Shown one piece after another: positions 1 to 64,000 of a DNA stretch of 64,000 nucleotides. Below the pieces are notes generated by a model. That model was given only the letters and a program-made list of their open reading frames with translations. It was not told the DNA's origin and searched no databases. Positions within the stretch are counted from its first letter, which is position 1, and each line of letters opens with the position of its first letter. Position numbers and translations under genes: made by a program. Source of the stretch: Escherichia phage AV118. Where the stretch lies: sequence record OR352948.1, one strand, 5' to 3'.

Positions 1-8
1 TCTGAAGA

Positions 9-395
9 TTATGACTCATATTGTTCCTTATAACTATCAATATAGTCCTGTATGTCGAAGAACGATATTTCATATTCTAGGGCATTAAGAGCCTGTTCTT
101 CGGTGTAGTCAGAACCAAATACAATAGTGATTTCACCTGGTTTAGAATGACTGAAATCAACACTAAACTCAATTCTAGAGCAGACTTCATCTTCCATATC
201 TATGATAACACTACGATACACTTCTCGGTTAACCTGATAAAGCTCTGCAAGTTCTTCACAACGAATAACAAGTTCAGTGGCAGGATTTTCTTTGATTTTA
301 GTAAGCATAGTCTTTACCCTTATGTTTTTGTTTACGTTTAGATTGAAGTTCTGATTTCTTTTTGTCCTTATGGACGGAAGCCTTATTGAAATCAT
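9..395 (-). CDS. hypothetical protein (128 aa)
   Basis: Minus-strand ORF; start codon overlaps stop of upstream gene (ATGA coupling). Alternative internal ATG at 308 with AGGG Shine-Dalgarno. Confidence 0.4.
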   Translation of the reverse strand: MISIRLPSIRTKRNQNFNLNVNKNIRVKTMLTKIKENPATELVIRCEELAELYQVNREVYRSVIIDMEDEVCSRIEFSVDFSHSKPGEITIVFGSDYTEEQALNALEYEISFFDIQDYIDSYKEQYES

Positions 396-610
396 GTTTT
401 GCTACAAGATTGTTCATAATGCTTTATAACCTCGTTTAAACATTTATCGGTAAAAGAAAACTTTTTAGCCACAGAACATTCGATAATGTGCTCTTTCAAA
501 TCTTTAGAGTCGGTATATCCCATCTCAGTAATAAAGTGGCGAATTAAAGCTTTATTCTTATCATTAACAGAATTAAAATAATCTGCTTTAGAATCAATTA
601 TTCTCATCAT
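392..610 (-). CDS. hypothetical protein (72 aa)
   Basis: Minus-strand ORF in packed early-gene array. Confidence 0.4.
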   Translation of the reverse strand: MMRIIDSKADYFNSVNDKNKALIRHFITEMGYTDSKDLKEHIIECSVAKKFSFTDKCLNEVIKHYEQSCSKT

Positions 611-875
611 CTAATTTCCTTAATTGATATTGCAACGAGCTAATAATTTCTTCGTTCATTTTAATATACATGTCACGCAAGAAAGGTTTTAACCCATCAC
701 GAATAATTGCTAACGTATCACCTTTACATAAATTAACCAAATAAGGATGGTCTAAAGCGTCCCAACCAGGCTGATTAGCATACATACCATAGTTTTCTTC
801 CATCATATGATTAAGACGTTTGATATCTTGGATACGTGATTCAATAGCATCTTTCTGGAGTTGTTTAATATTCAT
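594..875 (-). CDS. hypothetical protein (93 aa)
   Basis: Minus-strand ORF in packed early-gene array. Confidence 0.4.
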   Translation of the reverse strand: MNIKQLQKDAIESRIQDIKRLNHMMEENYGMYANQPGWDALDHPYLVNLCKGDTLAIIRDGLKPFLRDMYIKMNEEIISSLQYQLRKLDDENN

Positions 876-1336
876 TAATAAAGGTCCTCTGAATAAAGTT
901 CTTTCTCACTTCCACCACGTTCAATACGTACCTGTCCAGCATACGTTGCAATAATCATTGCTTCTTCACGCGTCCAGTAATTAGAGTATTGGTCAATAAA
1001 GCCTTGGTCGTCACCACAAACTTGTTGCGAGACTAATTGAGGACCAACTATATCAAGTACTTCAGCCATATCTTTAGAGTAATGACGAACTCCAGGAATA
1101 ACTAGAGTTCCACCACTCTTCAATTTAAACCTATTAGCCGCACATACTATAACACGTTGAACTTTTTGGTCATTATTCCAATAGCACGTTTGCCAACAGA
1201 TTTCAGGAACTTCATTCATTATATCATCAGCAGAATAATTATAACCGTAGGACTGGAATTTTTCTGCTAGACTTTCAGGAGTCTCACGAGACAAGGCCAA
1301 ATCTAATAGCTCTAAACGTTCTTTAAATGATTTCAT
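875..1336 (-). CDS. hypothetical protein (153 aa)
   Basis: Minus-strand ORF; stop/start overlap with neighbours. Confidence 0.45.
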
Positions 1337-1662
1337 TTAAACCATTCCTTAATACGTTGCCAAATAGATTTTTGTGCTTGTTTATTTACACCAATCGAAC
1401 GAATAATCGGTTGTGACTGCTGATATTCTTTATAATCTTCTTTATAGATTTCGTAAGCGGCATCAACAAATGAACTGATCGCTGCCATGTAGTTTTTACG
1501 AAGGCCAAATGGAGCGTCATTATTTTCACGAATAACCGTATATTGGCCTGCTTTAATCTTTACAATTGTCCCTAAATAAGCCCCGTGGTACCAAATATCC
1601 CATCCTTCCTGAGTAGGTTCTGCACATTTACGAAGTTCGTTAATAATATTCAGCTTATTCAT
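1333..1662 (-). CDS. hypothetical protein (109 aa)
   Basis: Minus-strand ORF immediately downstream of motA. Confidence 0.45.
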
Positions 1663-1672
1663 TATGTATTCC

Positions 1673-2305
1673 TCACAGTACGTTAGTTACAAGGGTAATG
1701 ATTTCTTTGGACACATTAGGGAAGTCAATGTAAGTATATTTACCACCGATCTTAATCTTAACATCATTTTCAAGAGAAGTAAACAGCTTTGATTCAGTTT
1801 CTGACATGTTGTATGCAAAGATTCTAAGAGAACCATCTCGACGAATTTCGATCTGACGAATACCTAGAACTCGTTTTGCAAATCGAACTTCCAAGTTACT
1901 ACGGTTTTCACCGATTTCTTTAACTTCAACTTTATCTTTAATATTTTCAAAAACAAAGTTTGCTAGTTCATGCATTTCAGGAGTAACTCCACGTGCTTTT
2001 CTGGTGTTACGTTTCTGAAGAAGTTCTGGAGCATTTTCTTGAGCAAATAGGTCTGCAGCTTTTTGGATAATATCCATTGCTTCGCCTGTTGCTATAAGTC
2101 CATCACCAGATTTTTCGACTAAACCTTTCTTAATCAATACACCAATGTTAGAGTTAACAACCGATGCATTGTATTCTGCTTCCAGAGCTTCACGGACATT
2201 GGCAGCAGTGGTGAAGTTGTTCTTAATGATATAAACCATTATTGCAGCAGTTTTTTCATTCAGAGCGTTTTCAGAAGCTTTGATGATGTAAGTAACTTTA
2301 GACAT
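1673..2305 (-). CDS. motA: MotA-like activator of middle transcription (210 aa)
   Basis: Size, N-terminal MSKVTYIIKAS and NSNIGVLIKKGLVEKSGDGLI segment typical of T4 MotA; position downstream of gene 52; preceded by early-type promoter. Confidence 0.7.
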   Translation of the reverse strand: MSKVTYIIKASENALNEKTAAIMVYIIKNNFTTAANVREALEAEYNASVVNSNIGVLIKKGLVEKSGDGLIATGEAMDIIQKAADLFAQENAPELLQKRNTRKARGVTPEMHELANFVFENIKDKVEVKEIGENRSNLEVRFAKRVLGIRQIEIRRDGSLRIFAYNMSETESKLFTSLENDVKIKIGGKYTYIDFPNVSKEIITLVTNVL

Positions 2306-2344
2306 TTTATTTCTCCAATTTGGTTGTTTTGTTTTGATAGGTCT

Positions 2345-2373
2345 ATAATATCATGTTTGAAGCATATGTAAAC
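2345..2373 (-). promoter_or_regulatory. T4-early-type promoter (-35 GTTTAC, 17-nt spacer, -10 TATTAT) upstream of motA
   Basis: Minus-strand GTTTAC-N17-TATTAT read directly from sequence. Confidence 0.5.
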
Positions 2374-2392
2374 TGTTTTGTGAGAAAAATGC

Positions 2393-2414
2393 ACAAAAGG
2401 GAGCCGAAGCTCCC
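2393..2414 (-). terminator. C(UUCG)G hairpin followed by U-run on minus transcript, downstream of gene 52
   Basis: Plus-strand gggagc-cgaa-gctccc preceded by A-run (U-run on minus transcript). Confidence 0.5.
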
Positions 2415-2490
2415 TAATCATGTTTGTCCAACCAATACAGCCAAATCACTAGTGCAGCTATTGCGCCGAGAAATCCTAAGGCTATGGCAC

Positions 2491-3816
2491 TCAAAGTGCC
2501 TCCAAGTCTTTAGTGTACTCTGTCACAACATCAGTAGACTTCCAATACTCATTTTCTTCTTTCTTAGCTTTAGCTTCTTCTGCTAGTTTACGTGCTTCAT
2601 CGGAAGTGATATGGAAGATGTTAAGACCTACCAGTTTATCGACATGTTCTTTATACATTTCGATTTGTGCGAGCTCTTCAGTCAAAGCTTTACGAGTCTT
2701 GCCCTGAATCACAATTTCGCCGTTGATAACTTTTTTGATGAAGTGTGCCTTAGCAAAAGCCAGTTTAAATGCTTTTTCAGATTCAAGGATTTTGTTGTCA
2801 ATACGTTTCTGAACGTAAGTCTTACGGACTTCAACAAAATCTTTGATTAAGTCCACTACGTTATCGTAGACAGCTAATTTACCCTTTTCATTAATCACTG
2901 TGATGTTTTGTGAACGACGTTCGATGAGACTAAAATCTTTCATGATTTTTTCATGACGTAGCTCTTCATCATCAGGAAGCGAGTACTCTTTACGGAACTT
3001 CACCTTAAACCCAAAGCCGTGTTCACCGCAATCATCTTCCCATGAGATTAGACCTTTGTCTTCCAACGGGTCAAGAACCTTACTCACATACGTTTCACGG
3101 TCGAATTTATATGGGATTTCAGTTATCTGCATTTGAGTGCGAGATGTGAACTTATATGTTCCGTGAATCTCATAGCGCCCATCAACTTCATGTACTTCAC
3201 CACGGAATTCCGGGAATTCAACTTTTGGCTTAGTGACATTTTTACCTTGAAGAGCTTGTAATACAGCCTTTTTGACTGATTTAAAACTATGAGGCAGAAT
3301 ATTTGTTGCGTAACCGGTTGCAATACCAGAGACACCATTCAAAAGAACTGTCGGAATAATAGGAAGATAGAATTTTGGTGGAATGTGTTCTTTATCTTCA
3401 TGAGCTGGAGCATATTCAGTATCTTTATATACGTTATAGAAATTTTTACTTACACGAGCAAAAATATAACGAGATGCTGCAGCTTTTTGGACTGTTCGAG
3501 AACCAAAGTTGCCTTGACCATCTAACAGTGGATAGTTGTTGTTCCATGTGTTAGCCATCAATGCACCTGCATCTTGTGCAGAAGATTCACCATGGTGATA
3601 ACCTAAATCGGCAACACCACCCGCAATTGACGCAAGTTTATGAAATTTTTCTTTATTACCACGAGCCAAATCTAACGCACGATGGACCACAAAACGTTGA
3701 ACCGGCTTAAATCCATCAATCATGTTTGGGATTGCACGGTTTTCAACGGTGTACATCGCATATGCTAAGGCTTCGTTATCAATAATACTTTTTAGATTAC
3801 GAGAATTCAATTGCAT
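2491..3816 (-). CDS. 52: DNA topoisomerase II medium subunit gp52 (GyrA-like N-terminal domain, 441 aa)
   Basis: Type IIA topoisomerase A-subunit motifs (PNMIDGFKPVQRFVVHRAL; active-site region ARVSKNFY); size matches T4 gp52. Confidence 0.9.
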   Translation of the reverse strand: MQLNSRNLKSIIDNEALAYAMYTVENRAIPNMIDGFKPVQRFVVHRALDLARGNKEKFHKLASIAGGVADLGYHHGESSAQDAGALMANTWNNNYPLLDGQGNFGSRTVQKAAASRYIFARVSKNFYNVYKDTEYAPAHEDKEHIPPKFYLPIIPTVLLNGVSGIATGYATNILPHSFKSVKKAVLQALQGKNVTKPKVEFPEFRGEVHEVDGRYEIHGTYKFTSRTQMQITEIPYKFDRETYVSKVLDPLEDKGLISWEDDCGEHGFGFKVKFRKEYSLPDDEELRHEKIMKDFSLIERRSQNITVINEKGKLAVYDNVVDLIKDFVEVRKTYVQKRIDNKILESEKAFKLAFAKAHFIKKVINGEIVIQGKTRKALTEELAQIEMYKEHVDKLVGLNIFHITSDEARKLAEEAKAKKEENEYWKSTDVVTEYTKDLEAL

Positions 3817-3820
3817 ATTT

Positions 3821-3961
3821 TCACCATATTAATGAACGAATAACCATTATAACATCTGAAATGAAAAGCACTACTTGGATTAGTCCAAACATCACACTGT
3901 AGTACAGAACCGTAAGCAACAACAAGAGCCCGAAGGCTCCTGCTAAGATTTTCTTAATCAT
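3821..3961 (-). CDS. small hydrophobic protein (46 aa), below ORF-track threshold
   Basis: ATG at 3961 shares TAATG overlap with upstream ORF; translation MIKKILAGAFGLLLLLTVLYYSVMFGLIQVVLFISDVIMVIRSLIW; contains an internal UUCG hairpin, so may be non-coding. Confidence 0.3.
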   Translation of the reverse strand: MIKKILAGAFGLLLLLTVLYYSVMFGLIQVVLFISDVIMVIRSLIW

Positions 3962-4107
3962 TACTCGCCTTTTAACACGTTAAGAAGAGCTAAGACCACT
4001 AAGGTACCTTGTGATACGGCCTGTTGAAATACTGTTGTTTCGCCTGTAACTAAAGTGTTAACGAATAAAAACGACCAACACAACAATGCAATAATCCATG
4101 CTACCAT
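3961..4107 (-). CDS. small membrane protein (48 aa), positional analogue of T4 ac/stp region
   Basis: ATG at 4107 with GAGG Shine-Dalgarno; translation MVAWIIALLCWSFLFVNTLVTGETTVFQQAVSQGTLVVLALLNVLKGE. Confidence 0.35.
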   Translation of the reverse strand: MVAWIIALLCWSFLFVNTLVTGETTVFQQAVSQGTLVVLALLNVLKGE

Positions 4108-4159
4108 TTTAATTACCTCAAAAATAAATTAAAGGCCCAACTTAATAGGCCCGTATAAA

Positions 4160-4606
4160 TTAATAACTCTGCAGAATGAATTTAAAGTTATCAGCCAGAA
4201 GACGGTTCATTTCAGTGAGTGTTTGATATTCTGATGTATGGTTGCGAGTGAATGCCAGAGCCAATTGACCTTTACCGTAACCAGTGGTCAGTGGTTTCAT
4301 GTTCTTAGCTGCAACAAAGATTACATCATATTCAATATTGTTAGTGCCCATGGTACGGGCTAGTTGCGAACGGCCTTGACGAATGTGAGAAAGAATTGCA
4401 TCCAACCCTTGTTTAGAACGTTGACGTCCTACAAAGAATCGTGCTGCAACTTGACGCCAGTCGGATGAACCTTTAACAAAGAAGTAAAAACCTTCACGAG
4501 AACGAAACTCTTTAGAAACTTCAGAACCGTATTCACCATTACGAACTACTGCAACAACTTCACCGCCAACTGCCAGAAGGTCTTTACGAGTTAAATATTT
4601 GGACAT
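4160..4606 (-). CDS. ndd: Ndd-like nucleoid disruption protein (148 aa)
   Basis: Size and position between rIIB/denB region and gene 52; C-terminal LALAFTRNH...[12 protein letters not shown] segment resembles T4 Ndd from memory. Confidence 0.5.
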
Positions 4607-4650
4607 GCTAATTTCCTCAATTGATTAATGTTTTTGTAATCCATGAGAGC

Positions 4651-4680
4651 ATTATACTCTGCTCTCAAGAGTTTGTACAA
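4651..4680 (-). promoter_or_regulatory. Early-type promoter (-10 TATAAT inside 7-bp inverted repeat) upstream of ndd; part of a 35-nt sequence repeated at 51517-51551
   Basis: Minus-strand TGTACA-N18-TATAAT; gagagca/tgctctc inverted repeat flanks the -10. Confidence 0.4.
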
Positions 4681-4682
4681 TT

Positions 4683-4883
4683 TTATTCGGCTATATCAGA
4701 ACGTTCAAAAAGCTCTTCAACAGTTAAACATTCAGTGTCATCTTCAATAAAGAATCGAGTCCAACACGTTGGGGCGATACAGTTATGAGTTTGTCCGGCG
4801 ATAGAAGCTACACGAATAAGCTGCTGACCATTATTCAGAACAAATTTTTCACCAATTTCAACATCTTTAAAAAGCTTAGCCAT
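4683..4883 (-). CDS. hypothetical protein (66 aa)
   Basis: Minus-strand ORF downstream of promoter at 4912-4941. Confidence 0.4.
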   Translation of the reverse strand: MAKLFKDVEIGEKFVLNNGQQLIRVASIAGQTHNCIAPTCWTRFFIEDDTECLTVEELFERSDIAE

Positions 4884-4911
4884 TTTGTGTTCCTCATGTT
4901 TCAGTAGAACT

Positions 4912-4941
4912 ACTATACCATAATCCTACCTTGTTGTAAAC
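4912..4941 (-). promoter_or_regulatory. T4-early-type promoter (GTTTAC-N18-TATAGT)
   Basis: Read on minus strand. Confidence 0.45.
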
Positions 4942-5133
4942 AATTAAATTACATTAAAATATGTTAAAGCCAACCATGTTCCAGTGAACGAACATGCAAT
5001 GTAAAAACCAGTATCACAAATTGTTTTTAGTACAATAAGAAGTGCATTTTTCATAAGTACCTCAATGCAATTGAAAATATTATACAAATCATAGGGATAC
5101 TAAGCAACCATATTCCGATCCACATTTTAGAGC

Positions 5134-5397
5134 TCATATCTCAACTTCCGCGAGTTCCATATATCCTTTGTTGATAACCTCTTTAAGGTCTTTAGAAAGA
5201 ATAACACCAAAATGGTCGTTCATATGTCCATTAACTAAACGAGTTATTTCGGCTTCAGATGACATATAAGGCACGTCTGAGTCCCAATGAGATAGTCCCA
5301 AATGGGTATAAATCATCCCTTCGTCATCTGCAGTGTTGTACATTGAAACAAATTCGCCTGTTACTTTATGTTTTGCGTAGAAAAATTTAAATTTCAT
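5134..5397 (-). CDS. hypothetical protein (87 aa)
   Basis: Minus-strand ORF with AGAGGA Shine-Dalgarno; promoter 5424-5453 upstream. Confidence 0.45.
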   Translation of the reverse strand: MKFKFFYAKHKVTGEFVSMYNTADDEGMIYTHLGLSHWDSDVPYMSSEAEITRLVNGHMNDHFGVILSKDLKEVINKGYMELAEVEI

Positions 5398-5423
5398 GAT
5401 GTTATCCTCTTTTAGATAGGACT

Positions 5424-5453
5424 ACTATATCATAGTCCTACTTAGTTGTAAAC
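5424..5453 (-). promoter_or_regulatory. T4-early-type promoter (GTTTAC-N18-TATAGT)
   Basis: Read on minus strand; -10 flanked by aggacta/tagtcct inverted repeat. Confidence 0.45.
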
Positions 5454-5465
5454 ACTTTTATGAAA

Positions 5466-6023
5466 TTAAAGATGAAGATACCACCCGTTGTAGTTGCTCT
5501 TGCGGACGATTTTCTTTAGGTCTTCATGGTCTCCCACGAACTTTATAGAATAAGAGAAGACGTCAGGTGAGGTTTCTTTGACATCTAATATAATAATGCA
5601 ATCTGCGACTCGATGGTTCAAGAAGGGCCCTATATTGATTCCATTACCACCAGGATAATCACCACTGTATCCTGTGGTAACCGAAATCCATTTAGAATCT
5701 ATCTGGTGCGTCTTGACTTCGACACGCAACCCGCAGTATTTAGGATGAGCTAACACGTCCCATGCATACGTGTACGGGTCTTCTACGTCTTCATTACCTT
5801 TATTAACATATCCGTCTAGCCAATTTGCTACTACATACTCTGCAAAGACTGCAACCTTACAACGTCGAACAACGTCTTCTTTTATTTGACCTGGATCTTG
5901 TTTCAACGAGTACCGAGCAGTGTCAGCAATCTTCACCTTCATTTCACTAGTCAAAAACTCATTCGACAGGATAAATGTCGGAAGATTCTTCAGCCTCAAC
6001 AGCCCCAAGTTCGTCTTTACCAT
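5466..6023 (-). CDS. hypothetical protein (185 aa from ATG at 6023); positional candidate for DenB (endonuclease IV)
   Basis: Internal ATG at 6023 has GAGG Shine-Dalgarno and gives 185 aa (T4 DenB length); the ORF-track start at 6086 would overlap the upstream ORF. Confidence 0.4.
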   Translation of the reverse strand: MVKTNLGLLRLKNLPTFILSNEFLTSEMKVKIADTARYSLKQDPGQIKEDVVRRCKVAVFAEYVVANWLDGYVNKGNEDVEDPYTYAWDVLAHPKYCGLRVEVKTHQIDSKWISVTTGYSGDYPGGNGINIGPFLNHRVADCIIILDVKETSPDVFSYSIKFVGDHEDLKKIVRKSNYNGWYLHL

Positions 6024-6246
6024 AGATACCTCTGATGTGTAGTTCGCCAAAATAAATGCGGTCACCTTCTTCAAGATATTCTGCATCTACAGGCGGAATT
6101 TCAATAACAACTTCGTCGCATTCTAACCAGCCGTAGTGTGCATCGCCCGGGTGTTTTACCAATTTAGCACAATAAACTGATTTACACTTATGATGACCAC
6201 GAAGATTAGCAATTTTGGATTCTGATACGTCAAATGGATGAATCAT
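5959..6246 (-). CDS. hypothetical His/Cys-containing protein (95 aa)
   Basis: ATG at 6246 with AGGGG Shine-Dalgarno, directly after the rIIB terminator. Confidence 0.4.
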   Translation of the reverse strand: MIHPFDVSESKIANLRGHHKCKSVYCAKLVKHPGDAHYGWLECDEVVIEIPPVDAEYLEEGDRIYFGELHIRGIYGKDELGAVEAEESSDIYPVE

Positions 6247-6257
6247 AATTACCCCTA

Positions 6258-6282
6258 AAGAAAAAAGGGGACCGAAGTCCCC
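6258..6282 (-). terminator. C(UUCG)G hairpin + U6 intrinsic terminator immediately after rIIB
   Basis: Plus aaaaaa-ggggac-cgaa-gtcccc; on minus transcript GGGGAC-UUCG-GUCCCC-UUUUUU. Confidence 0.6.
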
Positions 6283-6287
6283 AATTA

Positions 6288-7214
6288 TTATTCTGCAAAT
6301 AATTCAGTAACGTCTGAAATTACTTCGTAACGACAAGTACGCATCTTAGCATCGCCATAGTCAACTGGGATAGATACAACATCACGTGGATGAACTTTAA
6401 CCTTAACAACTTTATCTGAGCTAGAACCGAAGTAACGAATATATGATTTAGCACAAACATGTAGACCACGGGAGCAGGTTTGAGTATCATCATCGTTAAC
6501 ACGAGTACGAGGCATTGAAACAACTTTACCAGGCGAGTTATCAAATGTGCCGCTATAGCAATCTAAATAGTCTTTACGAACTACTTTCCATGCATAGAAA
6601 TGCCCGTCTTCAGTGATTTCAATATCATTTGCAACCAAGAAGTCGAATAAACGTTGTACAGCTTTTTCGCTCGGGTTTTCTAACAGGTTTTCAAGGAACG
6701 GTAGATAGAATTTAAAGTCTTCGCCTTTTTCCATAGAATCAATAATACGATTAACAAGGCCAGAACGAATCTCTATACCTTGATAAAATAAACTACCACC
6801 TTCAATAACAACATTACCGTCAACAAACTTACTAATAGCTTTCTTGATGTTAATAAGTTCGACAGCTTTACTAAGGTTTCCTGCGACCAGATTAGCTTTA
6901 ATTTCTTCAAAATTTGCATGACTTGATGGAGTCGCATTGTATGCTACGCGTCCTTCAATAATTGAAATAAATTTAGATGACGCGTTCCATACGATTTCAG
7001 GACGATGGCCGCCGATAATAGGTTCATCATTTTCTGGAACTTCTTCAACTTTCGAAGTCTCATCTTCGGCTTTAAAATTCTTAACAATCTTACGAAGAGT
7101 ATCTGTTGAAATGTCGAAGTAATCAGCAATTTCCCGACGGGTCCATTGACCTGATTCAACCAGTCTGTAAGCTTCTAACTGTTCTTCTTTGGACAAGCAT
7201 TTGATATTGTACAT
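6288..7214 (-). CDS. rIIB: rIIB protein (308 aa)
   Basis: Immediately downstream of rIIA; size close to T4 rIIB (312 aa); N-terminal HTH-like segment. Confidence 0.7.
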   Translation of the reverse strand: MYNIKCLSKEEQLEAYRLVESGQWTRREIADYFDISTDTLRKIVKNFKAEDETSKVEEVPENDEPIIGGHRPEIVWNASSKFISIIEGRVAYNATPSSHANFEEIKANLVAGNLSKAVELINIKKAISKFVDGNVVIEGGSLFYQGIEIRSGLVNRIIDSMEKGEDFKFYLPFLENLLENPSEKAVQRLFDFLVANDIEITEDGHFYAWKVVRKDYLDCYSGTFDNSPGKVVSMPRTRVNDDDTQTCSRGLHVCAKSYIRYFGSSSDKVVKVKVHPRDVVSIPVDYGDAKMRTCRYEVISDVTELFAE

Positions 7215-7223
7215 AATGTTTCC

Positions 7224-9437
7224 TTATTTGGCCGCTTCCACGGCCTTCATGAATTTAACGATTTGAGCGACCTGTTCTTTGGAAAGAGTACCACGTCGTC
7301 CCATGTAGTCTGACACAATATGATAATTGGTTTCGAATTCAATAACCATTTTATCATCATTATCGTAAGCATTATCTTTAAGCTTATCGAAAATTTTAGC
7401 ACACAATTCTAACTTCTTATTCAGGTCTGTATTAGTAGCACCTGCGAATCGATTCCATCCCCAACGATTATTTACTGTTGAGAGTTTTGCAAAGTCTTTA
7501 CTGATTTCTTTGTTCTTAGAGCTAAAATACTTACTAAGGAAGTTAAGCTCTTCATTACGAGTAATATGATTCAAATAAGGCTGTGCTCTACGACTTGGTG
7601 ATACATACTCATCATAATCCACTTTATCGATTAGCGTAATATAGTCATTAATTGATTTTTCGAACAAGCATTCTACTTCACCAAGTTTACGAACTTTCTT
7701 AGCAATCTGTGGACGAACTACAGTGAACTCTTTAATACCTGACAAATCAGCAATACGGGTCAAGAAATTAGAGTCGTAGTTCAACCAACCTTTATCTGCG
7801 TCAAGACATTCAGCATTAGAACGATTACGAACTATAGCATAACCTTGGATTTCATCTGCTTCACTTGCCGGAATAAAGAGGTCTTCTGATACCCAAACAT
7901 CGTTTTCATTCTTAAAGAATCGATGAGCACTTGGCGATTTAGGACGAGGCTCATTAGTCCGTTTCTTGACTTCAATCCATGGCTTAACGATTTGTAAAAG
8001 CTCTGAAGTCTTGTACATGTTAATGTTGTCGCCATCAAAGATAACTTTAAGGCGTTCCAAAAGTTTCATTGCATCTTCGTCTGTAGGGTCAACGAATAGT
8101 ATGCTTTTACCAAAACCGCGCGGAACTTTACCAGTTAATTTAACATCGTCTTTAGACATTTCAATTGAATTAAGAGCTCGCATTAATGGAACGCGTCCCT
8201 TAACGTCGTCAATAACAATTTCAACATTTTTAATGTTAATGCCAATCAGACTGTTAATTGAAATAGTCGCCGATGAGCTACCACTTTCACGAATACGACG
8301 AAGACGAGGGGATTCAACTATATCGTATACTACGCCAAGATTACACCACTCAGGCCCCATTTTAAAACGTTTGTACAACTCAGAATAAGTTAGTTGTTCT
8401 TTAGAGTATTTCAGTGATTCAATATTAGACCCGGCCTTTTCCATGTATTTACGAGCGGTATAGCCAAGAGAATCAATTTCACGGAACACATGACGTGGGT
8501 ATTTACAATCAATCCATTTCTTAGAATCTTCAGCGAACAATTTAGCATCGATTTCTGCAACGCGTTTATGGATATTTGCTACTGTACGTTTATCAAATGA
8601 CAATGCTTCACGAGACGGGGCTACATCTAGTTCACCCATAGGGAATTTAATATAAGCTGTAGTGCATCGCGTCATCATCCATGTTTGTTCTTTAATAACA
8701 CTTCCGATTGGATATACAATACCACCATAAACAGCCATGATATTACCACGTTCACCCCATGGAGCTTCCTTGGCCAAATATACATCATCAAATTCAGGAA
8801 AGTATTTAATATCTTTAACACCACGAACTTCTGCAATATCACCTAGAGGACGCATAACATATGCAATTTCGGATGCGAACTTTTCAAAATCTTCTGGGTT
8901 AACCGGTACAACTACTTCTACACCCGTACGGTCATCAGGGCCCATCTTATCTACAAAGGTTGGCTTAATTTGTGGACCCGTGTCATCTTGGTAGATTACG
9001 TAACCACGAACTTCACCGTTGTGATAAGACGTAAGGTTAAACGTATCGGTATATGCTAATGGAGCTTTAGAACCGAGTCCGAATCCACCAATGAAATCGT
9101 TACTCGATGTTTTAGTTGAAGCAAAATATGAGTTATAAATTCCTGGCTCTTTGTCATTACCTCGAATGGTGAAATCACTCATACCCGGTCCAAAATCACG
9201 AACTACAAAACGTGGGTCTAAACGACCTGGAGCCTGAACAATAAACTTATCAGTGCAACCATTAAGAATTTGCCCATCAATACAGTTTGTGATTAATTCA
9301 CGTACACAAGCCAATTCTTTGTTTGTATAAAGGTCATTAGACAAAATCTTATAAACTTTGCTATTGCCTTGAATAGTAAATGCTGTGCTCTTACCGCCTG
9401 AACCAATAATCGTTTCTTTAGCCGTTTCGATAATCAT
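7224..9437 (-). CDS. rIIA: rIIA protein with N-terminal GHKL (Bergerat-fold) ATPase domain (737 aa)
   Basis: GHKL N-box ELITNCID and G1 box DFGPGM; size near T4 rIIA (725 aa); synteny 39-rIIA-rIIB. Confidence 0.8.
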   Translation of the reverse strand: MIIETAKETIIGSGGKSTAFTIQGNSKVYKILSNDLYTNKELACVRELITNCIDGQILNGCTDKFIVQAPGRLDPRFVVRDFGPGMSDFTIRGNDKEPGIYNSYFASTKTSSNDFIGGFGLGSKAPLAYTDTFNLTSYHNGEVRGYVIYQDDTGPQIKPTFVDKMGPDDRTGVEVVVPVNPEDFEKFASEIAYVMRPLGDIAEVRGVKDIKYFPEFDDVYLAKEAPWGERGNIMAVYGGIVYPIGSVIKEQTWMMTRCTTAYIKFPMGELDVAPSREALSFDKRTVANIHKRVAEIDAKLFAEDSKKWIDCKYPRHVFREIDSLGYTARKYMEKAGSNIESLKYSKEQLTYSELYKRFKMGPEWCNLGVVYDIVESPRLRRIRESGSSSATISINSLIGINIKNVEIVIDDVKGRVPLMRALNSIEMSKDDVKLTGKVPRGFGKSILFVDPTDEDAMKLLERLKVIFDGDNINMYKTSELLQIVKPWIEVKKRTNEPRPKSPSAHRFFKNENDVWVSEDLFIPASEADEIQGYAIVRNRSNAECLDADKGWLNYDSNFLTRIADLSGIKEFTVVRPQIAKKVRKLGEVECLFEKSINDYITLIDKVDYDEYVSPSRRAQPYLNHITRNEELNFLSKYFSSKNKEISKDFAKLSTVNNRWGWNRFAGATNTDLNKKLELCAKIFDKLKDNAYDNDDKMVIEFETNYHIVSDYMGRRGTLSKEQVAQIVKFMKAVEAAK

Positions 9438-9449
9438 GTTTTTCTCTCA

Positions 9450-9650
9450 TCACAAGTTACGTTTAAAAATTTCTGCCACTTCGAGAAGTTCTTCTTTAGT
9501 AGCTGTGTCGGTTTGTATTTTATATCGAATTTCCTTAAAGCCTTCTTTAAAGGCTTCAGCTGATTCGATATCAAAAAATCTTTGGATAAGCCGGAATTCC
9601 CGGAGCACTGCTTTATCAAAAAGTTCCAAGTCCACGTTATATGTTCTCAT
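9450..9650 (-). CDS. hypothetical protein (66 aa from ATG at 9650)
   Basis: ATG at 9650 with GAAGAG Shine-Dalgarno; the ORF-track start at 9680 lies inside the inverted-repeat arm. Confidence 0.4.
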   Translation of the reverse strand: MRTYNVDLELFDKAVLREFRLIQRFFDIESAEAFKEGFKEIRYKIQTDTATKEELLEVAEIFKRNL

Positions 9651-9670
9651 AATATTCTCTTCAGTAGATT

Positions 9671-9731
9671 CCTGAGGCACTATTACTAAAGACCATATAA
9701 TCTATCATCTTATGTGTAATAGTGCCTCAGG
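9671..9731. repeat. Perfect 16-bp inverted repeat (cctgaggcactattac / gtaatagtgcctcagg) with 29-nt loop
   Basis: Read directly; arms at 9671-9686 and 9716-9731. Confidence 0.8.
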
Positions 9732-9742
9732 CGATTCAGGAT

Positions 9743-10843
9743 TTACGCTGTGAAGATTTTATCCCACATCGCAACAACTGCATCTCGATTATACTTCTTC
9801 CATACTGCTTCAGCACGTTTAACTCGAGCTTCGTATGTGTCAGTGAATTCTAATACAGCTTTTGTGTAAAGCGCAACTACTTCTTTCTTAGGAGTAGAGG
9901 AATCAATTTCTACACGCACAGTATCTGGGTCGTATTCGAATGTCGCATGAGGATAATCCTTAAAAACTAACTGGATTACAGGGACACCTTTAGAGATGGC
10001 TTCAATAGAACTATTCTCTACCGTACCTGTGTCAGGACACGTATTAATAAGTGCTTTAGCTGTTTTAAGACGTTCCATGATTTCACTGTGTGGAGCATCA
10101 ATAATAACAGGATATTTAGCTGGTGGTGCCCATTTACTAGGACAGTATCCTACACCATTTTCGCCTAGTGCTTTAATCGCTTCAAGAGCAACATCAGTAC
10201 GACGCATTTTAGTGTCATAACGTTGGGCACTAATAATCAAATCAGTTGCTGGGAGAACTTCTGGCTTTTCGGTCAAACAAATAACCGGGTAGTCATCATG
10301 TTCAAATAATGGATTTTCACGCCAGTAATCATAATCAATGCTATCAGTAAGAGCTGAAGTCATATGGCAATATTTACGTTCAAATTCACGGAATGCTTTA
10401 GTAGGAGCATAGCTCTTACCACCGTATTTGTGGGTAAGAATAGTTTGTTTCCAAATTTCTACAATACCGCGAGATACAGGCTCAAATGGAGTTGCCATAA
10501 AATTTCTATGAACACTGGATAAACCGGCATCTTTAATTGCGTTAACAGTTAGTTTAGTCGGTTCCATAGTAACAACAAAATCGTATTCATGGATGCCGGC
10601 TAGTTCAACAATCTTACGAGCCATAGTATAACTCATACCTAGACTGAATTTAGTCAGATGACCAACAGGATGATGATTAACTTTCCAGTCACCAAACGTG
10701 TCATTATCAAAGCCGATATAATCAATATCAGCACCGATGGACACAAGATATTTCAACACATTTAAATGTACTGCTTCAAGGCCACCTTGTACACGGTCAG
10801 GATTAAATGGGACTGCACGAGATGGGATAAACATAACTTTCAT
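9743..10843 (-). CDS. GT-B fold glycosyltransferase (GT4-like, 366 aa); candidate DNA hydroxymethylcytosine glycosyltransferase
   Basis: N-terminal MKVMFIPSRAVPFNP..GGLE and C-terminal ENSSIEAISKGVPVI motifs typical of GT-B/GT4 enzymes; AAGG Shine-Dalgarno; sits between rIIA and 39. Confidence 0.6.
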   Translation of the reverse strand: MKVMFIPSRAVPFNPDRVQGGLEAVHLNVLKYLVSIGADIDYIGFDNDTFGDWKVNHHPVGHLTKFSLGMSYTMARKIVELAGIHEYDFVVTMEPTKLTVNAIKDAGLSSVHRNFMATPFEPVSRGIVEIWKQTILTHKYGGKSYAPTKAFREFERKYCHMTSALTDSIDYDYWRENPLFEHDDYPVICLTEKPEVLPATDLIISAQRYDTKMRRTDVALEAIKALGENGVGYCPSKWAPPAKYPVIIDAPHSEIMERLKTAKALINTCPDTGTVENSSIEAISKGVPVIQLVFKDYPHATFEYDPDTVRVEIDSSTPKKEVVALYTKAVLEFTDTYEARVKRAEAVWKKYNRDAVVAMWDKIFTA

Positions 10844-10860
10844 AATTAAGCCTTATTAAA

Positions 10861-10887
10861 ATTAAAATGAAGCTCCCGAAGGAGCTT
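10861..10887 (-). terminator. C(UUCG)G hairpin terminator overlapping stop of the HNH gene
   Basis: Plus aagctcc-cgaa-ggagctt. Confidence 0.45.
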
Positions 10888-11684
10888 AGGACATCCAACA
10901 CATTTTATAACCTTTGCAGGTTCTGTTAGGATTATTTAATGCTTTCAATATATTAGAAGACCCTATATCTAAATACTCCCTTAATTCATAAAGATAGTTA
11001 AAATCAATAGTTTCACCTGTTTTTACACTTGTGATTCTTATAGGCCTTCTTTCATATTTAGATTTATACAACTCTCTAGTCTTAGCTTTAGTTTCTTCTG
11101 ACCTAGGAGTGTATGGTTTAAATCCTTTTGTTTTAAATGTTTCCATTCTTGATTTAGTTATTTTATCCTGGTGTTCTTTTGTTTTTACAGGTGCTTTTCG
11201 CCCATTCTCCCAAGATAACTTGTTGGCCTGTATTATTTTATCTATTGCTTCTTGCGTATGAGTTTTACCATAAAATGGATTTAATTCGCCTATACGTTGT
11301 GAAGCAATATGTGACATTAATTCTCTTGTTGCTTTAGTATGTTTTTTTACCTTTAAATGGATTGCCATTTTTAGCAATCCATTCTTTCATAAATCTAGAG
11401 TGCTCTTTAGAGAATTCTTGTTTAAGCCAATCATAATCTCTAGAATTTCTAGCTCCCATGTAAAAAGCTCTAATAGCCATAAGCATAGAACGGTTCTTAT
11501 GAATTTTATAAAGCAATAAATGGGCGATAAAATGCTCTCTAGGGGTCATTTTAACTAGATTTGATTTAGCATTACTCCCACCCATAGATTTAGGCAAAAT
11601 ATGGTGAGTTTCAGTATAATTAGGAATAGTGCTGCGGTTTTTAGCCGCAGCGATAAGTTTATCATAAATTTTACGATAATTCAT
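10886..11684 (-). pseudogene. HNH homing endonuclease (HNH N-terminal domain + NUMOD3 C-terminal repeats) disrupted by +1 frameshift in an A7 run (plus-strand T-run 11342-11348)
   Basis: ORFs 11334-11684 (HNH motif ETHHILPKSMGGSN...REHFIAH) and 10886-11377 (NPFYGKTH NUMOD3 repeats) are in frames offset by 1; removing one A restores a continuous NPFKGKKHTKATREL reading; ATG at 11684 shares TAATG with gene 39 stop. Confidence 0.55.
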
Positions 11685-13522
11685 TATCCTAGCATCCAAT
11701 CTTTACGGAGTTCAGGGTCGTTACCCATGAGCATTTCAAATAGTTCTTTCCAATTTTCAGGAAGTTTAACTACGTCGTACACAGGGTTTTGAATCATTTC
11801 TTTATATTCATCCCGCTGAAGTGAGCCCAATCCCTTGATGTATCGAATACTATGCTTAGGCAGTGTATCTTTAACTTCTTCATACTCAGCTACAGTATAA
11901 AACCATTTTTGAGTTTTGCCAATTTGTGCAATAATTACAGGCGTTTTAACAAAGCGAATACGTCCTTGTTCAAACAATTCAGGCCAATTACTAAAGAAAG
12001 CAAGCAAAGCCGGATAAATACTTCCAAGGCCGTCATGATCGGCATCGGTCATAATTGCAATATTACGGTAGTTCGTATTCTCTGCCTTTTCACCAAGAAT
12101 AAGACCCGTGATAGCACAGATATCAAAGAGCTCTTTGTTCTTCATCATATCGACATATGACATACCCCAGCTATTCATCACCTTACCACGTAATGGGAAT
12201 CCGCCGTGTAGTTCACGGTCACGAACATCAATGAGATAACCAATTGCCGAATCACCTTCTGTTAAAAACAATGTCGTATCTGCATCTTTACCACATTGGT
12301 TAGCTTTAATATGCTTATGAACCTTAGCTTTAGTTGCCTTTTTAGCTGCTTTAGTTTCTGCAGCCTTTTCTGCTGCCAATTTACGAGCTAATGCGGCTTC
12401 AATTATAGGCATTAAAACTGCTTCAGAATTCAAAATATTTTTTGCCAATTTTTTTGTATCTAATTTAATATGCGTCCGAATTTCGCCATAAGGACTTGTT
12501 AAACGCTCTTTGGTTTGGGAATCAAAACGAAGGTTCTTCATTCCACGAACGAACATTAAGAGAGTGAGACATTCCTTGATGCGCGCTTTAGTCACGTCGA
12601 TTTTATATTTGCGTTTAATAGCCGGAATTAATTCTTCGCAAATGTCGTCCATCACACATTCAATGTGATGACCACCGTTTTTGGTATGGATGTTATTCAC
12701 ATAAGTTAAATGACGGAAGCCATCTGGTGACCGTCCAATGGCAATAGAGCATCCGTCTTGTTCTTGAATGATGGTCTCTTCATCAAATTGTTTAGCAAAC
12801 TTCTTAAAGTTACCTTGAATCTTTTTGCCATTAAATTTAAATTCAATACCAGGATAAACGACCGCCAATGTTTGGAGCCGGTCTATAGTAATATCTTGGT
12901 ATATTTTTTCAAATTGATTCATTTCAAAATGTGAGAAATCAGGAATAAACTCGACCTTAGTACCGTTGTTTTTAGACGGCTTAGATTTCCAAGAAATATT
13001 ATCAGCGTTATTAGAACAATTAACGGTCAATTCATTTTTACCATCTGAAGTAGTGCCAACAAAAGAGACAGAAAAAATATTTGTTAATGAAGAACCGACA
13101 CCGTTTTGTCCACCCGTAACACGTTCTTTGTCGTCACCAAAGTTGCCACCGGCTTTTGTACGTGTCCACGCCGCAACTGGTCCTGGAATTTCTTCTCCTT
13201 CAGGAGTAATAACTGTTTCTTGAGGAATACCTCGACCATTATCTTCAACAGTCACTTTATTAGAATTTAAATCAATACTAACGGAAATTTTATTAGCATA
13301 TTTGAAATTGGTTCGAATAGCTTCGTCTACTGAGTTGTCAATAATTTCATCAATTAATTTGAGAACACCTGCAACATATTTAACCTTTTTAAATTCACCG
13401 AATAGGAAACGTTCTTGTTCTTCATTGGCAACACTTCCAATATACATGCCAGGACGCTTCAAACAATGCTCTTTATCAGATAGCATTTCAATTTTATTAT
13501 CAATCATTAGATTTTCTCTCAA
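11684..13522 (-). CDS. 39: DNA topoisomerase II large subunit gp39 (GyrB-like ATPase + TOPRIM; contiguous 39+60 equivalent, 612 aa)
   Basis: GHKL ATPase and TOPRIM motifs (PGMYIG, EDNGRGIP, LTEGDSA, DADHDG). Confidence 0.9.
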   Translation of the reverse strand: MRENLMIDNKIEMLSDKEHCLKRPGMYIGSVANEEQERFLFGEFKKVKYVAGVLKLIDEIIDNSVDEAIRTNFKYANKISVSIDLNSNKVTVEDNGRGIPQETVITPEGEEIPGPVAAWTRTKAGGNFGDDKERVTGGQNGVGSSLTNIFSVSFVGTTSDGKNELTVNCSNNADNISWKSKPSKNNGTKVEFIPDFSHFEMNQFEKIYQDITIDRLQTLAVVYPGIEFKFNGKKIQGNFKKFAKQFDEETIIQEQDGCSIAIGRSPDGFRHLTYVNNIHTKNGGHHIECVMDDICEELIPAIKRKYKIDVTKARIKECLTLLMFVRGMKNLRFDSQTKERLTSPYGEIRTHIKLDTKKLAKNILNSEAVLMPIIEAALARKLAAEKAAETKAAKKATKAKVHKHIKANQCGKDADTTLFLTEGDSAIGYLIDVRDRELHGGFPLRGKVMNSWGMSYVDMMKNKELFDICAITGLILGEKAENTNYRNIAIMTDADHDGLGSIYPALLAFFSNWPELFEQGRIRFVKTPVIIAQIGKTQKWFYTVAEYEEVKDTLPKHSIRYIKGLGSLQRDEYKEMIQNPVYDVVKLPENWKELFEMLMGNDPELRKDWMLG

Positions 13523-14182
13523 ATTGCATGACTATATTTTTGTATGAACCTTCCGGAAATCCACGTTTAATGCTTTCTTTAGCAAATTTCCCAACCTTTG
13601 GTTTATCCAATTCTAACCATAATTTATATAAAGCAGATTCATATTCCCATACAGGACTTTTACGATTTTTAAGCCCACACTTTATAAGCACTTCCTTTGT
13701 ATGTTTCTTATTATAAAATGGATTGTTTTTGCCACTCATTGCTTTAGAATGTTCCGGGCGCTTAATTCCATACATCGGATTAAGATCGCCTTTCTTGATA
13801 ACGGATTGTAGTTCAATAGTTTCTTCAGAGTGATTGTGTCCATAAAATGGATTTAACTCTTTTGAAACATCCATACCAAAGCACCCATCGACTGTGGCAT
13901 AAGACATGTTGAAAAATTTTTCAGATTTAACCACATTATGCAATTTCTGGTAATACAACTCACAAAACGTCGCTTCTTCCCGTGTATCAAATTCGCCAAT
14001 AATACATGAATCAAATAAATGAGGATTATCTTTTATCTCTTTATCATAAATTTGTTTATATTTTTCGACTTTACCGTACCATGATAGTGATTGTTTGTAT
14101 GTTTATTAAGATAAGTAGACCCTATATAAAACGGTGGCAACTTATCGCCTGTGTATATTGTTAAGTATGTTATGTATTTCAT
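13500..14182 (-). pseudogene. GIY-YIG (Seg-like) homing endonuclease disrupted by -1 frameshift in an A5 run (plus-strand T-run 14061-14065)
   Basis: ATG at 14182 encodes MKYITYLTIYTGDKLPPFYIGST... (near-identical to N-terminus of intact Seg-like gene at 48570-49373) then stops after about 44 codons; downstream frame continues ...KYKQIYDKEIKDNPHLFDSC... into the NUMOD3-repeat ORF 13500-13958; restoring one A rejoins the frames. Confidence 0.55.
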
Positions 14183-14210
14183 AAAGGTATTCTATCATCC
14201 GAAATCTAAA

Positions 14211-14230
14211 GCAAAAAGGGCCGAAGCCCT
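14211..14230 (-). terminator. C(UUCG)G hairpin + U-run
   Basis: Plus caaaaa-agggc-cgaa-gccct. Confidence 0.45.
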
Positions 14231-14652
14231 TATTTAAATTTAATTTTCTGAAGTGCATCAATTGCAGCCAAACGCCCTTGTTCACTTTTAACTGTAATGA
14301 CCACATCACCTGATACGATCACCGAACCATCAACAAATTCTATAGAGCCTTTTTTGAAATCGACGGCTGTATCTGATTCAGGAACTTCTTCAAAGAATTT
14401 AAATTCTGCACCATAAAGCAGAATATCACCTTGCATACTAATGATTGTACGTCCAGGTCCATCGGTTTCAGCGGCAATCATTGAAACACCATAACCAATC
14501 ATCTCTTCTACAATAAAATCTCTTGATAATAAAACTGTATGCAGAGTAGTGTTAAGACGTTTACCAGTCGTATTAAGAATTCTCAAGAAATTATCTTCTT
14601 GTCCTTTGATAATACGATATTTCTTACCAACTTCAAAACCTTTAAAAGCCAT
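14230..14652 (-). CDS. hypothetical protein (140 aa)
   Basis: Minus-strand ORF. Confidence 0.45.
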   Translation of the reverse strand: MAFKGFEVGKKYRIIKGQEDNFLRILNTTGKRLNTTLHTVLLSRDFIVEEMIGYGVSMIAAETDGPGRTIISMQGDILLYGAEFKFFEEVPESDTAVDFKKGSIEFVDGSVIVSGDVVITVKSEQGRLAAIDALQKIKFK

Positions 14653-14654
14653 AA

Positions 14655-14834
14655 TTAACCCTTCTTAAGTAAGTCGTAAAAACCACCGTTCACATGTTTA
14701 GGAGCAGAAACCCGACGAGTAGACAGACGATGACATTCAGGGCAAACATCGTTTTCTCGTTCAGAAATTCTTTTAATTTTTTCATATTCATGACCACAAT
14801 CTTCAGATTGACATTTATAGTCGTATAACGGCAT
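14655..14834 (-). CDS. Zinc-ribbon protein (59 aa; Cx4C...CxxC), below ORF-track threshold
   Basis: ATG at 14834 shares TAATG overlap with upstream ORF stop; translation [37 protein letters not shown]...; fills an otherwise empty gap. Confidence 0.45.
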   Translation of the reverse strand: MPLYDYKCQSEDCGHEYEKIKRISERENDVCPECHRLSTRRVSAPKHVNGGFYDLLKKG

Positions 14835-15247
14835 TATTGTTCCTTAAAGTGAGCTTTCAACATTTGATACAAAGACCATGCCTGGTCGTTATTTTCGATA
14901 GTAATCGTCATCACCGGAAATTCAGACAATTCATCAAGTTCACCAGAATCTTGCTCTTCGGACGCTTGATATGGATTTCCAACTTCGTCAAAGAATTCTG
15001 CTTCATTCGTGGAGAGCCAGATAAAGTTTTCATCAAGGATATCACCGCCTGTTGCGTATCCAACCGTGCCGGTAGATGTCACAATTTTAGTAGGACGACC
15101 AAGATGGTCAACATCTAATACTTTAAATGGTTCCATGCCAAGACGTCGTGCATAAATCCCATTATCAGTGTGGTCTTTAATAAACTCTTCTTGGACACGT
15201 TTATCTTTAAATTGATACCACGAGTTAACGCAGAATTTATTAGCCAT
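14834..15247 (-). CDS. hypothetical acidic protein (137 aa from ATG at 15247)
   Basis: ATG at 15247 overlaps upstream stop (TAATG); ORF-track start at 15265 is upstream of it. Confidence 0.45.
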
Positions 15248-15474
15248 TAGTAAGTTTCCTTCCAATAAGTTGTACCATTTTCAGTGATTTCACGGAAGAT
15301 ACCATAGATAGGCATTTCATCGCCTAGTTTTTCGTAAACGTAAACCACTTCAGTGTAGCATAAAAATTCAGTCCAGTTTTTCTGTACAACAACTAAATCA
15401 GGATTAAACAGAACATCTTCAAACTCATCGATGTTTGAATCAGTAGTTACGTTTTTAATGATTTGACGTTTCAT
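15247..15474 (-). CDS. hypothetical protein (75 aa from ATG at 15474)
   Basis: ATG at 15474 with AAGAGGAG Shine-Dalgarno; the longer ORF-track form runs into the promoter. Confidence 0.45.
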
Positions 15475-15502
15475 AATATTCTCCTCTTGTTTTGATAGGT
15501 CT

Positions 15503-15532
15503 ATAGTATCATAGACCATAGTTGTTGTACAT
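15503..15532 (-). promoter_or_regulatory. Early-type promoter (-10 TACTAT, weak -35)
   Basis: Shares the gataggtctata -10-proximal motif with other promoters in window; approximate coordinates. Confidence 0.35.
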
Positions 15533-16056
15533 CATTTTAGCAAAATAAAATCAACTTGTTCTGCCAATGAACGTCTAAACATTAATTGACAACTTCCGAG
15601 GATGAAATCAGGTGCTTCATAGACCGCGATGTAGTATCCTTTAGCTTTCAAGAGTTCAACATCCACCTGGTCATCAAACCATGCATAAACCGCGTCAACA
15701 CTTTCAAATCCAAAATAGAACCCTTGAGCCCAATCTTCACTCAATTCAAATGTGTTCTCAATTCTATAATATCTTAAGATATTTTGTTCAAGGAGTTTGT
15801 CTTCATTTATTGTAGGACGATTAGGGACATTATAGTTGTCGCCGTGATGGTAGAAGTTACCCGAGATTATTCCATGCTTATCAAGGAACTCCCATGTTTC
15901 TTCAGAGTTGTCGGTGCCCGACCAACCGTATGGCGAACGAGGTTCTTTATTCCAAGAGGTTTCCCAAATTCTGACGGCTTTACCGTCTTCGATAGCAATT
16001 CCTGGTAATGATTCACGTTGAGTACAAAAACTACGTTCTACGCGGTAAACTAACAT
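15532..16056 (-). CDS. hypothetical protein (174 aa)
   Basis: Minus-strand ORF, ATG at 16056. Confidence 0.45.
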   Translation of the reverse strand: MLVYRVERSFCTQRESLPGIAIEDGKAVRIWETSWNKEPRSPYGWSGTDNSEETWEFLDKHGIISGNFYHHGDNYNVPNRPTINEDKLLEQNILRYYRIENTFELSEDWAQGFYFGFESVDAVYAWFDDQVDVELLKAKGYYIAVYEAPDFILGSCQLMFRRSLAEQVDFILLK

Positions 16057-16082
16057 ATTATTCTCCTCTGGTTGATATGGTT

Positions 16083-16111
16083 ATAATATCAAAACCAGAG
16101 GAGAAGTAAAC
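16083..16111 (-). promoter_or_regulatory. T4-early-type promoter (GTTTAC-N17-TATTAT) with -10 inside an 11-bp perfect inverted repeat (16063-16073 / 16093-16103)
   Basis: Read on minus strand. Confidence 0.5.
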
Positions 16112-16115
16112 AACT

Positions 16116-16535
16116 TTATGCAAAAGATGCTGGACAATATTTTTTGATTTGGAACTCAGGAACTACCATGAACTGTCCAGCAAAAACAATGTTATAAAGC
16201 TTGACGCCATCTTCAACCCATTGGTCCGAAATAAAACCAGCAACTTGATTCGTTGTCCATGGAGACCCATCAGTTGCGGCAGCAATAGTAAATTCATGGT
16301 CTTTTACAACTAAAACTGACCTGCACAGTTTCCATTTGAACGCTTTTTCTTCTGGTTCAATGAACTGGCTTGAGACGTAACCAATGTTACCATTAACATC
16401 TCGAACTTTAACTTCGTTACGTCCAAAAACCGGATCACTCACAGAAAGAACTTCAACCAACTTCCCGGCAACTTTAGAGCGAGAAGCAACAGATACATAT
16501 ACGTAATCACCTGTAGAGAGATTCACAATATTCAT
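16116..16535 (-). CDS. hypothetical protein, tandem paralogue A (139 aa)
   Basis: Shares RSK.AG.LVEV...FKW.LC...GFISDQWVEDG.KLYNIVF pattern with adjacent gene; AAGGA Shine-Dalgarno. Confidence 0.5.
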   Translation of the reverse strand: MNIVNLSTGDYVYVSVASRSKVAGKLVEVLSVSDPVFGRNEVKVRDVNGNIGYVSSQFIEPEEKAFKWKLCRSVLVVKDHEFTIAAATDGSPWTTNQVAGFISDQWVEDGVKLYNIVFAGQFMVVPEFQIKKYCPASFA

Positions 16536-16544
16536 AATAATTCC

Positions 16545-17000
16545 TTAAGCTTTACGAGGAGACACATAGCGAGTGATTTCAGATTCTTTAACAACTCGGA
16601 AGTCACCTAAGAATACAATATTGTATAACTTTTCACCATCTTCAACCCATTGGTCGCTAATGAAGCCACACATAGTATCAGTTTTGCTTGGATAACCGTA
16701 TTCATCGATGAAGTCAAATTCTTTATCAGTCTGGAATTCAACACCTTTACACAAGGCCCATTTGAACTGTACATTAGGTTCAGTAGAAGCAGATGGAGTG
16801 CTCACACGAGTTTCCAGGAATTTAGGACTTACGTAAGCGTACTGAGTATCCTGACGTCCAAAACTAGGAATGATTCGAACTTTAACTTCTTTAATACGTC
16901 CCATGCCATTTGTGCGAAGTCCGACAACTTCAACCAGACGACCTGCAGCTTTAGAACGAGAAGCTGTCGATACACGTTTAATTTCACCAATATTAATCAT
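16545..17000 (-). CDS. hypothetical protein, tandem paralogue B (151 aa from ATG at 17000)
   Basis: ATG at 17000; paralogous to 16116-16535. Confidence 0.5.
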   Translation of the reverse strand: MINIGEIKRVSTASRSKAAGRLVEVVGLRTNGMGRIKEVKVRIIPSFGRQDTQYAYVSPKFLETRVSTPSASTEPNVQFKWALCKGVEFQTDKEFDFIDEYGYPSKTDTMCGFISDQWVEDGEKLYNIVFLGDFRVVKESEITRYVSPRKA

Positions 17001-17030
17001 ATTTTTTCTCTCTTTGTTTAAGTTGAATTC

Positions 17031-17060
17031 ATTATACTCCAACCATCCTTGGTTGTAAAC
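17031..17060 (-). promoter_or_regulatory. T4-early-type promoter (GTTTAC-N18-TATAAT) with caacca/tggttg inverted repeat in spacer; 27-nt core repeated at 60056-60082
   Basis: Read on minus strand. Confidence 0.5.
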
Positions 17061-17065
17061 TGGTT

Positions 17066-17743
17066 TTATCGCTGTTTTACACTTAACGGGTCAGGATTCT
17101 CAGGGACATCTTCAAGGCCAAGCGCATAACGCTGAGCATATTTTAACATCAAAATATCTTTAGCACAATCATGAATACTATCATGGGCAACGAATCCTTT
17201 TAGCGTACCCATCGGTAATGGACACATACTTAATCCTCGTGTCAACGAGTAAGCTTCGATTGCTGTACGAATATCGCGTTGTGCCCAGAATTTAACCGGT
17301 TCTAATTTATCGGTATCAATCTCTGGTTCAAGAACACCTTCATCACGATAGAGGTCACGAATCAAATCGACCAATATCGGGAAGTCAAAGCTCATACCAC
17401 GGCACCACATCTGTGATTTCCATTGGTCAACTTTATTAGCTCGGCAATAGTCTAAAAAGATTTTAATGCCTTCAAGCGTAGTGACATCGTCTTCAGACGG
17501 GGCCAAGTTTTTACGTGCTTCAGCTGATTGTTCTTTCCACCATTTCATAGTGGATTTAGCGAAAACTCGCTTCCCTTTCTGAGAAGCTAAATTAAATTTA
17601 ATTCGCTTACCTCGTTGAACAAGTTCTTCAAATGATTCAACAACTTCAGGGTCGGAATTATATGCAATAACCGCAAGGTCAATAACAGCCGCTTTTGATG
17701 TATTGCCGAATGTTTCAAAATCTATAATAACATCAGTGCTCAT
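17066..17743 (-). CDS. dexA: Exonuclease A DexA (DEDD-type 3'-5' exonuclease, 225 aa)
   Basis: N-terminal IIDFET motif, size and position next to dda. Confidence 0.75.
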   Translation of the reverse strand: MSTDVIIDFETFGNTSKAAVIDLAVIAYNSDPEVVESFEELVQRGKRIKFNLASQKGKRVFAKSTMKWWKEQSAEARKNLAPSEDDVTTLEGIKIFLDYCRANKVDQWKSQMWCRGMSFDFPILVDLIRDLYRDEGVLEPEIDTDKLEPVKFWAQRDIRTAIEAYSLTRGLSMCPLPMGTLKGFVAHDSIHDCAKDILMLKYAQRYALGLEDVPENPDPLSVKQR

Positions 17744-17752
17744 AATTTTCTC

Positions 17753-19066
17753 TCAAATAAAATGGACGTCAAACCGACCACGAGTCGTGCCGACATACAA
17801 TAACTGTTTAGCTAATTCTGAATCAGCATAATGGATACACGGTGTATAAACAAAGGCCGTGTCAACAGACATACCCTGGGCCTTATGGAAGGTTGATACA
17901 GGTAGTGCCTTCACCTTAGTGAACATGCGTTTAGCATCCCAGAATTCGCTCCATGGGGCTTTACCATCTTTATTCCAAAATTTGTATGTTTCTGCGGTCT
18001 TAGCCAAAAACAAATTGAATTTATAAAGCTCTTCTTCAGAAGAAATAACCTTTATATCTTCGCGGATGTATTCTTCATCATCCCCATATGTTTCTACTGT
18101 AAGATTCCAGTATCGTATCATATATTCGCCCGAAACACCACGTGCTTTAACGAATGTAGACGTTTCTACAGCATCTCGAATACGAACGAATTGCCCATTA
18201 TTGAAAAGCATTTCGGTCATATTTTTACCATCTAGCTTATATGTCTTAGTAAATGGCTCTTGTAGAACAATGACTTCGTCTTTAATAAATGGTTTTTCTG
18301 TTTCAAGAAGTTTTCGGCGAATAATTGAATTTAACTTGTCCACCGACTTATTTGTGAATGCCATCATTCGATTTTCGAAAAGGTCTTCAGGAGTTTTAAC
18401 GACGTTAAAATAGTTCATCATATACGATTTAAGGTCTGTGTATCCATGAACACCGTGCCCATCAACTACTTTATCGTAAATCCATTTGCCATTACGAATA
18501 TCAGTCGCAACATCAATAATTGGTGCATTGCTACGTTTAACTTCTGTAAGGTTGCATTGCACGAAGTCTTTGTGAGTGAAGAAAGGACTTAGATACGCAG
18601 TTGATTCGCCTGGGTCTACCGGTCGAATCTGGCATCGGTCACCAATTCCAATTACTGTACACCATTTAGGGATACTAGCTAACATTATTTTAAACAGAGA
18701 ACGGTCGCACATTGACGCTTCATCAAATAACAGTACACGACACAAGGCTAAGTCGGGAACCTTTTTCTGTTCAAACAATACGTTTTCTTCGTATGTAGTT
18801 GGGTTGATTTTAAGAATGCTATGAATAGTCGATGCTTCTTGACCAGCAAGTTTGCTTAGAACCTTTTTAGCGGCATGTGTTGGTGCTGCTAAAATAATAC
18901 CTGATTCTCCAGAAGAAATAAGAGCTTCAACGATAAATCTAGTAAGGGTTGTTTTACCTGTACCGGCAGGCCCATTAATAGTTACGTGATGTTTCTTTTC
19001 TTTAATAGCTTTCATAACAACGTTGAAGGCGTTTTTCTGGCCTTCAGTCAAATCATCAAATGTCAT
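17753..19066 (-). CDS. dda: Dda DNA helicase (SF1, 437 aa)
   Basis: Walker A GPAGTGKTT, Walker B LLFDEASM; size as T4 Dda. Confidence 0.85.
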   Translation of the reverse strand: MTFDDLTEGQKNAFNVVMKAIKEKKHHVTINGPAGTGKTTLTRFIVEALISSGESGIILAAPTHAAKKVLSKLAGQEASTIHSILKINPTTYEENVLFEQKKVPDLALCRVLLFDEASMCDRSLFKIMLASIPKWCTVIGIGDRCQIRPVDPGESTAYLSPFFTHKDFVQCNLTEVKRSNAPIIDVATDIRNGKWIYDKVVDGHGVHGYTDLKSYMMNYFNVVKTPEDLFENRMMAFTNKSVDKLNSIIRRKLLETEKPFIKDEVIVLQEPFTKTYKLDGKNMTEMLFNNGQFVRIRDAVETSTFVKARGVSGEYMIRYWNLTVETYGDDEEYIREDIKVISSEEELYKFNLFLAKTAETYKFWNKDGKAPWSEFWDAKRMFTKVKALPVSTFHKAQGMSVDTAFVYTPCIHYADSELAKQLLYVGTTRGRFDVHFI

Positions 19067-19374
19067 CGTAAAGTCCCTGCAATTGGAATACTAACAATAC
19101 GGCCTGTGTCCAGGATTCGTTGATACAATCTTTGTGTCTCCGCATCTAGTTTAACGTGTTTCATTTCAAGCTTATTAAACCAGAACTTACGCGGAGTTTC
19201 GACCATTCTTAGAACTCCCATTTTTAAATCTGTTTTATACTGTGTTTTCAAAGTATCGAAAACTTTATCTGCAATATCCTTTCTAAAAAATACTGCAGGA
19301 CGATGCTCATCAAGTGGAACCGGGACAGTAAATCCTTCCATATCTCGATAAACTATTGCATATACATAAACCAT
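19063..19374 (-). CDS. hypothetical protein (103 aa)
   Basis: ATGA overlap with dda stop. Confidence 0.45.
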   Translation of the reverse strand: MVYVYAIVYRDMEGFTVPVPLDEHRPAVFFRKDIADKVFDTLKTQYKTDLKMGVLRMVETPRKFWFNKLEMKHVKLDAETQRLYQRILDTGRIVSIPIAGTLR

Positions 19375-19376
19375 AA

Positions 19377-20123
19377 TTAACCTTTAATCAGTTGGAATAA
19401 TGATGCGCTAAGTGGTAAGCCACGTTTCAATTTTAATTTACCAATGAAACCAATCTTTTCAAAACGTTGCAGACCTTGGATAACTTTATCATATGTATCG
19501 AAAAGCGATTCAGCGTCAGTTAATTTAGTTTTAGTTTTCCAGTCAGAGCCTTTAAGAAGAACGTTGAGTTTAGTAAGTTCATGGCCTTCTGCTTGATGTG
19601 AGCCATTAATGCGTGCTTTCAAAGCAACAATTCTAAGTTTAGACTCATTAGATAAAGGTTGATTTTTCATCATGTTCGCCATATGCTTAACACGGTTTTC
19701 ACGTTTTGCTCGGATTTTTAAAATAGTACCATAAACCTTTTTAATTTGGGCCCATTTCTTCTCGTCGAGATTAAGTTTCTCTACTTTACGAGCAGAAGGA
19801 TTAGCGATACGTCTTGCAATAGCATCACGTTTCTCAATAAGTTCTTCTAATGTTAAATCAGAACGAGCCGTGTTATATTTTTTCTTAACTGGGATAACAT
19901 TACCTTTAATGTAGCCTATATCATTATTAAAACGTTCTAAGGATAATTTCTCACCTTCAACAGAGTTATTAAAAGATTCACCTGAGTAAGCGCAGACCTT
20001 TTGATCAAGAATGTTTTTAAGGTAATTAAAGTCTAAGTTAAAATCCTTAGAGCGTCTCTTCGCAGAAGCTCTGGTGTGGTCAAGACGACGATTGATTTTG
20101 TTAATTTTATTATTTGATAACAT
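19377..20123 (-). CDS. hypothetical basic protein (248 aa); positional analogue of T4 Srd
   Basis: Size/position between dda and modA; GAGGA Shine-Dalgarno. Confidence 0.4.
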   Translation of the reverse strand: MLSNNKINKINRRLDHTRASAKRRSKDFNLDFNYLKNILDQKVCAYSGESFNNSVEGEKLSLERFNNDIGYIKGNVIPVKKKYNTARSDLTLEELIEKRDAIARRIANPSARKVEKLNLDEKKWAQIKKVYGTILKIRAKRENRVKHMANMMKNQPLSNESKLRIVALKARINGSHQAEGHELTKLNVLLKGSDWKTKTKLTDAESLFDTYDKVIQGLQRFEKIGFIGKLKLKRGLPLSASLFQLIKG

Positions 20124-20276
20124 AATATTTTCCTCTGTCTTACGGACGTTAAGGTCATTTAGCTGATAAGCTTATAATATCATGCCCTCAGGTAGTGTAC
20201 ACTCTTTTTTCGTAAAATGCTTTAATTTTTTATGTGTTATAATGGTTCTGAGTTCCATCCGGTTATTCCAATTCAG

Positions 20277-20885
20277 TCAGTAACTGACAATAGACAGATT
20301 CCAGATTGTATAACGTCCATCTTGAATAATAGAATCTACACGCAGTGTAGTCCCTATAGGGAGCATAAATTCACATTCGTCAGATATAAGTCTAGCATTA
20401 GACCGTCTTGTCGCTTCAGGGAAAGCTCCATTGAACTCACAAGATGGCGCAGCCAGAATCATGTTAAGCATATGTTCACGGAAGTTGAAAGCAAATGGTG
20501 CATCTTTGATGCAGAACATATTAAATGTTCCGTAAAAATTATACGAAGCAAAGTTACGTGCTACACCGAACACTGGACTGAAGCTCATTACTCTGTCAAA
20601 TTTAATAATACTACCAATGCCTTTATCATCAAGTGTGGCCATAGTTTTCTTAGAGATTCCACGATACATTGTCTCAGGAACAGAAGACGTCCAATTTCTA
20701 CGAACGATTGAACTTAACTCCTGTTGAATACAGTCTGGCTTGTTTTCCATACACTGCCAAAGGATGCTTTGTTCATTATCGTTGAATTGACTATCAATTT
20801 CGTACTGCAATACATCTTGATATTCGGGGTTTTGAGCACGACGAACCATTTCTTCAATTTCACACTCGTTATACGGCATAAACAT
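20277..20885 (-). CDS. modA: ADP-ribosyltransferase, ModA-like (202 aa)
   Basis: Arg (YRG) and Glu-x-Glu elements of ADP-ribosyltransferase fold; tandem with paralogue; position as T4 modA. Confidence 0.55.
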   Translation of the reverse strand: MFMPYNECEIEEMVRRAQNPEYQDVLQYEIDSQFNDNEQSILWQCMENKPDCIQQELSSIVRRNWTSSVPETMYRGISKKTMATLDDKGIGSIIKFDRVMSFSPVFGVARNFASYNFYGTFNMFCIKDAPFAFNFREHMLNMILAAPSCEFNGAFPEATRRSNARLISDECEFMLPIGTTLRVDSIIQDGRYTIWNLSIVSY

Positions 20886-20942
20886 TTAGGTTTCTCCTGT
20901 GGTTGATAAAGGTATAATATCATCATCGGAAGAGTTTGTACA

Positions 20943-21524
20943 CTAAAAATTCAACATTTTCAAATGAATGATTTTGTATAATCGAGATAAAGGGTCATAT
21001 TCTAAGTCTTCAATTTCCACAATCTCAAATCTAGAGATACCTGAGACCATGTACTCTTGTTCAGATTCAATCATATCTAGGACGTCAACACGCGTTTCTT
21101 CCATAACATGCTTAGGGTTCTTTCCGGCGAGTACAATGTTAACCATGTTTTGGTAGTAATCAAAAATGAATGGAGCATTCCTGAGACTAAGAATAGTGTA
21201 CGTCTGATACTCCCAACTCCCAGAGAATTGACGAGCTGTACTGAAATCAGTTGTGAACGATGTTACTCGTCCAGGAGACCAATGGCATCCAACAGAAAGA
21301 AGTGAAAGACGTTCTACTTCTTCTGGAGTTACACCACGGTAGAGTTCTACCGGTACTGTAGAAGTCATATGCTTACGAACAAGATGGTCTAATTCATAGT
21401 GGAAATCCGGGTCTTCCTTAGAATCAGTGCAAGCCCAGAGAATGTTTTGTTCTTGGCGGGTGAATTTGCTATCAATCAGATTTGTTAGGTATTCGCGTTC
21501 TTGAAGTTCAGATTGACATGTCAT
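20943..21524 (-). CDS. modB: ADP-ribosyltransferase, ModB-like (193 aa)
   Basis: Paralogue of adjacent ART gene; GGAGG Shine-Dalgarno. Confidence 0.55.
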   Translation of the reverse strand: MTCQSELQEREYLTNLIDSKFTRQEQNILWACTDSKEDPDFHYELDHLVRKHMTSTVPVELYRGVTPEEVERLSLLSVGCHWSPGRVTSFTTDFSTARQFSGSWEYQTYTILSLRNAPFIFDYYQNMVNIVLAGKNPKHVMEETRVDVLDMIESEQEYMVSGISRFEIVEIEDLEYDPLSRLYKIIHLKMLNF

Positions 21525-21740
21525 GATAGACCTCCGTTTAAAGATAAGCCTATCATAACACGAGAGGAGGGAATGTAAACTACTTTTTAAGCTTTCCTAC
21601 TAAAGGACCATCAGGACCAGGTTGTTCTAACATGAATAAGGATGCTTTAAAAAGCAATGTCAACCCTTTCACCATTCGATACCATGTCTCAAAGTCTTTT
21701 TCCTTGATTTCTAGTAAGAATTTCTCTTTCAATTTATCTT

Positions 21741-21920
21741 TCATTTCCAAGGACTCCATGGTGGAGGGTCGTCATAATAAGAGGCAAGGTCTTTCAGGGC
21801 TTCAACAGGTAAACTAAAGCCATGTCGTTGTATAATACTATCTAGTTCATCAACAAGTTCACTACGATGCACTTTAGGAGCCTCAACTTCAGGCTCGTCA
21901 AACATACTCATAAGGTCCAT
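21741..21920 (-). CDS. hypothetical acidic protein (59 aa from ATG at 21920)
   Basis: ATG with AGGTGA Shine-Dalgarno. Confidence 0.35.
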   Translation of the reverse strand: MDLMSMFDEPEVEAPKVHRSELVDELDSIIQRHGFSLPVEALKDLASYYDDPPPWSPWK

Positions 21921-21921
21921 A

Positions 21922-22386
21922 TTATTCACCTAAATAAAAACTAGGCTGCTCGGAGAATGTTTCTAGCGCTACACCTTTTGTCTTAAAAAATTTCCAAATA
22001 GCTCGTTGCAAATGGATTAAATCTGCTAATGATGTAATAAAGTATTTTTTGGCAAAATACTTATGGTCTCGCTTTTCAAACAAGTCTAAACGCTTTTCAG
22101 GATTCACATAAACTGCATTTTCCGTAGATTCATAACCTAAGTCCTTTATGCCTTCTTCAAGACTAAACGGAGAATTTTTAGAACGAGTAATAGCTCCAAC
22201 TCGCTCTACACGAATTTTGTAACCTTTAGGAATCTGCAATTTGCAGAATTCTTCTACGATATATTGCGGATTATTTAGACTTTTGTTAATGAGAATAGCT
22301 ATTTCTAGTGGAGTCTTATCTTCTACTGGTATATGTTTAAACGACTTGGCTTCAAGCAAATACATTTTAAATAACATAGCATCCAT
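21922..22386 (-). CDS. hypothetical protein (154 aa); positional analogue of T4 mrh
   Basis: Minus-strand ORF, TAATG overlap. Confidence 0.45.
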   Translation of the reverse strand: MDAMLFKMYLLEAKSFKHIPVEDKTPLEIAILINKSLNNPQYIVEEFCKLQIPKGYKIRVERVGAITRSKNSPFSLEEGIKDLGYESTENAVYVNPEKRLDLFEKRDHKYFAKKYFITSLADLIHLQRAIWKFFKTKGVALETFSEQPSFYLGE

Positions 22387-22565
22387 TATAATTTCCTCGG
22401 TGGTTCACCCATATAAAGTTTTACGATACGTTCGCCTTCATCTTCGACGAGCTTCTCTTCGTGTTTCTGGAATTCTTTAGCCATATTCTCTTCAAGAACA
22501 TCCAGCCAATCTTCCGGACCGACACCATCGTCCCAGCTTTTAAACCATCTTACCACTCTGTTCAT
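22386..22565 (-). CDS. hypothetical protein (59 aa from ATG at 22565)
   Basis: ATGA overlap with upstream gene. Confidence 0.35.
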   Translation of the reverse strand: MNRVVRWFKSWDDGVGPEDWLDVLEENMAKEFQKHEEKLVEDEGERIVKLYMGEPPRKL

Positions 22566-22810
22566 TCGCAGCTCCCTGAGCTTGAACCACAATCAGAATA
22601 ACTTGACCCAGAATCACCAGACCAAGACGGTACGTATGAATGATTATAACTTGAAGAGCTTGAAGCATTAACCTGTTTTGTTTTTGGACGAACAACTTCT
22701 TCCATCATCCCGTCACAGATATATTCCCAACTTTTTTCGTGTGTATCAGGAATAGGCATCATACCTTCGCCTGGTTTAACAGCAAATAACTTCTTCAGCG
22801 TCGTAAGCAT
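22562..22810 (-). CDS. hypothetical protein with Ser/Gly/Cys-rich C-terminal tail (82 aa from ATG at 22810)
   Basis: ATG at 22810 with GAGGA Shine-Dalgarno; overlaps 3' end of upstream gene out of frame. Confidence 0.35.
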   Translation of the reverse strand: MLTTLKKLFAVKPGEGMMPIPDTHEKSWEYICDGMMEEVVRPKTKQVNASSSSSYNHSYVPSWSGDSGSSYSDCGSSSGSCE

Positions 22811-23003
22811 TAATTGTTCCTCGAACAAAACGAACACCACCATCGCCCAAACGGATTTCGGCATTAAATTTGACGTCTTCACCATCCATCATGAATGAGT
22901 GTACGACTACATCATCGTAATATCCAAGACCGTATTTCAACGAAACTTCTTGAGCAATCAAAGCACCTAATGTGTTATTAGGTTTAATCCAACGATTTAA
23001 CAT
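22776..23003 (-). CDS. hypothetical protein (75 aa from ATG at 23003)
   Basis: ATG at 23003 with AAGAGGAG Shine-Dalgarno, downstream of promoter 23032-23061. Confidence 0.4.
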   Translation of the reverse strand: MLNRWIKPNNTLGALIAQEVSLKYGLGYYDDVVVHSFMMDGEDVKFNAEIRLGDGGVRFVRGTINAYDAEEVICC

Positions 23004-23031
23004 ATTGTTCTCCTCTTGAGTAAGTAAGAAT

Positions 23032-23061
23032 ATCTTAACACAGTTTTTAGTGGTTGTAAAC
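23032..23061 (-). promoter_or_regulatory. T4-early-type promoter (GTTTAC-N18-TAAGAT)
   Basis: Read on minus strand. Confidence 0.45.
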
Positions 23062-23069
23062 TGTAGAAA

Positions 23070-23098
23070 CAAAAAAAGGAATCCCGAAGGATTCCTTA
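23070..23098 (-). terminator. Strong intrinsic terminator after soc: 8-bp stem, UUCG loop, U7
   Basis: Plus aaaaaaa-aggaatcc-cgaa-ggattcct. Confidence 0.7.
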
Positions 23099-23104
23099 AA
23101 TTAT

Positions 23105-23341
23105 TTAACCACTTACTGATGTAGGGGTAAACATTGCAGCGTTCTTAGTTTTCCAAGTTGCTGCATCAGAAACGACATCAGAATAAGCTGCCTTTTCTGA
23201 CGGAAAGATTTGGTAATGAGAATCTGCAATCCGATGTTCGTTTGAATAAATCTCAAACGGTACAGAAACTTCCATACCTTTGACTTCTTTGCCTTCACCA
23301 GCCGGACGTGTAAAGGTTTTGATATTAACGTAACCACCCAT
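23105..23341 (-). CDS. soc: Small outer capsid protein Soc (78 aa)
   Basis: GYVNIKTF...HYQIFPSEKAAYS matches T4 Soc pattern; AAAGGAG Shine-Dalgarno; late promoter upstream. Confidence 0.85.
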   Translation of the reverse strand: MGGYVNIKTFTRPAGEGKEVKGMEVSVPFEIYSNEHRIADSHYQIFPSEKAAYSDVVSDAATWKTKNAAMFTPTSVSG

Positions 23342-23372
23342 AATTAACTCCTTTGTTGTTTAATTACAGGTG

Positions 23373-23380
23373 TATTTATA
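23373..23380 (-). promoter_or_regulatory. T4 late promoter TATAAATA upstream of soc
   Basis: Exact TATAAATA on minus strand about 30 nt upstream of soc ATG. Confidence 0.5.
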
Positions 23381-23386
23381 ACTTAA

Positions 23387-23908
23387 TCAGTAACCATTAT
23401 CCTGACGTTCAAAGTTGTGTTGGTTTTTCAAGTAGTAAAGTTTAAAGATTTCTTCAGCGGAAAGACCCAAACCTTGGAACATATTCAGAACAAAGTGGAG
23501 AATATCAATCATCTCGAATTTAATTTCAAGCTGGTCTTCAGGAGACAGTTCATCGATACGACGATTACGATATTCAGCATGTTGTGCTTTCCATGGCTTC
23601 CACACAGAGCTGGCAGCTTTTTCACCGTTGGACATACCACCGAGTGAAGTCAGCAGTTCACGGAATTCATCATCAATATAATCTTTCTGATTACGCAGCC
23701 AATCAACAACATCACCGGCAGTAGCCAATTCATCAGGATGTTTGTTATGTTCAGGCTTGTCATTTGCCAGACGAACCTGTAAAGATTTCTGCATATCAAG
23801 CATTACCTGCAGTGGGTCTTTATCTTCGTGAATCAGAGCATTAAAATAAGCTTCTTCTGCTTTATCAACACCAGAAATAAGTTGTGAACATTCGTTAAAG
23901 TGTGCCAT
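23387..23908 (-). CDS. 56: dCTP pyrophosphatase gp56 (MazG-like dCTPase/dUTPase, 173 aa from ATG at 23908)
   Basis: MAHFNEC N-terminus and overall pattern of T4 gp56; position between soc and 61. Confidence 0.7.
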   Translation of the reverse strand: MAHFNECSQLISGVDKAEEAYFNALIHEDKDPLQVMLDMQKSLQVRLANDKPEHNKHPDELATAGDVVDWLRNQKDYIDDEFRELLTSLGGMSNGEKAASSVWKPWKAQHAEYRNRRIDELSPEDQLEIKFEMIDILHFVLNMFQGLGLSAEEIFKLYYLKNQHNFERQDNGY

Positions 23909-23997
23909 TATTTTTCCTTTCAATTCAGTATAAGAGAGTTAATTCTAACATTAATTTTATAAAGCGTAATAAATAATAAGGTAACTAAGGAGATATT

Positions 23998-24195
23998 ATG
24001 TTTAAACTTCCATCGTTAATCAACGCTATTAAAGGCAATAAAAAGAAAACTGCTATCGCTGCAATAGTTGTAGGTGGCATTATTTCATGGAACTTCGGGA
24101 TTGCACCATTGTTAGTTGCCAATGGTATTATAGTTCCTTCTGTTCCATTGGATACTGTAGTTGATTTGGCCTTTGCTATTATAGGGCTTGTTTAA
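23998..24195 (+). CDS. Small membrane protein (65 aa); only convincing plus-strand gene in window
   Basis: Strong Shine-Dalgarno TAAGGAG 7 nt upstream of ATG; fills the 268-bp gap between genes 56 and 61; hydrophobic; AATAAATA late-promoter-like motif upstream. Confidence 0.5.
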   Translation: MFKLPSLINAIKGNKKKTAIAAIVVGGIISWNFGIAPLLVANGIIVPSVPLDTVVDLAFAIIGLV

Positions 24196-25214
24196 ATCTT
24201 CGAATAACGAGATAATCTCATTTTAGCATGCAACCCACTTGAAATATTCTGTTTCATATATTCTAAAATTTCTTGTGGTGTTGCATTTTCTTTCATTACC
24301 ATATCATTCACATCCTTTGATCTCCATGGAGCTCGGTCCCAGAACATGACACGTTCGCCTGCATCAACTAATCGCTTCATGCGAGCTATAGTATCCGGAT
24401 GCCTAGGTTCATTATCCATTACCCATACCCGACGTTCTTTAAATGGTACCACATCTAAATCTATCGAGCCGCCTGTAATAGCGATTGCATTGGGTATGAA
24501 TAAACTATCAATAGGGCCTTCCATTACCCAGACGTCCCCTTCCTTAACACGTTCAACACCATAAATTTTTGTTGCAGACTCAAACGCTTTAATAGTGATA
24601 TATTTCTGAGGAGCATCTTTACGAAGTGCACGTCCTTGGAATGACTCGGCCTTCCCATCTTTATTAAAAATAGGAATAACTAAACGTGGTTCGGGAATCT
24701 CTTTCTTATACGTACCAGGTTGAATCTTGTTGACCAATTTGGGCCATTCTAATGTGAACCATAATCTGTTCCATGATTCTTTAGGAATACACCGAGACTT
24801 AACATATTTCACAATAGGATGCTCTTCAGGCAACTTGTCTAGACGAGAACAAGACGGCAAAGAATTTATAGTCTTTTTCTCCGGTTCTGGTTTATGTTCA
24901 GGAACCTTTTCAATCTTTGGTTCCATTCTAGCTTTTTCTTTACGAACTTCCATTAGATATTCGCGATAAAGCTCTTCATCATACTCTTTTAAGTATCCGG
25001 AAATTGTATTGTGGTATTGACAGTTATAGCAATGTACATTACCAGGAGTACCGCCATAATACCAACCGCGAGCTTTCATTGCATCTGTCTGAGAGTCGCC
25101 ACAAACTGGACATCGAAATGTTAATTTAAATGTGCTTGAATTATTGATTTGTCTAAAACGAGGTAGGTGAGAAAACGCACGATAAGCAAATTCATTATCT
25201 ATCCATTCAGCCAT
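24192..25214 (-). CDS. 61: DNA primase gp61 (340 aa)
   Basis: N-terminal zinc-binding CPVCGDS...CYNC, TOPRIM core; size as T4 gp61. Confidence 0.85.
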   Translation of the reverse strand: MAEWIDNEFAYRAFSHLPRFRQINNSSTFKLTFRCPVCGDSQTDAMKARGWYYGGTPGNVHCYNCQYHNTISGYLKEYDEELYREYLMEVRKEKARMEPKIEKVPEHKPEPEKKTINSLPSCSRLDKLPEEHPIVKYVKSRCIPKESWNRLWFTLEWPKLVNKIQPGTYKKEIPEPRLVIPIFNKDGKAESFQGRALRKDAPQKYITIKAFESATKIYGVERVKEGDVWVMEGPIDSLFIPNAIAITGGSIDLDVVPFKERRVWVMDNEPRHPDTIARMKRLVDAGERVMFWDRAPWRSKDVNDMVMKENATPQEILEYMKQNISSGLHAKMRLSRYSKI

Positions 25215-25253
25215 AGTATTCTCCAGAGGCCTTAAATTAATAAGGCCATCTTA

Positions 25254-25721
25254 TCACAACTTATTAATATTTACTTTAATTCGCTTTCTTTTCTTGGAAG
25301 GAATTTGTTCGGGACCTTTATTTACGACTGCACCTGTAGTTGTTCCTGATGCAATAGCTTGAGGGCTGCCACCTGAATAACCAGCAACCATATCCTCAAA
25401 TAAAGGGAGTTCTTTAAATATTTCTTTCTGTTGTTCTTCAGTAATGTTATAGCGTGAAGCTACAGCACTCCAAGCAGACATCATTGAGGCCATTCCATTA
25501 AGACCCGGAACAGTGCTCATCATTCGCTTCATTGAACGAACTGAAGCATGAAAAGGTGTATAAGCCGCTTTCTCTTCAGGAGTAGAAGGACGTTTAAGAA
25601 CACTTCCACGTTCATCGATGATTTTGGCTTCGTATGCTTTCCATTCGGTAAAAGGTTTTTGCATTAGTCGAATAAACTTATATGCATAAACAGAATCTAT
25701 TGCAGTGTTAATAATACCCAT
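25254..25721 (-). CDS. hypothetical protein (155 aa from ATG at 25721)
   Basis: ATG at 25721 with CAGGAGG Shine-Dalgarno. Confidence 0.45.
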   Translation of the reverse strand: MGIINTAIDSVYAYKFIRLMQKPFTEWKAYEAKIIDERGSVLKRPSTPEEKAAYTPFHASVRSMKRMMSTVPGLNGMASMMSAWSAVASRYNITEEQQKEIFKELPLFEDMVAGYSGGSPQAIASGTTTGAVVNKGPEQIPSKKRKRIKVNINKL

Positions 25722-25740
25722 AGGTACCTCCTGAGTATAT

Positions 25741-25938
25741 TTAATCAATTACAAAGATTGCTTTGTCACCATTTATATCTGTGACTTCATATGTAGTGCC
25801 TTCATACTGTGGAATATTCCAAATTACACCGTCATTAGCTTTTACGCTAATATGGCATTGGTGTTTTGAAACAACTTCATAATCTTCAAAACTTGTAAAA
25901 ACACTAATTTTAGAACCAGTGCAAATTGCAGTAGTCAT
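25741..25938 (-). CDS. hypothetical protein (65 aa)
   Basis: GAGG Shine-Dalgarno. Confidence 0.4.
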   Translation of the reverse strand: MTTAICTGSKISVFTSFEDYEVVSKHQCHISVKANDGVIWNIPQYEGTTYEVTDINGDKAIFVID

Positions 25939-25939
25939 T

Positions 25940-26599
25940 TTAACCTCGATTCATAAATGCATTAAATATTTGGTCATCAACAGAAATTTCTAATTCGACT
26001 TCAATTGCTTCAGCCTTTTCTTCAGGTGGTAATTCGTATCCACACACTACAATTTTTTCATCGATATCAAAATATACAGAAGCAATACGATTAATGTTAT
26101 TTTCAGTTAAGTCTAAATCAACATCAACATCTTTTTGATCTACACTTAAAGGATAACTAATACGGGTTATTTTATTATCTTTAACAAAGAGTCCACCAAC
26201 ATACTCTGTACTACGTTTGAAGTTTACACGTTTCCGAATTGAAAGATATGATACATCTTTACCGTGAGCTCGGCTCATAGGACATAATGAATAGCTAGAA
26301 TAAGAGATGTCAAATCCTACACCTTCAATATGAGCCAACGTGTCATGATTAAACCAATTATAATCATATGCCAAATCCATTATATTGTAATATGTGAAAG
26401 GCACTGGATTAACATCATATGTTGTACCTTTAAAATCTGCCCAGGCAACGATTTCGTTATCTTTAACAATTACAAAAATTACACCAATATGGTATCCGTT
26501 ATTATTTTCATTCGGCGTTATATTATAACATTGTGCATTAGGAAATTTACCATATTTAAATGGCGCATTTTTGTGCATATAATAAATCATATTATTCAC
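25940..26599 (-). CDS. hypothetical protein (219 aa)
   Basis: Minus-strand ORF. Confidence 0.45.
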   Translation of the reverse strand: MNNMIYYMHKNAPFKYGKFPNAQCYNITPNENNNGYHIGVIFVIVKDNEIVAWADFKGTTYDVNPVPFTYYNIMDLAYDYNWFNHDTLAHIEGVGFDISYSSYSLCPMSRAHGKDVSYLSIRKRVNFKRSTEYVGGLFVKDNKITRISYPLSVDQKDVDVDLDLTENNINRIASVYFDIDEKIVVCGYELPPEEKAEAIEVELEISVDDQIFNAFMNRG

Positions 26600-26885
26600 C
26601 TGTGATTTCGGTTACGATATCTTTGTTATCGAAATTAGGGTCACAATACAAAACATAGTTGTACTGCATGATACCGCCAGACTTAAGTTGTTCAACAACT
26701 TTATTAACCATATTAGGACGGTCTCGTTTAGTGATGTTCATGATATCAGAGAAGATTTGTTGTTCAACATCTTCTTGATTTGCAGTCATTGACCACTCAC
26801 AGAGGTCTTTATCATAACCTGCCGTAACTGGAGCCGGTGCACATGATACTGCAAGTAAGATTGCTGCCAATGATAACTTTTTCAT
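26592..26885 (-). CDS. Secreted/lipoprotein-like periplasmic protein (97 aa), Sp (spackle)-like by size and position
   Basis: N-terminal signal peptide MKKLSLAAILLAVSC; T4 Sp is a 97-aa periplasmic protein in this neighbourhood. Confidence 0.45.
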   Translation of the reverse strand: MKKLSLAAILLAVSCAPAPVTAGYDKDLCEWSMTANQEDVEQQIFSDIMNITKRDRPNMVNKVVEQLKSGGIMQYNYVLYCDPNFDNKDIVTEITGE

Positions 26886-26948
26886 TTTAACTCCTTAGTT
26901 GATTTGATAGGACTACTATACTATAGTCCATCTATAATGTAAACAAGT

Positions 26949-27197
26949 TTATTCTTTTTCGCGAATAATAATTACTTGTTGAGGCTGCTGAGCAGATTTC
27001 TTTTCGGCAACGATAGACCAAATTAAAGTTCCAATCCAACCAATCATCGTCCAGTTAAAGAGTAAAGATACAAAGAAGATTGCTGTTGTGCTTTTTGTGC
27101 CACGAATAAGTGCGATTACCCAAGGCAACATGTAAATGATGATTGAACCAATACCTGCGATTAAAACTGCTACTGAACTAGCTACGAATAATTCCAT
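26949..27197 (-). CDS. Small inner-membrane protein with two predicted TM helices (82 aa)
   Basis: Hydrophobic segments; size similar to T4 Imm (83 aa), which is missing from its usual 42-43 slot. Confidence 0.45.
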   Translation of the reverse strand: MELFVASSVAVLIAGIGSIIIYMLPWVIALIRGTKSTTAIFFVSLLFNWTMIGWIGTLIWSIVAEKKSAQQPQQVIIIREKE

Positions 27198-27258
27198 GTT
27201 AATTTCCTCTTGATTTGTTATGTTTATAGTATCTTATTTTAACTTTGGCGTAAACCAA

Positions 27259-27627
27259 TTAATTAAATTTGTTTAAACGTTCAATACACTGGACGTAGTT
27301 ATTCGCGATTTGTTTCTGGATAGGCTCTTTACCAGTTGTTTCAACATAGCGAATGAATGCGATTTCAGTAGCCTGTAAGCAATGTTCTTTAACGCGCTGT
27401 TCTTTTGACATAGCTACAGTATCAGAATCACGATAACGTTGAGCATGGGCATCAGCTTGAATCATTCGATTACCTACAGTAACCGGGTCTTCCACTTCAA
27501 CTTTAGGTTGGTCGTACTGTTTAACATTCGGATTGTAAATCAATTGGCCGACGTTATTAGGGATAAAGCCATGGGCACCACATCCGGTTAATCCAAATAC
27601 CATTGCTAAAGCGATTAATTTTTTCAT
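27259..27627 (-). CDS. Lipoprotein (122 aa)
   Basis: Signal peptide with lipobox LTGC. Confidence 0.5.
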   Translation of the reverse strand: MKKLIALAMVFGLTGCGAHGFIPNNVGQLIYNPNVKQYDQPKVEVEDPVTVGNRMIQADAHAQRYRDSDTVAMSKEQRVKEHCLQATEIAFIRYVETTGKEPIQKQIANNYVQCIERLNKFN

Positions 27628-27698
27628 TTCAATTTCCTCTGTAGTTGATAGAAAGATAGTAACACAGTATGTGGTGCTTGTAAACAGTTATTTTAAAA

Positions 27699-27887
27699 TT
27701 ATCGAAAATCTGCTTCGAAAACTTTCTCGTCATTAACAAATGCTTTAACTAATGCTTTGTTCACTTCAGCAAGTTGTACCGTAACCCACTCGATTTCTTC
27801 GCGATCACCTGATAACATGATATCTTTAGTGAACATCTCACCGCTTTTAAACCAACCGATAAAAGTAACTTTAGTTAATTTGCTCAT
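27699..27887 (-). CDS. dmd: Dmd-like antitoxin (62 aa from ATG at 27887)
   Basis: F.GWFK...MFTKDI...AEVNKALVKAF pattern and about 60-aa size as T4 Dmd; located upstream of gene 41 region. Confidence 0.55.
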   Translation of the reverse strand: MSKLTKVTFIGWFKSGEMFTKDIMLSGDREEIEWVTVQLAEVNKALVKAFVNDEKVFEADFR

Positions 27888-28201
27888 ATTTCCTCGCAAA
27901 ATGCCCATTCAGCGTGATAAACTGTAGCGCCTTTAGTATCATTCATTTGAACTACATCTACCGGAGAAATTACTCGATAGAGACGTGGTTCACCTCCATA
28001 AGAGCGTGCTGCTCGTCCTGCATAAATCTTTGCTAAACCGATATCTTCAGTAAAGAATACACGATCCAAGTTTTTCTTACGTCCAGTTTCAGACAGAACT
28101 CCTGTTTCTTCAGGAGGACAAAGCATGTTTTCGATGTTAGCTGAACTACTTGAACCGTGATAAAAAATCTTAAATTCTACTTTACAATCGATGGTTTTCA
28201 T
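27884..28201 (-). CDS. hypothetical protein (105 aa)
   Basis: ATGA overlap with dmd; promoter with 14-bp inverted repeat upstream (about 28206-28255). Confidence 0.45.
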   Translation of the reverse strand: MKTIDCKVEFKIFYHGSSSSANIENMLCPPEETGVLSETGRKKNLDRVFFTEDIGLAKIYAGRAARSYGGEPRLYRVISPVDVVQMNDTKGATVYHAEWAFCEEI

Positions 28202-28256
28202 TTTGTTCTCCAGTAGTTGATAGGTCTATAATAACACAACTACTGGAGAAGTAAAC

Positions 28257-28631
28257 TTAAAAACGTAATTTAGATACATCTGCGTTGATTTCGGTTTGGT
28301 TTGCGTCGTATGCAATTAAACGAACCGCTTTAGATGGGTCATTCAATGCATAGAAATGATGGAACATTGCTCGAACGATATCACCATTTACGAGTTCTAC
28401 CTGGATAGGAGAACCTTTTTCGAGTTGGAAATGTTCATAAGCTTTGATGGTTCGCAGATAATCAAGTTTTTGATTTCCGGCTCCAACAATTTGTACGATA
28501 CGTTTGCCCATGTTTTCCATACGAGATACAATAGTTTTAGGAGCAAGAATAACGTAGGTTGCCAGCGGAGAAACTACTTCAACAGTTGTGTTTTCGGTGA
28601 TTGCAGTAAAAATTGCTTGAGACATATTCAT
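28257..28631 (-). CDS. hypothetical protein (124 aa)
   Basis: Minus-strand ORF downstream of promoter 28661-28690. Confidence 0.45.
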   Translation of the reverse strand: MNMSQAIFTAITENTTVEVVSPLATYVILAPKTIVSRMENMGKRIVQIVGAGNQKLDYLRTIKAYEHFQLEKGSPIQVELVNGDIVRAMFHHFYALNDPSKAVRLIAYDANQTEINADVSKLRF

Positions 28632-28660
28632 AATGTTTTCCTCTTGGTTGGTGTAAGTAC

Positions 28661-28690
28661 ATCATATCATGCCTAGAGGAAGATGTAAAC
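28661..28690 (-). promoter_or_regulatory. T4-early-type promoter (GTTTAC-N18-TATGAT)
   Basis: Read on minus strand. Confidence 0.45.
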
Positions 28691-28697
28691 CCCGAAA

Positions 28698-28718
28698 GGA
28701 GACCGAAGTCTCCTTTTT
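28698..28718. terminator. C(UUCG)G hairpin just downstream of gene 41; T-run on plus side, weaker U-run on minus side
   Basis: Plus ggagac-cgaa-gtctcc-ttttt. Confidence 0.45.
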
Positions 28719-28719
28719 A

Positions 28720-30162
28720 TTAAAATTTTAACTCATTGGCTAAGCTATCTAGGTCAGCACGTGTTGCTTTGGCTTTACCTACGCGTTCCGTACGATTCAC
28801 CTCTGCCTGACGCATCTGAGCACCTGCGTTTTCATTTACTGTGTTAGGTGTGTTCATGCCTTCTTGCTCAATCTCAACCCATTTCTGATTGCCTTTACGT
28901 ACACCCATCAGGAATTTATTCCACTTATTCTTATCGCCGTATCGTGATTTGATTTGTTTGATAAGTTGTTGTTCAGCTTGGGCAAGTTCTTCGGTTTCAA
29001 TTACAGCCAACATGAAATCTGCCGTTGCTGGTAAACCTGCTGATTCTGCGATATCACTCATGTTCATGTCTGAAGCATCCCATGCTGCACGTCCTACTTG
29101 AGCTGCAGTCCATAGAACTGTTTCAGATTCTACTGCTAATGCACGAAGTTCTTCTGCGATAGCTTTAACTAATGTGTAGCTATTTTCAGTGTAAACTCTG
29201 ATACGACAAGACCCACAAATACCTAAGTAATCAACCATGATTACAGATGGCACAAAGTTCTTCTTAAGTTTTAACTCATTAAGCAATGCACGGAATGTAT
29301 TAGCATTAGCTCCGCCAGTAGGATACTGTTTAACTACTAAACGTCCTAATGTTGTTTTTGAACGCCATTTTTCCATCTTGGCTTTATATTCAGCATAAGA
29401 TACGTTACCATCATCGATATCATCGAGTGATACGTCAAGCATGTTTGCATCTATACGCTTAGCACAAACTTCTTCAGCCATTTCCATGGAAATATAAAGA
29501 ACATTATGACCTGTTTGAAGATAATCTGCAGCAAGTGAACAAAGGCCTAAAGATTTACCGACGTTAACACCAGCCATTAAAACGTTTAGTGTACCTGTTT
29601 CTGCGCCGCCTTTGGTGATTTTATTCAAAATGTTTAATTTGAACGGGACCTTACGTGCTTTATTTAGATAAGAAAGCCAGCGTGCTTCGTAGTCTTCCAT
29701 CCAGTCATGTCCAACATAACTATCGAACGAAATTGAAAGTGCTTGACGCATAATATCAGGAATAGCTCCTACGTCAGGCATTTTCTTGTTACGTTGTTCT
29801 GGAGGTAGTTCAGCATTAGACTGAATCTCAATGATTTTGGATGTAGCATTATACATCGCTTTTTGCTGGACATATTTCTCAGTTTCTTTAACCAACCATT
29901 CATGGTCTTCAGGAGTATCAGCCAATTTTTCAATTAGGTCTGAAGTTCCTTTATATTCGGCTTCAGTTAAAGAACTGTTATCTAAAGCCACCTTTAACGC
30001 ATTGATAGATGGCATTGCATTATATTCGTTAACGTGGCTCTTTATAATTTTAAAGACATTTTTTGCCGGTCCACGCTCAAAATACTCAGAATCCATATAA
30101 GGCCAGACCTTAGAAAAATAAGCCTGGTCATATACGAGATGAGACAAAATAATTTCTACCAC
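28720..30162 (-). CDS. 41: Replicative DNA helicase gp41 (DnaB-like, 480 aa; GTG start)
   Basis: Walker A GVNVGKS, DnaB-family motifs; AAGGAG Shine-Dalgarno. Confidence 0.9.
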   Translation of the reverse strand: MVEIILSHLVYDQAYFSKVWPYMDSEYFERGPAKNVFKIIKSHVNEYNAMPSINALKVALDNSSLTEAEYKGTSDLIEKLADTPEDHEWLVKETEKYVQQKAMYNATSKIIEIQSNAELPPEQRNKKMPDVGAIPDIMRQALSISFDSYVGHDWMEDYEARWLSYLNKARKVPFKLNILNKITKGGAETGTLNVLMAGVNVGKSLGLCSLAADYLQTGHNVLYISMEMAEEVCAKRIDANMLDVSLDDIDDGNVSYAEYKAKMEKWRSKTTLGRLVVKQYPTGGANANTFRALLNELKLKKNFVPSVIMVDYLGICGSCRIRVYTENSYTLVKAIAEELRALAVESETVLWTAAQVGRAAWDASDMNMSDIAESAGLPATADFMLAVIETEELAQAEQQLIKQIKSRYGDKNKWNKFLMGVRKGNQKWVEIEQEGMNTPNTVNENAGAQMRQAEVNRTERVGKAKATRADLDSLANELKF

Positions 30163-30171
30163 GATAACTCC

Positions 30172-30513
30172 TTAAAAGAATTTAAATTTTTTCTTGGTTC
30201 GTTCATTAAAAGCTTGTTGTACTTGCATTGTAACACATTTTTCAACATGTGGTGCAAGTTCTGCTTTTCTGTCCTGGTCAAGAACTGCAAAGTCCATTAC
30301 GATTTTACCATCAACCCAGTCTAGTTTTGTAATATAGACTATATGATGAGAACCGTCTTCAAGTGTAATCAGAATCTCTTGAATGACATTTTCCATTGCT
30401 GAACGGATAATTTTAAGAGATTCATTAAACACTCGTTCTTTGCGAATGTCTTCCCCTTCCAAAGAAGGGGATTCATCAACGATTTCTAGATTTAAATCAT
30501 CGAGATTATTCAT
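30172..30513 (-). CDS. hypothetical protein (113 aa from ATG at 30513); positional analogue of T4 gp40
   Basis: Between 41 and uvsX as in T4. Confidence 0.4.
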   Translation of the reverse strand: MNNLDDLNLEIVDESPSLEGEDIRKERVFNESLKIIRSAMENVIQEILITLEDGSHHIVYITKLDWVDGKIVMDFAVLDQDRKAELAPHVEKCVTMQVQQAFNERTKKKFKFF

Positions 30514-31678
30514 CGAAATCTTCCATTTCGTCAAGGTCGTTTTCTATATCTGCTGCAGATGGAGCATCAGAAGTTTTAACCGGAACTTTAGTTGTTGCTT
30601 TGCAATTAATAAGGTCATTAACAGCGTCATCAACTTCTTTAATAGAAGAGATAGCACCTAGTTTATATTTAGTTTCAATTGCATCTCGGAAAGGTTTGTG
30701 TTTAAACAAAGGTCCCCAGAATTCTACACAATCAGTAGCTTTAGCACGCCATGATTTCTCTTCACGAATCATTTCACCTGTTTCTTCGTCAAGGAATTCA
30801 CGAGCATACCAACCAGCTTTAGGCTTAACCACAAAACCAATTTCAGTTGCCATTTCTAGCAAGCCGCTGAATGGGTCGATACCACCATCAAAATTAACCG
30901 TGATTGGGAAAGTAGATTTTTCTTTAACGGTGCGAGATTTTTCTGCTTTCAACGTGAAGTCATAACCGGTCAATTCTGTACCTTCTTTAACCTGACGTTT
31001 AGAGATAAAGAATACAGTGTTAGCAGAATAAAGAATACCTGTACCACCACCCATAATCTCTTTAGGATACAATCCGCCGATTTCCATTGCTGTATGGTTG
31101 ATTGCAACACACGGAATATCTTTAATAGTCAGATAAGGAGTCACAATACGGAAAAGAGATTTAAGTGCCTTAGCACGAGACATATCACCTACAACTTTCT
31201 CGTTCAATGCATCTTCAGTTTCTTTCTTAGATGCAGTATTACCGATTGAATCGATAAAGATAATAACTTTATCACCCCGTTCAATCGCGTCAAGCTGATT
31301 AGTCATATCAACTTTAAGTTGTTCGACGGATTGAATCGGAGTATGAACTACACGGTCTAAATCAACACCCATTGAACGAAAATAAGATTCTGAAGCACCA
31401 AATTCTGAATCATAGAACAAACAAATTGCATCTTTATATTTCTTCATATATGCTGCAACCATGGTCAGTCCAAACAACGTTTTAAAGTGTTTAGAAGGAG
31501 CAGCAAAAATAGTCAAGCCTGATTGCAATCCTGCATTCAGAGCACCACCTAGTGCAATATTCAACATTGGAATACGAGTAGGGACTTCATCACGATTATT
31601 AAACAGCTTAGACTTAGTCAAGTCTGCAGTCATTTTAGAAGTAGAAGCTTTAATCAGACGAGATTTTAAATCAGACAT
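30506..31678 (-). CDS. uvsX: UvsX recombinase (RecA/Rad51 family, 390 aa)
   Basis: RecA-fold Walker A region and overall T4 UvsX-like sequence. Confidence 0.9.
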   Translation of the reverse strand: MSDLKSRLIKASTSKMTADLTKSKLFNNRDEVPTRIPMLNIALGGALNAGLQSGLTIFAAPSKHFKTLFGLTMVAAYMKKYKDAICLFYDSEFGASESYFRSMGVDLDRVVHTPIQSVEQLKVDMTNQLDAIERGDKVIIFIDSIGNTASKKETEDALNEKVVGDMSRAKALKSLFRIVTPYLTIKDIPCVAINHTAMEIGGLYPKEIMGGGTGILYSANTVFFISKRQVKEGTELTGYDFTLKAEKSRTVKEKSTFPITVNFDGGIDPFSGLLEMATEIGFVVKPKAGWYAREFLDEETGEMIREEKSWRAKATDCVEFWGPLFKHKPFRDAIETKYKLGAISSIKEVDDAVNDLINCKATTKVPVKTSDAPSAADIENDLDEMEDFDE

Positions 31679-31731
31679 TGTATTTTTCCATAGGCATCAT
31701 TATATTTTACTCATGTTTAAAAGATAAGATG

Positions 31732-31756
31732 ATTATATACTAAGGGTTATACAGCA
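31732..31756 (-). promoter_or_regulatory. Candidate MotA-dependent middle promoter for uvsX (TGCTGTA box, 12 nt, TATAAT)
   Basis: MotA-box-like element with typical spacing to -10. Confidence 0.3.
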
Positions 31757-31776
31757 TTTAAAACTTTAAATGGCTC

Positions 31777-32325
31777 TTAACGAGCCCATTTGATGATTTC
31801 TGTAATCAAATCATTACGTTCGCTTGCATTAAATCCTATAACTTTGTTAGCACCATCATGATTAAGTAATTGATACGTTTGGATTTCGTTATGAATTGCA
31901 AACTCTTCAAAATGTGAAATGACTGTATTAAAACCGAATGAAGACAAAGTAATAAGGTCGTCTTCAAAACTTTCAGTCATTTCGTTACGTGTTAAAATAA
32001 TTGTGAACACATCATGGTTTTGGCAAAGACGAATATAATCCTGTTCATAAACGTCAAGAACCGAGTCCGCATCTTGTCGAATACGTCCGTAAACCCAGTT
32101 ACTAATATATCCACGGTCTAACAGATAAATCTTAGTAGGGTCTAAATAATTCAACATCGTTTCGAAACAGCCAACTTCATTTCGAGACTTAACATCGAAA
32201 CGTCCATCAACTGTTCGTTTAGGGAAATCAATCTTTACATATCTTTCACTAATTTCCATTATGTCATTAATGAAAGTTGTTTTACCAGCATTATCCGGTC
32301 CATCTACTAAAATAATTTTAGCCAT
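31777..32325 (-). CDS. P-loop NTPase, nucleoside/nucleotide-kinase-like (182 aa), in the beta-glucosyltransferase slot
   Basis: Walker A VDGPDNAGKTT near N-terminus; TAATG coupled to upstream 299-aa gene. Confidence 0.5.
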   Translation of the reverse strand: MAKIILVDGPDNAGKTTFINDIMEISERYVKIDFPKRTVDGRFDVKSRNEVGCFETMLNYLDPTKIYLLDRGYISNWVYGRIRQDADSVLDVYEQDYIRLCQNHDVFTIILTRNEMTESFEDDLITLSSFGFNTVISHFEEFAIHNEIQTYQLLNHDGANKVIGFNASERNDLITEIIKWAR

Positions 32326-32326
32326 T

Positions 32327-33226
32327 TTATTCCTCGATTACGACATCTTCATATTTAGGTATATTATATGGTGAAGAAATTAAAGCATTAAAGTAGATGA
32401 ACTCACCAAGACCTGGATGAAATACTTCTTCAGGATTTTCGAAATATTGAATCTTCGGACGTCCTTTAAGAATTTGATAGTACTCGGTTTTAGTTGGTTT
32501 AAAAATTCGAATCAACGCTTCTTCAGGATACTTATTTCTGTCAAAGCTATTATTTGGATCTGTTATATAAAGCGGTTGACCTAATTGAATTGCGCATTCA
32601 ACAACTTGTTCAAAACGATAGCATGGGTCACTAATTCGAAATGGATGAAAAATACCATCTAGATTAATAGGAGCCAAATCACCTACAAGACGCTGCATGA
32701 TGGAAGGACGTATAACTTTCTGCGTTACGATAATCTTATTACCATCTGCACCTGCGTTAACCAGCACTTCTTTTTGACGTTCATTCAACACAGTTGTTTG
32801 GATTGAACGATTAACCGACAATATGTCGGTTTTTAAGAATTCGTCAATATAAAAACGTGGTTTATTAGGGTCTGCGGTGATATTGAAATTGAATTCTACA
32901 TCAAAAGCGCCGTCATATCCAGTGATATCTGTGATTAGAAAATCACAATCATAATAAGCAATTAATGAATCAACCACAAATTCATTTTCAGACCAGAAAT
33001 ATTTACGAGTGTTATACGCGTTATCTTTATACCATAATGGAACAAACTTAAATTCTGGAAAAAGACGTTCGCATTCTTTAATATCAGATGCATTACGTGG
33101 ATATGTAATCACATCACCCGGATTAGCACGGTGCAAATGAAGTTGGAAGTTGCCATCCTTAAGGATAGCATACTGTCCAGTTTCATAAGACCGCATACTC
33201 AAGATAGGTACGCGGAAAATAGCCAT
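32327..33226 (-). CDS. Unknown protein (299 aa) in the beta-glucosyltransferase slot; candidate hmC-modifying transferase
   Basis: Translationally coupled to gene 42 (TAATG); no motif recognised by eye. Confidence 0.4.
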   Translation of the reverse strand: MAIFRVPILSMRSYETGQYAILKDGNFQLHLHRANPGDVITYPRNASDIKECERLFPEFKFVPLWYKDNAYNTRKYFWSENEFVVDSLIAYYDCDFLITDITGYDGAFDVEFNFNITADPNKPRFYIDEFLKTDILSVNRSIQTTVLNERQKEVLVNAGADGNKIIVTQKVIRPSIMQRLVGDLAPINLDGIFHPFRISDPCYRFEQVVECAIQLGQPLYITDPNNSFDRNKYPEEALIRIFKPTKTEYYQILKGRPKIQYFENPEEVFHPGLGEFIYFNALISSPYNIPKYEDVVIEE

Positions 33227-33942
33227 TAGTCAAGGAATCCTTTAACATAATCAAAATCACGTTCAAACACATGGGCACTTACCATGGTATGAGTATAATC
33301 ACCAACTTCTACACCACATTCGTTAGCGATATAATGAAGTAATTTTCCTTGGAGATAAAAATCCAACTGCATAACAACAGCACAGTTCTGAGAACGCATA
33401 TGACAGTGGGTATAAAGCTTACCATCACGAATATAATAAGTCACTGAGTCAGTACATGGATATTCAAGCGTTTCGTCTGAATCAAGCAAAGCCTGATCAG
33501 AACTTTCTAGAATTTGGAACACAACTCTTCGGGAGTTAGGCTTCTCTTTAAGTTCTTTTAGAAGAGCTGGTAATTGAGCCGCAATGCGAGGACCATAGAA
33601 AGTGTTGAAGTTCGCCGGCAAAACATCTGATTTTGGTTTAGAAATAAATTTAGCGACATTAGGATATGCCTTAAACGCTTCTTCTGCATTGGTACCACCA
33701 GAAATCATAAACTTCCAGAAGTCTTCGGCATATTCATAAGAGATGCGGTTAATACGTGGGTCGGTCATTTTGAATGTCGATGGAGTGTCAACAACTACTG
33801 TCATAGACCCAATTTCATTACAACGTCCAATACGAGAATCAGTTACGAATTCCGGGTTTTCTAAAATTTCACGATTGACTGCTTTAAATGCGGCTTGAAA
33901 ATCTGCGGCTTTGATATATTTCATTGTGTTATGTTTTCCCAT
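33226..33942 (-). CDS. 42: dCMP hydroxymethylase gp42 (thymidylate synthase fold, 238 aa)
   Basis: Catalytic Cys in YPCTD; MRSQN...D with Asp at the position that is Asn in thymidylate synthase (cytosine-specific). Confidence 0.8.
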   Translation of the reverse strand: MGKHNTMKYIKAADFQAAFKAVNREILENPEFVTDSRIGRCNEIGSMTVVVDTPSTFKMTDPRINRISYEYAEDFWKFMISGGTNAEEAFKAYPNVAKFISKPKSDVLPANFNTFYGPRIAAQLPALLKELKEKPNSRRVVFQILESSDQALLDSDETLEYPCTDSVTYYIRDGKLYTHCHMRSQNCAVVMQLDFYLQGKLLHYIANECGVEVGDYTHTMVSAHVFERDFDYVKGFLD

Positions 33943-33961
33943 GTTTACCTCAATACAATTT

Positions 33962-33985
33962 ATTATATACTCAATTTGTAAAGCT
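33962..33985 (-). promoter_or_regulatory. Candidate MotA-dependent middle promoter for gene 42 (AGCTTTA box, 11 nt, TATAAT)
   Basis: Box/spacing resembles T4 middle promoters. Confidence 0.3.
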
Positions 33986-34124
33986 TATTTGAATTTCTTG
34001 ACAATGTTGATATAACGTAAAGCTTCAGCATCGATACTTCCAAGAACACTATGAAGAAATGCGTCAGCGTAGTATTCCAATTGAACAGGTTTCTTTAATC
34101 ACTTTAGCCGCTTTAGTTTTAAAC

Positions 34125-34144
34125 AGGCCCATCAGGGCCTTTTT
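34125..34144. terminator. Hairpin aggccc-atca-gggcct followed by T5 on plus strand (terminator-like)
   Basis: Read directly; orientation ambiguous. Confidence 0.3.
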
Positions 34145-34221
34145 AAGAATTTGTTCGTTAGTGTTCAGTTTAATAGTCAAAATCTCTTCGTTAAGTTTAT
34201 AATTAAAAGTTTTTCTAGAAA

Positions 34222-35382
34222 TCATTCCGGGTACCTCAAAGCGTCATCAGAGTTAGTTATATCAATAATAGATATAGAGTTTTCTGCTAACCCGTTTTTA
34301 GATAATTGACGTTTATAATATCTTTCACAATATGTACACGTCGTCCCGCAGATTTCATTAGCACAATCGAAATCTGGATGTCTGAACCACCTTTTTTCTA
34401 AAAAGCCATCTAACAAAGAGGTTTCAATATTTACTGTATGTGAAAACTCAGTTTCGTTTTCAAGAGTGAAAATGGTCTCTAAAGGCTTCCACAGTTCTAA
34501 CAAATTACCTTCAAACTTTTCAGAAGCGTATGCTTCAAGAACTTTCAAAATGTAGTCTGTGCTACCTGTACGTCCTGAAACTTTGAATTGAGTGATACCA
34601 ATATCATTATAAAGTTTCAAATCTTGAGGACGAACAAAACGAGTTCTCAACCAGTTAAATGGGTCTGTATCACGAGCTTTAATACAGTGCTGCATAGGAT
34701 ATCCGTTTAAGGATTTAGCATCATCAGCTGTAACATCAGTACTATGGAAAATATAGCAAGAGTCACGATAGCTACAATGTGTTGTATACCCTTTACCAGC
34801 ATTAGAACAGAACTCATTTACAAGAACTTCAAATATTATATTGTTCTTATTGCAAAACTCTGCTGCACGCTTCAGGAAAGAAACTGAACGGTTCTTATGA
34901 ATTCCACAGCAGACCTTTTTGATATTATATTGGTCATGCAAGTATTTGATTTGAGTTACAGCATCGACATGTAGAATTGTTGAAACTTCAATCTCAATGT
35001 CTTTATTGACTTCACGAACAATTTCCATAACAACAGGGTTAGCGATAGTAATACGCCATACGCCTATTGACCAAAGATACTGAACATAATCCTGAATAGC
35101 TTTCTTCTTCCACTCAACTAGTTCTCTTTTTGAACCAGGATTTATCGTGTTGAGTGTATAGTTAAAGCAAATACCTAATTCGTTACAACGTTTAACGTAA
35201 TCTTCTAACATCTTTTTGTCAACGTCAGGAAGCCTAAAATCAGGTCTGGCTGCTACAAAAGCCATTTCTCTTGTAGAGCCGTATACTTCGTTTATCAAGC
35301 TATTAGGATAAGTTTTATTGAGCTCTACGATTTTATCAAGAAGAGCTAAATCAAAATTCGTTCCAATTTTAAAAGTATTCAT
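34222..35382 (-). CDS. Cys-rich enzyme of unknown function (386 aa from ATG at 35382; ORF track GTG start 35397), possible Fe-S / U32-peptidase-like TIM-barrel protein
   Basis: C-terminal CxxxCxxC (CGTTCTYC) plus further Cys pairs; N-terminal VYGS...ARPDF...ELGI.F.YTLNT pattern reminiscent of U32 family. Confidence 0.45.
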   Translation of the reverse strand: MNTFKIGTNFDLALLDKIVELNKTYPNSLINEVYGSTREMAFVAARPDFRLPDVDKKMLEDYVKRCNELGICFNYTLNTINPGSKRELVEWKKKAIQDYVQYLWSIGVWRITIANPVVMEIVREVNKDIEIEVSTILHVDAVTQIKYLHDQYNIKKVCCGIHKNRSVSFLKRAAEFCNKNNIIFEVLVNEFCSNAGKGYTTHCSYRDSCYIFHSTDVTADDAKSLNGYPMQHCIKARDTDPFNWLRTRFVRPQDLKLYNDIGITQFKVSGRTGSTDYILKVLEAYASEKFEGNLLELWKPLETIFTLENETEFSHTVNIETSLLDGFLEKRWFRHPDFDCANEICGTTCTYCERYYKRQLSKNGLAENSISIIDITNSDDALRYPE

Positions 35383-35438
35383 TTTTTTGCATCTCACGTT
35401 AATTGATGCGATGGTTTTTGCAGGTCTTACTTAAATTA

Positions 35439-35840
35439 TTATAGATTCGGTTTATATGATTTAAATGTTTCGAATTCGCCTTTATTCATAAGAGCTTTGA
35501 ATTCGTCAGGACGCATAGCTTTGTCGTCGATAATCCAATCATATACTGGTTTATGTGTTAGCAAATTATGGTACTTCAAACCAATGTTTTCCAAGTTCTG
35601 AATCAGACTTGGGAGAATGTCAATTGCTATACGTCCAGGACCTACTGACTTCATACCGCGAGCAGTGTAAAGCGTTATGGTATGCCCTGCATCATACAGG
35701 GCATTAATGGCAGACACCATTTCGACGTCTGGTTTGAAGTTCACGTAATCACGATTGTTATTCCACTCTGTTATACAATCATCGACATCAAAACAAAGAT
35801 TAAGCATGTTTTCTACACGGTGCATTAGATTCGTTCCCAT
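35439..35840 (-). CDS. HAD-superfamily phosphatase (133 aa), KdsC-like candidate sugar-phosphate phosphatase
   Basis: HAD motif I FDVDD, motif II TARG, Lys, and DD motif (WIIDD). Confidence 0.55.
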   Translation of the reverse strand: MGTNLMHRVENMLNLCFDVDDCITEWNNNRDYVNFKPDVEMVSAINALYDAGHTITLYTARGMKSVGPGRIAIDILPSLIQNLENIGLKYHNLLTHKPVYDWIIDDKAMRPDEFKALMNKGEFETFKSYKPNL

Positions 35841-37510
35841 TGATGAGTGATATCGCCACCGATTGGACGATAGGAAACACCAGTTTCTTTATCAGTTAGT
35901 ACCCATTTACCAGGATTTTTTGTAATCAGAGTAGCCGTTACAGGTTCTGCTACGTCATAACTAATAGAGCCGTCTTGAAGTACACGGCCCATATTACGTA
36001 ATTGCTTAGTCAGAAGTTCCATACCTTTATAATATGCGGCTACCGCTTTAAGTGGATTATTCTTGAAATAACCACCTAATGCAATCCAGATAATTGCCAC
36101 TGCCAAATGATGATACTCGTTAAACGAACTCATCTTTCCATATTTGTAAACTAATGGATTGATGTTAATAGTCACATTACAAGTTGTTTCATCAATAGTA
36201 AACTGTCCCCAGGTCGGATTAGCATTGAATTCATCATAACCTGAAACAGCATAAAGCACTTTAGCTTCATCATACAATTTTGGCCCGTAAATCTTGGTTT
36301 CGCCAAAATATCCACGAGGGTCGATAAACTTGACTTCGCCGTTATCAGTAATCATAGTATTACTGAAGTTCGGGTCACCATGAATAACAGAGTACTGTCC
36401 CTGAGAACGGTTATGATAACGAATAAGGTGTTCTAAAGCTTGTTTCAGCATTGGCTTCAGACGTCCAATCTTAGTGTAGTTCACATGTGTGATTTTACCA
36501 AATGAATCAATCAATGGTTGAATGCTTTCACAACGATCAATAACTTTCGTATAGAATTCTTTAGTGAAATCACGACGAACAGTTTCAGGACTTACAAAAT
36601 AAGTGTCTGTGCTGAATTTCAGTGCATCTAAAATTGCATCAACAATTTGTGGACGAGCAAGACTTGATTTGGATTTAATATATTCAAATGCCGGCTTACC
36701 TTTAATGCGTTCCATTTCAAAGTTATTTTCATTAACAGAAACTAACTGAGGAACTGAATCTGATTTCACTTTCAAATACCACGAAATCTCATCTTTCTGA
36801 AGAGCTCGACCCTGTTCGGTTAATGCGAATTTAGTTACAGTTTCTTCACCAATTTCAACTGCATTAAAACTACGATTAAGTTCACGAACTTCATGAGCCT
36901 TTTCAAGTTTAGGCATATCACCAAGGTCGATGATATTCATAAGCTCTGATTTATTGAATGCGCCACTGTAAAGGAATTCTACGAAATCACGTCCTTTGCA
37001 GTATTCATGAATTTCCTCATCAGTAGAACCCATATAGAATTCCCAGTCTTTGAACTGATAAATTCCTACAACATTACCACCTGTTGAACCTACGTTAGTG
37101 ATATTTTCACCGTCGAAATTATATCGACATTCGTCACCCTTAACATAGATTGCATTAACATTCCAAGACCATGAACCAAAATCGGGAATAATATCACACC
37201 AGTTAACAATTACGTTATGGCCGTCTAAATCTTTGTGTAATTTAGCAAGAGCATAAGCAGAACCATACGCTTCATCAACTGTACGAATAGTCACATTGAA
37301 CCCTTCTTGCTCACAATAAGCTCGAACAGTTTCAGCAAATTTTGAATGAACTACTACAATAATTTCATCTGCGCCAAGGTCAGAATAAATTGTATACAAA
37401 TTGCTCAGAATAGTGTCTTGTTTATAGTTAACAAGCACCTTAGGAATATGATGCGTTATTGGATACAAACGAGTTGCCAGTCCAGCACCAAGAATAACAG
37501 CTTTTTTCAT
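35825..37510 (-). CDS. Bifunctional sugar-1-kinase (APH/choline-kinase fold) / sugar-1-phosphate nucleotidyltransferase (561 aa)
   Basis: N-terminal nucleotidyltransferase motif AVILGAGLATRL; C-terminal kinase Brenner motif HGDPNFSN and FIDPRG; GAGGA Shine-Dalgarno. Confidence 0.65.
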   Translation of the reverse strand: MKKAVILGAGLATRLYPITHHIPKVLVNYKQDTILSNLYTIYSDLGADEIIVVVHSKFAETVRAYCEQEGFNVTIRTVDEAYGSAYALAKLHKDLDGHNVIVNWCDIIPDFGSWSWNVNAIYVKGDECRYNFDGENITNVGSTGGNVVGIYQFKDWEFYMGSTDEEIHEYCKGRDFVEFLYSGAFNKSELMNIIDLGDMPKLEKAHEVRELNRSFNAVEIGEETVTKFALTEQGRALQKDEISWYLKVKSDSVPQLVSVNENNFEMERIKGKPAFEYIKSKSSLARPQIVDAILDALKFSTDTYFVSPETVRRDFTKEFYTKVIDRCESIQPLIDSFGKITHVNYTKIGRLKPMLKQALEHLIRYHNRSQGQYSVIHGDPNFSNTMITDNGEVKFIDPRGYFGETKIYGPKLYDEAKVLYAVSGYDEFNANPTWGQFTIDETTCNVTININPLVYKYGKMSSFNEYHHLAVAIIWIALGGYFKNNPLKAVAAYYKGMELLTKQLRNMGRVLQDGSISYDVAEPVTATLITKNPGKWVLTDKETGVSYRPIGGDITHQWERI

Positions 37511-37551
37511 GTTGAAGTCCTCATTGGTAAGTAGGAGTATTGTACACTATT

Positions 37552-37695
37552 CTAGTTAAAGCATTCATACTTTGCTTGTAGTCCAATCATAATCCATCCA
37601 ATTACAAGTGTTGGAATCATTACCGGAGCCGTTAAGCTCCAGTAGATAGTCATGACAAGCATCAATAGTAAAAGTCCTATTGTTATTGCTTTCAT
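37552..37695 (-). CDS. Small membrane protein (47 aa), below ORF-track threshold
   Basis: ATG at 37695 overlaps stop of SIS gene (ATGA); translation MKAITIGLLLLMLVMTIYWSLTAPVMIPTLVIGWIMIGLQAKYECFN. Confidence 0.35.
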   Translation of the reverse strand: MKAITIGLLLLMLVMTIYWSLTAPVMIPTLVIGWIMIGLQAKYECFN

Positions 37696-38327
37696 TGTTC
37701 GCCTCGTAACATGGCACCTAGTGCACCGCCTGGATGGAACTTAAGGAAATCATTAGAGGTAAATCCACGTTCAGACGAAAGGTTGATAGCAAACGTATCG
37801 ATAAGCGCTAACAACAATGTAGTGGACATTGTCGGAGCTAAAGAGTTCTCGTCAACTTCTACCGCGATACCAGTACAGAACGTATAATCAAAAAGAGCTT
37901 CGTATTCTTGTGGAATGTCAGGGTTACAATGTAACAGAATCTGTTTAACCTGAGGACGAATCATACGAAGATGTTTAGCAACACCTATCATTTCTTCAGT
38001 CTTACCAGAACGACTGATGTGAACTAATACATCATTAGGTGCAATAAATCCTGCGTCACCATGAGAATAATGCCCAGTGTTCAAGTACATACTTGGGATA
38101 CCGAGTGAAGCAAAAGTCTCGGAAGCTTTAGTTGCGATATTAGCGTTCTTACCAACACCTGTAATAATTACCCGGCTTTCATAATTACTAAGTCCAGGGC
38201 GTCGAAGAGTTTCTAGAATAGCGTTATAACGAGCAGGGTTTTGACTAATTACTTTAGCCATAGTGGCAAGAGATGAAGCTTGTTTTACGATTGCGTCAAT
38301 AGCGATAGTGATTGGTGTAGTTTTCAT
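37692..38327 (-). CDS. SIS-domain sugar-phosphate isomerase, arabinose-5-phosphate isomerase (KdsD/GutQ/KpsF)-like (211 aa)
   Basis: SIS motifs GVGKNANIATKASETFASLGIPS...HGDAGF...HISRSGKTEE closely follow the KdsD pattern. Confidence 0.7.
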   Translation of the reverse strand: MKTTPITIAIDAIVKQASSLATMAKVISQNPARYNAILETLRRPGLSNYESRVIITGVGKNANIATKASETFASLGIPSMYLNTGHYSHGDAGFIAPNDVLVHISRSGKTEEMIGVAKHLRMIRPQVKQILLHCNPDIPQEYEALFDYTFCTGIAVEVDENSLAPTMSTTLLLALIDTFAINLSSERGFTSNDFLKFHPGGALGAMLRGEQ

Positions 38328-38367
38328 ATTTCTCTCATTTAATTAGTTGGCCGTCCTTGGCATTATA

Positions 38368-41079
38368 TCAAAAATCAAACATATCGAACAGAGATGCTTT
38401 CTTCTCGTAATCGAGTTTAGCTGCTGATGTGAATCCTTCAAGTGGTTTAATAAATGTCTTCTCAAGGAGAACAGTGTAGTCCATCCAATGAAGTACATCG
38501 TCTTTAATTAAATCTGTGATTTCAGTACCAGAAGGCCATGCGATACATTTATCACCGAATGGGTTTCCTTCACGTAAAGGCAGAACATATACTTTTTCAC
38601 CTTCTACAACTTGCGGTGCATCGATATTACCTTTGATAGCCCGGTTATACGTCAGAATTCCACGAATATGGAACGGGCATTTAGGACCAGGGAATCCACC
38701 GACATCATATTTAGCAATGTTATTCGCAGAAGATACCGACGCGATGCTAATATAATTCAATTGACGGAATTCTTTTTCAAACTCTTTAAAATATTCTTGT
38801 AATGATTCTTCACCTTCTTGAAGCATACGACGAATACATTCTTTAAGAGCTTTCTGTACTGCTTTAGGGGTCGAAGATTTCTGAGTCTCTAGACCCATGA
38901 TTTTGAGTTTAGGCTCAGCGTAACGAGTGCCTTCCATATCCCACACGTTTAATGCATAACGTTTCTTACCAGTCCAGAATCCACCAATACCTTTAGAACC
39001 GAGCGGAGGACCAGCGATAGCTTCTCGGTCCATGAACATTAAGTGTTGTTTATTGTTCATGTATTCACACATTTCACGGAAACCTCTATCAATAGCTGGT
39101 TCCATACGTTCACGTGCAAACTTATCTAAGAAGTCTACCCAATGGTTGGTATCACGGAATTTAGATTCACCAACCTTATCGATAATTTTATCAGCAGATA
39201 CGTAAATAGAGTCTGTATCACCATAAAGAACGAAAGCTTTACCTTCTGTACCACAAACTTCATTCAGATATTCATTAACTTTACGTTCAATCCACTGTAA
39301 AGCCATTTGCCCGAATGTTGTGATTGCAGTAGCATTACGCAAATCATAATAACGGAACCAAACGTTGCCAAGTGCACCATAAAGTGAGTTGATAAGCAAT
39401 TTACGGTTAATTTGTGCAGTCATACCTGCAACTTCAGTACGTTGAGCTCTAAACAACATTTCATTAAGAGATTTAGCAGACAACTTTTTAATCTTTTCTT
39501 TAATCTCATCACTGAAGTCGAAACGATAATCAACATCTAATGGTTCGTCAATAGAAAGATTAGGATTATGCAATGCCTCTTTAATTATTTCACCATTACG
39601 TTGAGCTGCAAGCATGTAACCTTTATGTTCTTTACGTTGATTAAAGACCTTAGTGATTTCAGTTGGAACTACACCATCACGGTCTTTATAATACATCATG
39701 CCGTTAGGAGAGCAACTGTACACATCTGAAGGACGTTCAGCGATTGCGTTAATATAATCATGCAATGGAGCTACTTTAAACGTTCCTGCTATTGTTTCCG
39801 GGCTAATATTCACTTGGCGAATAATACTTGGATACAGAGATGTAAGGTCGAAACTCATTACATATTTGTATCGATTTGGAATAGGTTCCTTAACAAAAGC
39901 GCCAGGATAAGGTTGAACCGGGTGAGAACGACCTTGTGGAATCACCTTGTTTTGTTCTTTAAGGCTATTAAAAATAATAGCATCCCAAGTTTTAATTGGA
40001 CTGAACACAGATTGAATCTGAATTTTAGCATAATAACCCATGTCCAAGCTCAAGTTGATGAACTGACGCTTAGAATCAATTTGCAATACACGATACACGT
40101 CGATAATGTTATAAGAAATATATCGTTGGTGATTGCTTTCACGAAGCTTAGAAATAGGGCCGTCATATTTCAGTTTACCAACGTTCAATTCAAATTCTGA
40201 AATGTAATCCAGAGAATACGACGGTTGATTGGTAAAAGAGAATTTTTTGTAAAGGTCAATGTAATCAAGAACAGAGATACCGAACAATGTAATGATTTCA
40301 CGAGAACCATACATGTTTTCGATAACTTTAACACGAGTTTTACGATGTGGCGATAAACGTTTCGCAGTAGATTCGCCAAAAATATTCTTGATTCGGTTAT
40401 ACACATATGGAATATCAAATGACTCAACGTTCCATCCGGTTAAAATGACAGGAGTTTTCTGTTGCCAGAAATTGAGATATTCCATCAATAATTCTTTTTC
40501 ATTATCAAACGGCATATAAACAATTTTGTCGATAATTTCGGATGGAACTTCATCACCACCTTGTTCTTGAAGCTTAGCCGCAATTTCGATAGACCATTCT
40601 TCTACATTGCCGTATGGAGAATTCAAAAGGTCAAATACGTAGAACCTGTCGTCAATTGAGTCATAATGGGTGATAGCATCAATCGGATGTTTTGCTTGTG
40701 ACGGCTCAGGGAACCCGTCCGGAGATGTTACTTCGATGTCGAAGTTAGCCACACGAATTTTTGTATGGTCGTATTTGATTTCATAGTTATAAGTGTCAGA
40801 CAAATACGCCAATTTGAAATCGTCCATGCCAAGTGCTTCAAGTCCGATATCTTCCATGCGTTTAATCCATTGGGAGGCATCACGCATATTAGCGAACAAC
40901 TTACGAGTACACGGCTTACCGTAGATATCGAAATATTTCGTAGCCTGACTTTCCGGACAATGAGCAAACAGTGATGGTTTATATTCTACTTCACGAGTAC
41001 GTTCACGGCCATTAGAATCGATGTAACGTTCAAAAATTGAATCACCAATCTGTTCAACCGTTAAGTAAAATTCTTTCAT
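38368..41079 (-). CDS. 43: DNA polymerase gp43 (family B, 903 aa)
   Basis: Exo motifs (FDIE), Pol motifs (DxxSLYPS, YGDTDS); size as T4 gp43. Confidence 0.95.
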   Translation of the reverse strand: MKEFYLTVEQIGDSIFERYIDSNGRERTREVEYKPSLFAHCPESQATKYFDIYGKPCTRKLFANMRDASQWIKRMEDIGLEALGMDDFKLAYLSDTYNYEIKYDHTKIRVANFDIEVTSPDGFPEPSQAKHPIDAITHYDSIDDRFYVFDLLNSPYGNVEEWSIEIAAKLQEQGGDEVPSEIIDKIVYMPFDNEKELLMEYLNFWQQKTPVILTGWNVESFDIPYVYNRIKNIFGESTAKRLSPHRKTRVKVIENMYGSREIITLFGISVLDYIDLYKKFSFTNQPSYSLDYISEFELNVGKLKYDGPISKLRESNHQRYISYNIIDVYRVLQIDSKRQFINLSLDMGYYAKIQIQSVFSPIKTWDAIIFNSLKEQNKVIPQGRSHPVQPYPGAFVKEPIPNRYKYVMSFDLTSLYPSIIRQVNISPETIAGTFKVAPLHDYINAIAERPSDVYSCSPNGMMYYKDRDGVVPTEITKVFNQRKEHKGYMLAAQRNGEIIKEALHNPNLSIDEPLDVDYRFDFSDEIKEKIKKLSAKSLNEMLFRAQRTEVAGMTAQINRKLLINSLYGALGNVWFRYYDLRNATAITTFGQMALQWIERKVNEYLNEVCGTEGKAFVLYGDTDSIYVSADKIIDKVGESKFRDTNHWVDFLDKFARERMEPAIDRGFREMCEYMNNKQHLMFMDREAIAGPPLGSKGIGGFWTGKKRYALNVWDMEGTRYAEPKLKIMGLETQKSSTPKAVQKALKECIRRMLQEGEESLQEYFKEFEKEFRQLNYISIASVSSANNIAKYDVGGFPGPKCPFHIRGILTYNRAIKGNIDAPQVVEGEKVYVLPLREGNPFGDKCIAWPSGTEITDLIKDDVLHWMDYTVLLEKTFIKPLEGFTSAAKLDYEKKASLFDMFDF

Positions 41080-41137
41080 TTAATTTCCTTTAGACGAGTT
41101 ATTGTCTTTTGTTTGTTGATGAACTTATTATACTCCA

Positions 41138-41157
41138 AATGGGACCGAAGTCCCATT
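41138..41157 (-). terminator. C(UUCG)G hairpin between regA and gene 43 (terminator or mRNA-stabilising stem-loop)
   Basis: Plus aatgggac-cgaa-gtcccatt. Confidence 0.4.
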
Positions 41158-41160
41158 GCT

Positions 41161-41538
41161 TTAATTACCAATTGTATATTTTGCTTTCAAAGTCCAGTCA
41201 TCTTTCTGTTTAAAAGAGATAACACGGAAGTTATTAGTAAGGCCAAATAGATCTTCACGAGCAGAGTCTTCAATAACAATCAATCCCCAGTCTTCAAGCA
41301 ACTGGGCAATCGAATCACGTCGCTGATAGTCTTCACCGTCAATATCAACCTGACGTCCATCCATACGCAGCATTTCTTTAAAGTGGACGATGTAGTATTT
41401 ACCTTGCTTTTGGAGGATATGACAGGACTGATAAAGGACTTTATCCTTGTTATTAGCGATGCCCATACGGGTCAGAGTCTCTTTGACTTTCAGAAAATCT
41501 TCAGGGTTCTTCAATTTAATTTCAATCATTTTTACCAT
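41161..41538 (-). CDS. regA: Translational repressor RegA (125 aa)
   Basis: [41 protein letters not shown] matches T4 RegA pattern. Confidence 0.85.
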
Positions 41539-42095
41539 TCCAATGCTAATTTTTTAAATTGTTTTTGTTCTTTCACATTTTTTGTAACTTCTTTGAGAAA
41601 CTCATCAGTGACCATGGCCTTCAGTTCTTTAAGGACTATTGGCAGCTTGTTATTTTTTTCAAGGAGCCGTTTATACTCGGTGGCATCATTCATGTTGATT
41701 GTGTAATGTTTCATCAACAATTTGATAACTAGTAACTCTGAAGTGTCTTCGACTAGTTTAGCCCATTTAGAGAATCGTCGGCCACGTGGAATTGCCGCCA
41801 TCATATAGTTGAAGTGCGCTTCATCACTTAATTCAGAACCGACTAAGTTCATCATGTAAACAGCTGGCATACATTCCTGGAACTGGGATAATGAGTTCTC
41901 AACCATAAATTTTGAGTAGTCGACCTGAGCAATTGACATAGATTTCTTTTCATTAATAGCATTAATGATTTTAAAGAATTCGTTCTCAGGTTTTTCTTTA
42001 AACATGTCAGCACATTTTTGAATCGCATCAGCGTCATTAGACTTCCATGCAATTTGGTGCTCGTTAAGTTGGACGTCATCATCAAATAAGTTCAT
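41532..42095 (-). CDS. 62: Clamp-loader small subunit gp62 (187 aa)
   Basis: Size and position between regA and 44. Confidence 0.75.
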
Positions 42096-42096
42096 A

Positions 42097-43059
42097 TTAT
42101 TTCCAAGTCAGTTCGCAGGTCAGTTGAAGAAGCATATACATAACATGTAATTCAATATTACTTGCTAATCCATGAAACTTATTATTTTCGCCTGCAATTT
42201 CATAAAGCGAAATAATACTTTTACCTGGTGCAACTTGGTCATAACATTCTGAAACTAATTTATCGATGAACCATGAATAATCTGCAGCATATTTTGGAGC
42301 TAATGCACGAAGTTGTTTGATATCTTTGTTCTTCATTGCTTCTATGACATCATCTACCGTGCCACGGTCATTAGTTACGATAGACAAAATACCCGCATCA
42401 AGAACACCTTTAGACGAGTACTGGTCTAATTGACCAATTGTACGACGAAAGTCCGGGAAGTTCTTTTTAACCAGAGCTGCAACAACTTTCATATCAGCGA
42501 TTTCGATATTTTCGTTCTTACAGATTTCAACCATACGATGAATCATTTTCTTCATCATCGAGATTTTATCTTCTTCGGTTGGACGTCCGAATTCGATAAC
42601 TCGACAACGACTACGTAACGGTTCGATAATTCCATCGATGTTGTTAGCAGTAATAATAATAGAACAGTTACTAGAGAATTCTTCCATAAACGTACGAAGG
42701 TGACGTTGTGATTCGGCGAGGCCACTACGGTCAAATTCATCGATAACGATAACTTTCGGCTTGCCTTCCATTGAGACTGAACGAGCGAATGCAGTTAATG
42801 GACCACGCACAAAATCAATCTTACAATCAGAACCGTTGACGAACATCATTTCGGCATTAATATCATTACATAATGCTTTTGCTACGGTTGTTTTACCTGT
42901 ACCAGGAGAAGGAGAGTGTAAAATAATATGAGGAAGTTTTCCTTTAGATACTAAAGACTTGAATGTTTCATGGTCATACGCAGGCAGAATACATTCGTCA
43001 ATGGAAGAAGGACGATATTTCTGTTCTAGAATGTGTTCTTTGGAATTGATAGTAATCAT
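42097..43059 (-). CDS. 44: Clamp-loader large subunit gp44 (AAA+, 320 aa)
   Basis: Walker [11 protein letters not shown], Walker [12 protein letters not shown] motif. Confidence 0.9.
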
Positions 43060-43104
43060 GTAATTTTCCTCATTATCATTAAACTGGAGGATTTCTCCTC
43101 CATA

Positions 43105-43129
43105 ATCGTATCACAATAAACGTAAAGCT
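43105..43129 (-). promoter_or_regulatory. Candidate MotA-dependent middle promoter for gene 44 (AGCTTTA box, 12 nt, TACGAT); adjacent GGAGGA/TCCTCC hairpin at 43086-43101
   Basis: Read on minus strand. Confidence 0.3.
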
Positions 43130-43134
43130 TTGAC

Positions 43135-43821
43135 TTAGAAGTCGTGAGTAGAATCGGCTTCCATCGCAATAACATAACTTACTTGAGAGCTTTCAAACTT
43201 GGCTGCAACTTTATCACCAGCTCCCCACAACATTACTTTATAGTTACCTGGCTGGATTTTCATATTAGCCATATTGATTACGAAGTTAAAGTTGTTAGAA
43301 CCATCATAATCGGTAAGAGTCAAAGAATACTTAGGACGAGTTAGTCCTGAATCTTCAACTTTATTATAGCCATTGATAACAATTTTACCATCTTTATTTG
43401 TAATAGCAATTGTATCAATCTGAAGACCACGTGAAACTCGAAGCAATTGTTGAAGGTCTTCAGCTTTAATTTCAGTAATCACAGAAGCTACTGGGAATTG
43501 AATTGGCTTATTAGGAAAAACAATTGTGCTCTTGTCAGCGGCAGGCCAATAAACTGTGGAACGTGTATCTGCAATTTTAATATTGCCATCAGTGTGCATT
43601 GAAATTTCAGCATCATCAGACACTAGACTCAAAATGCTTAAGAAGCTATTCAAATCATAAAGTGCTACGTCAAAATCAATTTCATCAGAGATATTTGCTT
43701 CCGCATAAGTGGTGCCATTAACTGCACGAGTCATAATAAATTTACCTTGACTCAGCAGAATGCCAGAGTTAATAGAAGCGAAGTTTTTCAGAATATTTAC
43801 GGTTTCACGGCTAAGTTTCAT
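43135..43821 (-). CDS. 45: Sliding clamp gp45 (228 aa)
   Basis: Size identical to T4 gp45; MKLS...NFASINSGILL N-terminus. Confidence 0.85.
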   Translation of the reverse strand: MKLSRETVNILKNFASINSGILLSQGKFIMTRAVNGTTYAEANISDEIDFDVALYDLNSFLSILSLVSDDAEISMHTDGNIKIADTRSTVYWPAADKSTIVFPNKPIQFPVASVITEIKAEDLQQLLRVSRGLQIDTIAITNKDGKIVINGYNKVEDSGLTRPKYSLTLTDYDGSNNFNFVINMANMKIQPGNYKVMLWGAGDKVAAKFESSQVSYVIAMEADSTHDF

Positions 43822-44708
43822 TTAGGTTTCCTATTAGCATAATAATTTGTCCAAGACCGGATAGCACCTTGGTATGATTCATCATTAAAACCATGCTGAA
43901 TTGCATGTTTTCTAAATGTAATATAACTTGGTTTTCCTAAAGCAATCCACAATTCCTTTAATTTTTGTTCATGAAATATCCATGTACCTCTAGCTTTAGA
44001 TTTTCTGAATTTATCCTTAAATTCTTTGGTTGCATTTCTTTTCGAAGCTGCGATAGAGGCCTTTGCTCTATTTTCAGGTTTAGACCAATACAATGTTTTA
44101 GATATTTTTATTTTATCTTTAACATTAGGAGAATTCATTATATCTTTAAATTTTAAAGCAAAATCTCTATCGCTAAACATTTTTTTAGAAAGAATAGAAA
44201 CTTTCTCTCTTCGTTCTTTGGTCCAATATGTTTTTTGAAATTCTCTAATTGCGTTTAAATGATTCTCCGACAATTTGCAATTTTTTCTAACACCGACGTA
44301 ATCTTCGTTTATTTCGTTTTTAGAAAGTTTTACTATTTTGCCTGTTTTTAAATTTTTATACGGTGCATATCCTTTAGCTGATATTCTAGACTTCTCGTTA
44401 GCATAAGCCTTATTAAAATATTTTTCATTTGAAACGGCTTTAACATTGAGTTGGAATAGTCTTTCTATTCTTCTAGGGTCTAATGTGGTTTCGCCTAAAA
44501 TTTTTACAGAATATTCGCCTTGGTCTATTAATCTGGTATATAAAGGAGAATACGAGGAATTAACACTACCGGTATATATTTTACCGGTAGAATCTTCAAT
44601 AATATCCTTTCCATTAAAATGACACGAAACTTTAGAACCTATATAATAACACGGGTATTCATTTTTAATCTCACGATTATAAAAGGTTATAAGATATATT
44701 AAATTCAT
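43818..44708 (-). CDS. GIY-YIG (Seg-like) homing endonuclease (296 aa from ATG at 44708)
   Basis: N-terminal LIYLITFYN...YYIGSK GIY-YIG motif; basic C-terminal DNA-binding region; inserted between rpbA and 45; weak Shine-Dalgarno. Confidence 0.55.
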   Translation of the reverse strand: MNLIYLITFYNREIKNEYPCYYIGSKVSCHFNGKDIIEDSTGKIYTGSVNSSYSPLYTRLIDQGEYSVKILGETTLDPRRIERLFQLNVKAVSNEKYFNKAYANEKSRISAKGYAPYKNLKTGKIVKLSKNEINEDYVGVRKNCKLSENHLNAIREFQKTYWTKERREKVSILSKKMFSDRDFALKFKDIMNSPNVKDKIKISKTLYWSKPENRAKASIAASKRNATKEFKDKFRKSKARGTWIFHEQKLKELWIALGKPSYITFRKHAIQHGFNDESYQGAIRSWTNYYANRKPK

Positions 44709-44713
44709 AATTA

Positions 44714-45130
44714 TCAAGCAGCAACCATCTGCTTTTTAATAGTTTCAGGCAGTGATTCAATATATTCTGGAATTTTAGAAGCAACAATTTCGCCAGCTGC
44801 AATTAGTTGTTCGTCGGCATCAACACAGTAGGAATCTTCCAGACGCTCAGAACCGTCTTTATCAAGAACGATTTTTGCGCCAGCTTCAATAGAATCGTTA
44901 TAGTGCTTACGCATCAGATGAATCCACATATCAGATACATCGTTATCAATAAAACCATAAATCATAAAACGAGTTTCTTGTGGCAAAGATTGGAGTTTTT
45001 TAGCACTTGCGTCATCACAATGCAGGACCCATGCTTTACGAACACGATTATGGTTATGTGGGTTAGCGTCAGTACGGATAGAAGTAACTTTCAGATCAGC
45101 AGCAGTGAAACCTTTAGCAGTAGTAAACAT
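44714..45130 (-). CDS. RpbA-like RNA polymerase binding protein (138 aa)
   Basis: Position between 46 and 45 as in T4; size near T4 RpbA. Confidence 0.45.
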   Translation of the reverse strand: MFTTAKGFTAADLKVTSIRTDANPHNHNRVRKAWVLHCDDASAKKLQSLPQETRFMIYGFIDNDVSDMWIHLMRKHYNDSIEAGAKIVLDKDGSERLEDSYCVDADEQLIAAGEIVASKIPEYIESLPETIKKQMVAA

Positions 45131-45142
45131 ATTATTTCTCTC

Positions 45143-45343
45143 TTATTCGTAGAAGTCGGTAACTGTCCATGCAGAATTGCGATTAGACATTATTTTATTA
45201 TACTCGTCTTTAAAAGCAGATTTGAGCATTTGTTCAGTAACAATATGTTCTTCACCTGAAAACGTATTGGTCAGAACATATTTTTTAATTTCAGGGACAA
45301 CAAGAAGATGTTGTCCGGTTGAATACTCCATGTTGTTCTCCAT
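45143..45343 (-). CDS. hypothetical protein (66 aa)
   Basis: Minus-strand ORF. Confidence 0.4.
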   Translation of the reverse strand: MENNMEYSTGQHLLVVPEIKKYVLTNTFSGEEHIVTEQMLKSAFKDEYNKIMSNRNSAWTVTDFYE

Positions 45344-45385
45344 TTAATTTGATGTGGTCATTATAACCACATCGTGTTAAAGCGT

Positions 45386-47074
45386 TTATGAAACAGTCAT
45401 TACCGTAAATCGTCCAACTTTGCTCATTTGAAGATGTTGTCCATAAGCTTGTGGGTCATGGTCTCTGTGACTAATTATAAACACGTTTGCATCGGTTAGA
45501 GAGTTAAGAATTGTTGAAATAGCTTTAATACCTTCAGAATCAGTCGCGGAATCCATGACTTCGTCCATAATTAATGTATTGATTCTAACACCAGAGACCT
45601 TTTCAGCAATATCTCGCCATGTAAACAACAACGCGATATCGATACGTGCTTTTTCACCTTGACTAAATGAAGCATAACTGAACTCTTCACGACCACGTGA
45701 TTTTATAGATTCATTGAATTCTTCGTCAATAGAAAACACGTAATCAGCTTCCATGATTTTAAGATAATGGTTAATCTGCTTGTTGAACAGAGGCACATAT
45801 TTTTTAATGATAGCACCTTTAATACCAGAATCTTTTAACATATCTGTGATAATACCACGATGGTATTTTTCAAGAACGATATCCGATTTTGTTTTAATGA
45901 TTTTATCAAGTTCTTTTTGAAGCAAAGCTATCTCATCGGCATGGTCGATAAATTCCGCTGAGGCTTGTTCTATTGCAGCTTTAACTTTCTTAGCTTTATC
46001 AATAGTGGCAATCATTGCTTGTTTCTTGGTACGAATATCAGATGCAAGGTCCTGTTTAGTCTTAACATTAGCTCTATATTCGTCCACTAGGACACTCAGA
46101 TTATCTCTGTGGCAGGTAAGTTGCTCGAATGAGTGATTACATTCATGAAGCTTATCGGTAATCTTAGAGACAATAGGATCACCCTGGTGCAACTGTGATG
46201 CGCAAGTAGGACATGTACCGCCATCATGATACATCTTAATAACTTTGTTGTATGAGTCAATTTTAGATTTAATCAAGAATGCTTCTTGTCCTATCTTGTT
46301 GAATGCCTCAGTAGGGTCTTCATCAAGAACGATATTAAGTAGTCGCTCATTAGCTTCTTCGATTTCTGCTTTTAATGAACGAGCTTCTTTAGCTAGGTCG
46401 TCATACATATTCTGTAGACGCGCTACATTATCACCAGATAATTTCTTTTGACGTTCGATATTCTCGTTATAAATCTTAATTTGTTGGATAACACCATCTT
46501 TCTTGGCATCGAGAACTTGTCCCTGGGAATTAAGTTCTCGAACTTGAGACTTATTGATTTTATCCATTTCAGCGAGTGTGCCGACTTCTAAAAGGTCTTC
46601 GACAAGTTTTCTACGAGCAGGGGTGCTAAGAGCCATGAAAGGGGTATACCCTGCCGTCCCAAGCACAACGATCTGTTTAAAAGACGCGTATGACATTCCG
46701 ATGCTACGTTCAAATTCTTCTTGGAAGTCACGACTGCTGGCAGATTCATCAAGACGAACACCGTCAACGGAGATTTCGAAAATATTGGGCTTTTGGCCAC
46801 GTTTAATGAAGTATTTTTTATCATCGAATTCCATCCAAAGCTCAACTAAGAGCTCTTTCTTGTTCGTGCTATTAATGATTTGTCCTTTCTTAACATCACG
46901 AAATGGTTTACCGAAAAGTCCGAAAGTAATGGCTTCTAACATCGTAGATTTACCACCGCCATTTTTACCAGTGATTAATGTCTTTTGAACTTTATCTAAT
47001 TGGATATCAATAGGATTCCCACCTACCGACATGATGTTTTGATAACGAACACGATTTAATTTAAATGATTTCAT
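45386..47074 (-). CDS. 46: Recombination endonuclease subunit gp46 (Rad50/SbcC-like ATPase, 562 aa)
   Basis: Walker A GKNGGGKST, coiled-coil middle, signature/Walker B region LIMDEV. Confidence 0.9.
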   Translation of the reverse strand: MKSFKLNRVRYQNIMSVGGNPIDIQLDKVQKTLITGKNGGGKSTMLEAITFGLFGKPFRDVKKGQIINSTNKKELLVELWMEFDDKKYFIKRGQKPNIFEISVDGVRLDESASSRDFQEEFERSIGMSYASFKQIVVLGTAGYTPFMALSTPARRKLVEDLLEVGTLAEMDKINKSQVRELNSQGQVLDAKKDGVIQQIKIYNENIERQKKLSGDNVARLQNMYDDLAKEARSLKAEIEEANERLLNIVLDEDPTEAFNKIGQEAFLIKSKIDSYNKVIKMYHDGGTCPTCASQLHQGDPIVSKITDKLHECNHSFEQLTCHRDNLSVLVDEYRANVKTKQDLASDIRTKKQAMIATIDKAKKVKAAIEQASAEFIDHADEIALLQKELDKIIKTKSDIVLEKYHRGIITDMLKDSGIKGAIIKKYVPLFNKQINHYLKIMEADYVFSIDEEFNESIKSRGREEFSYASFSQGEKARIDIALLFTWRDIAEKVSGVRINTLIMDEVMDSATDSEGIKAISTILNSLTDANVFIISHRDHDPQAYGQHLQMSKVGRFTVMTVS

Positions 47075-47310
47075 ATGTATTCTCTTCGAATGAAGTCCTC
47101 TACATATTTTAACATGTCATCCCTATCAGCAAAATATTCATCTAGTTCTGCATACATAACAACACCTGGTGCATACTCACAGGTAACATACATTGTTCCA
47201 AAGAAACGAGGAGTTGATTCCTCGTAATTCTCAGTCCATTCAACGATACCAATATAACCGTCACCAATACTAAATTCATGACGATGGATTTCATAATCAG
47301 TCTTCGTCAT
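47071..47310 (-). CDS. hypothetical protein (79 aa from ATG at 47310)
   Basis: ATG with GAGGA Shine-Dalgarno. Confidence 0.4.
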   Translation of the reverse strand: MTKTDYEIHRHEFSIGDGYIGIVEWTENYEESTPRFFGTMYVTCEYAPGVVMYAELDEYFADRDDMLKYVEDFIRREYI

Positions 47311-47554
47311 TATACGCATCCTCAATACACGCTTCAGCCATTTTAAGAATAGAGCCAGGAGTATCGTTGTCCATTATATTAAAGCTAAATTCAATAGCCC
47401 AGTCAGTGCAGACATGAACTGCTTTAACTTCATTGCCTTCAACGCGTAATGGCTCAATCCAATACTTGATAGTGTTCTCGAATCCATCGTCATCTTTAAC
47501 GTCCATTTCAACTTCAAGCCTGAGTCCAGCATTGTTAAATTCATCTAAAGTCAT
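47297..47554 (-). CDS. hypothetical acidic protein (85 aa)
   Basis: ATGA overlap with gene 47 stop. Confidence 0.4.
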   Translation of the reverse strand: MTLDEFNNAGLRLEVEMDVKDDDGFENTIKYWIEPLRVEGNEVKAVHVCTDWAIEFSFNIMDNDTPGSILKMAEACIEDAYNDED

Positions 47555-48573
47555 TGTGTTGCCTCAATATAAAGTTCGTTGGAATATTTGACCAGCGCTT
47601 CTCTGTCTTCATCTGAGATATCTGGAATCGCGTCAATATATTCTTTAATGATATCTTGAAGTGATTTAATCTCGATTTCCTGGTCGTCATCAGATTCAAC
47701 ACTGTTATCAACTTTAGAAACCATACGAAGAGAGTGAACTACTTTTTCAAGTTCAGATTCAAACTTAGTCAACTCTGAATCAATTTCTGATACTATAACA
47801 CGTACGGCTAGATTAGTATAATCAGAATAATTGATTTTGCCTTTAAATGGATAAGTGATTCGTCGATGCCATGTTGTTTCATTAGGAATAAATTCCATAC
47901 GTTCAACATCAGTGTCAAATACCCAGAATCCGCGAGGGTCGTTCTCATCACCTGCAGTAAGGGTCCATGGTGTCCCAATATATTTGACGTTAGCAGCTTC
48001 AGAGATTGTGTGGAAGTGGCCAGACCAGACTTGTTTATAGGTCTTTAAGAAATCAGGTTCAAGCCCATGAGACTTCATTCCTTTATAGAAATAGAAGCCA
48101 TTTAATTCCCAGTGCCCAACACAATACGCTGCAGAAGAAGTCTTGATGTGCTCTAAGATTTCACCTGTATTTTCTTCACACATCCATGGAATCAAATCAA
48201 TCAAGCACCCATCAAAATCTACTGTAGTTGGCTTATCATAAATTATTACGTTTTTACGATGGCTCAATAATTCTTGAACAGTGTTAGGATATAAGGTTGT
48301 TTTATAAAAGAGATCATGATTCCCAAGTATTGTATGGACTGTTATACCAGCGGCTTCCACCAAATCAAACATTTCACGCGTGAATTCCATACAACGTTGT
48401 GTGGTGTGGGCTCTGACATCAAATGTATCACCATATTGAATCCATGTTGTTATTCCATTTGCGACGGAATAGTCGATCATTTGTCTGAAACCGTCACGTT
48501 GTATAGCTTGAATCCAATCGTCGTCTTTTTTGACGCCTAGATGCAAATCGCCTATATTAAGTATTTTCATCAC
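47551..48573 (-). CDS. 47: Recombination endonuclease subunit gp47 (Mre11/SbcD-like phosphoesterase, 340 aa)
   Basis: Calcineurin-like motifs DLHLG, GDTFD, GNHD, GHFH. Confidence 0.9.
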   Translation of the reverse strand: MMKILNIGDLHLGVKKDDDWIQAIQRDGFRQMIDYSVANGITTWIQYGDTFDVRAHTTQRCMEFTREMFDLVEAAGITVHTILGNHDLFYKTTLYPNTVQELLSHRKNVIIYDKPTTVDFDGCLIDLIPWMCEENTGEILEHIKTSSAAYCVGHWELNGFYFYKGMKSHGLEPDFLKTYKQVWSGHFHTISEAANVKYIGTPWTLTAGDENDPRGFWVFDTDVERMEFIPNETTWHRRITYPFKGKINYSDYTNLAVRVIVSEIDSELTKFESELEKVVHSLRMVSKVDNSVESDDDQEIEIKSLQDIIKEYIDAIPDISDEDREALVKYSNELYIEATQ

Positions 48574-49373
48574 ATACCTTTAAATTTGGAGTAAATTATA
48601 TTGTGGTACGATATATCAGGAAACCCTTTATCGACCGCAATTTTTCTAAACTTATTAGGACTTATTTTACCACACTCCATCCATAATGCAAACAACTCGT
48701 CAAAATGCTCATATGCTGGACCTCGACGAGCTTTTGACACAGCAGCACTTATGCGAGCCTTTTTCTCAGAATCAAGGTTTTTAAGAGAATTACTTATTTT
48801 ATTTTTTTGCTCTTCTGAATTGAAGGTGCCTTTTTCCCAGCCTAAAGGTTGGCTTCCTTCATGGAACATTTTTCTTGAAGTTCCATTGGTATACCATATT
48901 TTACCTTTATTGTGCCCTGATGCTTTATATTTTGGTGAGCGTCCTTTTATAAATCCTTCAGGTATAGTAGGAGCAAATGTTTGTTCAAGGGTTTCTGGGT
49001 TATACGAATGTATGTTATTTTTGGCGTTATGAGACCCATATAATGGGTGATTTTTACCAGAAACATCACGCCCAAAGAAACCAGTTGGTGATGCCAAAGA
49101 CATATTCATATACAAAGGATTTTTATGAGCTTGAACTCTAATTTGATAGTCCTTTTCCACCTTTAAAGCTTCTTCTCGTGTTGGATGTTCGCTCAAAATA
49201 CAAGAATCAAACAACGTAGGATTTTCTAAAAGTTCTTTGTTATAAATTTTACGATAGGCTTTAGATAGAATAGTACCATGATACCCGTTTAAATGTTTTT
49301 CTAAGCTAGTCGAACCTATGTAAAAAGGTGGTAGCTTATCTCCAGAATAAATTGTCAAATAGACTATAAACAT
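48570..49373 (-). CDS. GIY-YIG (Seg-like) homing endonuclease with NUMOD3-type repeats (267 aa from ATG at 49373)
   Basis: YLTIYSGDKLPPFYIGST GIY-YIG motif; AAAGGAG Shine-Dalgarno; own promoter 49398-49427. Confidence 0.6.
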   Translation of the reverse strand: MFIVYLTIYSGDKLPPFYIGSTSLEKHLNGYHGTILSKAYRKIYNKELLENPTLFDSCILSEHPTREEALKVEKDYQIRVQAHKNPLYMNMSLASPTGFFGRDVSGKNHPLYGSHNAKNNIHSYNPETLEQTFAPTIPEGFIKGRSPKYKASGHNKGKIWYTNGTSRKMFHEGSQPLGWEKGTFNSEEQKNKISNSLKNLDSEKKARISAAVSKARRGPAYEHFDELFALWMECGKISPNKFRKIAVDKGFPDISYHNIIYSKFKGM

Positions 49374-49397
49374 ATATTTCTCCTTTGATTTAAGGAG

Positions 49398-49427
49398 ATT
49401 ATAACACGCCTTTAATGAAGCGTAAAC
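49398..49427 (-). promoter_or_regulatory. T4-early-type promoter (GTTTAC-N18-TATAAT) driving the Seg-like gene
   Basis: Read on minus strand. Confidence 0.45.
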
Positions 49428-49452
49428 AAAAAAAGGAAGCACTAGGCTTCCT
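49428..49452. terminator. Bidirectional hairpin terminator (aggaagc-actag-gcttcct) flanked by A7 and T4 runs
   Basis: Read directly. Confidence 0.45.
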
Positions 49453-49518
49453 TTTGATATCGCCTAAGGCTTATAGGTCCTTAGAAATCTGGATGTTCAT
49501 CTTCAACAAAGCTAGTAT

Positions 49519-49719
49519 TCATCGCTGCCACCATTTTTTAAGTTGATGTGAATCTACCCATACCTTCGCTACAGGCTCAATATTAAAAATACCATCGGAC
49601 GTACGTCCAATCATTTTGTATTCGGTTTCAGATTGCTTGATACAAATATCACCATAAGAGCGAAGTCTAAAAGCGGCTCCTACTAGAAGCCGTTTAAACT
49701 TTGTTTGAACTAGCGCCAT
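49519..49719 (-). CDS. hypothetical protein (66 aa from ATG at 49719)
   Basis: GAGGA Shine-Dalgarno. Confidence 0.35.
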   Translation of the reverse strand: MALVQTKFKRLLVGAAFRLRSYGDICIKQSETEYKMIGRTSDGIFNIEPVAKVWVDSHQLKKWWQR

Positions 49720-50017
49720 TAATGATGTCCTCAATAGCCTGACGAGTAGTAACCCACTGGATTTTAATTAACTTGTCATTATATGGTTGTCTTAGAATAT
49801 CCCGAGATTTCTTAATAGCATATTCGTAAGCTTCGAAGTTGTTTTGAATTGCTGCTTCTTGAGCATGAGCATAAAGACGGTTTAGTTCAAAACGATTCTT
49901 TTTAAGAATCTTTTCGGATTTTTTACGTGCTTCAGCTTCATTTTTCTTTTGGATTTCTTGTAGCATTTTAGCTACTGCATCTTCTGCTTCTTTATTTTCA
50001 ATAATCTCGGTAGTCAT
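49694..50017 (-). CDS. hypothetical coiled-coil protein (107 aa)
   Basis: Minus-strand ORF. Confidence 0.4.
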   Translation of the reverse strand: MTTEIIENKEAEDAVAKMLQEIQKKNEAEARKKSEKILKKNRFELNRLYAHAQEAAIQNNFEAYEYAIKKSRDILRQPYNDKLIKIQWVTTRQAIEDIINGASSNKV

Positions 50018-50018
50018 A

Positions 50019-50234
50019 TTATCTCATTAAATTAAAATAAAAACGTCCGTCCTCTTCAATACAGAACTCATACTCAACCGGAGTCCCATTTATCGAAAAT
50101 AACACGTCATGTGGGTTCAAAGGGTCGATGTCAAAATTAATTTTAAATTCACGACCCAACAGTTTTACCAAATAAGGGATTGCTTCGTCAAAAGGTTCTT
50201 CTAAGTAGTTAGAGATGTCAATTGTCATCCTCAT
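50019..50234 (-). CDS. hypothetical protein (about 70 aa); start ambiguous (ATG at 50234 or 50228)
   Basis: Overlaps 3' end of gene 55. Confidence 0.3.
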
Positions 50235-50775
50235 ATAAAAAATCCAAACTAGGCGAATCGCTAACAACTTCCTTCTTTTCAGCCCCAGGAGCTTTATAAG
50301 CGGATTCTTCATAATGCGTCATTTTATCGTAGATGTCTTGAATAAACGTTTCATCTACCAACGCTACCATATCATCGTCATGACTGTCGTAGACATTATG
50401 AACGAAGTAACTATATTTCTTTGCAACTTCCTTACGTTCTTTTTTGATACGTTGGACAAAAGCATTAAAACAAGCTCGAGTTATGTATGCATGTGGGTTA
50501 TTGTACTTAGTTTCGTCGAAATTATGAAGTCCCTTAATAGAGGCTTCAATCCCATCTGCAATCATCTCCTGCTTCCAAGACTGGGTATATCCTGAAAAGT
50601 TGAAACGTTTGGACAGGCCTTCGGCGATAAGCATAATTGCTAAACCGATGGTATCATTCTGACGAATAATTTTGTTTGGGTCTTTATTATTTAAGAGCTC
50701 CTTTTTCCACTCGATTATAGCGGCGAGAAGCTCTTTATTATTCACATAGTTATTTTTAGGTTTTTGTTCAGTCAT
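50218..50775 (-). CDS. 55: Late sigma factor gp55 (185 aa from ATG at 50775)
   Basis: [17 protein letters not shown]...[37 protein letters not shown] matches T4 gp55; ATG at 50775 with AAGAGG Shine-Dalgarno gives the T4 length. Confidence 0.85.
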
Positions 50776-50930
50776 AAGTACCTCTTGGCTCAATTCATAG
50801 GTCTATTATATCATAATATTTAGAGACCTATCTTAAAGCACGAGATACTATCAAAGATACGTAACTTTCATAAAGTTGTCGACTTAAAATTCACCAAACT
50901 TTTCTTCGGTTATAGCGATTCAAGATAGTT

Positions 50931-51158
50931 TCATTCTATTTCCTTTGCTGCAAATAAGGCAGCATCCAACGAATCAAATTGGTCAACAAAATCAATATTT
51001 AACGCATCGTCAACCGTAGCATATAACCACCATTGTTTGAATTCATATTCAAGAATAAATCCAGGCCCTTCAATCTGAGGAAGACCTAGGCTATTTGTAC
51101 CAACTTCGTAACCAGCTAGACGGAGGTCATTAATCAAAGTTTCTGTTAATACGCTCAT
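50931..51158 (-). CDS. hypothetical acidic protein (75 aa)
   Basis: ATGA overlap. Confidence 0.4.
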   Translation of the reverse strand: MSVLTETLINDLRLAGYEVGTNSLGLPQIEGPGFILEYEFKQWWLYATVDDALNIDFVDQFDSLDAALFAAKEIE

Positions 51159-51487
51159 TTTACCGCCTTAACAATTTTCAAGTCAACGAATTTTTTCTTA
51201 CGTTGATTTTTCATACGACGGATAGTCTTTTCAGAGATTTCATGTTTCTGATAAGCTTTAGATTCAACACCAAATGCAGCAACGTCAAATTCAGAAAGAA
51301 TATATTGTACTAGAATTTCACGAATAGAATTACGTCCAATTTTCTGGTCGTGTTTTTGCATGATTTCATAAAGACGGAATTCCCACGCGTCAAGAACTTG
51401 AGGAGTAACAATATTGCCGGATTCCAGAAGAGCAACAACTTTATCGAAAGCGAAAGAATTAACTACGTTTTTGATTTTAGTAGACAT
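51155..51487 (-). CDS. hypothetical protein (110 aa from ATG at 51487)
   Basis: ATG with GAGGAAA Shine-Dalgarno downstream of promoter 51525-51554. Confidence 0.4.
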   Translation of the reverse strand: MSTKIKNVVNSFAFDKVVALLESGNIVTPQVLDAWEFRLYEIMQKHDQKIGRNSIREILVQYILSEFDVAAFGVESKAYQKHEISEKTIRRMKNQRKKKFVDLKIVKAVK

Positions 51488-51524
51488 ATTATTTTCCTCG
51501 GTTATTTTATTATCCAATGAGAGC

Positions 51525-51554
51525 ATTATACTCTGCTCTCAAGAGTTTGTAAAT
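51525..51554 (-). promoter_or_regulatory. Early-type promoter (-10 TATAAT inside gagagca/tgctctc inverted repeat); second copy of the 35-nt repeat
   Basis: 35 nt identical to 4643-4677. Confidence 0.4.
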
Positions 51555-51556
51555 CG

Positions 51557-51757
51557 TTATCCGAACTTTTTAGCGCCTTTCCAGCCTTCGTACATAACTG
51601 CACAAGTCAGTAGTACAGCATGCTGGCATTCTTTGTATTTGTAAATCCAGAACCAGCGTAAGAAGTCTTCATCCTCAACGCCGTTGAGTTTCATATTGGC
51701 AAAGAATTCGGCACGTTCTTCACGAAGCTTTTGCGATAACATAGATTCAGGATTCAT
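51557..51757 (-). CDS. hypothetical protein (66 aa)
   Basis: ATGA overlap. Confidence 0.4.
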   Translation of the reverse strand: MNPESMLSQKLREERAEFFANMKLNGVEDEDFLRWFWIYKYKECQHAVLLTCAVMYEGWKGAKKFG

Positions 51758-51888
51758 TTTGTGTTCCAGGCCCCATTTTCATCGATGAACTTAATCCAGT
51801 CATTTACAGACCATTTAGTTGTATCGCCCTTTGGATTAACATTTAAAGTATATAATCCCTGCTTAAAAAGCATTCGTTTGATATTCAT
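51754..51888 (-). CDS. hypothetical protein (44 aa from ATG at 51888)
   Basis: ATG with GAGGAAA Shine-Dalgarno; longer ORF-track form overlaps the upstream gene. Confidence 0.3.
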   Translation of the reverse strand: MNIKRMLFKQGLYTLNVNPKGDTTKWSVNDWIKFIDENGAWNTK

Positions 51889-51895
51889 AATTTCC

Positions 51896-52189
51896 TCAAC
51901 TGTAACGATAACATTCGTTAGCTTTACGTTTGGCTTCAGTATGAGAAGTATTATAATCATAATCTTCTTTACTGTAAACATCTTTTTTCAACTTACGAAC
52001 TTCTTTGCGGAGTTGTCGATTCATTTCATTCTTGACTTCAGAATCAACGCCTTTCATACGTTTCCATTTATCTGAGCGGAAGATGTTTTCAACCATGTCT
52101 TTGTGGCTAACACCGTCAGGAGCTTTACGCTTACCAAAATAGTCGTAATCGCGAACTTTCAAATCTTTACGACGATATGTTTTACCCAT
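51896..52189 (-). CDS. hypothetical basic protein (97 aa from ATG at 52189)
   Basis: GAGG Shine-Dalgarno. Confidence 0.4.
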   Translation of the reverse strand: MGKTYRRKDLKVRDYDYFGKRKAPDGVSHKDMVENIFRSDKWKRMKGVDSEVKNEMNRQLRKEVRKLKKDVYSKEDYDYNTSHTEAKRKANECYRYS

Positions 52190-52196
52190 AAGTACC

Positions 52197-52484
52197 TCAG
52201 AGGTTGATTGATACAATGCGTTTGATAAAATTCACTTCACTTACTGAAAGGTCTTTAAGACCGATTGATTCTAAACGCTGAGTAAGCGTCAACATCGTGA
52301 TATAGTCCCATTGTGTTTTAGACGTTTGATAAGTACGGACGCCATTAGCAATTTCAACATGCAAATCGGAAATGGTAACGAATACCGGTCGCTCGTCATT
52401 AACTTTAAGGGTTAGAACAACTTTCTTTGAATCTAAACTAATCATTTTATTTTCCTCTGTGGTAGATGGTGTTAATCTTAACAT
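52197..52484 (-). CDS. hypothetical protein (95 aa)
   Basis: Downstream of GTTTAC-N17-TAAGAT promoter (about 52490-52520). Confidence 0.4.
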   Translation of the reverse strand: MLRLTPSTTEENKMISLDSKKVVLTLKVNDERPVFVTISDLHVEIANGVRTYQTSKTQWDYITMLTLTQRLESIGLKDLSVSEVNFIKRIVSINL

Positions 52485-52612
52485 ATCTATCGAGGATGTA
52501 AACTGTTTTATGAAAATATTTTTTGATTTGAGAGGGGCACAAGGAGATAGTGAAGTGAAGATTCCAATGGATTATATTAGAAATGAGATAAAGAAGACCA
52601 GGCGGCACCTGG

Positions 52613-52921
52613 TCAATCTTCTATGATATCAGAGTCATATCCTAATGAAATCAAGGACTTTTTAAACTCTGCAATATTCTTTTGTTTCTTATCATTTAAA
52701 AATATGACAGGATAACGAATATTAAGTGAAGTGAATCCTGCACGTTTAGCAAGAGATACGATTAAAGGACGGTCATATTCAATCTTACCATTATTAGTGA
52801 GGACTTTATAAAATGTATAAGGAGCATTGAGCTCCTTTAAAAGTTTTGTAACAGTATAACATCCTGGACAACGTCCAACTTCTTCAGGGATGCCATAAAT
52901 TTCAATCTTGTTGTGTTCCAC
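52613..52921 (-). CDS. nrdH: Glutaredoxin-like protein NrdH (102 aa; GTG start)
   Basis: CPGC redox motif near N-terminus; adjacent to nrdG/nrdD. Confidence 0.6.
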   Translation of the reverse strand: MEHNKIEIYGIPEEVGRCPGCYTVTKLLKELNAPYTFYKVLTNNGKIEYDRPLIVSLAKRAGFTSLNIRYPVIFLNDKKQKNIAEFKKSLISLGYDSDIIED

Positions 52922-52923
52922 AA

Positions 52924-53136
52924 TTATTCCTTGCCAAGAACAGAATTCAGTTTATTAGTAATTTTGTCCAAACGTTCATTGAATTCGCTGGAGGATAAAC
53001 CCTTTTCCGGAGAAATTAAACTAATCACGAAAAATACAACAGTAAAAGGAATAAGAAAAATAGCTCCAACTGCCATAAATGAAAAGAACGTTACAGTTGT
53101 AAGAAAATCAGCTAAACCTTTACGAAATTTATACAT
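52924..53136 (-). CDS. Small membrane protein (70 aa)
   Basis: Hydrophobic core; AAGGG Shine-Dalgarno. Confidence 0.45.
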   Translation of the reverse strand: MYKFRKGLADFLTTVTFFSFMAVGAIFLIPFTVVFFVISLISPEKGLSSSEFNERLDKITNKLNSVLGKE

Positions 53137-53246
53137 ATTTGCCCTTAATTAACTAAGCATTGATAAGCACTAAACTATATTGCGAATAAAATTCTGGACC
53201 AAAACGAAAAATCATATCATTTATAGTATCCATAATGTAATTCAAT

Positions 53247-53717
53247 TTAATCATGTTTCCACACCCCATCGGTATTTGACCAAAGTCGCTGATTATCTGA
53301 TCCTCGCCACAGCTTTTTAGTCGGAAGATTTTTCTCATACTTCCCATCAATAATAACATCAACATATTTAAGCATTTCTAGTTGTTTAATATCTTCAAAA
53401 TTATATCCTGTCCACAACCAAATGCTTTTATTGGGATAAAGATTTTTAATAGTTTGAACCACAGAGTGAATCACATCTCTGTTATCAGGATAGAGAGGGT
53501 CACCTCCGGTTATAGTCAATCCTTCTATATAATCATTATTCAAACATTCAATTAATTGTTCTAGTGTTTCACCAGTGAATGGAATACCATTTCTAGCATT
53601 CCATGTTGATTTATTATAACACCCTTCGCATTTATGCAAACAACCCGTAACGAAAAGAACGACCCTGCAACCAGGGCCATTCACAAAATCGCAAGGATAA
53701 AATCTATCATAATTCAT
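53247..53717 (-). CDS. nrdG: Anaerobic ribonucleotide reductase activating protein NrdG (radical SAM, 156 aa)
   Basis: N-terminal CxxxCxxC (GCLHKCEGC); ATGA coupled to nrdD. Confidence 0.85.
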   Translation of the reverse strand: MNYDRFYPCDFVNGPGCRVVLFVTGCLHKCEGCYNKSTWNARNGIPFTGETLEQLIECLNNDYIEGLTITGGDPLYPDNRDVIHSVVQTIKNLYPNKSIWLWTGYNFEDIKQLEMLKYVDVIIDGKYEKNLPTKKLWRGSDNQRLWSNTDGVWKHD

Positions 53718-55531
53718 TGGTGTTTAACCCTATGCATGATTTCTTTATTTTTACCGAGATTAAATCCGCGTTCGTTCGGATTTCCCAAATAACCGCATGT
53801 TCTTCTTATGGTGTTCATCTTTTTAGGATCAGTTTCTCCACAGATAGAACAAACAAATCCGTTTTCAGTAGGAGTCATTTCATGGGTACTTCCACATGTA
53901 AAACATTTATCTACTGGCATATTAACACCAAAATAATCTAAATGTTGTGCAGCATAATCCCACACGGCCTCAAGTCCTTTTAAGTTATTTTTCATATCAG
54001 GAAGTTCAACATAAGAAATGTGACCACCTGTCGCAATGAAATGATATGGCGCTTCACGAGAAATCTTTTCAAACGGAGTAATATTTTCTTCTACTGAAAC
54101 GTGGAAACTGTTAGTGTACCAGCCTTTATCGGTAACATCTTTTACACTTCCATATTTTTCTGTATCGAGTTTACAGAAGCGATAACAAAGGTTTTCAGCA
54201 GGAGTCGAATATAAACTAAAAGCAAATCCAGTTCTTTCGGTCCACTGCTTAAGATGAGCATTCATTTTAGTTAAAATTTCTTGCCCAATATCACGACCGA
54301 CAAGAATATTCAATTCGTGAATACCAATGTATCCTAAAGACACTGAACTTCTACCGTTTTTAAATAACTCAATTATGTCGTCATCAGGTTTAAGACGAAC
54401 CCCGAATGCACCTTCTTGGTAAAGAATAGGAGCTACAGTTGCTTTAACACCCTTTAAAGAACTAATTCTACACATCAAGGCTTCAAAACACAGATCCATT
54501 CGTTCATTGAATAATTCAACAAATTTCTGTTCATTGAACTGTGTTCCAATATAAGAATCTAATGCGATACGAGGAAGATTCAGTGTTACAACGCCGAGAT
54601 TATTACGACCGTCAAGAATTTCATTTCCAGTTGAATCTTTCCATACGCTCAAGAAACTACGGCAACCCATCGGAGAAACTGGAACTGAAGAACCGGTAAT
54701 AGCTTTATTATTCTTAACTGAAATAATGTCAGGATACATTCTTTTGCTTGCACATTCTAACGCAAGTTGTTTAATATCATAGTTTGGATCATCTTTATAA
54801 AGATTAACACCTTCTTCAAAAAACATAACAAGCTTAGGGAAAATAGGAGTTATTCCATCACGTCCAAGGCCTTTAATGCGGTTTTTAAGAATTGCCTTCT
54901 GAATCATTCGTTCAGTCCAGTCAGTTCCTGTACCAAATGTAATTGTTACAAAAGGTGTTTGTCCGTTTGAACTAAAGAGAGTATTTACTTCATATTCATA
55001 AGCTTGGAATGCATCGTATACATCTTTTTCTGTTTTAGATTGAGCATAATTCAACGCATCAGCGATTTGCCATTTTTCTGCATCCTCAATATGTTTTGCA
55101 TAGGTGCGTTTAACATAAGGAGAAAGTACTTTATCTACATTAGCAAAAGTCGTTCCGCCGTATTGATGGGAAGCAACCTGTGCAGTAATTTGTGCCATAA
55201 TTGCAGTAGCAACACCGATTGATTTAGGAGTTTCAATCTGTGCATTACCAAGCTTAAATCCATTCTCAAGCATTCCTTTTAAATCTACTAAACAGCAATT
55301 AGTAAAAGGCAATGATATACTGTAATCTAAATCGTGAAAATGAATTAATCCGACATTATGAGCATTTACAATATGGCTCGGAAGAATACTACAAGCGATA
55401 TGTTTAGAAACAATACCGGCCATTAAATCTCTTTTTGTTGGAAAGACACGAGAATCTTTGTTGGCATTTTCGGTATTTAATTCTTTATCTTTATTTGAAA
55501 TAAAATTTAAAACATCTTTCTCTAAAGACAT
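53714..55531 (-). CDS. nrdD: Anaerobic ribonucleoside-triphosphate reductase NrdD (605 aa), uninterrupted
   Basis: C-terminal zinc-ribbon Cys cluster and glycyl-radical region; size as T4 NrdD. Confidence 0.9.
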   Translation of the reverse strand: MSLEKDVLNFISNKDKELNTENANKDSRVFPTKRDLMAGIVSKHIACSILPSHIVNAHNVGLIHFHDLDYSISLPFTNCCLVDLKGMLENGFKLGNAQIETPKSIGVATAIMAQITAQVASHQYGGTTFANVDKVLSPYVKRTYAKHIEDAEKWQIADALNYAQSKTEKDVYDAFQAYEYEVNTLFSSNGQTPFVTITFGTGTDWTERMIQKAILKNRIKGLGRDGITPIFPKLVMFFEEGVNLYKDDPNYDIKQLALECASKRMYPDIISVKNNKAITGSSVPVSPMGCRSFLSVWKDSTGNEILDGRNNLGVVTLNLPRIALDSYIGTQFNEQKFVELFNERMDLCFEALMCRISSLKGVKATVAPILYQEGAFGVRLKPDDDIIELFKNGRSSVSLGYIGIHELNILVGRDIGQEILTKMNAHLKQWTERTGFAFSLYSTPAENLCYRFCKLDTEKYGSVKDVTDKGWYTNSFHVSVEENITPFEKISREAPYHFIATGGHISYVELPDMKNNLKGLEAVWDYAAQHLDYFGVNMPVDKCFTCGSTHEMTPTENGFVCSICGETDPKKMNTIRRTCGYLGNPNERGFNLGKNKEIMHRVKHQ

Positions 55532-56343
55532 AATTCTAATTTATCCTTTTGAAATTCTTCGTCTAAATATGGGTTCCAACCCATTTTAAACCTTTTGATG
55601 AAATTATCAATTCTAAATTTCGGTAAATTTAACTCCGCAAAAATAGATGATTTACTTTTAAAATCTGGACCTAAATAATCATATAAAATTTCTGCGTATT
55701 TTAACCATAATATATAAGTACCAGATTTAATTGCTCTAGGAGTTTTCCAAGGTTTTACGCCGTACATCGGATTTCCACTTCCTTTATGCCTGATAGAAGA
55801 TGAAATTCCAATTTTAATTTTAGCTTCCTTTGTGTGCGAAAATCCATGATGTGGATTTTCTTTCCAGTATTTTTTAGAAGCTTCTGATATTTTCTTTCTG
55901 GCTAAATTAGTATGATGCTTTCCATAAAATCCATGATTTTTACCTTTATTACGATTTCTTTTAATCATGGTTATTGATTGCTTTTCTCTAGTTTCTTTAG
56001 AAGGAGAAACACCGTACGTTGTAAATTGACCATTAGCATATGCTAAATTAAAATACTCTTTATTCCATATATCTTTTTCTATATTCTTTTGAAATTCAGC
56101 TTCAATGCTAGTTATTTGTTCATCTCCGACTAATTGAAAATATAATATTTCAACTTTCGGTGTTTCTTTCAACAGAGCTTTTTGAAATTCGGAAGATGAC
56201 GAAGACGAATAATAAAATTTACCATTTTTATCAATAATATTCGTTCCGTCAAAAGTGCAATTGGTTTTACTTCCAATATAATAATATGGCGGGGTTTTAG
56301 CATTAATTCTACTAATAAATGATAGTTTATATACTACATTCAT
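55522..56343 (-). CDS. GIY-YIG (Seg-like) homing endonuclease (273 aa)
   Basis: VYKLSFIS...PPYYYIGSK GIY-YIG motif; NUMOD-like repeats; ATGA coupled to gene 49. Confidence 0.6.
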   Translation of the reverse strand: MNVVYKLSFISRINAKTPPYYYIGSKTNCTFDGTNIIDKNGKFYYSSSSSSEFQKALLKETPKVEILYFQLVGDEQITSIEAEFQKNIEKDIWNKEYFNLAYANGQFTTYGVSPSKETREKQSITMIKRNRNKGKNHGFYGKHHTNLARKKISEASKKYWKENPHHGFSHTKEAKIKIGISSSIRHKGSGNPMYGVKPWKTPRAIKSGTYILWLKYAEILYDYLGPDFKSKSSIFAELNLPKFRIDNFIKRFKMGWNPYLDEEFQKDKLELCL

Positions 56344-56813
56344 TTTAAACTCTTTCTAAGCTGCTTCTTAAATGAAGCTATTAATTGTGTTTTGGTGTCA
56401 GATTCATTATATTCAAATCCTCTTTGAAGCATCTCGGCCATCATTTCCTCTTTTCCTAAACGAGAAAATTCCTTTGATTTATCTCCAACGAAGTTAGGGT
56501 GAATATTATTTTGGGTGTAATCGGATTTTAAATAAGTAAGTAAATTTTCTAACCATTCAAGATAATCAACGCCTTGTCCCTTTAAACCAGAGCGATTAAA
56601 TTTATGTTTCATTTGACCTTCTGCAGCATTGCAGAGATTACAAAGCAATCCACGTACCTTTCCTGCTTTTGGTCCATTTAATTCATGGTCATGATCGAGG
56701 TGATTAGCTTGAACATCAGGATTTAGTTCTCGTTGGCAAATTAAGCATTTACCGTTTTGTGCATCATAAAATTTCTGTTTTTCTTCTTTATATAATTTGC
56801 CAGTCAATAACAT
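56340..56813 (-). CDS. 49: Endonuclease VII gp49 (Holliday junction resolvase, 157 aa)
   Basis: Zn-binding Cys pairs and His-Me finger (HLDHDHELNG...CNLCN); size as T4 gp49; AATAAATA late-promoter-like motif about 30 nt upstream. Confidence 0.8.
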   Translation of the reverse strand: MLLTGKLYKEEKQKFYDAQNGKCLICQRELNPDVQANHLDHDHELNGPKAGKVRGLLCNLCNAAEGQMKHKFNRSGLKGQGVDYLEWLENLLTYLKSDYTQNNIHPNFVGDKSKEFSRLGKEEMMAEMLQRGFEYNESDTKTQLIASFKKQLRKSLK

Positions 56814-56855
56814 AATAAAACCCTTACCTTAAATAGATAAGGGTATTTATTATTT

Positions 56856-57341
56856 TCAAGTATTGTAAAACATTTGATGCAATCGCTTATATTGCCGAAT
56901 CATTTGGTCAGAAAAAGAAATTTGAGTTTCAAGCCATTCAATGTATTCTGCGGCAGCTTGCATCAGGTTACCTTCATAGCCATCGTTATTTTCTTGTGCA
57001 GCTAATTTAGCTAATGCGTATGAAATACGTTCACCTTGAAAATCGGCTTTAGGCTTCTGAACAACTTGATTAGTTCGCTCTACAACTTCTTCAATTTCGC
57101 CATTTTCGACTGATTCAGTATTCCACAAACACCAATACGTAATTGGCTTATCGTAGATGTTAATAATCTTTCCATCAGAAAGTTCAATTTCAATAATTCC
57201 AGTATCAGGTTCTATATCATCTTCACATTCTTTTGCAAGTTCACGAACTTTAAAGACAGTACCTGCACTAAGTTCCGGCCAGTAATTACACAGCCCTGTA
57301 TCAGCACGATTAATTCTAAACCACTTATCTACTGTAATCAT
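56856..57341 (-). CDS. hypothetical protein (161 aa from ATG at 57341); positional analogue of T4 Pin
   Basis: ATG at 57341 with GGAGATGGG Shine-Dalgarno gives the T4 Pin length. Confidence 0.4.
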   Translation of the reverse strand: MITVDKWFRINRADTGLCNYWPELSAGTVFKVRELAKECEDDIEPDTGIIEIELSDGKIINIYDKPITYWCLWNTESVENGEIEEVVERTNQVVQKPKADFQGERISYALAKLAAQENNDGYEGNLMQAAAEYIEWLETQISFSDQMIRQYKRLHQMFYNT

Positions 57342-57464
57342 GTCCCATCTCCATATCAATTAAGTCATTTATCGTTGGTTCATTATACACCGTTTCTTCA
57401 TCAGTGTAAACCGGTTCTTCCGGCTCTGGCTCTACAGTTTCCCATCTAGCCGCCCACCAAGGTT

Positions 57465-57785
57465 TTATAGCGTAATCCATTCTCTTACTGTCTGAGTTAC
57501 TACACGTTCTCGAAGCTCAACCAGTTCAACGGTAGGAACTGCATAATACCAATCAGAATGGTAAGAACCTGAGCGAGATTCATTTACAGCCACATGTACA
57601 TTATGTTTTGGACTAAAATAAACACACTGACGATATTGGCATTTACCATCTTGCACCCAGTCTTCTATTTCGACAGGTTTAAGATAATCGGAAAAATCGA
57701 AATCATAGTTTTCTGAAAATGCATCATGGTCTTCAATGATTTCACTCAGAACTGCATCAACATCTAATTTATTTTCAATAGTCAT
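57465..57785 (-). CDS. hypothetical protein (106 aa)
   Basis: Minus-strand ORF. Confidence 0.4.
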   Translation of the reverse strand: MTIENKLDVDAVLSEIIEDHDAFSENYDFDFSDYLKPVEIEDWVQDGKCQYRQCVYFSPKHNVHVAVNESRSGSYHSDWYYAVPTVELVELRERVVTQTVREWITL

Positions 57786-57795
57786 TTTTCACCAA

Positions 57796-58005
57796 TTAAT
57801 TTCGCAATTTATTAAGTTCTTCATAATCAATCCAGGATTCTAATCCTGATGGCAAATCAGATTCAATTTCCCAAAGAAGTTCTTCAATTTTATGAAGACG
57901 ATCTAGTTCTTCAGCAGGAATAGTAACCATTGACGGAGCTTTTGCTACATTAATATCGTAAATCATATTTACCCCAGTTTGACCATACAATCGCCGTATT
58001 TCCAC
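57796..58005 (-). CDS. hypothetical protein (69 aa)
   Basis: Minus-strand ORF. Confidence 0.35.
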   Translation of the reverse strand: MEIRRLYGQTGVNMIYDINVAKAPSMVTIPAEELDRLHKIEELLWEIESDLPSGLESWIDYEELNKLRN

Positions 58006-58184
58006 TTAGAAATAGACTTTTCACCGTTAGAATAATAAACTTCAAGTTTAGCACGATTATTTTTAATTTGAATAACCTTTGCTGTCATCAAAGTTCCATA
58101 CCCATAATAAACTGCAACTTCATCACCTACATATACCGCGCTTCCGCGGTAATCGTGAATATAGTCAGTTCCTTCGAGCATCAT
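57969..58184 (-). CDS. hypothetical protein (71 aa)
   Basis: ATGA overlap with nrdC. Confidence 0.35.
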   Translation of the reverse strand: MMLEGTDYIHDYRGSAVYVGDEVAVYYGYGTLMTAKVIQIKNNRAKLEVYYSNGEKSISKWKYGDCMVKLG

Positions 58185-58444
58185 TTAAAATATTCTCGCA
58201 GTTGGTCAAATCCACCAATATGACTTCCATCAGGAGCAAATACTTGTGGCATTGTCAAACCAATTTGAGTATCACGACCTAGTTTAGCCAGAAGCTCAGC
58301 GATTTTCTCATCATCAAAAACACCTTTTTCCGGCATAATGTTGATAAATTCAAACGGCTGTTTCTTCACGGTCAAAAGACGTTTTGCATTATCGCAATAC
58401 ACACATTTATGAATGTTGCTATCATAACCATATACTTTAAACAT
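58181..58444 (-). CDS. nrdC: Glutaredoxin-like thioredoxin NrdC (87 aa)
   Basis: CVYC active site; size as T4 NrdC. Confidence 0.75.
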   Translation of the reverse strand: MFKVYGYDSNIHKCVYCDNAKRLLTVKKQPFEFINIMPEKGVFDDEKIAELLAKLGRDTQIGLTMPQVFAPDGSHIGGFDQLREYFK

Positions 58445-58466
58445 ATTATTCCTTAATTCCTAGTAC

Positions 58467-58688
58467 TCATTTAAAAGTCTCGTCGTAATCAAGACTTTGG
58501 CCCGTTTGTTCTTTATGTTTGTATATAATATCACTTACTTCTGATAGCATATTTTTATATGAACGAGTTAAAGCAGATTTAAGCACGCTGTATCTATCAG
58601 GAAATTTACCATGTTCATTATAATACGCTATTGCTAATTCACGGACTGCCTTTTCAGCAGTCTCCGTATATTCTTTACGCTTTGTCAT
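58467..58688 (-). CDS. hypothetical protein (73 aa)
   Basis: Minus-strand ORF. Confidence 0.4.
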
Positions 58689-58690
58689 TT

Positions 58691-59080
58691 TTAATCCAAA
58701 ATATTATTAGGCATTGGTTGAACACTCACAAGTTCTTTAAAGAACTCAGTAGAATCAGGCAATTTAACCATTTCCGGAGCATGCTTACTGAATTTATGTT
58801 TACATTGACGGCATTTATATTCAAGCTCTGGTTTACGCCAGTTAATCAATTGAACTTGTTCAGTACCGCATTCAGGGCAATTAGGAACGTTTTTAGAAGC
58901 TCTTTCACGTCGTTCAACCATAGCCATAATAGCATCCCATGCTGGAGGTTTAAAATCTAAATCGTCGCAGCCGTGAATCTTTCCACGCATTTCCATATCA
59001 TCTTCCTCACCAGCCATAATAATTTTAATTAAACTGGAATTACTTGAAGCTGCAATGTCTTCTAATAAACGCTTTTTCAT
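58691..59080 (-). CDS. Zinc-ribbon protein (129 aa)
   Basis: CPECG...CRQC Cys pairs. Confidence 0.4.
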
Positions 59081-60027
59081 TTCAATACCTCAATAGCATT
59101 ACGTAAACCATTTGCTTTTGCATTAAGAGCTTTTAACAATTTGGTGTGTTCTGCAATTTGGGCTTCAACTCCAATCAAACGGGCATTGAGATATTCACGT
59201 TCTTCACTCAGATTATCAACCTTTTCTACTTTAGGCTCTTTTACAACTGTCTTATATGTATTAGGGTTCTTCAGTTTAATTAGAATGCGTGAACTGTACA
59301 GCATTGAATCATTATCTTCGGATTCGTCGAACGTTTCAACAACATCCATAGTCTCTAACAATGTAATAAGTTTATAAGACAACGAACGAATAGTTTTGTT
59401 GTGCTTATTAATTTCTTCGGCTTTCATGGTACCGAGATTACGTGAGTAATAATAAGGAACCTGGATATCAATTGATAATGATGCGTTACCATTACCGGTT
59501 GGTTTGAATACTGCAGTAACCCAATCTTTAACATGAACTTTATTTGTACGACCATCACCGCCTGTGAATAATTTACGAGAATGTTTAAAAAGCATATTCA
59601 CTTGTTTATTGAATTCACAAGCAAATTTATCAGCGAATTTAGTTTCAGGAATGGTAGATAACCAATCAGCCAAATGAGTCTTTTTAACATCATTAACAAT
59701 AGTGAATTCAACCAAATCGGTTTTAGATGTCACAGATTTAATAAAGCTCGGCTTCATAAAGTTTTTAATGTTATCGCGAGCTACAGTAGAAGATAATAAA
59801 CGAGAACGTTTGAACCATTGAAGCAGTGTCCCTAATGAATGAGAATACGCATTCTGAGTATCTTTACAGATATGATTTTCTTGGCCTGTATATGTACCAA
59901 AATCTCGAAGAATACCACTTACTACATCTCGGTGTGGAACATCAAATCCTAGTGCACCAGAAGCGCGCTGAGCATGAACGTTAGCGATAAGACCGGCAAA
60001 GTATTCAATGTAATGTGAACGTGTCAT
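59077..60027 (-). CDS. hypothetical protein with C-terminal coiled coil (316 aa)
   Basis: ATG at 60027 with GAGAGGAAA Shine-Dalgarno; promoter 60056-60085. Confidence 0.45.
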   Translation of the reverse strand: MTRSHYIEYFAGLIANVHAQRASGALGFDVPHRDVVSGILRDFGTYTGQENHICKDTQNAYSHSLGTLLQWFKRSRLLSSTVARDNIKNFMKPSFIKSVTSKTDLVEFTIVNDVKKTHLADWLSTIPETKFADKFACEFNKQVNMLFKHSRKLFTGGDGRTNKVHVKDWVTAVFKPTGNGNASLSIDIQVPYYYSRNLGTMKAEEINKHNKTIRSLSYKLITLLETMDVVETFDESEDNDSMLYSSRILIKLKNPNTYKTVVKEPKVEKVDNLSEEREYLNARLIGVEAQIAEHTKLLKALNAKANGLRNAIEVLK

Positions 60028-60055
60028 AATATTTTCCTCTCGTTAAGATAGAAAG

Positions 60056-60085
60056 ATTATACTCCAACCATCCTTGGTTGTACAT
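60056..60085 (-). promoter_or_regulatory. Early-type promoter (-10 TATAAT; caacca/tggttg inverted repeat in spacer); second copy of the 27-nt repeat
   Basis: 27 nt identical to 17031-17057. Confidence 0.4.
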
Positions 60086-61080
60086 CATTCCTTAAGAAGT
60101 TTTACTACCTGAATAAGATTAGCTCGTTCTGTTTTATTTTTACCGTTTAAGCCTGCTAATCGTGAGATTTCATCGTCGGTCTGTTGAATAGTTACATTAA
60201 GTTCGTTAATCAAAGCTTCAAAGTATTTGATTTGCTCAGCATGTTTTGATTCAAATTTCTGAACCGGAATAACGTCTTGGTTTAGTTCATCAATAAGGTC
60301 TTTAAGAGCATCTTCTTGGTTGATATCATATTCAACTTCTTTTATTTCTTCAACAAGCTCGTCTTTATATCTAACGTCTTTTAGTCCTGGGATCGGGCCT
60401 AAAATCTCTTCTTTAAGAGTACAAACATATCCAATACGGTATCCAATGCCGTCTCGCTTGATATCAACTTCGTCGATAAATCCACAATGTTTAAAACCAG
60501 AGCCGATTAGGTCAAAATATCCTTGACGTCGTCCTTCAAACGTTACACGAACTACTAAGATGGTTTTGCCACCAACCTTTTGAAGCTCACATTTATAAAA
60601 GTCTGTTGAACCTGAATAACGTGGATGAGTTTTAAAGTTCATCTGACGATCTAGGCCCATTTGTAAACGTGCTGTTACGGCCAGAAAACGTGTTTGGTTC
60701 TCGTTAAGATGAGCAACAATCCATTTCAAAGGCATTTTACCATGTTCACGACCGAACAAATCAGTACGTCCTAAATTACGCAGGATATTGTTAGAGTTAA
60801 TCATCGACAGAACGTTAAGTTTATTCAGCGCGCTGAAGATTCCATCGGCCATTGATTTTCCGTAACCTTTACATGCTTTAATAAGCGCTCGCGGTAGATT
60901 AGTATAGATTTCAGACGGCATATGAAAATCAAATTTACTAGTCAGTAATTGATGAACTTGGATAGCAATTTGTTCATAATTAAGTGCTCTGCGATCGTTA
61001 TGGTCTTTAAACCACACTTTAATCTGTGAAGCACATAAACCGTTAATTTCATGTTTTACCGCATCAGATGTAATGCTCAT
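60085..61080 (-). CDS. hypothetical protein with C-terminal coiled coil (331 aa)
   Basis: Minus-strand ORF. Confidence 0.45.
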   Translation of the reverse strand: MSITSDAVKHEINGLCASQIKVWFKDHNDRRALNYEQIAIQVHQLLTSKFDFHMPSEIYTNLPRALIKACKGYGKSMADGIFSALNKLNVLSMINSNNILRNLGRTDLFGREHGKMPLKWIVAHLNENQTRFLAVTARLQMGLDRQMNFKTHPRYSGSTDFYKCELQKVGGKTILVVRVTFEGRRQGYFDLIGSGFKHCGFIDEVDIKRDGIGYRIGYVCTLKEEILGPIPGLKDVRYKDELVEEIKEVEYDINQEDALKDLIDELNQDVIPVQKFESKHAEQIKYFEALINELNVTIQQTDDEISRLAGLNGKNKTERANLIQVVKLLKE

Positions 61081-61142
61081 AACTATTTCCTCAGATTGAA
61101 TTGGAATTCAAAACCATTATAACCCGTCCTTGGGTAAAGCGT

Positions 61143-61670
61143 TTATGCGTGAACCGTCTTTAAACGTTCTTCAAATTTCCGAAGAGTACTAATACGTTCT
61201 GCTTTCTGTTTTGTATAGTTTGCAATACGTTCTGAAGTGAGAGCGTATCGTTCGTTTACTGATTCTTTCATGAAGTCAGGGATTTCACGAGAAGCTTTAA
61301 TTTCATCAAACTTATCGAGTACTGCCTGGTCTTCAGCGATTAAATTTTCGTACATCTCGATATCTTTCTTGATAAACTCGATATCTTCCTGGGTTACTTT
61401 GGATAAACGAGATGCTTTATCCTTTTTGTACTGCTCGTTAGTTTCACGAGACCAGAATAATGTACGTTTTTTGTTAGTGTTTTTGTAGACTTCCACAATT
61501 CCAACTGAATCGATGATAACAATCCAATTCCAGCGAGATTTGAAAATCTGACCTCCGTCCACGGTAATCTCGTTACCATAAGCAATGTCATTAAAGAACT
61601 TACTTTGTGCTTCAGATTTAAATTTACCGTCGTTATAATTTACCAGGTTGAAAATATCTTTAGCGTTCAT
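61143..61670 (-). CDS. hypothetical protein (175 aa)
   Basis: GGAGG Shine-Dalgarno; promoter 61698-61726. Confidence 0.45.
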   Translation of the reverse strand: MNAKDIFNLVNYNDGKFKSEAQSKFFNDIAYGNEITVDGGQIFKSRWNWIVIIDSVGIVEVYKNTNKKRTLFWSRETNEQYKKDKASRLSKVTQEDIEFIKKDIEMYENLIAEDQAVLDKFDEIKASREIPDFMKESVNERYALTSERIANYTKQKAERISTLRKFEERLKTVHA

Positions 61671-61697
61671 GTTTTACCTCCAGTAGTTGATAGGTCT

Positions 61698-61726
61698 ATA
61701 ATAACATAACCATAGACCTTGTAAAC
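61698..61726 (-). promoter_or_regulatory. T4-early-type promoter (GTTTAC-N17-TATTAT) with aggtctat/atagacct inverted repeat around -10
   Basis: Read on minus strand. Confidence 0.5.
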
Positions 61727-61728
61727 AA

Positions 61729-62016
61729 CTAAAAGAAACTTTTTTCGGTATTTTTTCCACTGAACCAAACAGACTTCGGGATTTTTTGTAATTTTTCAGA
61801 TTTAAGTTTCTCTTCCTGTTCTTTCTTATATACACCCTTGTCGTACTGGAGCATCTCTATGGCATTCTTTTGCAAACGATCTAAGGTAATTAAGGCTTTA
61901 GTTTTTCCTTTCAAGGAAGAGTCTTGGCGAACCTCCTCGCTATATTGCATCGTAGAACTAACCATACGATGAGCATACAGTTCTACTGCGGCTTTAATTT
62001 TTTGCATAAAATCCAT
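61729..62016 (-). CDS. hypothetical protein (95 aa)
   Basis: Minus-strand ORF. Confidence 0.35.
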   Translation of the reverse strand: MDFMQKIKAAVELYAHRMVSSTMQYSEEVRQDSSLKGKTKALITLDRLQKNAIEMLQYDKGVYKKEQEEKLKSEKLQKIPKSVWFSGKNTEKSFF

Positions 62017-62192
62017 AACATATCCTCTTTGATTTGTACATCATTATTTTTAAATATTTCTATGCCCTCAGTAGGTTCCTGGTGTCCTTCTTTGAGGTAA
62101 GCCATATGATTATTCATCTTTATGGCTTTTGTTACCTCAGAACTTCCTATAAAGCTTATTTCAGTAAAGTAACTTCCGAGATTTCTTCCCAA
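61983..62192 (-). CDS. hypothetical protein (69 aa)
   Basis: Minus-strand ORF overlapping neighbours. Confidence 0.3.
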   Translation of the reverse strand: MGRNLGSYFTEISFIGSSEVTKAIKMNNHMAYLKEGHQEPTEGIEIFKNNDVQIKEDMLWILCKKLKPQ

Positions 62193-63136
62193 CCATCTTT
62201 ATCAGTTGAAATAAAATCTGCTACATAAAGAGCCGTACGTAATGATACATTGCGAAGACGAGATACGTTAGCCTTCATCCAGGACAATGCTTTGTACGTT
62301 TCTGCATCCGTCAGGCCACGTTTCTGCATCATGTCAGTAGATAATATTACATCTTCAACTCGAACCATAATCTCTTCATTAGAGTGTACTCCAAGGTCGA
62401 GATACACTGAACGAGATACTAAAGCTTGAAGGTGTGGAGCAAGTTTCGAACCCCGTTCTAACTCTTTATCGATATCAACGTTTGTAATGAAAACGATAGT
62501 ACCTTCAAACTCAAATTCTTTATCAATACCCTTATCCTCGAGATAAGATGACGCAGTGCTCCAACAAACTTTGCGTTTATCGCCGGTATCTAATGCTGCT
62601 TTAAGAAGGTTCAAGATGTCCATATCTGAGAATACGTCAACGTCGTCGATTAAGAGAACGCTGTCTGCATCACGGTTGAGCCAAAGTTGTTCGTAAAGGC
62701 CAATACCAGAGATTTTACCATTAATGCTTTTGTATTTGATGAAACCATTATCATTAGCGTTATTAAGTGCTTTATCCAGAGAATACGTCTTACCAATACC
62801 GGCTGCACCTGAAATAATGAGTGAACGAATTTTGCCATCGATAATGCCATTCGTCATCATGTTCATTACTTTAAAGCGTTTGTTGATACGAGTTTTCATA
62901 TCTTCAGTGCTTTCAATAACTGCAACTGGTGACGTCCCAACTCCTTCCATTACGATGTCTGATTTGAAGACCCATACTCCACGTTCAGAACCATCAATCA
63001 TAACGAAAATTTTACCATCACCTAAGTGGGAACATTCAGGATTAAGCTTTGCCGGGAACCATGTCTTTGTGGCAACATAAGAACCAGAGATTTCGTTATT
63101 ACGATAGATACCTTTTTTGATTTGAACGTTGAACAT
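62156..63136 (-). CDS. P-loop AAA-type ATPase of unknown function (326 aa from ATG at 63136)
   Basis: Walker A GAAGIGKT, Walker B VLLIDDVD; ATG at 63136 with GGAG Shine-Dalgarno. Confidence 0.5.
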   Translation of the reverse strand: MFNVQIKKGIYRNNEISGSYVATKTWFPAKLNPECSHLGDGKIFVMIDGSERGVWVFKSDIVMEGVGTSPVAVIESTEDMKTRINKRFKVMNMMTNGIIDGKIRSLIISGAAGIGKTYSLDKALNNANDNGFIKYKSINGKISGIGLYEQLWLNRDADSVLLIDDVDVFSDMDILNLLKAALDTGDKRKVCWSTASSYLEDKGIDKEFEFEGTIVFITNVDIDKELERGSKLAPHLQALVSRSVYLDLGVHSNEEIMVRVEDVILSTDMMQKRGLTDAETYKALSWMKANVSRLRNVSLRTALYVADFISTDKDGWEEISEVTLLK

Positions 63137-63174
63137 TTTATTCTCCAATTTACTCATTTCGTTTCGATAGGTCT

Positions 63175-63203
63175 ATAATAACATGTTTAAAGCAAAAGTA
63201 AAC
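63175..63203 (-). promoter_or_regulatory. T4-early-type promoter (GTTTAC-N17-TATTAT)
   Basis: Read on minus strand. Confidence 0.5.
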
Positions 63204-63205
63204 AA

Positions 63206-63424
63206 TTATTTGCGACGAGATTTTTTGGTAAGAGGTTGAAAGAACACTGCTTTACCGGCTGGGGTTAAGGTGACCCGTAATGCATTACCGATTCCTAAGG
63301 ATGCTTTAACTAGACCTTTAGCTTTCAGTTCACCGAATGCTTGACATTGGTCTGCATCACGAGTGTTAACCATAAGACCTTTATCACCGGCTTCACGAAT
63401 CATTTCTAACATTTTGGTTTTCAT
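63206..63424 (-). CDS. hypothetical basic protein (72 aa from ATG at 63424)
   Basis: ATG at 63424; the longer ORF-track form runs into the promoter. Confidence 0.4.
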   Translation of the reverse strand: MKTKMLEMIREAGDKGLMVNTRDADQCQAFGELKAKGLVKASLGIGNALRVTLTPAGKAVFFQPLTKKSRRK

Positions 63425-63453
63425 TTTGTTCTCCTCTTGTTTTGATAGGTCTA

Positions 63454-63482
63454 TAATAACATATCCTAAAAGCATGTACACT
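63454..63482 (-). promoter_or_regulatory. Promoter (-10 TATTAT with upstream TGCTTTT MotA-box-like element)
   Basis: Shares the gataggtctataata motif; approximate. Confidence 0.35.
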
Positions 63483-63529
63483 ACTTTTTAAAAATATTTT
63501 AACCCCCTAAAGGGACCCGAAGGCCCTTA

Positions 63530-64000
63530 TCATTTATAGTATGAATTGTGGTTTTCTAAGTAGACTTGTTCAAGGAAATCATCCCAGAAACTCATATCTA
63601 CTTTTTGTTGCATACCGTTCTTAGCGGCTTGTTCCGATGCTTGTTCAACTTGGTCAACGATATCTTCTAGGAATTCTTGTACAGTTTTAAACGTATGTTT
63701 ACCAAGCTTAACATCGAGAATAAATGGAGCATCCTGAAGTGGGTAAACCAGGTCGCCGGTTTTGTAAATTTCCAATAATTGAAGTCCACCACGACATGCA
63801 TGACTCAATGCTTTCCAGTCAATACCTTCGTTGGCTTCAGCCTTACGAGCACGTTCACCATAGTTCTCTTCCAGTTTAACCAGGATGGCATTGAACTCTT
63901 TGTTAGTTAACGTATCTTGGAATTTACGGTCCAACAGACTATAAAATGTTTGCTTACCTGTTTTCTCGTTTTCGGTTTCAACCCATGAAGCAAATTCACC
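63530..64000 (-). CDS. hypothetical protein, 5' end beyond window (partial)
   Basis: Reading frame stays open to the window edge; ORF-track start at 63934 is a TTG. Confidence 0.4.
   Translation of the reverse strand, partial: GEFASWVETENEKTGKQTFYSLLDRKFQDTLTNKEFNAILVKLEENYGERARKAEANEGIDWKALSHACRGGLQLLEIYKTGDLVYPLQDAPFILDVKLGKHTFKTVQEFLEDIVDQVEQASEQAAKNGMQQKVDMSFWDDFLEQVYLENHNSYYK

Follow-up and report, generated by a model that had tools for sequence, protein, structure and literature searches.

The closest described systems are those of RB69-type phages, whose DNA contains arabinosyl-5-hydroxycytosine, with the sugar ether-linked to the C5 oxygen and no hydroxymethyl group (PMC13326640). 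RB69 gp48, together with the phage's dNMP kinase, gives rise to 5hodC in E. coli DNA; 18O is taken up from 18O2, FMN co-purifies with the enzyme and, in the same assay, the 5hodC product is clearly resolved from the 5hmdC made by T4 gp42 (PMC13326640). Nucleosides from RB69 DNA yield a base fragment of m/z 128.05, and NMR places Araf at C5-O (PMC13326640). RB69-type enzymes thereby differ from T4 gp42 both in cofactor (flavin and O2 rather than methylene-tetrahydrofolate and water) and in product (5-OH rather than 5-CH2OH; PMC13326640). The flavin is FMN or a related flavin according to Lee et al., whereas riboflavin and FAD are given in the title of PDB 9iqc, 'Monooxygenase dependent on riboflavin with dCMP and FAD'; the title of PDB 9iqu is 'phage HY126 dCMP hydroxylase-AfhB with substrate dCMP'. 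Replacement of Asp by Asn at thymidylate synthase (ThyA) position 169 (D169N) is the published signature of 5-hydroxy-dCMP synthases, and predicts activity in nine further homologues (PMC13326640). In the view held in 2018, RB69 possessed hmC enzymes and no glucosyltransferases, and its DNA was taken to contain arabinosyl-hmC (PMC6024577); this view has since been revised.

We analysed a stretch of 64,000 nucleotides (the window) from an RB69-like phage (Mosigvirus) whose closest relative, AV109, is 98.9% identical across 52 kb of the window. Because the enzyme is to all appearances the already described dCMP 5-hydroxylase of RB69-like phages, the case is an ordinary one. The system was described in papers of 2025-26, in which experiments on RB69 gp48 and on phage HY126 AfhB demonstrated formation of 5-hydroxy-dCMP with flavin and O2, and to which the finding of the ORF itself adds nothing further; for its product, its consumption of 18O2, its binding of flavin and the dCMP/FAD crystal structures, we rely on the literature on 97-98% identical proteins.

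The hydroxylase gene and its diagnostic residues

33226..33942, minus strand: predicted dCMP 5-hydroxylase (5-hydroxy-dCMP synthase), 238 aa, orthologue of RB69 gp48 and HY126 AfhB

The ORF begins with ATG, with GAGG 5 nt before it, and its TAA stop shares bases with the ATG of the following gene (TAATG). It occupies the place of gp42, between gene 43 and uvsX, and genes of this type are often labelled 'dCMP hydroxymethylase' in GenBank records. Pfam Thymidylat_synt (PF00303) matches the product with E=2.3e-15 and 56.9 bits (cut-off 24.3). The protein is 98.3% identical to RB69 gp48 (NP_861738), from which nothing distinguishes it beyond four substitutions (window residue first: A17T, T56S, N85D and V107A). 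Phage HY126 AfhB (PDB 9iqc, 9iqu) is about 97% identical over the full length (E=2e-160 to 9iqc), and a structure model of the window protein superposes on 9iqc with a TM-score of 0.92. Both RB69 gp48 and HY126 AfhB (PDB 9iqc, 9iqu, 9ir2) bear the D169N, N177D and L143E signature seen in the window protein, and their neighbouring genes, gene order and host genus all match those of the window phage. The ORF therefore very probably encodes a flavin-dependent dCMP 5-hydroxylase, in which flavin would replace folate on the thymidylate-synthase fold. This assignment, made from sequence, depends on near-identity to characterized enzymes.

The protein contains the motifs YPCTD (as LEYPC163TD) and MRSQNCAVVMQLD, the latter numbered MR183S184QN186CAVVMQLD194, with an Asp ten residues past RS. 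Alignment with E. coli ThyA and T4 gp42 equates Cys163 with ThyA C146 and T4 C148, Arg183 and Ser184 with ThyA R166 and S167, and Asp194 with ThyA N177 and T4 D179. Hence, the cytosine-specific Asp named in a preliminary description of this DNA is confirmed, as is its reading of the two motifs. Since the catalytic Cys and the cytosine-selecting Asp are common to both families, however, they do not discriminate between a hydroxylase and gp42. The discriminating position is that of ThyA D169, a pterin-binding residue. Asp is present there in ThyA and in three T4-type gp42 proteins (T4, 44RR2.8t and Mineola), whereas the window protein (Asn186) and all six other RB69-type sequences aligned have Asn, so that MRSQN in the window protein stands against MRSND in T4 gp42. 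Glu160 occupies the ThyA L143 position. We scored this signature on the best 120 database clusters (53-99% identity), 116 of which were scorable: Asn at the D169 position together with Asp at the N177 position was found in all 116, and Glu at the L143 position in 114.

The window protein resembles T4 gp42 in its fold, its catalytic Cys, the Asp that selects cytosine and the acidic residue three before the Cys, as well as in genomic position, dCMP substrate and a gp56 dCTPase partner. T4 gp42 (dCMP hydroxymethylase, EC 2.1.2.8; PDB 1B5E) differs in having Asp171 at the ThyA D169 position and the Trp of an 'IW' motif that is absent from the window protein; a conserved LPxNFNTFYGPRI insert is found on the window protein's side only. 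Identity to T4 gp42 is 25% over 218 residues, and 24-25% for the three T4-type proteins as a set, compared with 69-98% for six of the seven RB69-type sequences, the most distant of which (Rhizobium phage AF3) stands at 34%. Judged by these alignments, the window protein is not an orthologue of T4 gp42.

The best non-orthologous structural match is MilA, the CMP 5-hydroxymethylase of mildiomycin biosynthesis (PDB 5b6d, 5jnh; Foldseek E=5e-17, TMq 0.80, 24% identity). MilA is likewise a thymidylate-synthase homologue specific for a cytosine nucleotide, but it acts on a ribonucleotide, is folate-dependent and hydroxymethylating, and is about 80 residues longer. E. coli ThyA (about 20-22% identity) has in common with the window protein the fold, Cys146, Arg166, Ser167 and the phosphate-binding RR pair (R138/R139 in the window protein); it differs at N177 (Asp in the window protein), D169 (Asn) and L143 (Glu), and its C-terminal 40 or so residues, including the tail that closes over folate, are missing from the window protein.

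The arabinosylation gene set and a proposed pathway

The RB69 gp45-gp55 cluster is complete in the window, which also holds gp3 and gp28 homologues, all at 95-99.7% identity. Besides the hydroxylase gene and a gene of the peptidase-U32 family described below, the set comprises:

9743..10843, minus strand: second GT-B glycosyltransferase, 95% identical to RB69 gp3/ORF003c, 'beta-arabinosyltransferase 2'
about 23387..23908, minus strand: dCTPase/dUTPase gp56, 72% identical to T4 gp56 and 97% to RB69 gp28; Pfam dUTPase_2
31777..32325, minus strand: P-loop thymidylate-kinase-like nucleotide kinase, 99.5% identical to RB69 gp45; phrog_761 'thymidylate kinase', E=1.9e-45
32327..33226, minus strand: GT-B fold glycosyltransferase, 299 aa, equivalent to RB69 gp46:47, 'arabinosyltransferase 1'; in the T4 beta-gt slot
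33988..34225, minus strand: RB69 gp49 homologue (79 aa in full), broken in the window by an apparent +1 A frameshift at an A-run near 34085
35439..35840, minus strand: HAD-type sugar phosphatase, 98% identical to RB69 gp51, HY126 AfhF-like; TIGR01689, E=1.9e-13
35825..37510, minus strand: bifunctional nucleotidyltransferase and kinase in one ORF; RB69 gp52:53, HY126 AfhE-like
37692..38327, minus strand: arabinose-5-phosphate isomerase, 96.7% identical to RB69 gp55; SIS domain

The phosphatase match, TIGR01689, is a capsule biosynthesis phosphatase family; enzymes of the RB69 gp51 type convert arabinofuranose 1,5-bisphosphate into the 1-phosphate (PMC13326640). The bifunctional protein is 98-99.7% identical to RB69 gp53 and gp52, has an N-terminal Pfam NTP_transferase domain and, in its C-terminal part, weak matches to kinase families; the RB69 gp52:53-type enzyme makes UDP-arabinofuranose (PMC13326640). 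Synteny of the hydroxylase with sugar, glycosyltransferase and dCTPase genes recurs in Klebsiella, Acinetobacter and Shewanella phages. A scan of the cluster for sigma-70 promoters and terminators was uninformative, as counts were at or under the shuffle expectation.

The preliminary description was right that the gp56 dCTPase is present. Its statement that alpha- and beta-glucosyltransferases are missing holds in that tblastn with T4 alpha-gt and beta-gt returned no homologue from either the window (threshold, E below 1) or the complete AV109 genome (E<=1), and the glycosyltransferase at 32327-33226 has no detectable homology to either. The beta-gt slot is nevertheless occupied, by that same 299-aa GT-B enzyme, while the alpha-gt slot (gene 47 to gene 55) holds a homing endonuclease. 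Similarly, the alternative decoration of hmC that it proposed survives as regards the sugar, which the arabinose gene set indicates is not glucose, but the base would be 5-hydroxycytosine. Structures are available for a HY126 homologue of the 9743..10843 glycosyltransferase (9iqz, 9ir0; E=2.8e-242 to 9iqz).

Taken with the published chemistry, these genes suggest the following pathway. Cys163 presumably attacks C6 of dCMP, like all thymidylate-synthase-type enzymes, and Asp194 would select cytosine over uracil. Reduced flavin and O2 would then place a hydroxyl directly on C5, instead of the folate-derived methylene. By draining the dCTP pool, the gp56 dCTPase would both keep unmodified C out of phage DNA and supply dCMP to the hydroxylase. 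Phosphorylation of 5ho-dCMP to the triphosphate would fall to the phage's dNMP kinase and the host's NDP kinase, after which 5-hydroxycytosine would enter DNA via the polymerase. One to two arabinofuranoses would be placed on the 5-hydroxyl by the 32327-33226 GT-B enzyme and the gp3 homologue (9743-10843), in an order that we infer for the source phage. The donor, UDP-arabinofuranose, would be supplied by the isomerase, the kinase/uridylyltransferase and the phosphatase, whose genes lie just upstream. The DNA of the source phage would in this way carry arabinosyl-5-hydroxycytosine.

Weighing other assignments

The preliminary description had called the product a gp42 dCMP hydroxymethylase and expected hmC in the DNA, reasoning as in the 2018 view of RB69. 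On such an assignment the enzyme would use methylene-tetrahydrofolate to make 5-hydroxymethyl-dCMP, and the DNA would contain hmC bearing a sugar other than glucose. The fold, the catalytic Cys, the Asp at the N177 position and the acidic residue at the L143 position would all fit, as would the location from gene 43 to uvsX, the label in many GenBank records and the arabinosyl-hmC assumed in the 2018 paper (PMC6024577). However, identity to T4 gp42 is just 25%, Asn replaces Asp169 and the 'IW' motif has lost its Trp. Moreover, the 98%-identical RB69 enzyme makes 5hodC, separate from the 5hmdC of T4 gp42, and the base fragment of RB69 DNA is m/z 128, not 142 (PMC13326640); structures of the 97%-identical protein are titled with FAD and dCMP. 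A T4-type hydroxymethylase is thus already largely refuted, and we regard it as very unlikely. Nor does a second T4-type gp42 lie elsewhere: tblastn with T4 gp42 matches only the 33226..33942-type ORF, whether run on the window or on the entire AV109 genome. Several database records annotate the gene as a thymidylate synthase, and Pfam, NCBIfam and PHROG alike give it that name. A dUMP-converting enzyme of this kind, ordinary or spare, is nevertheless barely credible: NCBIfam thymidylate synthase scores all fall far under their cut-offs (the best being 68 bits against 174.6), the residue at the N177 position is the dCMP-selecting Asp, and the AV109 genome carries a separate, genuine td gene that a homing-endonuclease gene divides into two pieces, with 46% and 44% identity to E. 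coli ThyA.

A flavin-dependent dCMP 5-hydroxylase could still be impaired in this genome, or its pathway could be, leaving the DNA less modified than that of RB69, or differently modified. Two features raise this concern. Residue 85 is Asn in the window protein and Asp ('GGTD') in 113 of the 116 family clusters, and the frameshift in the gp49 homologue, which is intact in AV109, RB69 and JK45, leaves an ORF of 53 aa (34064-34225). Asn85 appears to be tolerated, though, since it also occurs in the largest Mosigvirus cluster (157 member sequences), and it is found in 59 phage records at least 99% identical; all of these are propagated phages. The catalytic and signature residues are all intact, and there are arabinosyl-5hoC phages with no gene in the gp49 slot, such as Acinetobacter phage Apostate and QL01. 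Impairment is highly improbable.

The distinction matters beyond this phage. Hundreds of T4-like phage genomes, therapeutic candidates included, call this gene 'dCMP hydroxymethylase' or 'thymidylate synthase', and a single residue, at the ThyA 169 position, splits the two chemistries (RS-x-N versus RS-x-D). It therefore predicts which restriction, type IV, glycosylase and CRISPR systems are resisted or triggered, and also whether standard hmC-based tools work on the phage DNA.

A U32-family gene and a possible prephenate connection

34222..35397, minus strand: peptidase-U32-family protein, 99% identical to RB69 gp50; Pfam Peptidase_U32, E=7.5e-11

The sole new angle lies in the association of this gene, two ORFs upstream of the hydroxylase gene, with chorismate mutase and DAHP synthase genes. 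In RNA, C5 hydroxylation of pyrimidines is carried out by prephenate-dependent enzymes (RlhA and TrhP) and by an O2-dependent one (TrhO; PMC13602947). TrhP and TrhO form such a pair for ho5U in tRNA. The phage locus resembles the TrhP/TrhO pair in that a U32 protein with conserved cysteines sits beside an O2-dependent pyrimidine C5 hydroxylase, and in that chorismate mutase and DAHP synthase accompany the U32 gene in related phages. Unlike TrhP and RlhA, however, the U32 protein would act on a deoxynucleotide or on DNA. Among its cysteines, ten show at least 95% conservation across 121 sequences, those of C345-x4-C-x3-C-x2-C357 among them. The protein is a candidate Fe-S, prephenate-dependent hydroxylase. 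Its matches to the TrhP, RlhA and UbiU profiles are very weak (6-15 bits). Because all profile matches are at or below 15 bits, we did not assign it to any of the E. coli paralogues RlhA, TrhP, UbiU or UbiV; a search of PDB sequences returned no match.

Across 221 phage genomes, with Enterobacterales and Shewanella as hosts, the U32 protein keeps at least 80% identity. No Acinetobacter phage is among the U32 matches listed, and the gene is absent from the one Acinetobacter cluster examined, that of phage Apostate; Acinetobacter is a strict aerobe. AroQ chorismate mutase, the enzyme that forms prephenate, is found in 51 phage records and, in the listed records with annotated features, adjoins the U32 gene, the hydroxylase gene or both. 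In PWKp16 it lies exactly between the two. An AroFGH-type DAHP synthase is present in 212 phage genomes, and its spread over host genera, compared by genus counts, mirrors that of U32. The co-occurrence of U32 with chorismate mutase and DAHP synthase suggests a prephenate-dependent, O2-independent route of hydroxylation. We tentatively propose, as a possibility rather than an expectation, that the U32 gene provides a second way to 5-hydroxycytosine that would permit anaerobic DNA modification in gut phages, under conditions in which the flavin/O2 enzyme cannot function; if real, the association would account for the persistence of an O2-requiring DNA modification in the anoxic gut.

Lee et al. 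name the U32 protein only as a 'sugar or heterocycle reductase', and the literature searched, which did not extend to He et al. 2026 (Nat Chem Biol), yielded no link between U32, prephenate and phage DNA. As AroQ occupies the gp49 slot in PWKp16 and its relatives, we also asked whether gp49 is a diverged chorismate mutase. This found no support (BLASTP E=8; hhalign probability 0.2%, a weak negative given the shallow profiles), and gp49 of Mosigvirus has no match in Pfam or NCBIfam. Metagenomic homologues of the U32 protein (50-58% identity) lie beside genes for dCMP deaminase, nucleotide kinases, NT5C and deoxyribosyltransferase.

Relationship of the hydroxylase to known enzymes

The ORF described earlier as dCMP hydroxymethylase (gp42) matches Pfam Thymidylat_synt (E=2.3e-15, 56.9 bits; cut-off 24.3). 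It shares 25% identity with T4 gp42 versus 98.3% with RB69 gp48, and the gene is not a gp42 orthologue. A PDB sequence search retrieved 9iqc and 9ir2 (E=2e-160) and 9iqu (E=4e-157), both 9iqc, entitled 'Monooxygenase dependent on riboflavin with dCMP and FAD', and 9iqu, entitled 'phage HY126 dCMP hydroxylase-AfhB with substrate dCMP', having been released on 2025-07-16. The AlphaFold model of the protein (pLDDT 85) superimposes on these two structures with TM-scores of 0.92 and 0.87, respectively. The next structures were MilA CMP hydroxymethylase (24% identity) and then ordinary thymidylate synthases.

Features of the modification pathway and of the T4 slots
33226..33942, - strand: hydroxylase ORF, 238 aa, ATG start, Pfam Thymidylat_synt
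9743-10843: glycosyltransferase, RB69 gp3/ORF003c homologue
about 23390-23908: gp56 dCTPase, 72% to T4 gp56, 97% to RB69 gp28
31777-32325: kinase, RB69 gp45 homologue
32327-33226, - strand: 299-aa ORF, RB69 gp47 and gp46 in one reading frame
34222-35397, - strand: U32-family protein, RB69 gp50 homologue
35439-35840: HAD phosphatase, RB69 gp51 homologue, AfhF-like
35825-37510, - strand: nucleotidyltransferase-kinase fusion, RB69 gp52:53 homologue, AfhE-like
37692-38327: arabinose-5-phosphate isomerase, RB69 gp55 homologue
43818-44717, - strand: homing endonuclease in the gene 45/rpbA interval, phrog_7504, E=2e-16
48570-49442, - strand: homing endonuclease in the T4 alpha-gt slot, phrog_10820, E=1e-75; weak GIY-YIG match

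A GAGG lies 5 nt 5' of the hydroxylase ATG. At the other end, the TAA stop shares a base with the start codon of the following gene (TAATG). Just upstream of the hydroxylase ATG, on the minus strand at about 33960-33985, AAGCTTTAC is followed after 11 nt by TATAAT and then by the GAGG, an arrangement that resembles a T4 MotA-box middle promoter with a Shine-Dalgarno site. A generic sigma-70 scan did not pick up the AAGCTTTAC/TATAAT stretch.

The Asn186 signature and the chemistry of near-identical enzymes

Both motifs quoted in the preliminary description, YPCTD and the stretch from RS to Asp, are present in the ORF. Alignment with E. coli ThyA and T4 gp42 places Cys163 at ThyA C146 (T4 C148), R183/S184 at ThyA R166/S167 and Glu160 at ThyA L143 (T4 D145). 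The specificity position holds no Asn: Asp194, exactly 10 residues past Ser184, aligns with ThyA N177 and T4 D179, and is thus the cytosine-specific Asp that had been proposed. The decisive residue, however, is Asn186, eight positions upstream of Asp194 in the same motif (MRSQN186), which occupies the ThyA D169 position.

In an alignment of 11 sequences, Asn is found there in all seven RB69-type proteins, from phages of E. coli, Klebsiella, Acinetobacter, Shewanella and Rhizobium, whereas ThyA and the gp42 proteins of T4, 44RR2.8t and Mineola (MRSND) have Asp. The RB69-type group also lacks the Trp of the 'IW' motif found in ThyA and gp42 as well as the ThyA C-terminal tail, and has a conserved LPxNFNTFYGPRI segment. 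ThyA D169, W80 and the C terminus are folate contacts; their loss in the RB69-type group fits a change of cofactor. A wider survey took the 120 best clusters of a 5.8-billion-protein search (53-99% identity), 116 of them scorable. Every scorable cluster combines Asn at the D169 position with Asp at the N177 position, and 114 have Glu at the L143 position. Residue 85 ('GGTN') is Asp in 113 of the 116; the Asn of the window is common to the largest Mosigvirus cluster (157 members) and two more, one from Proteus phage phiP4-3.

The chemistry of such enzymes is published. In RB69 and Acinetobacter phage DLP3 every C is exchanged for mono- to tri-arabinosylated 5-hydroxycytosine (Lee et al., NAR 2026, PMC13326640); the modified base gives a fragment of m/z 128.05, where hmC would give 142.06, and by NMR the alpha-Araf sits on the oxygen at C5. 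According to the same study, RB69 gp48 with a phage dNMP kinase yields 5hodC in E. coli DNA, its product separates chromatographically from the 5hmdC of T4 gp42 and gains 2 Da from 18O2, and Asn at the ThyA D169 position is a diagnostic signature, validated in nine further homologues. FMN co-purifies with RB69 gp48 (PMC13326640), whereas the 9iqc title names riboflavin and FAD. As told in PMC13326640, He et al. (Nat Chem Biol 2026) provide a flavin-bound HY126 crystal structure and in-vitro reconstitution. Hydroxymethylation to hmC, as first proposed for the window, is therefore not upheld, given the near-identity to an enzyme that yields 5hodC and the Asn186 signature. That proposal is in essence the 2018 view of RB69 (PMC6024577), revised in 2025-26. 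Judged by its sequence, the window hydroxylase is very probably another member of this already characterised system.

Modification genes and gene order

The dCTPase gp56 is present as proposed. T4 a-gt and b-gt gave no tblastn match below E=1 in the window, and the whole genome of AV109 likewise yielded no match at E<=1; the alternative decoration that had been anticipated is also supported, as a probable non-glucose sugar. For the gp3/ORF003c homologue, the structure of an HY126 counterpart has been solved (9iqz/9ir0, E=2.8e-242). In the slots of the two homing endonucleases, no ORF is annotated in RB69.

The 299-aa ORF and the nucleotidyltransferase-kinase fusion are each unbroken in the window but appear as gp46/47 and gp52/53 in the RB69 reference record. 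The gp46/gp47 split is a sequencing error according to a published statement, and the unbroken ORFs support this origin for both splits.

Over the 6 kb around the hydroxylase, many RB69-like coliphages, for the most part Mosigvirus, match at 98-99% identity. AV109 is the best match, collinear with the window at 98.9% identity across 52 kb. Gene 43, the cluster and then uvsX, 40 and 41 follow in the same order as in T4, but imm, 42, beta-gt and segA, which lie between gene 43 and uvsX in T4, are replaced by nine different genes. Beyond the window, AV109 (L005 46910-48786) carries a genuine td thymidylate synthase gene, split by a homing-endonuclease gene, with frd beside it. Phages of this kind thus possess a pair of enzymes with the thymidylate-synthase fold that differ in cofactor.

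The U32 gene and a possible link to prephenate

Among phages, the U32 protein occurs in 221 records, always at 80% identity or higher, from hosts in the Enterobacterales and Shewanella. No Acinetobacter phage is among the U32 matches listed, and the gene is absent from the cluster of Acinetobacter phage Apostate. Ten Cys of the protein show 95% or higher conservation, among them those of a C-terminal Cx4Cx3Cx2C. RlhA and TrhP are also U32-family proteins. RlhA is an Fe-S enzyme that forms ho5C in rRNA with prephenate as hydroxyl donor, and for ho5U the prephenate-dependent TrhP is the counterpart of the O2-dependent TrhO (PMC13602947). Lee et al. name the phage protein solely as a 'sugar or heterocycle reductase' (PMC13326640).

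Related loci
L012 4620-6022
L009 6151-7541
L005 (AV109) 35303-36295
L016
L017

The U32 gene has an AroQ chorismate mutase (Pfam CM_2, 39.5 bits) as companion in 51 phages; the mutase lies exactly between U32 and the hydroxylase in PWKp16, and overlaps one or both in the annotated records among the matches listed. For an AroFGH DAHP synthase (430 bits), present in 212 phages, the spread over host genera mirrors that of U32, and all three genes occur together in phages MY02, Kpn BM7, PEi20 and EcS1. Metagenomic U32 homologues (50-58% identity) lie amid genes for dCMP deaminase, thymidylate kinase, UDG, NT5C, dNK and deoxyribosyltransferase. These associations suggest a hydroxylation step, so far unrecognised, that would depend on prephenate and not on O2. 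It is a coherent inference that U32 is a candidate cytosine hydroxylase of this kind, which would serve as a back-up to the O2-requiring enzyme when the host is anoxic. E. coli is also the host of Dhakavirus QL01, which has no U32 gene, and Mosigviruses have an apparently unrelated 79-aa ORF in the chorismate mutase slot.

That small ORF, in the window the homologue of RB69 gp49 (33988-34225, - strand; 79 aa in RB69, phrog_8601), is cut to 53 aa by a +1 frameshift, an extra A near 34085, which could be a sequencing error or mark a real pseudogene; the site reads AAAGAAACC in the window versus AAAGAACC in AV109, RB69 and JK45.

Follow-up and report, generated by a model that had tools for sequence, protein, structure and literature searches.

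The interval at positions 34222–38327 of the window (the whole 64,000-nucleotide stretch of Escherichia phage AV118 DNA analysed here) is, with a probability of about 0.85, the sugar-activation half of a Mosigvirus (RB69-type) DNA hypermodification cluster. It is occupied by five minus-strand ORFs, flanked by the DNA polymerase gene and a ThyA homologue (Table 1), and encoding a SIS isomerase, a small membrane protein, a bifunctional kinase/nucleotidyltransferase, a HAD phosphatase and a Cys-rich protein. The same genes had been described in the initial annotation; that observation is confirmed, and the interpretation attached to it is partly supported. The functional cluster runs on downstream to position 31777, through a hydroxylase, a glycosyltransferase and a kinase. 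This extension had been overlooked, as had a sixth small ORF (34064–34225).

The window is identified as a Mosigvirus of the RB69 group, the type of system suspected initially, by its DNA identity of 98–99% to 150+ published Mosigvirus records. Given this identity, the island is not new but corresponds to the previously described UDP-arabinofuranose module of RB69-type phages. Mahler 2025 and He 2026 have reportedly described this module as well. It is covered by Thomas 2018, by the annotation of Bas46, in which the same genes are assigned to UDP-arabinose biosynthesis, and by Lee 2026 (PMC13326640); the latter two bear out the earlier proposal of a sugar-nucleotide pathway that begins at an arabinose-5-phosphate isomerase and provides DNA glycosylation with a sugar donor other than UDP-glucose. 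Gene set and order match those of the RB69/Mosigvirus arabinosyl-5-hydroxycytosine pathway (RB69 gp45–gp55 and gp3; HY126 Afh enzymes; Bas46/Bas47), the common order being gp55, gp52:53 (AfhE), gp51 (AfhF), U32 gp50, ORF049, gp48, gp46:47 and gp45. The differences are allelic only: ORF049 is frameshifted by one additional A that Bas46 and RB69 lack and AV116 shares, and gp46:47 and gp52:53 are intact in the window, whereas sequencing errors split both in the RB69 reference record.

Table 1 Features of the hypermodification cluster and associated genes in the window
Feature	Position	Strand	Basis or remark
DNA polymerase	38368–41079		Flanks the island
Single-domain SIS arabinose-5-phosphate isomerase, RB69 gp55 homologue, 211 aa	37692–38327	−	Profile matches
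Membrane ORF, RB69 ORF054c, T-even gp42.1 homologue, 47 aa	37552–37695	−	tblastn; phrog_3610
Bifunctional kinase/nucleotidyltransferase, RB69 gp52:53 / HY126 AfhE homologue, 561 aa	35825–37510	−	Pfam; RB69 identity
Small HAD-type phosphatase, RB69 gp51 / HY126 AfhF homologue, 133 aa	35439–35840	−	TIGR01689; phrog_1238
Cys-rich U32-family TIM-barrel protein, RB69 gp50, 386 aa	34222–35382	−	Pfam Peptidase_U32
ORF049, frameshifted remnant, 53 aa of 79 aa	34064–34225	−	Extra A; phrog_8601
ThyA-superfamily 5-hydroxy-dCMP synthase, FMN/O2-dependent, RB69 gp48 homologue	33226–33942	−	Identity and D169N signature
DNA arabinosyltransferase 1 candidate, RB69 gp46:47 homologue, 299 aa, intact	32327–33226	−	phrog_3891, E 2.3e-155
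Thymidylate-kinase-like nucleotide kinase, RB69 gp45 homologue	31777–32325	−	phrog_761 thymidylate kinase, E 1.9e-45
dCTPase/dCDPase, gp56 homologue	23390–23908	−	100% identical to Bas46_0125
Second DNA arabinosyltransferase, RB69 gp3 / Bas46_0103 homologue	9746–10843	−	Outside the interval initially annotated

Profile searches of each protein recovered the isomerase, nucleotidyltransferase and HAD phosphatase, and the kinase fold weakly. The isomerase scores 39 bits against Pfam SIS and, as its KdsD/GutQ-type motifs had suggested, 110.7 bits against NCBIfam KpsF/GutQ and 105.3 bits against KdsD; it also matches the PHROG ‘arabinose 5-phosphate isomerase’ (E 2.4e-116), a function predicted for the RB69 gp55 type in Lee 2026 (PMC13326640). 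The 561-aa protein, 99% identical to that of RB69, matches Pfam NTP_transferase at its N-terminus (residues 3–99, 39 bits), with weak kinase-fold matches towards its C-terminus (308–409; Pfam Fructosamin_kin, EcKL and RIO1). The phosphatase matches the TIGR01689 capsule biosynthesis phosphatase family (E 1.9e-13). Its start is annotated at 35825 in relatives, corresponding to 128 aa.

The isomerase would divert ribulose-5-P to arabinose-5-P, which the C-terminal kinase domain of the 561-aa enzyme would convert to arabinose-1,5-bisphosphate; the HAD phosphatase would then take off the 5-phosphate, and the N-terminal nucleotidyltransferase domain would join the resulting Ara-1-P with UTP to form UDP-arabinofuranose. 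This is the route given for the HY126 homologues in Lee 2026 (PMC13326640), citing He 2026, in which the bisphosphate is made by the kinase domain of AfhE, AfhF removes the 5-phosphate and free arabinose is bypassed. The pathway drawn initially keeps its isomerase step to arabinose-5-phosphate and its final step from sugar-1-phosphate to NDP-sugar, with arabinose-1,5-bisphosphate taking the place of the free sugar. By analogy, these steps and those of base synthesis and glycosyl transfer can be ascribed to the window’s proteins, having been demonstrated or reported for homologues that are nearly identical.

The ThyA homologue at the downstream flank had been taken for the gene 42 dCMP hydroxymethylase. 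That identity was rejected: the protein shares 98% identity with RB69 gp48 and 26% with T4 gp42, and carries N at the position of E. coli D169 (the D169N signature) and D at that of N177, which indicate a 5-hydroxy-dCMP synthase. This activity has been demonstrated for RB69 gp48, which needs O2 and by itself suffices for 5hodC formation aerobically (Lee 2026, PMC13326640). Virion DNA of the RB69 group has arabinose on cytosine (PMC6024577, PMC13326640, PMC13390438), and the modified base is an ether-linked arabosylated 5-hydroxycytosine (Lee 2026, PMC13326640; PMC13390438) instead of the arabinosyl-hmC suggested earlier. In the window, the dCTPase/dCDPase would feed dCMP to the hydroxylase(s), the ThyA homologue would yield the base as 5-hydroxy-dCMP using FMN and O2, and the two glycosyltransferases would link 5-hydroxycytosine in DNA to one arabinose or several. 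The first of these has its gene beside that of the hydroxylase in every Straboviridae locus examined and corresponds to the gp46:47 arabinosyltransferase of Table 1 in Lee 2026, where the gp45 kinase is also listed (PMC13326640); the second is 94.8% identical over 366 aa (tblastn) to Bas46_0103, a ‘putative hmC-arabinosyltransferase’.

The T4 glucosyl-hmC pathway (gp56 dCTPase, gp42 hydroxymethylase, gp1 kinase and alpha/beta-glucosyltransferases) follows the same logic of dCTP depletion, modification of dCMP by a ThyA-family enzyme, phosphorylation, polymerisation and glycosylation on DNA, and likewise uses the genomic slot that separates gene 43 from uvsX. T4, in contrast, takes its UDP-glucose from the host and can do without genes for sugar activation; D169 is retained in its gp42, which forms hydroxymethyl-dCMP independently of O2.

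The Cys-rich protein, previously placed in the sugar route, is not evidently a sugar enzyme. By sequence it belongs to the U32 family of TIM barrels, as a divergent member with homology to TrhP, RlhA and UbiU/V. The ORF, 386 aa from ATG or 391 aa from GTG (to 35397), scores 42.2 bits against Pfam Peptidase_U32 (cut-off 22.4), and HHalign gives 98.8% with TrhP/RlhA/UbiU/UbiV, with which it has a K-x-x-G-R motif in common and on whose canonical Cys 1, 2 and 4 its C203, C209 and C233 align. The only named NCBIfam families matched by members of the phage family are TrhP and UbiU, and pairwise comparison with E. coli U32 proteins gave no significant similarity. The canonical CX6CX15CX3C is broken, with proline at Cys3 and C209 conserved in just 62% of the wider family; the arrangement is instead C192-x10-C203-x5-C209-x23-C233, followed by an extra C-terminal C-x4-C-x3-C-x2-C. 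Eight near-invariant cysteines stand in Fe-S-like spacing.

Comparative genomics suggests that this protein lies outside the sugar route and points, on balance, to base hydroxylation, the somewhat favoured role being that of a prephenate-dependent, O2-independent (anaerobic) pyrimidine C5-hydroxylase. Of 16 non-Mosig Straboviridae loci, 15 have a chorismate mutase gene as the next gene downstream of U32 or separated from it by a single small ORF (ORF049). Annotated ends were read for two loci, Entb_45 and Thanatos-2, and in both the stop codon of U32 is overlapped by a genuine AroQ chorismate mutase gene (CM_2, 40.9 and 32.8 bits). More distant U32 genes, 34–55% identical, abut DAHP synthase (L025, L050, L066), a DAHPS::CM fusion (L033) or chorismate mutase (L035, L037, L050). 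Distant loci also carry dNMP kinase, MazG dCTPase, dCMP deaminase and glycosyltransferases, and a ThyA homologue is absent from 28 of them within the sequence stretch examined. Across 30–89% identity the neighbours are consistently deoxynucleotide enzymes (ThyA-like, TMK-like kinase, MazG, dCMP deaminase, NT5C, dNK, nucleoside deoxyribosyltransferase and DNA polymerases).

U32 is the best-conserved protein of the cluster (79–89% identity versus 42–73% for AfhE). AfhE was found in 57 records of Acinetobacter phages; no Acinetobacter appears among the organism names listed for 221 U32 matches, so that at most two such records could carry U32. The Acinetobacter host is a strict aerobe. The Acinetobacter phages DLP3/DLP1 (Lazarusvirus) share with the window the order of the isomerase, AfhE-like protein, HAD phosphatase, ThyA-like hydroxylase, glycosyltransferases and kinase, the proteins being 46–70% identical, but lack U32, ORF049 and chorismate mutase, and have additional glycosyltransferases for a third arabinose. 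E. coli Dhakaviruses such as JS98 also have the pathway without U32, which marks the gene as accessory and as only imperfectly linked to host aerobiosis.

U32 Fe-S proteins have been tied to prephenate-dependent, O2-independent hydroxylation, including formation of ho5U and ho5C (PMC6599085, PMC5727448, PMC10990095, PMC11574389), although passages of the U32 literature that deal with the activity report no direct in vitro demonstration for any U32 protein. TrhP (tRNA ho5U34), RlhA (23S rRNA ho5C2501) and UbiU/UbiV (anaerobic ubiquinone hydroxylation) match the phage protein in the U32 TIM barrel and at three of four Fe-S cysteines; TrhP and RlhA are implicated in pyrimidine C5 hydroxylation, the chemistry needed for the phage base, and the genetic prephenate dependence of these systems is matched by the genomic coupling of phage U32 to prephenate supply. 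The phage protein differs in its rearranged Cys pattern, in being virus-encoded, and in a context that suggests a deoxynucleotide substrate, not RNA or quinone. The protein may thus be a divergent Fe-S enzyme that hydroxylates C5 of a pyrimidine deoxynucleotide, here dCMP, with prephenate in place of O2 as oxygen donor. Since the chorismate mutase gene coupled to U32 in sister genera is missing from Mosigviruses, the phage would depend on host prephenate. If so, U32 would let the phage make 5-hydroxycytosine anaerobically, by analogy with the pairing of O2-dependent and O2-independent enzymes known in bacteria (UbiI/H/F and UbiU/V; TrhO and TrhP). Counted in favour of an anaerobic role was the O2 requirement of the known hydroxylase in a phage that nevertheless carries anaerobic NrdD/NrdG. 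Counted against a U32 hydroxylase were the window’s lack of a chorismate mutase, the missing Cys3, the insignificant pairwise similarity to E. coli U32 proteins, the aerobic sufficiency of RB69 gp48 and the U32-free Dhakaviruses.

It is unlikely that all five genes form a single sugar pathway, as initially proposed, leading from Ara5P through free arabinose and C1 phosphorylation to activation, with U32 as a sugar or sugar-nucleotide reductase or epimerase. Table 1 of Lee 2026 does contain the entries ‘dephosphorylates Araf5p to Ara’ and ‘phosphorylates Ara to Araf1p’ and labels gp50 a ‘sugar or heterocycle reductase’ (PMC13326640), and U32 accompanies SIS and AfhE-like genes in several metagenomic phages (L032, L033, L036, L038, L040). 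The text of the same paper, however, takes Ara5P to UDP-Ara with AfhE and AfhF only; tri-arabinosylated 5hoC is made without any U32 in Acinetobacter phages such as DLP3; other loci have U32 without SIS or AfhE, alongside kinase, dCTPase, deaminase and glycosyltransferase genes (L028, L031, L034, L046, L050, L060); and linkage to chorismate mutase and DAHP synthase would be senseless for a sugar reductase.

There is a slim chance that U32 is a TrhP/RlhA-like RNA hydroxylase, producing ho5U or ho5C in host or phage tRNA or rRNA to tune translation, and lies in the cluster by chance. Its nearest named families, and the RNA substrates of the characterised pyrimidine-hydroxylating U32 proteins, fit such a role; against it stand the absence of the C-terminal domains of TrhP and RlhA (386 aa versus 453 and 653), the constancy of the deoxynucleotide-enzyme neighbourhood and the co-occurrence with DNA glycosyltransferases that require a 5-hydroxyl acceptor. 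A collagenase-like peptidase for lysis or host takeover is very improbable: the GenBank and PHROG labels ‘peptidase’, ‘collagenase-like protease’ and ‘putative protease’ are carried over from the family name, the cysteines and nucleotide-metabolism surroundings argue otherwise, and Fe-S U32 ‘oxidases’ are set apart from putative peptidases in reviews. Least credible is a role of the island in auxiliary metabolism of host surface sugars (KDO, capsule or LPS), which would suit the KdsD/KpsF-like isomerase and the phosphatase’s best match but not the arabinose on virion cytosine, the absence of both KdsA and KdsB from the cluster or its contiguity with a base hydroxylase, a DNA glycosyltransferase and a nucleotide kinase.

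The start of the ORF049 remnant overlaps the U32 stop codon (ATGA). Its identification as a chorismate mutase was rejected, there being no CM_2 match and an HHalign probability of 0.3% against the chorismate mutase family. The 47-aa membrane ORF lies inside the island yet, judged by its homologues, is not specific to it: tblastn found them in 575 phage records, including T4, T2, T6 and RB14 (‘gp42.1’), and the statement that the island’s genes are absent from the T4 layout fails for this one. Nor does the island, initially noted to lie where T4 carries imm, replace that gene; imm has moved, and is present at 26952–27197.

The island between the DNA polymerase gene and a thymidylate synthase (ThyA) homologue is an RB69-type arabinosylation island, already known and with published biochemistry. 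All of the ORFs that the initial annotation had placed in it are present on the minus strand, and profile searches supported its domain calls of an isomerase, a kinase/nucleotidyltransferase and a phosphatase. The 4.5 kb around the island match over 150 Mosigvirus genomes with 98–99% identity; that of Escherichia phage AV116 comes closest (99.2%). The RB69 counterparts of the island genes are gp55, ORF054c, gp53/52, gp51, gp50 and ORF049c; those in Bas46 (ChristianSchoenbein) are labelled ‘putative enzyme involved in UDP-arabinose biosynthesis’, ‘putative phosphatase’ and ‘putative phosphosugar isomerase’. Comparison with RB69 yielded near-identical genes (gp52:53, 99%; gp48, 98%), and the AfhE-type ORF, named after its HY126 homologue, is intact, with an NTP_transferase N terminus and a kinase-fold C terminus. 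This settles a point that had been left undecided: the gene set does have a described counterpart, the RB69-type UDP-arabinose module.

Features of the arabinosylation system and related genes in the window, with radical SAM/SPASM genes near U32 in other contigs
Feature	Position	Strand	Details
Second arabinosyltransferase, gp3-like	9746–10843		94.8% identical to Bas46_0103
dCTPase	23390–23908		
spackle	26595–26885		neighbour of imm
imm	26952–27197		
Thymidylate-kinase-like kinase	31777–32325		
Glycosyltransferase, gp46:47-like	32327–33226		299 aa; phrog_3891
Thymidylate-synthase homologue	33226–33942		one flank of the island
ORF049	34064–34225		53 aa (79 aa in RB69 and Bas46); phrog_8601
Cys-rich U32 protein	34222–35382	−	ATG at 35382, 386 aa; GTG at 35397, 391 aa; Peptidase_U32
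HAD-type phosphatase	35439–35840	−	133 aa; capsule-type HAD phosphatase family
AfhE-type bifunctional protein	35825–37510	−	561 aa; NTP_transferase residues 3–99; weak kinase-fold matches in C-terminal half
Hydrophobic ORF	37552–37695	−	47 aa
SIS protein	37692–38327	−	211 aa; single-domain; KpsF/GutQ 110.7 bits; KdsD 105.3 bits; PHROG API E 2.4e-116
DNA polymerase	38368–41079		other flank of the island
NrdG and NrdD genes	53250–55531		94–96% identical to Bas46
Radical SAM/SPASM, L046/L047/L049	~2090–3030		near U32
Radical SAM/SPASM, L060	1–249		near U32
Radical SAM/SPASM, L061	15608–17005		near U32
Radical SAM/SPASM, L065	11160–12185		near U32

GC content and base composition in general stay level along the island, which gives no compositional hint of recent import, and a scan for promoters and terminators found no more than in shuffled sequences. 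The island, noted to lie where T4 carries imm, did not replace that gene, which is kept elsewhere in the window, beside spackle. In phage JS98, imm stays beside gene 43 together with a 42.1-like ORF. Nor is the 47-aa membrane ORF absent from the T4 layout: tblastn matches come from 575 phage records, among them those of T4, T2, T6 and RB14 with gp42.1, and its homologues are often unannotated in T4, T2, T6 and other phages. The small ORF that follows the U32 gene, ORF049, is shortened in the window by a frameshift near position 34090, where an A-rich run contains one extra A (AAAGAAACC). AV116 has the same allele, so this is a true variant rather than a read error, and ORF049 appears to be dispensable or decaying in the AV118/AV116 lineage.

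Thomas et al. 2018 (PMC6024577) were the first to point out the module. In the published route, gp55 converts Ru5P to Ara5P, gp52:53 acts as Ara5P 1-kinase and UDP-arabinose pyrophosphorylase, and gp51 is an Ara-1,5-bisphosphate 5-phosphatase (Lee et al. 2026, PMC13326640); the roles of gp52:53 and gp51 go back to the biochemistry of HY126 AfhE and AfhF by He et al. 2026, as cited in PMC13326640. The initial annotation was right about the island and outdated in its chemistry. It had proposed a path through free arabinose, whereas the published route passes through arabinose-1,5-bisphosphate (PMC13326640), although Table 1 of that paper retains an older wording. It had also invoked arabinosyl-hmC, whereas DNA of the RB69 group carries arabinose ether-bonded to 5-hydroxycytosine, with mono- or poly-arabinosylated forms identified in virion DNA of RB69 and Mosigvirus NP by LC-MS/NMR (PMC13326640, PMC13390438). 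For AV118 virion DNA we infer arabinosylated 5-hydroxycytosine only from the 98–99% identity.

The neighbouring gene taken for a dCMP hydroxymethylase (‘gene 42’) proved to be 98% identical to RB69 gp48, an FMN- and O2-dependent 5-hydroxy-dCMP synthase, and 26% identical to T4 gp42. This ThyA homologue has N where the E. coli enzyme has D169 and D where it has N177 (aligned motifs: window, RSQN...QLD; T4, RSND...RND; E. coli, RSCD...PFN), and the D169N (and N177D) signature marks 5-hydroxy-dCMP synthases (Lee et al. 2026, PMC13326640). As a flavin-binding enzyme, RB69 gp48 incorporates 18O from O2, and it is alone sufficient aerobically (PMC13326640). The system reaches beyond the 34222–38327 interval, to two glycosyltransferases, a thymidylate-kinase-like kinase and a dCTPase.

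The island itself is therefore nothing new; its value lies in a hypothesis on the Cys-rich U32 protein, the homologue of RB69 gp50, that is specific and testable and has apparently not been published. The protein matches Pfam Peptidase_U32 (PF01136) with 42.2 bits, above the gathering cut-off of 22.4 bits, and has a TIM-barrel fold like that of 5D88, which was the sole match of a PDB profile search with the family; a PDB search with the single sequence found nothing. Its relatives number 1185 among 1.84 billion representative proteins, mostly of 350–390 aa with end-to-end matches, and 83 of 90 aligned relatives match the Pfam family. In pairwise BLASTP, neither RlhA nor UbiU of E. coli gave significant similarity, and homology to the E. 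coli U32 proteins is visible by profile–profile comparison only (HHalign against TrhP, RlhA, UbiU and UbiV: 98.8% probability, E 1.1e-16). The only named NCBIfam families touched by members are TrhP, the prephenate-dependent tRNA uridine(34) hydroxylase, and UbiU, in both cases far below the curated equivalog cut-offs: the window protein scores 18.5 bits against UbiU (cut-off 440), and the best family member reaches E 5.3e-10 against TrhP.

Residues R46, N78, S134, R165, C192, C203, C233, P252, Y258, K267, R271 and Y285 are near-invariant, as is a C-terminal set, C340-x4-C345-x3-C349-x2-C352. The canonical CX6CX15CX3C [4Fe–4S] motif is not intact: HHalign places C203, C209 and C233 on its first, second and fourth cysteines, the third aligns to P229, and the invariant C192 lies further upstream. 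The protein therefore belongs to a U32 subfamily of its own, divergent, with its cysteines rearranged and probably with a second metal site. A radical SAM assignment, considered in view of the C-terminal CX3CX2C, found no support: that superfamily has the motif near the start of a partial TIM barrel, along with Radical_SAM profile and fold matches, and the protein does not conform.

Characterized U32 proteins are associated with hydroxylation. TrhP is needed for the O2-independent, prephenate-dependent formation of ho5U in tRNA, with TrhO as its O2-dependent counterpart (PMC6599085); RlhA is needed for ho5C2501 in 23S rRNA (PMC5727448); and when ubiquinone is made anaerobically, UbiU/UbiV take over from UbiI/H/F, which are flavin monooxygenases, and draw the oxygen from prephenate (PMC10990095). 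None of them has been shown directly to hydroxylate in a reconstituted in vitro system, because the substrates are RNAs or membrane quinones. For the phage protein, the table of Lee et al. 2026 lists RB69 gp50 as a ‘sugar or heterocycle reductase’ without discussion, and the discussion of that paper names tRNA hydroxylation pathways without tying them to gp50 (PMC13326640); PMC13390438 mentions an ‘epimerase’ in the cluster and describes the full pathway as not characterized. In the literature covered, to which Mahler 2025 and He 2026 did not belong, no published link was found between U32, prephenate or chorismate mutase and phage 5-hydroxycytosine.

We propose that the U32 protein is a C5-hydroxylase of dCMP or another pyrimidine deoxynucleotide that would use prephenate as oxygen donor and one or more Fe–S centres for electron transfer, making 5-hydroxycytosine available when O2 is absent; we give this reading a probability of about 0.55. 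The reasoning is this: gp48, the published hydroxylase, requires O2; the bacteria infected are gut-dwelling facultative anaerobes; among the genes of the window are those of an anaerobic ribonucleotide reductase, NrdD/NrdG, which shows that the phage is equipped for O2-free replication; unmodified cytosine should be costly, because a cytosine-DNA endonuclease, DenB, is also phage-encoded; and bacteria have such pairs of enzymes twice, UbiI/H/F with UbiU/V and TrhO with TrhP. How these phages of gut Enterobacterales, which bring an anaerobic ribonucleotide reductase but a published hydroxylase that depends on O2, modify every cytosine without O2 is a question that has gone unasked and that a U32 hydroxylase, if real, would answer. 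The host range of phages without U32 would then depend on oxygen, and a soluble phage enzyme acting on dCMP and prephenate would offer a tractable model for U32 chemistry.

The link to prephenate is genomic. DAHP synthase is the entry step and chorismate mutase the last step towards this compound, and one or both are encoded beside U32 in Straboviridae genera and in distant phages. In Entb_45 (Enterobacter) and Thanatos-2 (Shewanella), an AroQ chorismate mutase gene overlaps the U32 stop codon (Pfam CM_2, 40.9 and 32.8 bits; cut-off 27), and in an iterative search 15 of 16 Straboviridae loci from outside Mosigvirus showed a chorismate mutase closely following U32. The Thanatos-2 cluster (L003, MT457553.1 54323–67411) is rearranged and lacks the isomerase, with U32 and chorismate mutase still adjacent; the Thanatos paper reports a deoxypentose, not arabinose, and has ‘no valid hypothesis’ as to where the cytosine hydroxyl comes from. 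In distant viral contigs, where U32 is 34–55% identical, DAHP synthase abuts U32 in L025, L050 and L066, chorismate mutase does so in L035, L037 and L050, and a DAHP synthase::chorismate mutase fusion does so in L033 (DAHP_synth_1, 88.7 bits; CM_2, 71.8 bits). The possibility that the DAHP_synth_1 neighbours are KdsA, of the KDO pathway fed by the isomerase, was rejected: NCBIfam identifies them as Bacillus-type DAHP synthases, with 203–330 bits against 65–101 bits for KDO8P synthase in two unfused copies and 131.5 against 46.8 bits in the chorismate mutase fusion. No chorismate mutase was detectable anywhere in the 64-kb window, so the AV118 enzyme would rely on host prephenate. That ORF049 might be a degenerate chorismate mutase was also rejected: HHalign gave 0.3%, Pfam CM_2 matched neither the window nor the Bas46 ORF049 (the Entb_45 and Thanatos-2 ORFs pass), and in some genera U32, ORF049 and chorismate mutase occur in tandem (L013, L018, L021, L026).

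The strongest rival is that U32 acts on the sugar, but UDP-arabinose needs only AfhE and AfhF, Acinetobacter phages form the same arabinosylated product without U32, and the link of U32 to prephenate supply is not one that a sugar role calls for. Less probable than a sugar role are an RNA hydroxylase, the activity ascribed to TrhP and RlhA; a peptidase, as the Pfam name would have it; and, for the island as a whole, a host-surface sugar module.

The U32 gene was found by tblastn in 221 phage records of many genera, each with at least 81.6% identity. Across 16 Straboviridae loci with U32, its product is 79–89% identical, compared with 71–83% for the ThyA-like protein, 42–73% for AfhE and 48–72% for the glycosyltransferase; it is the most conserved cluster protein in 13 of them, the HAD phosphatase being equal or higher in L002, L015 and L019. 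U32 is present in nearly all Klebsiella, Shigella, Proteus and Yersinia phages with the pathway. Of the 373 phage records with an AfhE homologue, 57 are from Acinetobacter phages, and no Acinetobacter phage is among the organism names listed for the 221 U32 records, where at most 2 are possible. A strict aerobe/anaerobe rule is only partly upheld, as E. coli Dhakaviruses lack U32. Dhakavirus JS98 (L004, NC_010105.1 18573–32243) encodes AfhE, the HAD phosphatase, the kinase, the ThyA-like protein and the glycosyltransferase without the SIS isomerase and U32, and presumably draws Ara5P from host KdsD/GutQ. The U32 gene is thus accessory in some E. coli phages, and JS98 offers the U32 hypothesis a natural control.

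At distant loci, U32 is accompanied by thymidylate-kinase-like kinases, MazG/dUTPase-type pyrophosphatases, dCMP deaminases (one fused to a kinase), UDG, NT5C, deoxynucleoside kinase, nucleoside deoxyribosyltransferase, DNA polymerases, UvsX and homologues of the cluster glycosyltransferase. A ThyA homologue is absent from 28 of these loci within 12–17 kb around U32. L028, L031 and L034 have the order dCTPase, kinase, glycosyltransferase, U32, DNA polymerase, which is the logic of T4 with U32 in the place of gp42. After the DNA polymerase, L028 carries a 182-aa ThyX-like ORF (10864–11409; Pfam Thy1, 29.8 bits) and no ThyA homologue.

The odds are about even that the gp50-type proteins are the founders of a subfamily, carried by viruses, of pyrimidine-deoxynucleotide C5-hydroxylases that depend on prephenate and not on O2. 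Its Mosigvirus members would be anaerobic twins of the O2/FMN-dependent 5-hydroxy-dCMP synthase, and in many uncultured phages with no ThyA nearby U32 would be the primary hydroxylase. The products would be glycosylated, perhaps methylated (5-methoxy), DNA pyrimidines, and in some phages an own chorismate mutase or DAHP synthase would supply the oxygen donor. The subfamily is widespread in uncultured phages beside kinases, deaminases, glycosyltransferases and methyltransferases, which points to further 5-oxy-pyrimidine DNA modifications.

A dCMP deaminase gene lies directly upstream of U32 in L060 (7447–9086) and L046 (4471–6518); it is free-standing in L060, a 466-kb contig, and fused to a thymidylate-kinase-like kinase in L046, L047 and L049. 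This adjacency suggests that in some phages a uracil nucleotide is hydroxylated or 5-hydroxy-dCMP undergoes deamination. Outside the Straboviridae, the U32 homologues that come closest (38–49% identity) are in the Bacillota-like metagenomic contigs L061/L062 (6018–9053) and L065 (4912–8098), where U32 is preceded by a GP88-like gene and by genes for a 414-aa guanylate-kinase/SAM-methyltransferase protein and a 250-aa protein, with SAM synthetase, NT5C, dNK, a PnuC-type transporter and nucleoside deoxyribosyltransferase nearby. In Bacillus tRNA, ho5U is converted to mo5U, and by analogy these contigs could encode a pathway to a 5-methoxy-pyrimidine nucleotide. Radical SAM/SPASM genes occur within a few kilobases of U32 in unrelated phage and MAG contigs, and L065 contains a second, more divergent U32 paralogue.

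Follow-up and report, generated by a model that had tools for sequence, protein, structure and literature searches.

The U32-family protein encoded in the DNA modification cluster of Escherichia phage AV118 is probably an Fe–S enzyme that uses prephenate, independently of O2, to hydroxylate a cytosine deoxynucleotide at C5. Its family, fold, Cys conservation, gene neighbourhoods and distribution, analysed here starting from a window of 64,000 nucleotides (OR352948.1), point to this function.

The U32 gene and its neighbours

The gene and the features discussed together with it are the following:

31777..32325, minus strand: thymidylate-kinase-like protein, RB69 gp45 ortholog (JK45 annotation; PMC13326640 Table 1)
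32327..33226, minus strand: DNA arabinosyltransferase 1, RB69 gp46:47 ortholog, intact here (PMC13326640)
33226..33942, minus strand: thymidylate synthase (TS) homolog, flavin/O2-dependent 5-hydroxy-dCMP synthase, RB69 gp48 ortholog (PF00303 match; experiments in PMC13326640)
33985..34225, minus strand: small ORF in the U32–TS spacer, homolog of RB69ORF049c and JK45 gp044, split by a 1-nt insertion into ORFs of 53 aa and 31 aa
34222..35397, minus strand: U32-family protein, RB69 gp50 ortholog, maximal ORF of 391 aa from GTG
35439..35840, minus strand: HAD phosphatase, RB69 gp51, AfhF-like (PMC13326640)
35825..37510, minus strand: bifunctional nucleotidyltransferase and kinase, RB69 gp52:53, AfhE-like (PMC13326640)
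37692..38327, minus strand: arabinose-5-phosphate isomerase with SIS domain, RB69 gp55 ortholog
53247..55531, minus strand, listed as context: NrdD, the anaerobic ribonucleotide reductase (53714..55531), and its activase NrdG (53247..53717)

Since the homologs and the JK45 annotation begin at the ATG at 35382, this is likely the true start of the U32 ORF, giving a protein of 386 aa with the N-terminus MNTFKIG. The initial annotation had described a Cys-rich protein of about 390 aa inside a modification cluster. Both statements hold, as the ORF is real and contains 14 Cys (3.6%, compared to 1.26% in the remaining long minus-strand ORFs of the window), and it is surrounded by genes for the 5hodCMP synthase, an arabinosyltransferase, the HAD phosphatase, the kinase/nucleotidyltransferase and the arabinose-5-P isomerase. 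Such a gene had been called unexpected at this place, but this RB69-like phage (a Mosigvirus) shares it with RB69, whose gp50 already forms a row in the published table of this cluster for DNA base and sugar modification, without a tested function (PMC13326640 Table 1). The accessible literature yielded no tested function for the U32 gene and no link between U32, prephenate and phage DNA, and a phage Tn-seq preprint held no data for the gene. Within the cluster U32 is the most conserved protein, with 82–86% identity versus 71–78% for the TS homolog and 48–68% for the glycosyltransferase.

The TS homolog lies 280 bp downstream of the U32 gene and is the only ORF in this comparison that matches the thymidylate synthase profile PF00303; the U32 protein does not match it. 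No Pfam match was obtained for the thymidylate-kinase-like protein (E<=0.001) or for the small spacer ORFs. With NrdD and NrdG the phage has the means to synthesise DNA under anoxia. A role of the U32 protein in a defence system was rejected, as U32 proteins gave no match in PADLOC.

Family, fold and conserved cysteines

The following parts of the U32 gene are of importance:

34525..35103, minus strand: residues 99–291, region matching Pfam Peptidase_U32, TIM-barrel core
34570..34584, minus strand: KVSGR motif (K272, G275, R276), equivalent of the U32 'KIEGR' motif by alignment
34684..34809, minus strand: core Cys set C197-x10-C208-x5-C214-x23-C238, putative [4Fe-4S] site 1 by Cys conservation
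34327..34365, minus strand: residues 345–357, C-terminal C345-x4-C350-x3-C354-x2-C357 (CANEICGTTCTYC), putative second metal or Fe–S site

Comparison with Pfam, which the initial annotation had suggested for peptidase U32, radical SAM and SPASM, placed the protein above the curated threshold of PF01136 (E 7.5e-11, 42.2 bits, gathering cutoff 22.4), while neither Radical_SAM (PF04055) nor SPASM matched at E<=1. The supposed likeness to U32 enzymes is thus confirmed with regard to the family, but it is the middle of the protein and not the N-terminus that matches. The reading of the C-terminal CxxxCxxC as a radical-SAM/SPASM signature had to be abandoned, because there is no profile match, a fourth invariant Cys precedes the motif and the motif sits in the C-terminal tail.

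No solved structure matched the U32 sequence directly at E<=1, and PDB 5D88 (Mk0906) is found by fold comparison alone. In NCBIfam the only match was UbiU at 18 bits, below the threshold. Among the E. coli paralogs RlhA scores best in hhalign (probability 84%, compared to 11% for TrhP), with alignments to both spanning the barrel only. Orthology to one particular E. coli paralog was rejected, since this similarity is too remote.

C197, C208, C214 and C238 are invariant in 121 close homologs of the U32 protein. Among 127 distant representatives of the family C197, C208 and C238 are likewise invariant, and position 214 is occupied by Cys or His. The pair C208-x5-C214 aligns with C169-x6-C176 of RlhA, both of which are Fe–S ligands in the U32 motif (PMC6747719), while the phage protein has no Cys at the positions of RlhA C192 and C196. 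The canonical four-Cys [4Fe-4S] motif of U32 proteins is CX6CX15CX3/4C, or the variants found in UbiU/UbiV. Judged from the alignment, the invariant C197 and C238, which flank the pair, may substitute for the third and fourth canonical Cys; ligand positions vary in UbiU and UbiV, too (PMC6747719). The KVSGR motif aligns with KIEGR of RlhA, TrhP and UbiU, and K272 and R276 are invariant in the comparison with the distant representatives (128 sequences). The four Cys of the CANEICGTTCTYC motif are invariant in the close homologs and 94–95% conserved in the distant representatives, hence the motif is not due to chance. The Fe–S-type Cys pattern that had been noticed initially is therefore present as a conserved set, and the conservation suggests two putative metal sites throughout the U32 phage family.

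Proposed function and alternatives

The TS homolog (RB69 gp48, DLP3 gp80 or the HY126 protein) was identified as a 5hodCMP synthase that requires flavin and O2, and labelling with 18O2 showed that the oxygen of 5hodC comes from O2 (PMC13326640). Together with a dNMP kinase it is sufficient for aerobic formation of 5hodC, and arabinosyl-5-hydroxy-dC is the sole modified base in RB69 DNA (PMC13326640). All characterised U32 enzymes (RlhA, TrhP, UbiU/V) are O2-independent, prephenate-dependent hydroxylases, two of which act on pyrimidine C5 (PMC6747719, PMC10990095, PMC11574389). In vitro reconstitution of a U32 hydroxylase has yet to be achieved, and the roles of prephenate and the Fe–S clusters are unproven (PMC10990095, PMC11574389); a demonstration of a U32 enzyme acting on DNA or a free nucleotide was not found in the literature.

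We propose that the phage U32 protein introduces a hydroxyl group at C5 of a cytosine deoxynucleotide independently of O2. The simplest substrate would be dCMP, and cytosine already within DNA is less likely. The oxygen would come from prephenate, which has been proposed as donor for RlhA, TrhP and UbiU/UbiV as well. C197, C208, C214 and C238 may hold the catalytic or redox Fe–S cluster, while the C-terminal Cys4 may hold a second cluster relaying the two electrons taken from the base. The product 5-hydroxy-dC would then be the acceptor for the neighbouring arabinosyltransferases, resulting in arabinosyl-5-hydroxycytosine. Since the TS homolog needs flavin and O2 for the same proposed product, U32 would be its anaerobic isofunctional partner, in parallel to phage NrdAB/NrdDG, E. 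coli TrhO/TrhP and UbiIHF/UbiUV.

Prephenate is the product of chorismate mutase. A gene for this enzyme (Pfam CM_2, 44.6 bits, cutoff 27) lies in the cluster beside U32 in 54 T4-like phage records, which are all matches among the 50,697 phage records searched. In most inspected loci it is located directly downstream of U32, often overlapping the U32 stop, and in Shewanella phage Thanatos-2 the two genes are still paired despite a rearranged cluster. The catalytic residues R11, R28, K39, S84 and Q88 are conserved in the phage enzyme. Among 27 deduplicated lineages of unrelated phage or MAG contigs, 9 have a gene for DAHP synthase, a DAHPS-CM fusion or CM next to the U32 homolog; the DAHP synthase scores as such with 237 bits versus 63 bits for KDO8P synthase. 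In AV118 the small spacer ORF fills the slot that holds chorismate mutase in other T4-like phages. Neither tblastn nor the CM HMM detected an intact or degenerate chorismate mutase in any of the six frames of the spacer, and the intact 79-aa spacer ORF of the relative JK45 showed no detectable similarity to chorismate mutase, so that its presence in the window was rejected. Since this Mosigvirus lacks chorismate mutase, a prephenate-using U32 protein would rely on PheA/TyrA of the host.

The linkage to chorismate mutase would suit any prephenate-dependent hydroxylation, and the substrates of characterised U32 enzymes are all RNA or quinones. It is nevertheless unlikely that in infected cells the phage enzyme acts on a host molecule (such as tRNA U34, rRNA C2501 or a quinone) and thereby tunes host translation or respiration. 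In 221 phages the gene lies inside the DNA modification cluster and is inherited together with it, and in the non-T4 lineages its homologs overlap genes for DNA glycosyltransferases (GT46-like, TAGT) or adjoin genes for dCMP deaminase, dNMP kinase, NT5C or dNK; TAGT overlaps the U32 stop in 2 of the 27. Moreover, the C-terminal extensions present in RlhA and TrhP are missing from the phage protein, and E. coli already owns RlhA, TrhP and UbiUV.

The distribution of the genes is in line with hydroxylation of cytosine by U32 as anaerobic partner of the TS homolog. The latter was detected in 373 phage records, among them 57 of Acinetobacter and 20 of Rhizobium phages, while U32 occurs in 221 with host genera that all belong to Enterobacterales or are Shewanella. 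The cluster of Acinetobacter phage KARL-1 lacks U32, and its absence from all 57 Acinetobacter records is deduced from organism counts and this one inspected cluster. Dhakavirus-type phages of E. coli and Salmonella have the cluster without U32, hence the gene is not obligatory in phages of facultative anaerobes. Matches in GTDB genomes were all from strict gut anaerobes (7/7). A homolog of the cluster glycosyltransferase and/or the sugar kinase-nucleotidyltransferase lies near U32 in 17 of the 27 non-T4 lineages, a TS-like hydroxylase in none of them (±8–10 kb). Phages of strict aerobes thus have the TS homolog only, those of facultative anaerobes often both genes, and contigs associated with strict anaerobes U32 only, the last within flanks of ±8–10 kb.

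This distribution also bears on a role as redox helper, in which U32 would provide the TS-like hydroxylase with electrons or reduced flavin, or act as the 'sugar or heterocycle reductase' named in PMC13326640 Table 1. Fe–S proteins are frequently electron carriers and FMN is bound only loosely by the TS-like enzyme (PMC13326640). However, the label in the table has no experimental basis, the TS-like enzyme is active in E. coli without U32 (PMC13326640), phages of aerobes, the heaviest users of the flavoenzyme, lack U32, and none of the 27 non-T4 lineages has a TS-like gene near its U32 homolog. A reductase would also give no reason for the genes for chorismate mutase and DAHP synthase beside U32, and we regard this role as improbable.

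Of the activities considered initially, on the sugar or on the base, base hydroxylation is favoured. U32 adjoins sugar-activating genes and TIM-barrel folds are frequent among sugar enzymes, but epimerisation, dehydration or hydroxylation of a sugar or sugar nucleotide is quite unlikely, since phages without U32 keep the rest of the cluster, and Acinetobacter phages without U32 produce the same arabinosyl-5-hydroxycytosine (PMC13326640). All steps from ribulose-5-P to UDP-arabinofuranose are assigned to the isomerase and the AfhE-like and AfhF-like enzymes and were reconstituted for phage HY126, and the pentoses in RB69 nucleosides are all unmodified (PMC13326640). Pfam gave no match to sugar epimerases or dehydratases. 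A genuine collagenase-like peptidase (PrtC), as the name of the family and the label 'peptidase' in PHROG/GenBank imply, is hardly tenable, since this label is historical, the characterised members are Fe–S hydroxylases, and proteolysis would account neither for the ten conserved Cys nor for the genomic context and the linkage to chorismate mutase.

With more reservation, we suggest that DNA hypermodification in phages may be split by oxygen: for 5-hydroxypyrimidines, phages of aerobes would use the flavin/O2-dependent TS homolog, phages of strict anaerobes a dedicated two-cluster U32 enzyme with oxygen from prephenate, and phages of facultative anaerobes like AV118 both, while chorismate mutase and DAHP synthase as auxiliary genes might provide a stoichiometric supply of about one prephenate per modified base.

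If U32 is the proposed hydroxylase, RB69-like phages, which convert their cytosine fully to arabinosyl-5-hydroxycytosine and live in the anoxic gut, could make an O2-requiring modification without O2 and keep their DNA disguised in a host growing anaerobically. The gene would be conditionally essential under anoxia, with consequences for gut phage therapy and assay conditions. The U32 hydroxylases would gain their first viral member, which would also be the first to act on a DNA precursor and, with a soluble substrate like dCMP, the first U32 enzyme open to in vitro reconstitution; the small, monomeric-looking protein and commercial dCMP would make the prephenate/Fe–S mechanism directly testable. 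Phage chorismate mutase and DAHP synthase would move from 'amino-acid metabolism' to the supply of a co-substrate for DNA modification. The U32 subfamily together with GT46-like, AfhE-like or TAGT genes could serve as a marker in the search for new hypermodified DNA among uncultured anaerobe phages, and with 477 family clusters (E<=1e-30) glycosylated or methylated 5-hydroxypyrimidine DNA would be common in gut phages.

Comparison with known U32 and paired enzymes

A close functional precedent would be RlhA (YdcP), the 5-hydroxycytidine-2501 synthase for E. coli 23S rRNA, which belongs to the same Pfam family, aligns with the phage protein in its first two Fe–S Cys and the K-x-x-G-R motif, and hydroxylates cytosine C5 in an O2-independent and prephenate-dependent manner (PMC5727448, PMC10990095). 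RlhA, however, is larger (653 aa), has long C-terminal domains and modifies one rRNA residue, while the phage protein has 386–391 aa, a different arrangement of the third and fourth Cys and its own C-terminal Cys4 tail. With a genome of 170 kb, the phage enzyme would also have to hydroxylate each cytosine in stoichiometric turnover, presumably acting on nucleotides.

Pairs of an O2-dependent enzyme and an O2-independent U32 enzyme forming one product are known with TrhO and TrhP (YegQ) for tRNA ho5U and with UbiI-H-F and UbiU-UbiV for ubiquinone (PMC6599085, PMC6747719, PMC10990095); the phage pair would consist of the TS-like flavoenzyme and U32. The substrates of TrhP and UbiU/V are tRNA and quinone, and their sequence similarity to phage U32 is marginal. 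In contrast to the UbiU/V heterodimer with one cluster per subunit, phage U32 combines two conserved Cys4 sites in a single chain. With the TS-type 5hodCMP synthase it shares the gene cluster and the proposed product 5-hydroxy-dCMP, but fold and cofactor are unrelated and the TS-type enzyme is O2-dependent; this enzyme is found in phages of strict aerobes without U32 and is missing beside U32 in anaerobe-associated phage contigs. Mk0906 from Methanopyrus kandleri, a U32 domain structure of uncharacterised function, shares 11–14% identity with the phage protein, which differs from it by the C-terminal Cys4 tail.

The U32 protein and its cysteines

The U32 gene of phage AV118 (34222..35397, minus strand) encodes the ortholog of RB69 gp50 (99% identity), which we propose, with moderate confidence, to be a prephenate-using, O2-independent C5-hydroxylase of a cytosine nucleotide and a partner of gp48, the thymidylate-synthase (TS) homolog encoded nearby. 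The gene and its family are already known, and the proposed function is the new element; it was absent from the literature searched, whose coverage did not extend to He et al. 2026 and Mahler et al. 2025. The hypothesis is specific, testable and consequential, and several independent comparative lines stand behind it.

Counted from a GTG start the ORF comprises 391 aa. An ATG five codons inside (35382; 386 aa, MNTFKIG) is more likely the start of the protein than the GTG, since it is used by the homologs and in the annotation of phage JK45, a near-identical relative. The protein contains 14 Cys (3.6%, compared to 1.26% across the remaining long minus-strand ORFs of the window), with CANEICGTTCTYC at residues 345-357 (34327..34365). 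The Cys-rich protein of about 390 aa with a C-terminal Cys motif noticed in the initial annotation is thus real, and its guess of a U32-family member was right, as Pfam matches Peptidase_U32 (PF01136) at residues 99-291 (E 7.5e-11, 42.2 bits compared to a gathering score of 22.4). Pfam at E<=1 found no further family, including Radical_SAM and SPASM, for which a check had been suggested. PHROGs assigns the protein to phrog_5757, 'peptidase'. With 477 clusters at E<=1e-30 and 1,689 at E<=1e-3 among 1.84 billion representatives, these proteins form, judged by sequence, a distinct and moderately large subfamily.

Conservation of Cys was determined in 121 close homologs and in 127 distant representatives of 50%-identity clusters. 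C197, C208 and C238 are invariant in both sets, with one exception at C197 among the distant proteins. C214 is invariant in the close set, while the distant set (query included) has Cys in 76/128 and His in 51/128; C345, C350, C354 and C357 are invariant in the close and conserved to 94-95% in the distant set. C163 is invariant in the close set and present in ∼57% of the distant one, and C182, found in 98% of the close homologs, is not conserved in the distant set (16/128). Profile-profile alignment with E. coli RlhA (probability 84%, E 7e-6) pairs KVSGR with KIEGR, and C208 and C214 with RlhA C169 and C176, ligands 1 and 2 of the Fe–S motif CX6CX15CX3/4C that Pelosi et al. (PMC6747719) defined for U32 proteins. 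Since RlhA C192 and C196 have no Cys counterpart in this alignment, C197 and C238 are their presumed replacements. From Cys conservation and the RlhA alignment we assign two putative metal sites to the protein: C197, C208, C214 (replaced by His in part of the relatives) and C238 would make up the core site, and the C-terminal Cx4Cx3Cx2C the second. Profile, fold and the KxxGR motif place the protein in the U32 family, with a putative variant of the Fe–S motif. A reading of CX3CX2C as a radical-SAM signature was rejected, because a fourth conserved Cys precedes it, it is located in the tail, and neither profile nor fold supports it.

The arabinosyl-5-hydroxycytosine cluster of the window

The window belongs to a Mosigvirus, an RB69-like T-even phage, and the 6 kb around the U32 gene are 98-99% identical to Escherichia phages AV109, APCEc01, JK42 and others. 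Its placement inside a modification cluster, already recognised in the initial annotation, was borne out: the flanking genes are those of the published arabinosyl-5-hydroxycytosine cluster, all on the minus strand.

Genes of the window referred to in the text
31777..32325 (-), thymidylate-kinase-like protein
32327..33226 (-), glycosyltransferase (arabinosyltransferase), 299 aa
33226..33942 (-), TS homolog
33985..34225 (-), small ORF
34222..35397 (-), U32
35439..35840 (-), HAD phosphatase (AfhF-like)
35825..37510 (-), nucleotidyltransferase and kinase (AfhE-like), 561 aa
37692..38327 (-), arabinose-5-P isomerase (SIS domain)
53247..53717 (-), NrdG
53714..55531 (-), NrdD, intact, 605 aa
55522..56343 (-), 273-aa ORF with NUMOD3 motif, upstream of nrdD

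In RB69 DNA, dC is fully replaced by mono- and di-arabinosyl-5-hydroxy-dC; 5-hydroxy-dCMP is made by gp48, which carries a flavin, and 18O2 labelling traced the added oxygen to O2 (Lee et al., NAR 2026, PMC13326640). There, gp50 is a table entry alone ('Sugar or heterocycle reductase', best structure 5D88) without experiment, and the discussion cites tRNA pyrimidine-hydroxylation pathways, while the kinship of gp50 to one such family passes unremarked. The arabinosyltransferase and the nucleotidyltransferase/kinase are each one unbroken ORF in the window and split in the RB69 reference (gp46:47 and gp52:53), which agrees with the account that puts these splits down to sequencing errors (PMC13326640). 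Between U32 and the TS homolog, a small ORF occupies the exact chorismate mutase (CM) slot of other T4-like phages; neither a CM profile nor Pfam revealed similarity to chorismate mutase. Compared to gp044 of Shigella phage JK45 (79 aa), an RB69ORF049c homolog with a 4-nt overlap with the U32 stop, it is broken into 53-aa and 31-aa ORFs by a 1-nt insertion in an A-run, and could be a pseudogene, a small protein of unrelated kind or the result of a sequencing error.

With genes for NrdD (567 bits) and the NrdG activase in the window, the phage is equipped for replication without oxygen, and one O2-dependent DNA-precursor step is already duplicated. The NUMOD3 motif of the ORF upstream of nrdD is typical of homing endonucleases, and the JK45 annotation has nrdD divided by a homing endonuclease.

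Neighbours and distribution of U32

In Erwinia phage Virsaitis27 a 114-aa chorismate mutase (Pfam CM_2, E 1.7e-11, 44.6 bits compared to 27) overlaps the U32 stop codon and is followed by the TS homolog. With this CM as tblastn query, 54 matching records were found among 50,697 phage genomes, all of them T4-like phages (hosts Klebsiella, Serratia, Yersinia, Enterobacter, Proteus, Erwinia, Edwardsiella, Providencia, Pectobacterium, Morganella, Kosakonia, Escherichia (EcS1) and Shewanella). All 54 belong to arabinosyl-5-hydroxycytosine clusters. Where coordinates were compared, CM falls within the U32-TS section, mostly right beside U32, and both still form an overlapping pair in Shewanella phage Thanatos-2 despite its rearranged cluster. 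The AroQ-type CMs beside U32 comprise 81-128 aa, usually overlap the U32 stop and conserve the catalytic residues R11, R28, K39, S84 and Q88. They produce prephenate, on which RlhA, TrhP and UbiU/V depend genetically and which has been demonstrated to donate the oxygen in UbiU/V-dependent hydroxylation (PMC10990095, PMC11574389). The slot around U32 is variable among T4-like phages: a Seg-like homing endonuclease is inserted ahead of U32 in Winklervirus (L012 5352-5990), and a homing endonuclease separates U32 from CM in Proteus phage PM2 (L015 3932-4615).

Genes at U32 loci (L numbers; coordinates within the locus)
L012 7158-7502, phage CM, Erwinia
L013 4986-5231, phage CM, Klebsiella
L014 5007-5264, phage CM, Shewanella
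L015 4842-5228, phage CM, Proteus
L009 9145-9891; L030 9384-10130, DAHP synthase (DAHPS)
L040 8411-9433; L042 7302-8357; L051 11085-12203; L060 6931-7959, DAHPS-CM fusion
L011 9098-10000; L037 11101-11994, TAGT (PF20691) overlapping the U32 stop codon
L063 3044-7137 (Phocaeicola faecalis isolate); L004 7135-17428 / L058 (Bacillota MAG), bacterial operon with U32
L002 8468-9004, P-loop kinase-like gene, 178 aa, in the U32 slot of Escherichia phage VR5 (Dhakavirus)

Homologs (44-58% identity) were taken from IMG/VR (41 loci, 15 of them T4-like), a 5.8-billion protein set and GTDB genomes (7 loci); flanks of ±8-10 kb were annotated locally, and collapse of the U32 sequences at 90% identity left 27 non-T4 lineages. 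In nine of the 27 a shikimate-pathway gene lies at most ∼2 kb from U32, in eight directly adjacent. This is a DAHP synthase directly 3' of U32 (L009, L030; NCBIfam 237 bits compared to 63 bits for KDO8P synthase), a DAHPS-CM fusion (L040, L041/42, L051, L060) or a stand-alone chorismate mutase (L044, L046 group, L061/62, L057). Pfam identified DAHP_synth_1 and CM_2 in the fusions of L040, L041, L042 and L051, and locally built DAHP synthase and CM profiles identified that of L060. Given four distinct gene architectures, the linkage has arisen or been retained repeatedly. Both the DAHP synthase genes and the fusions, with the CM domain C-terminal, are carried by phage or MAG contigs, and they could serve as auxiliary metabolic genes that supply prephenate.

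A TS-like hydroxylase was found in the flanks of none of the 27 lineages, while 17 contain a homolog of the cluster's first arabinosyltransferase (10/27, often overlapping U32), an AfhE-like sugar kinase/nucleotidyltransferase (11/27) or both, so that U32 seems to co-travel with enzymes using a hydroxylated base and to substitute for the TS-like hydroxylase. In 2/27 a TAGT (TET-associated glycosyltransferase) overlaps the U32 stop, and the place next to TAGT is normally held by a TET/JBP hydroxylase; these two loci also have a GT46-like glycosyltransferase upstream and a UDP-galactopyranose mutase nearby. At further loci U32 adjoins dCMP deaminase, thymidylate kinase, NT5C or deoxynucleoside kinase. 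A role as helper or reductase for gp48, or as the 'sugar or heterocycle reductase' of the published table, is therefore unlikely, as it leaves both the occurrence without gp48 homologs and the shikimate-pathway neighbours unexplained. Prephenate-dependent hydroxylation of a host RNA or quinone would be consistent with the chorismate mutase link, but is improbable given how closely U32 is coupled to nucleotide enzymes and DNA glycosyltransferases.

In large PolIII-alpha-type phage contigs (up to 466 kb) a dCMP deaminase lies directly upstream of U32, overlapping its start (L003 9447-11086) or with a 72 bp gap (L010 7504-9083); thymidylate kinase, UDG-like and dUTPase/MazG-like genes are in the vicinity, and no TS homolog was found near U32. 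This arrangement hints at dUMP rather than dCMP as substrate in these phages. The bacterial operon consists of GP88 (PF17338), a SAM methyltransferase (in some versions preceded by a guanylate kinase), a 265-aa protein and U32. In Bacillota the next genes are those for NT5C, a transporter resembling PnuC, deoxynucleoside kinase, an AlaX-like protein, a viperin-like radical SAM/SPASM protein (pVip, 65 bits), another, divergent U32 and a nucleoside deoxyribosyltransferase. The product of the operon may be a nucleotide that is both hydroxylated and O-methylated.

A TS-like hydroxylase is encoded in 373 phage records; 57 of these are Acinetobacter and 20 are Rhizobium phages, and Agrobacterium phages are also among them, all three with strict aerobes as hosts. 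U32 occurs in 221 phage records, full-length in 221/221 and with at least 80% identity in all, and the host genera seen are Enterobacterales or Shewanella only, which are facultative anaerobes. All seven GTDB matches (7/7) are from strict gut anaerobes (Erysipelotrichales, Oscillospiraceae, Romboutsia, Gastranaerophilaceae, Phocaeicola and a Bacillota MAG). Aerobes are thus associated with the TS-like enzyme only, many facultative anaerobes with both and anaerobes with U32 only, as expected of an O2-dependent/O2-independent enzyme pair, though imperfectly, since U32 is missing from Dhakaviruses of E. coli, VR5 among them. U32 is also the best-conserved cluster protein, with 82-86% identity in Shewanella, Klebsiella and Proteus phages compared to 71-78% for the TS homolog, 48-68% for the glycosyltransferase and 41-53% for the AfhE-like protein.

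The cluster of Acinetobacter phage KARL-1 contains all other cluster genes but no U32. This bears on the activities listed in the initial annotation (epimerisation, dehydration, hydroxylation), of which base hydroxylation is favoured. Action on the sugar is quite unlikely: phages without U32 have the remaining cluster, Acinetobacter phages, at least, yield the same arabinosyl product, and the UDP-arabinose route is fully assigned to other enzymes. A true peptidase, with the historical family name as sole point in favour, is highly improbable.

Proposed mechanism and comparison with known systems

For gp50 as an O2-independent C5-hydroxylase we propose the following scheme, in which family, fold, conserved Cys and motifs, neighbourhoods and distribution are observed, and metal content, prephenate use, substrate level, product and O2 independence are inferred. 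In anoxia gp48 could not work for want of O2, and dC replacement would still be needed at ∼6x10^4 residues per genome, because the biology of the phage, like that of T4, rests on modified cytosine. Via its Fe–S centres, gp50 would remove two electrons from the cytosine ring of dCMP, although the substrate level could be nucleotide or DNA, and the incoming oxygen would be the C4 hydroxyl of prephenate, after the scheme proposed for UbiU/V. The product 5-hydroxy-dCMP would enter the same kinase, polymerase and arabinosyltransferase route. Phage CM and DAHP synthase would provide more prephenate for the stoichiometric demand, while in Mosigviruses, where no chorismate mutase was found, it would come from host PheA/TyrA.

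The closest known activity is the C5 hydroxylation of cytosine by RlhA, and TrhO/TrhP and UbiIHF/UbiUV are the same kind of O2-dependent/O2-independent pair as proposed for gp48 and gp50. In contrast to RlhA, TrhP and UbiU/V, the phage protein is viral in origin, presumably acts on a DNA precursor, has two putative Cys4 sites in one chain, and belongs to a system with dedicated genes for prephenate supply.
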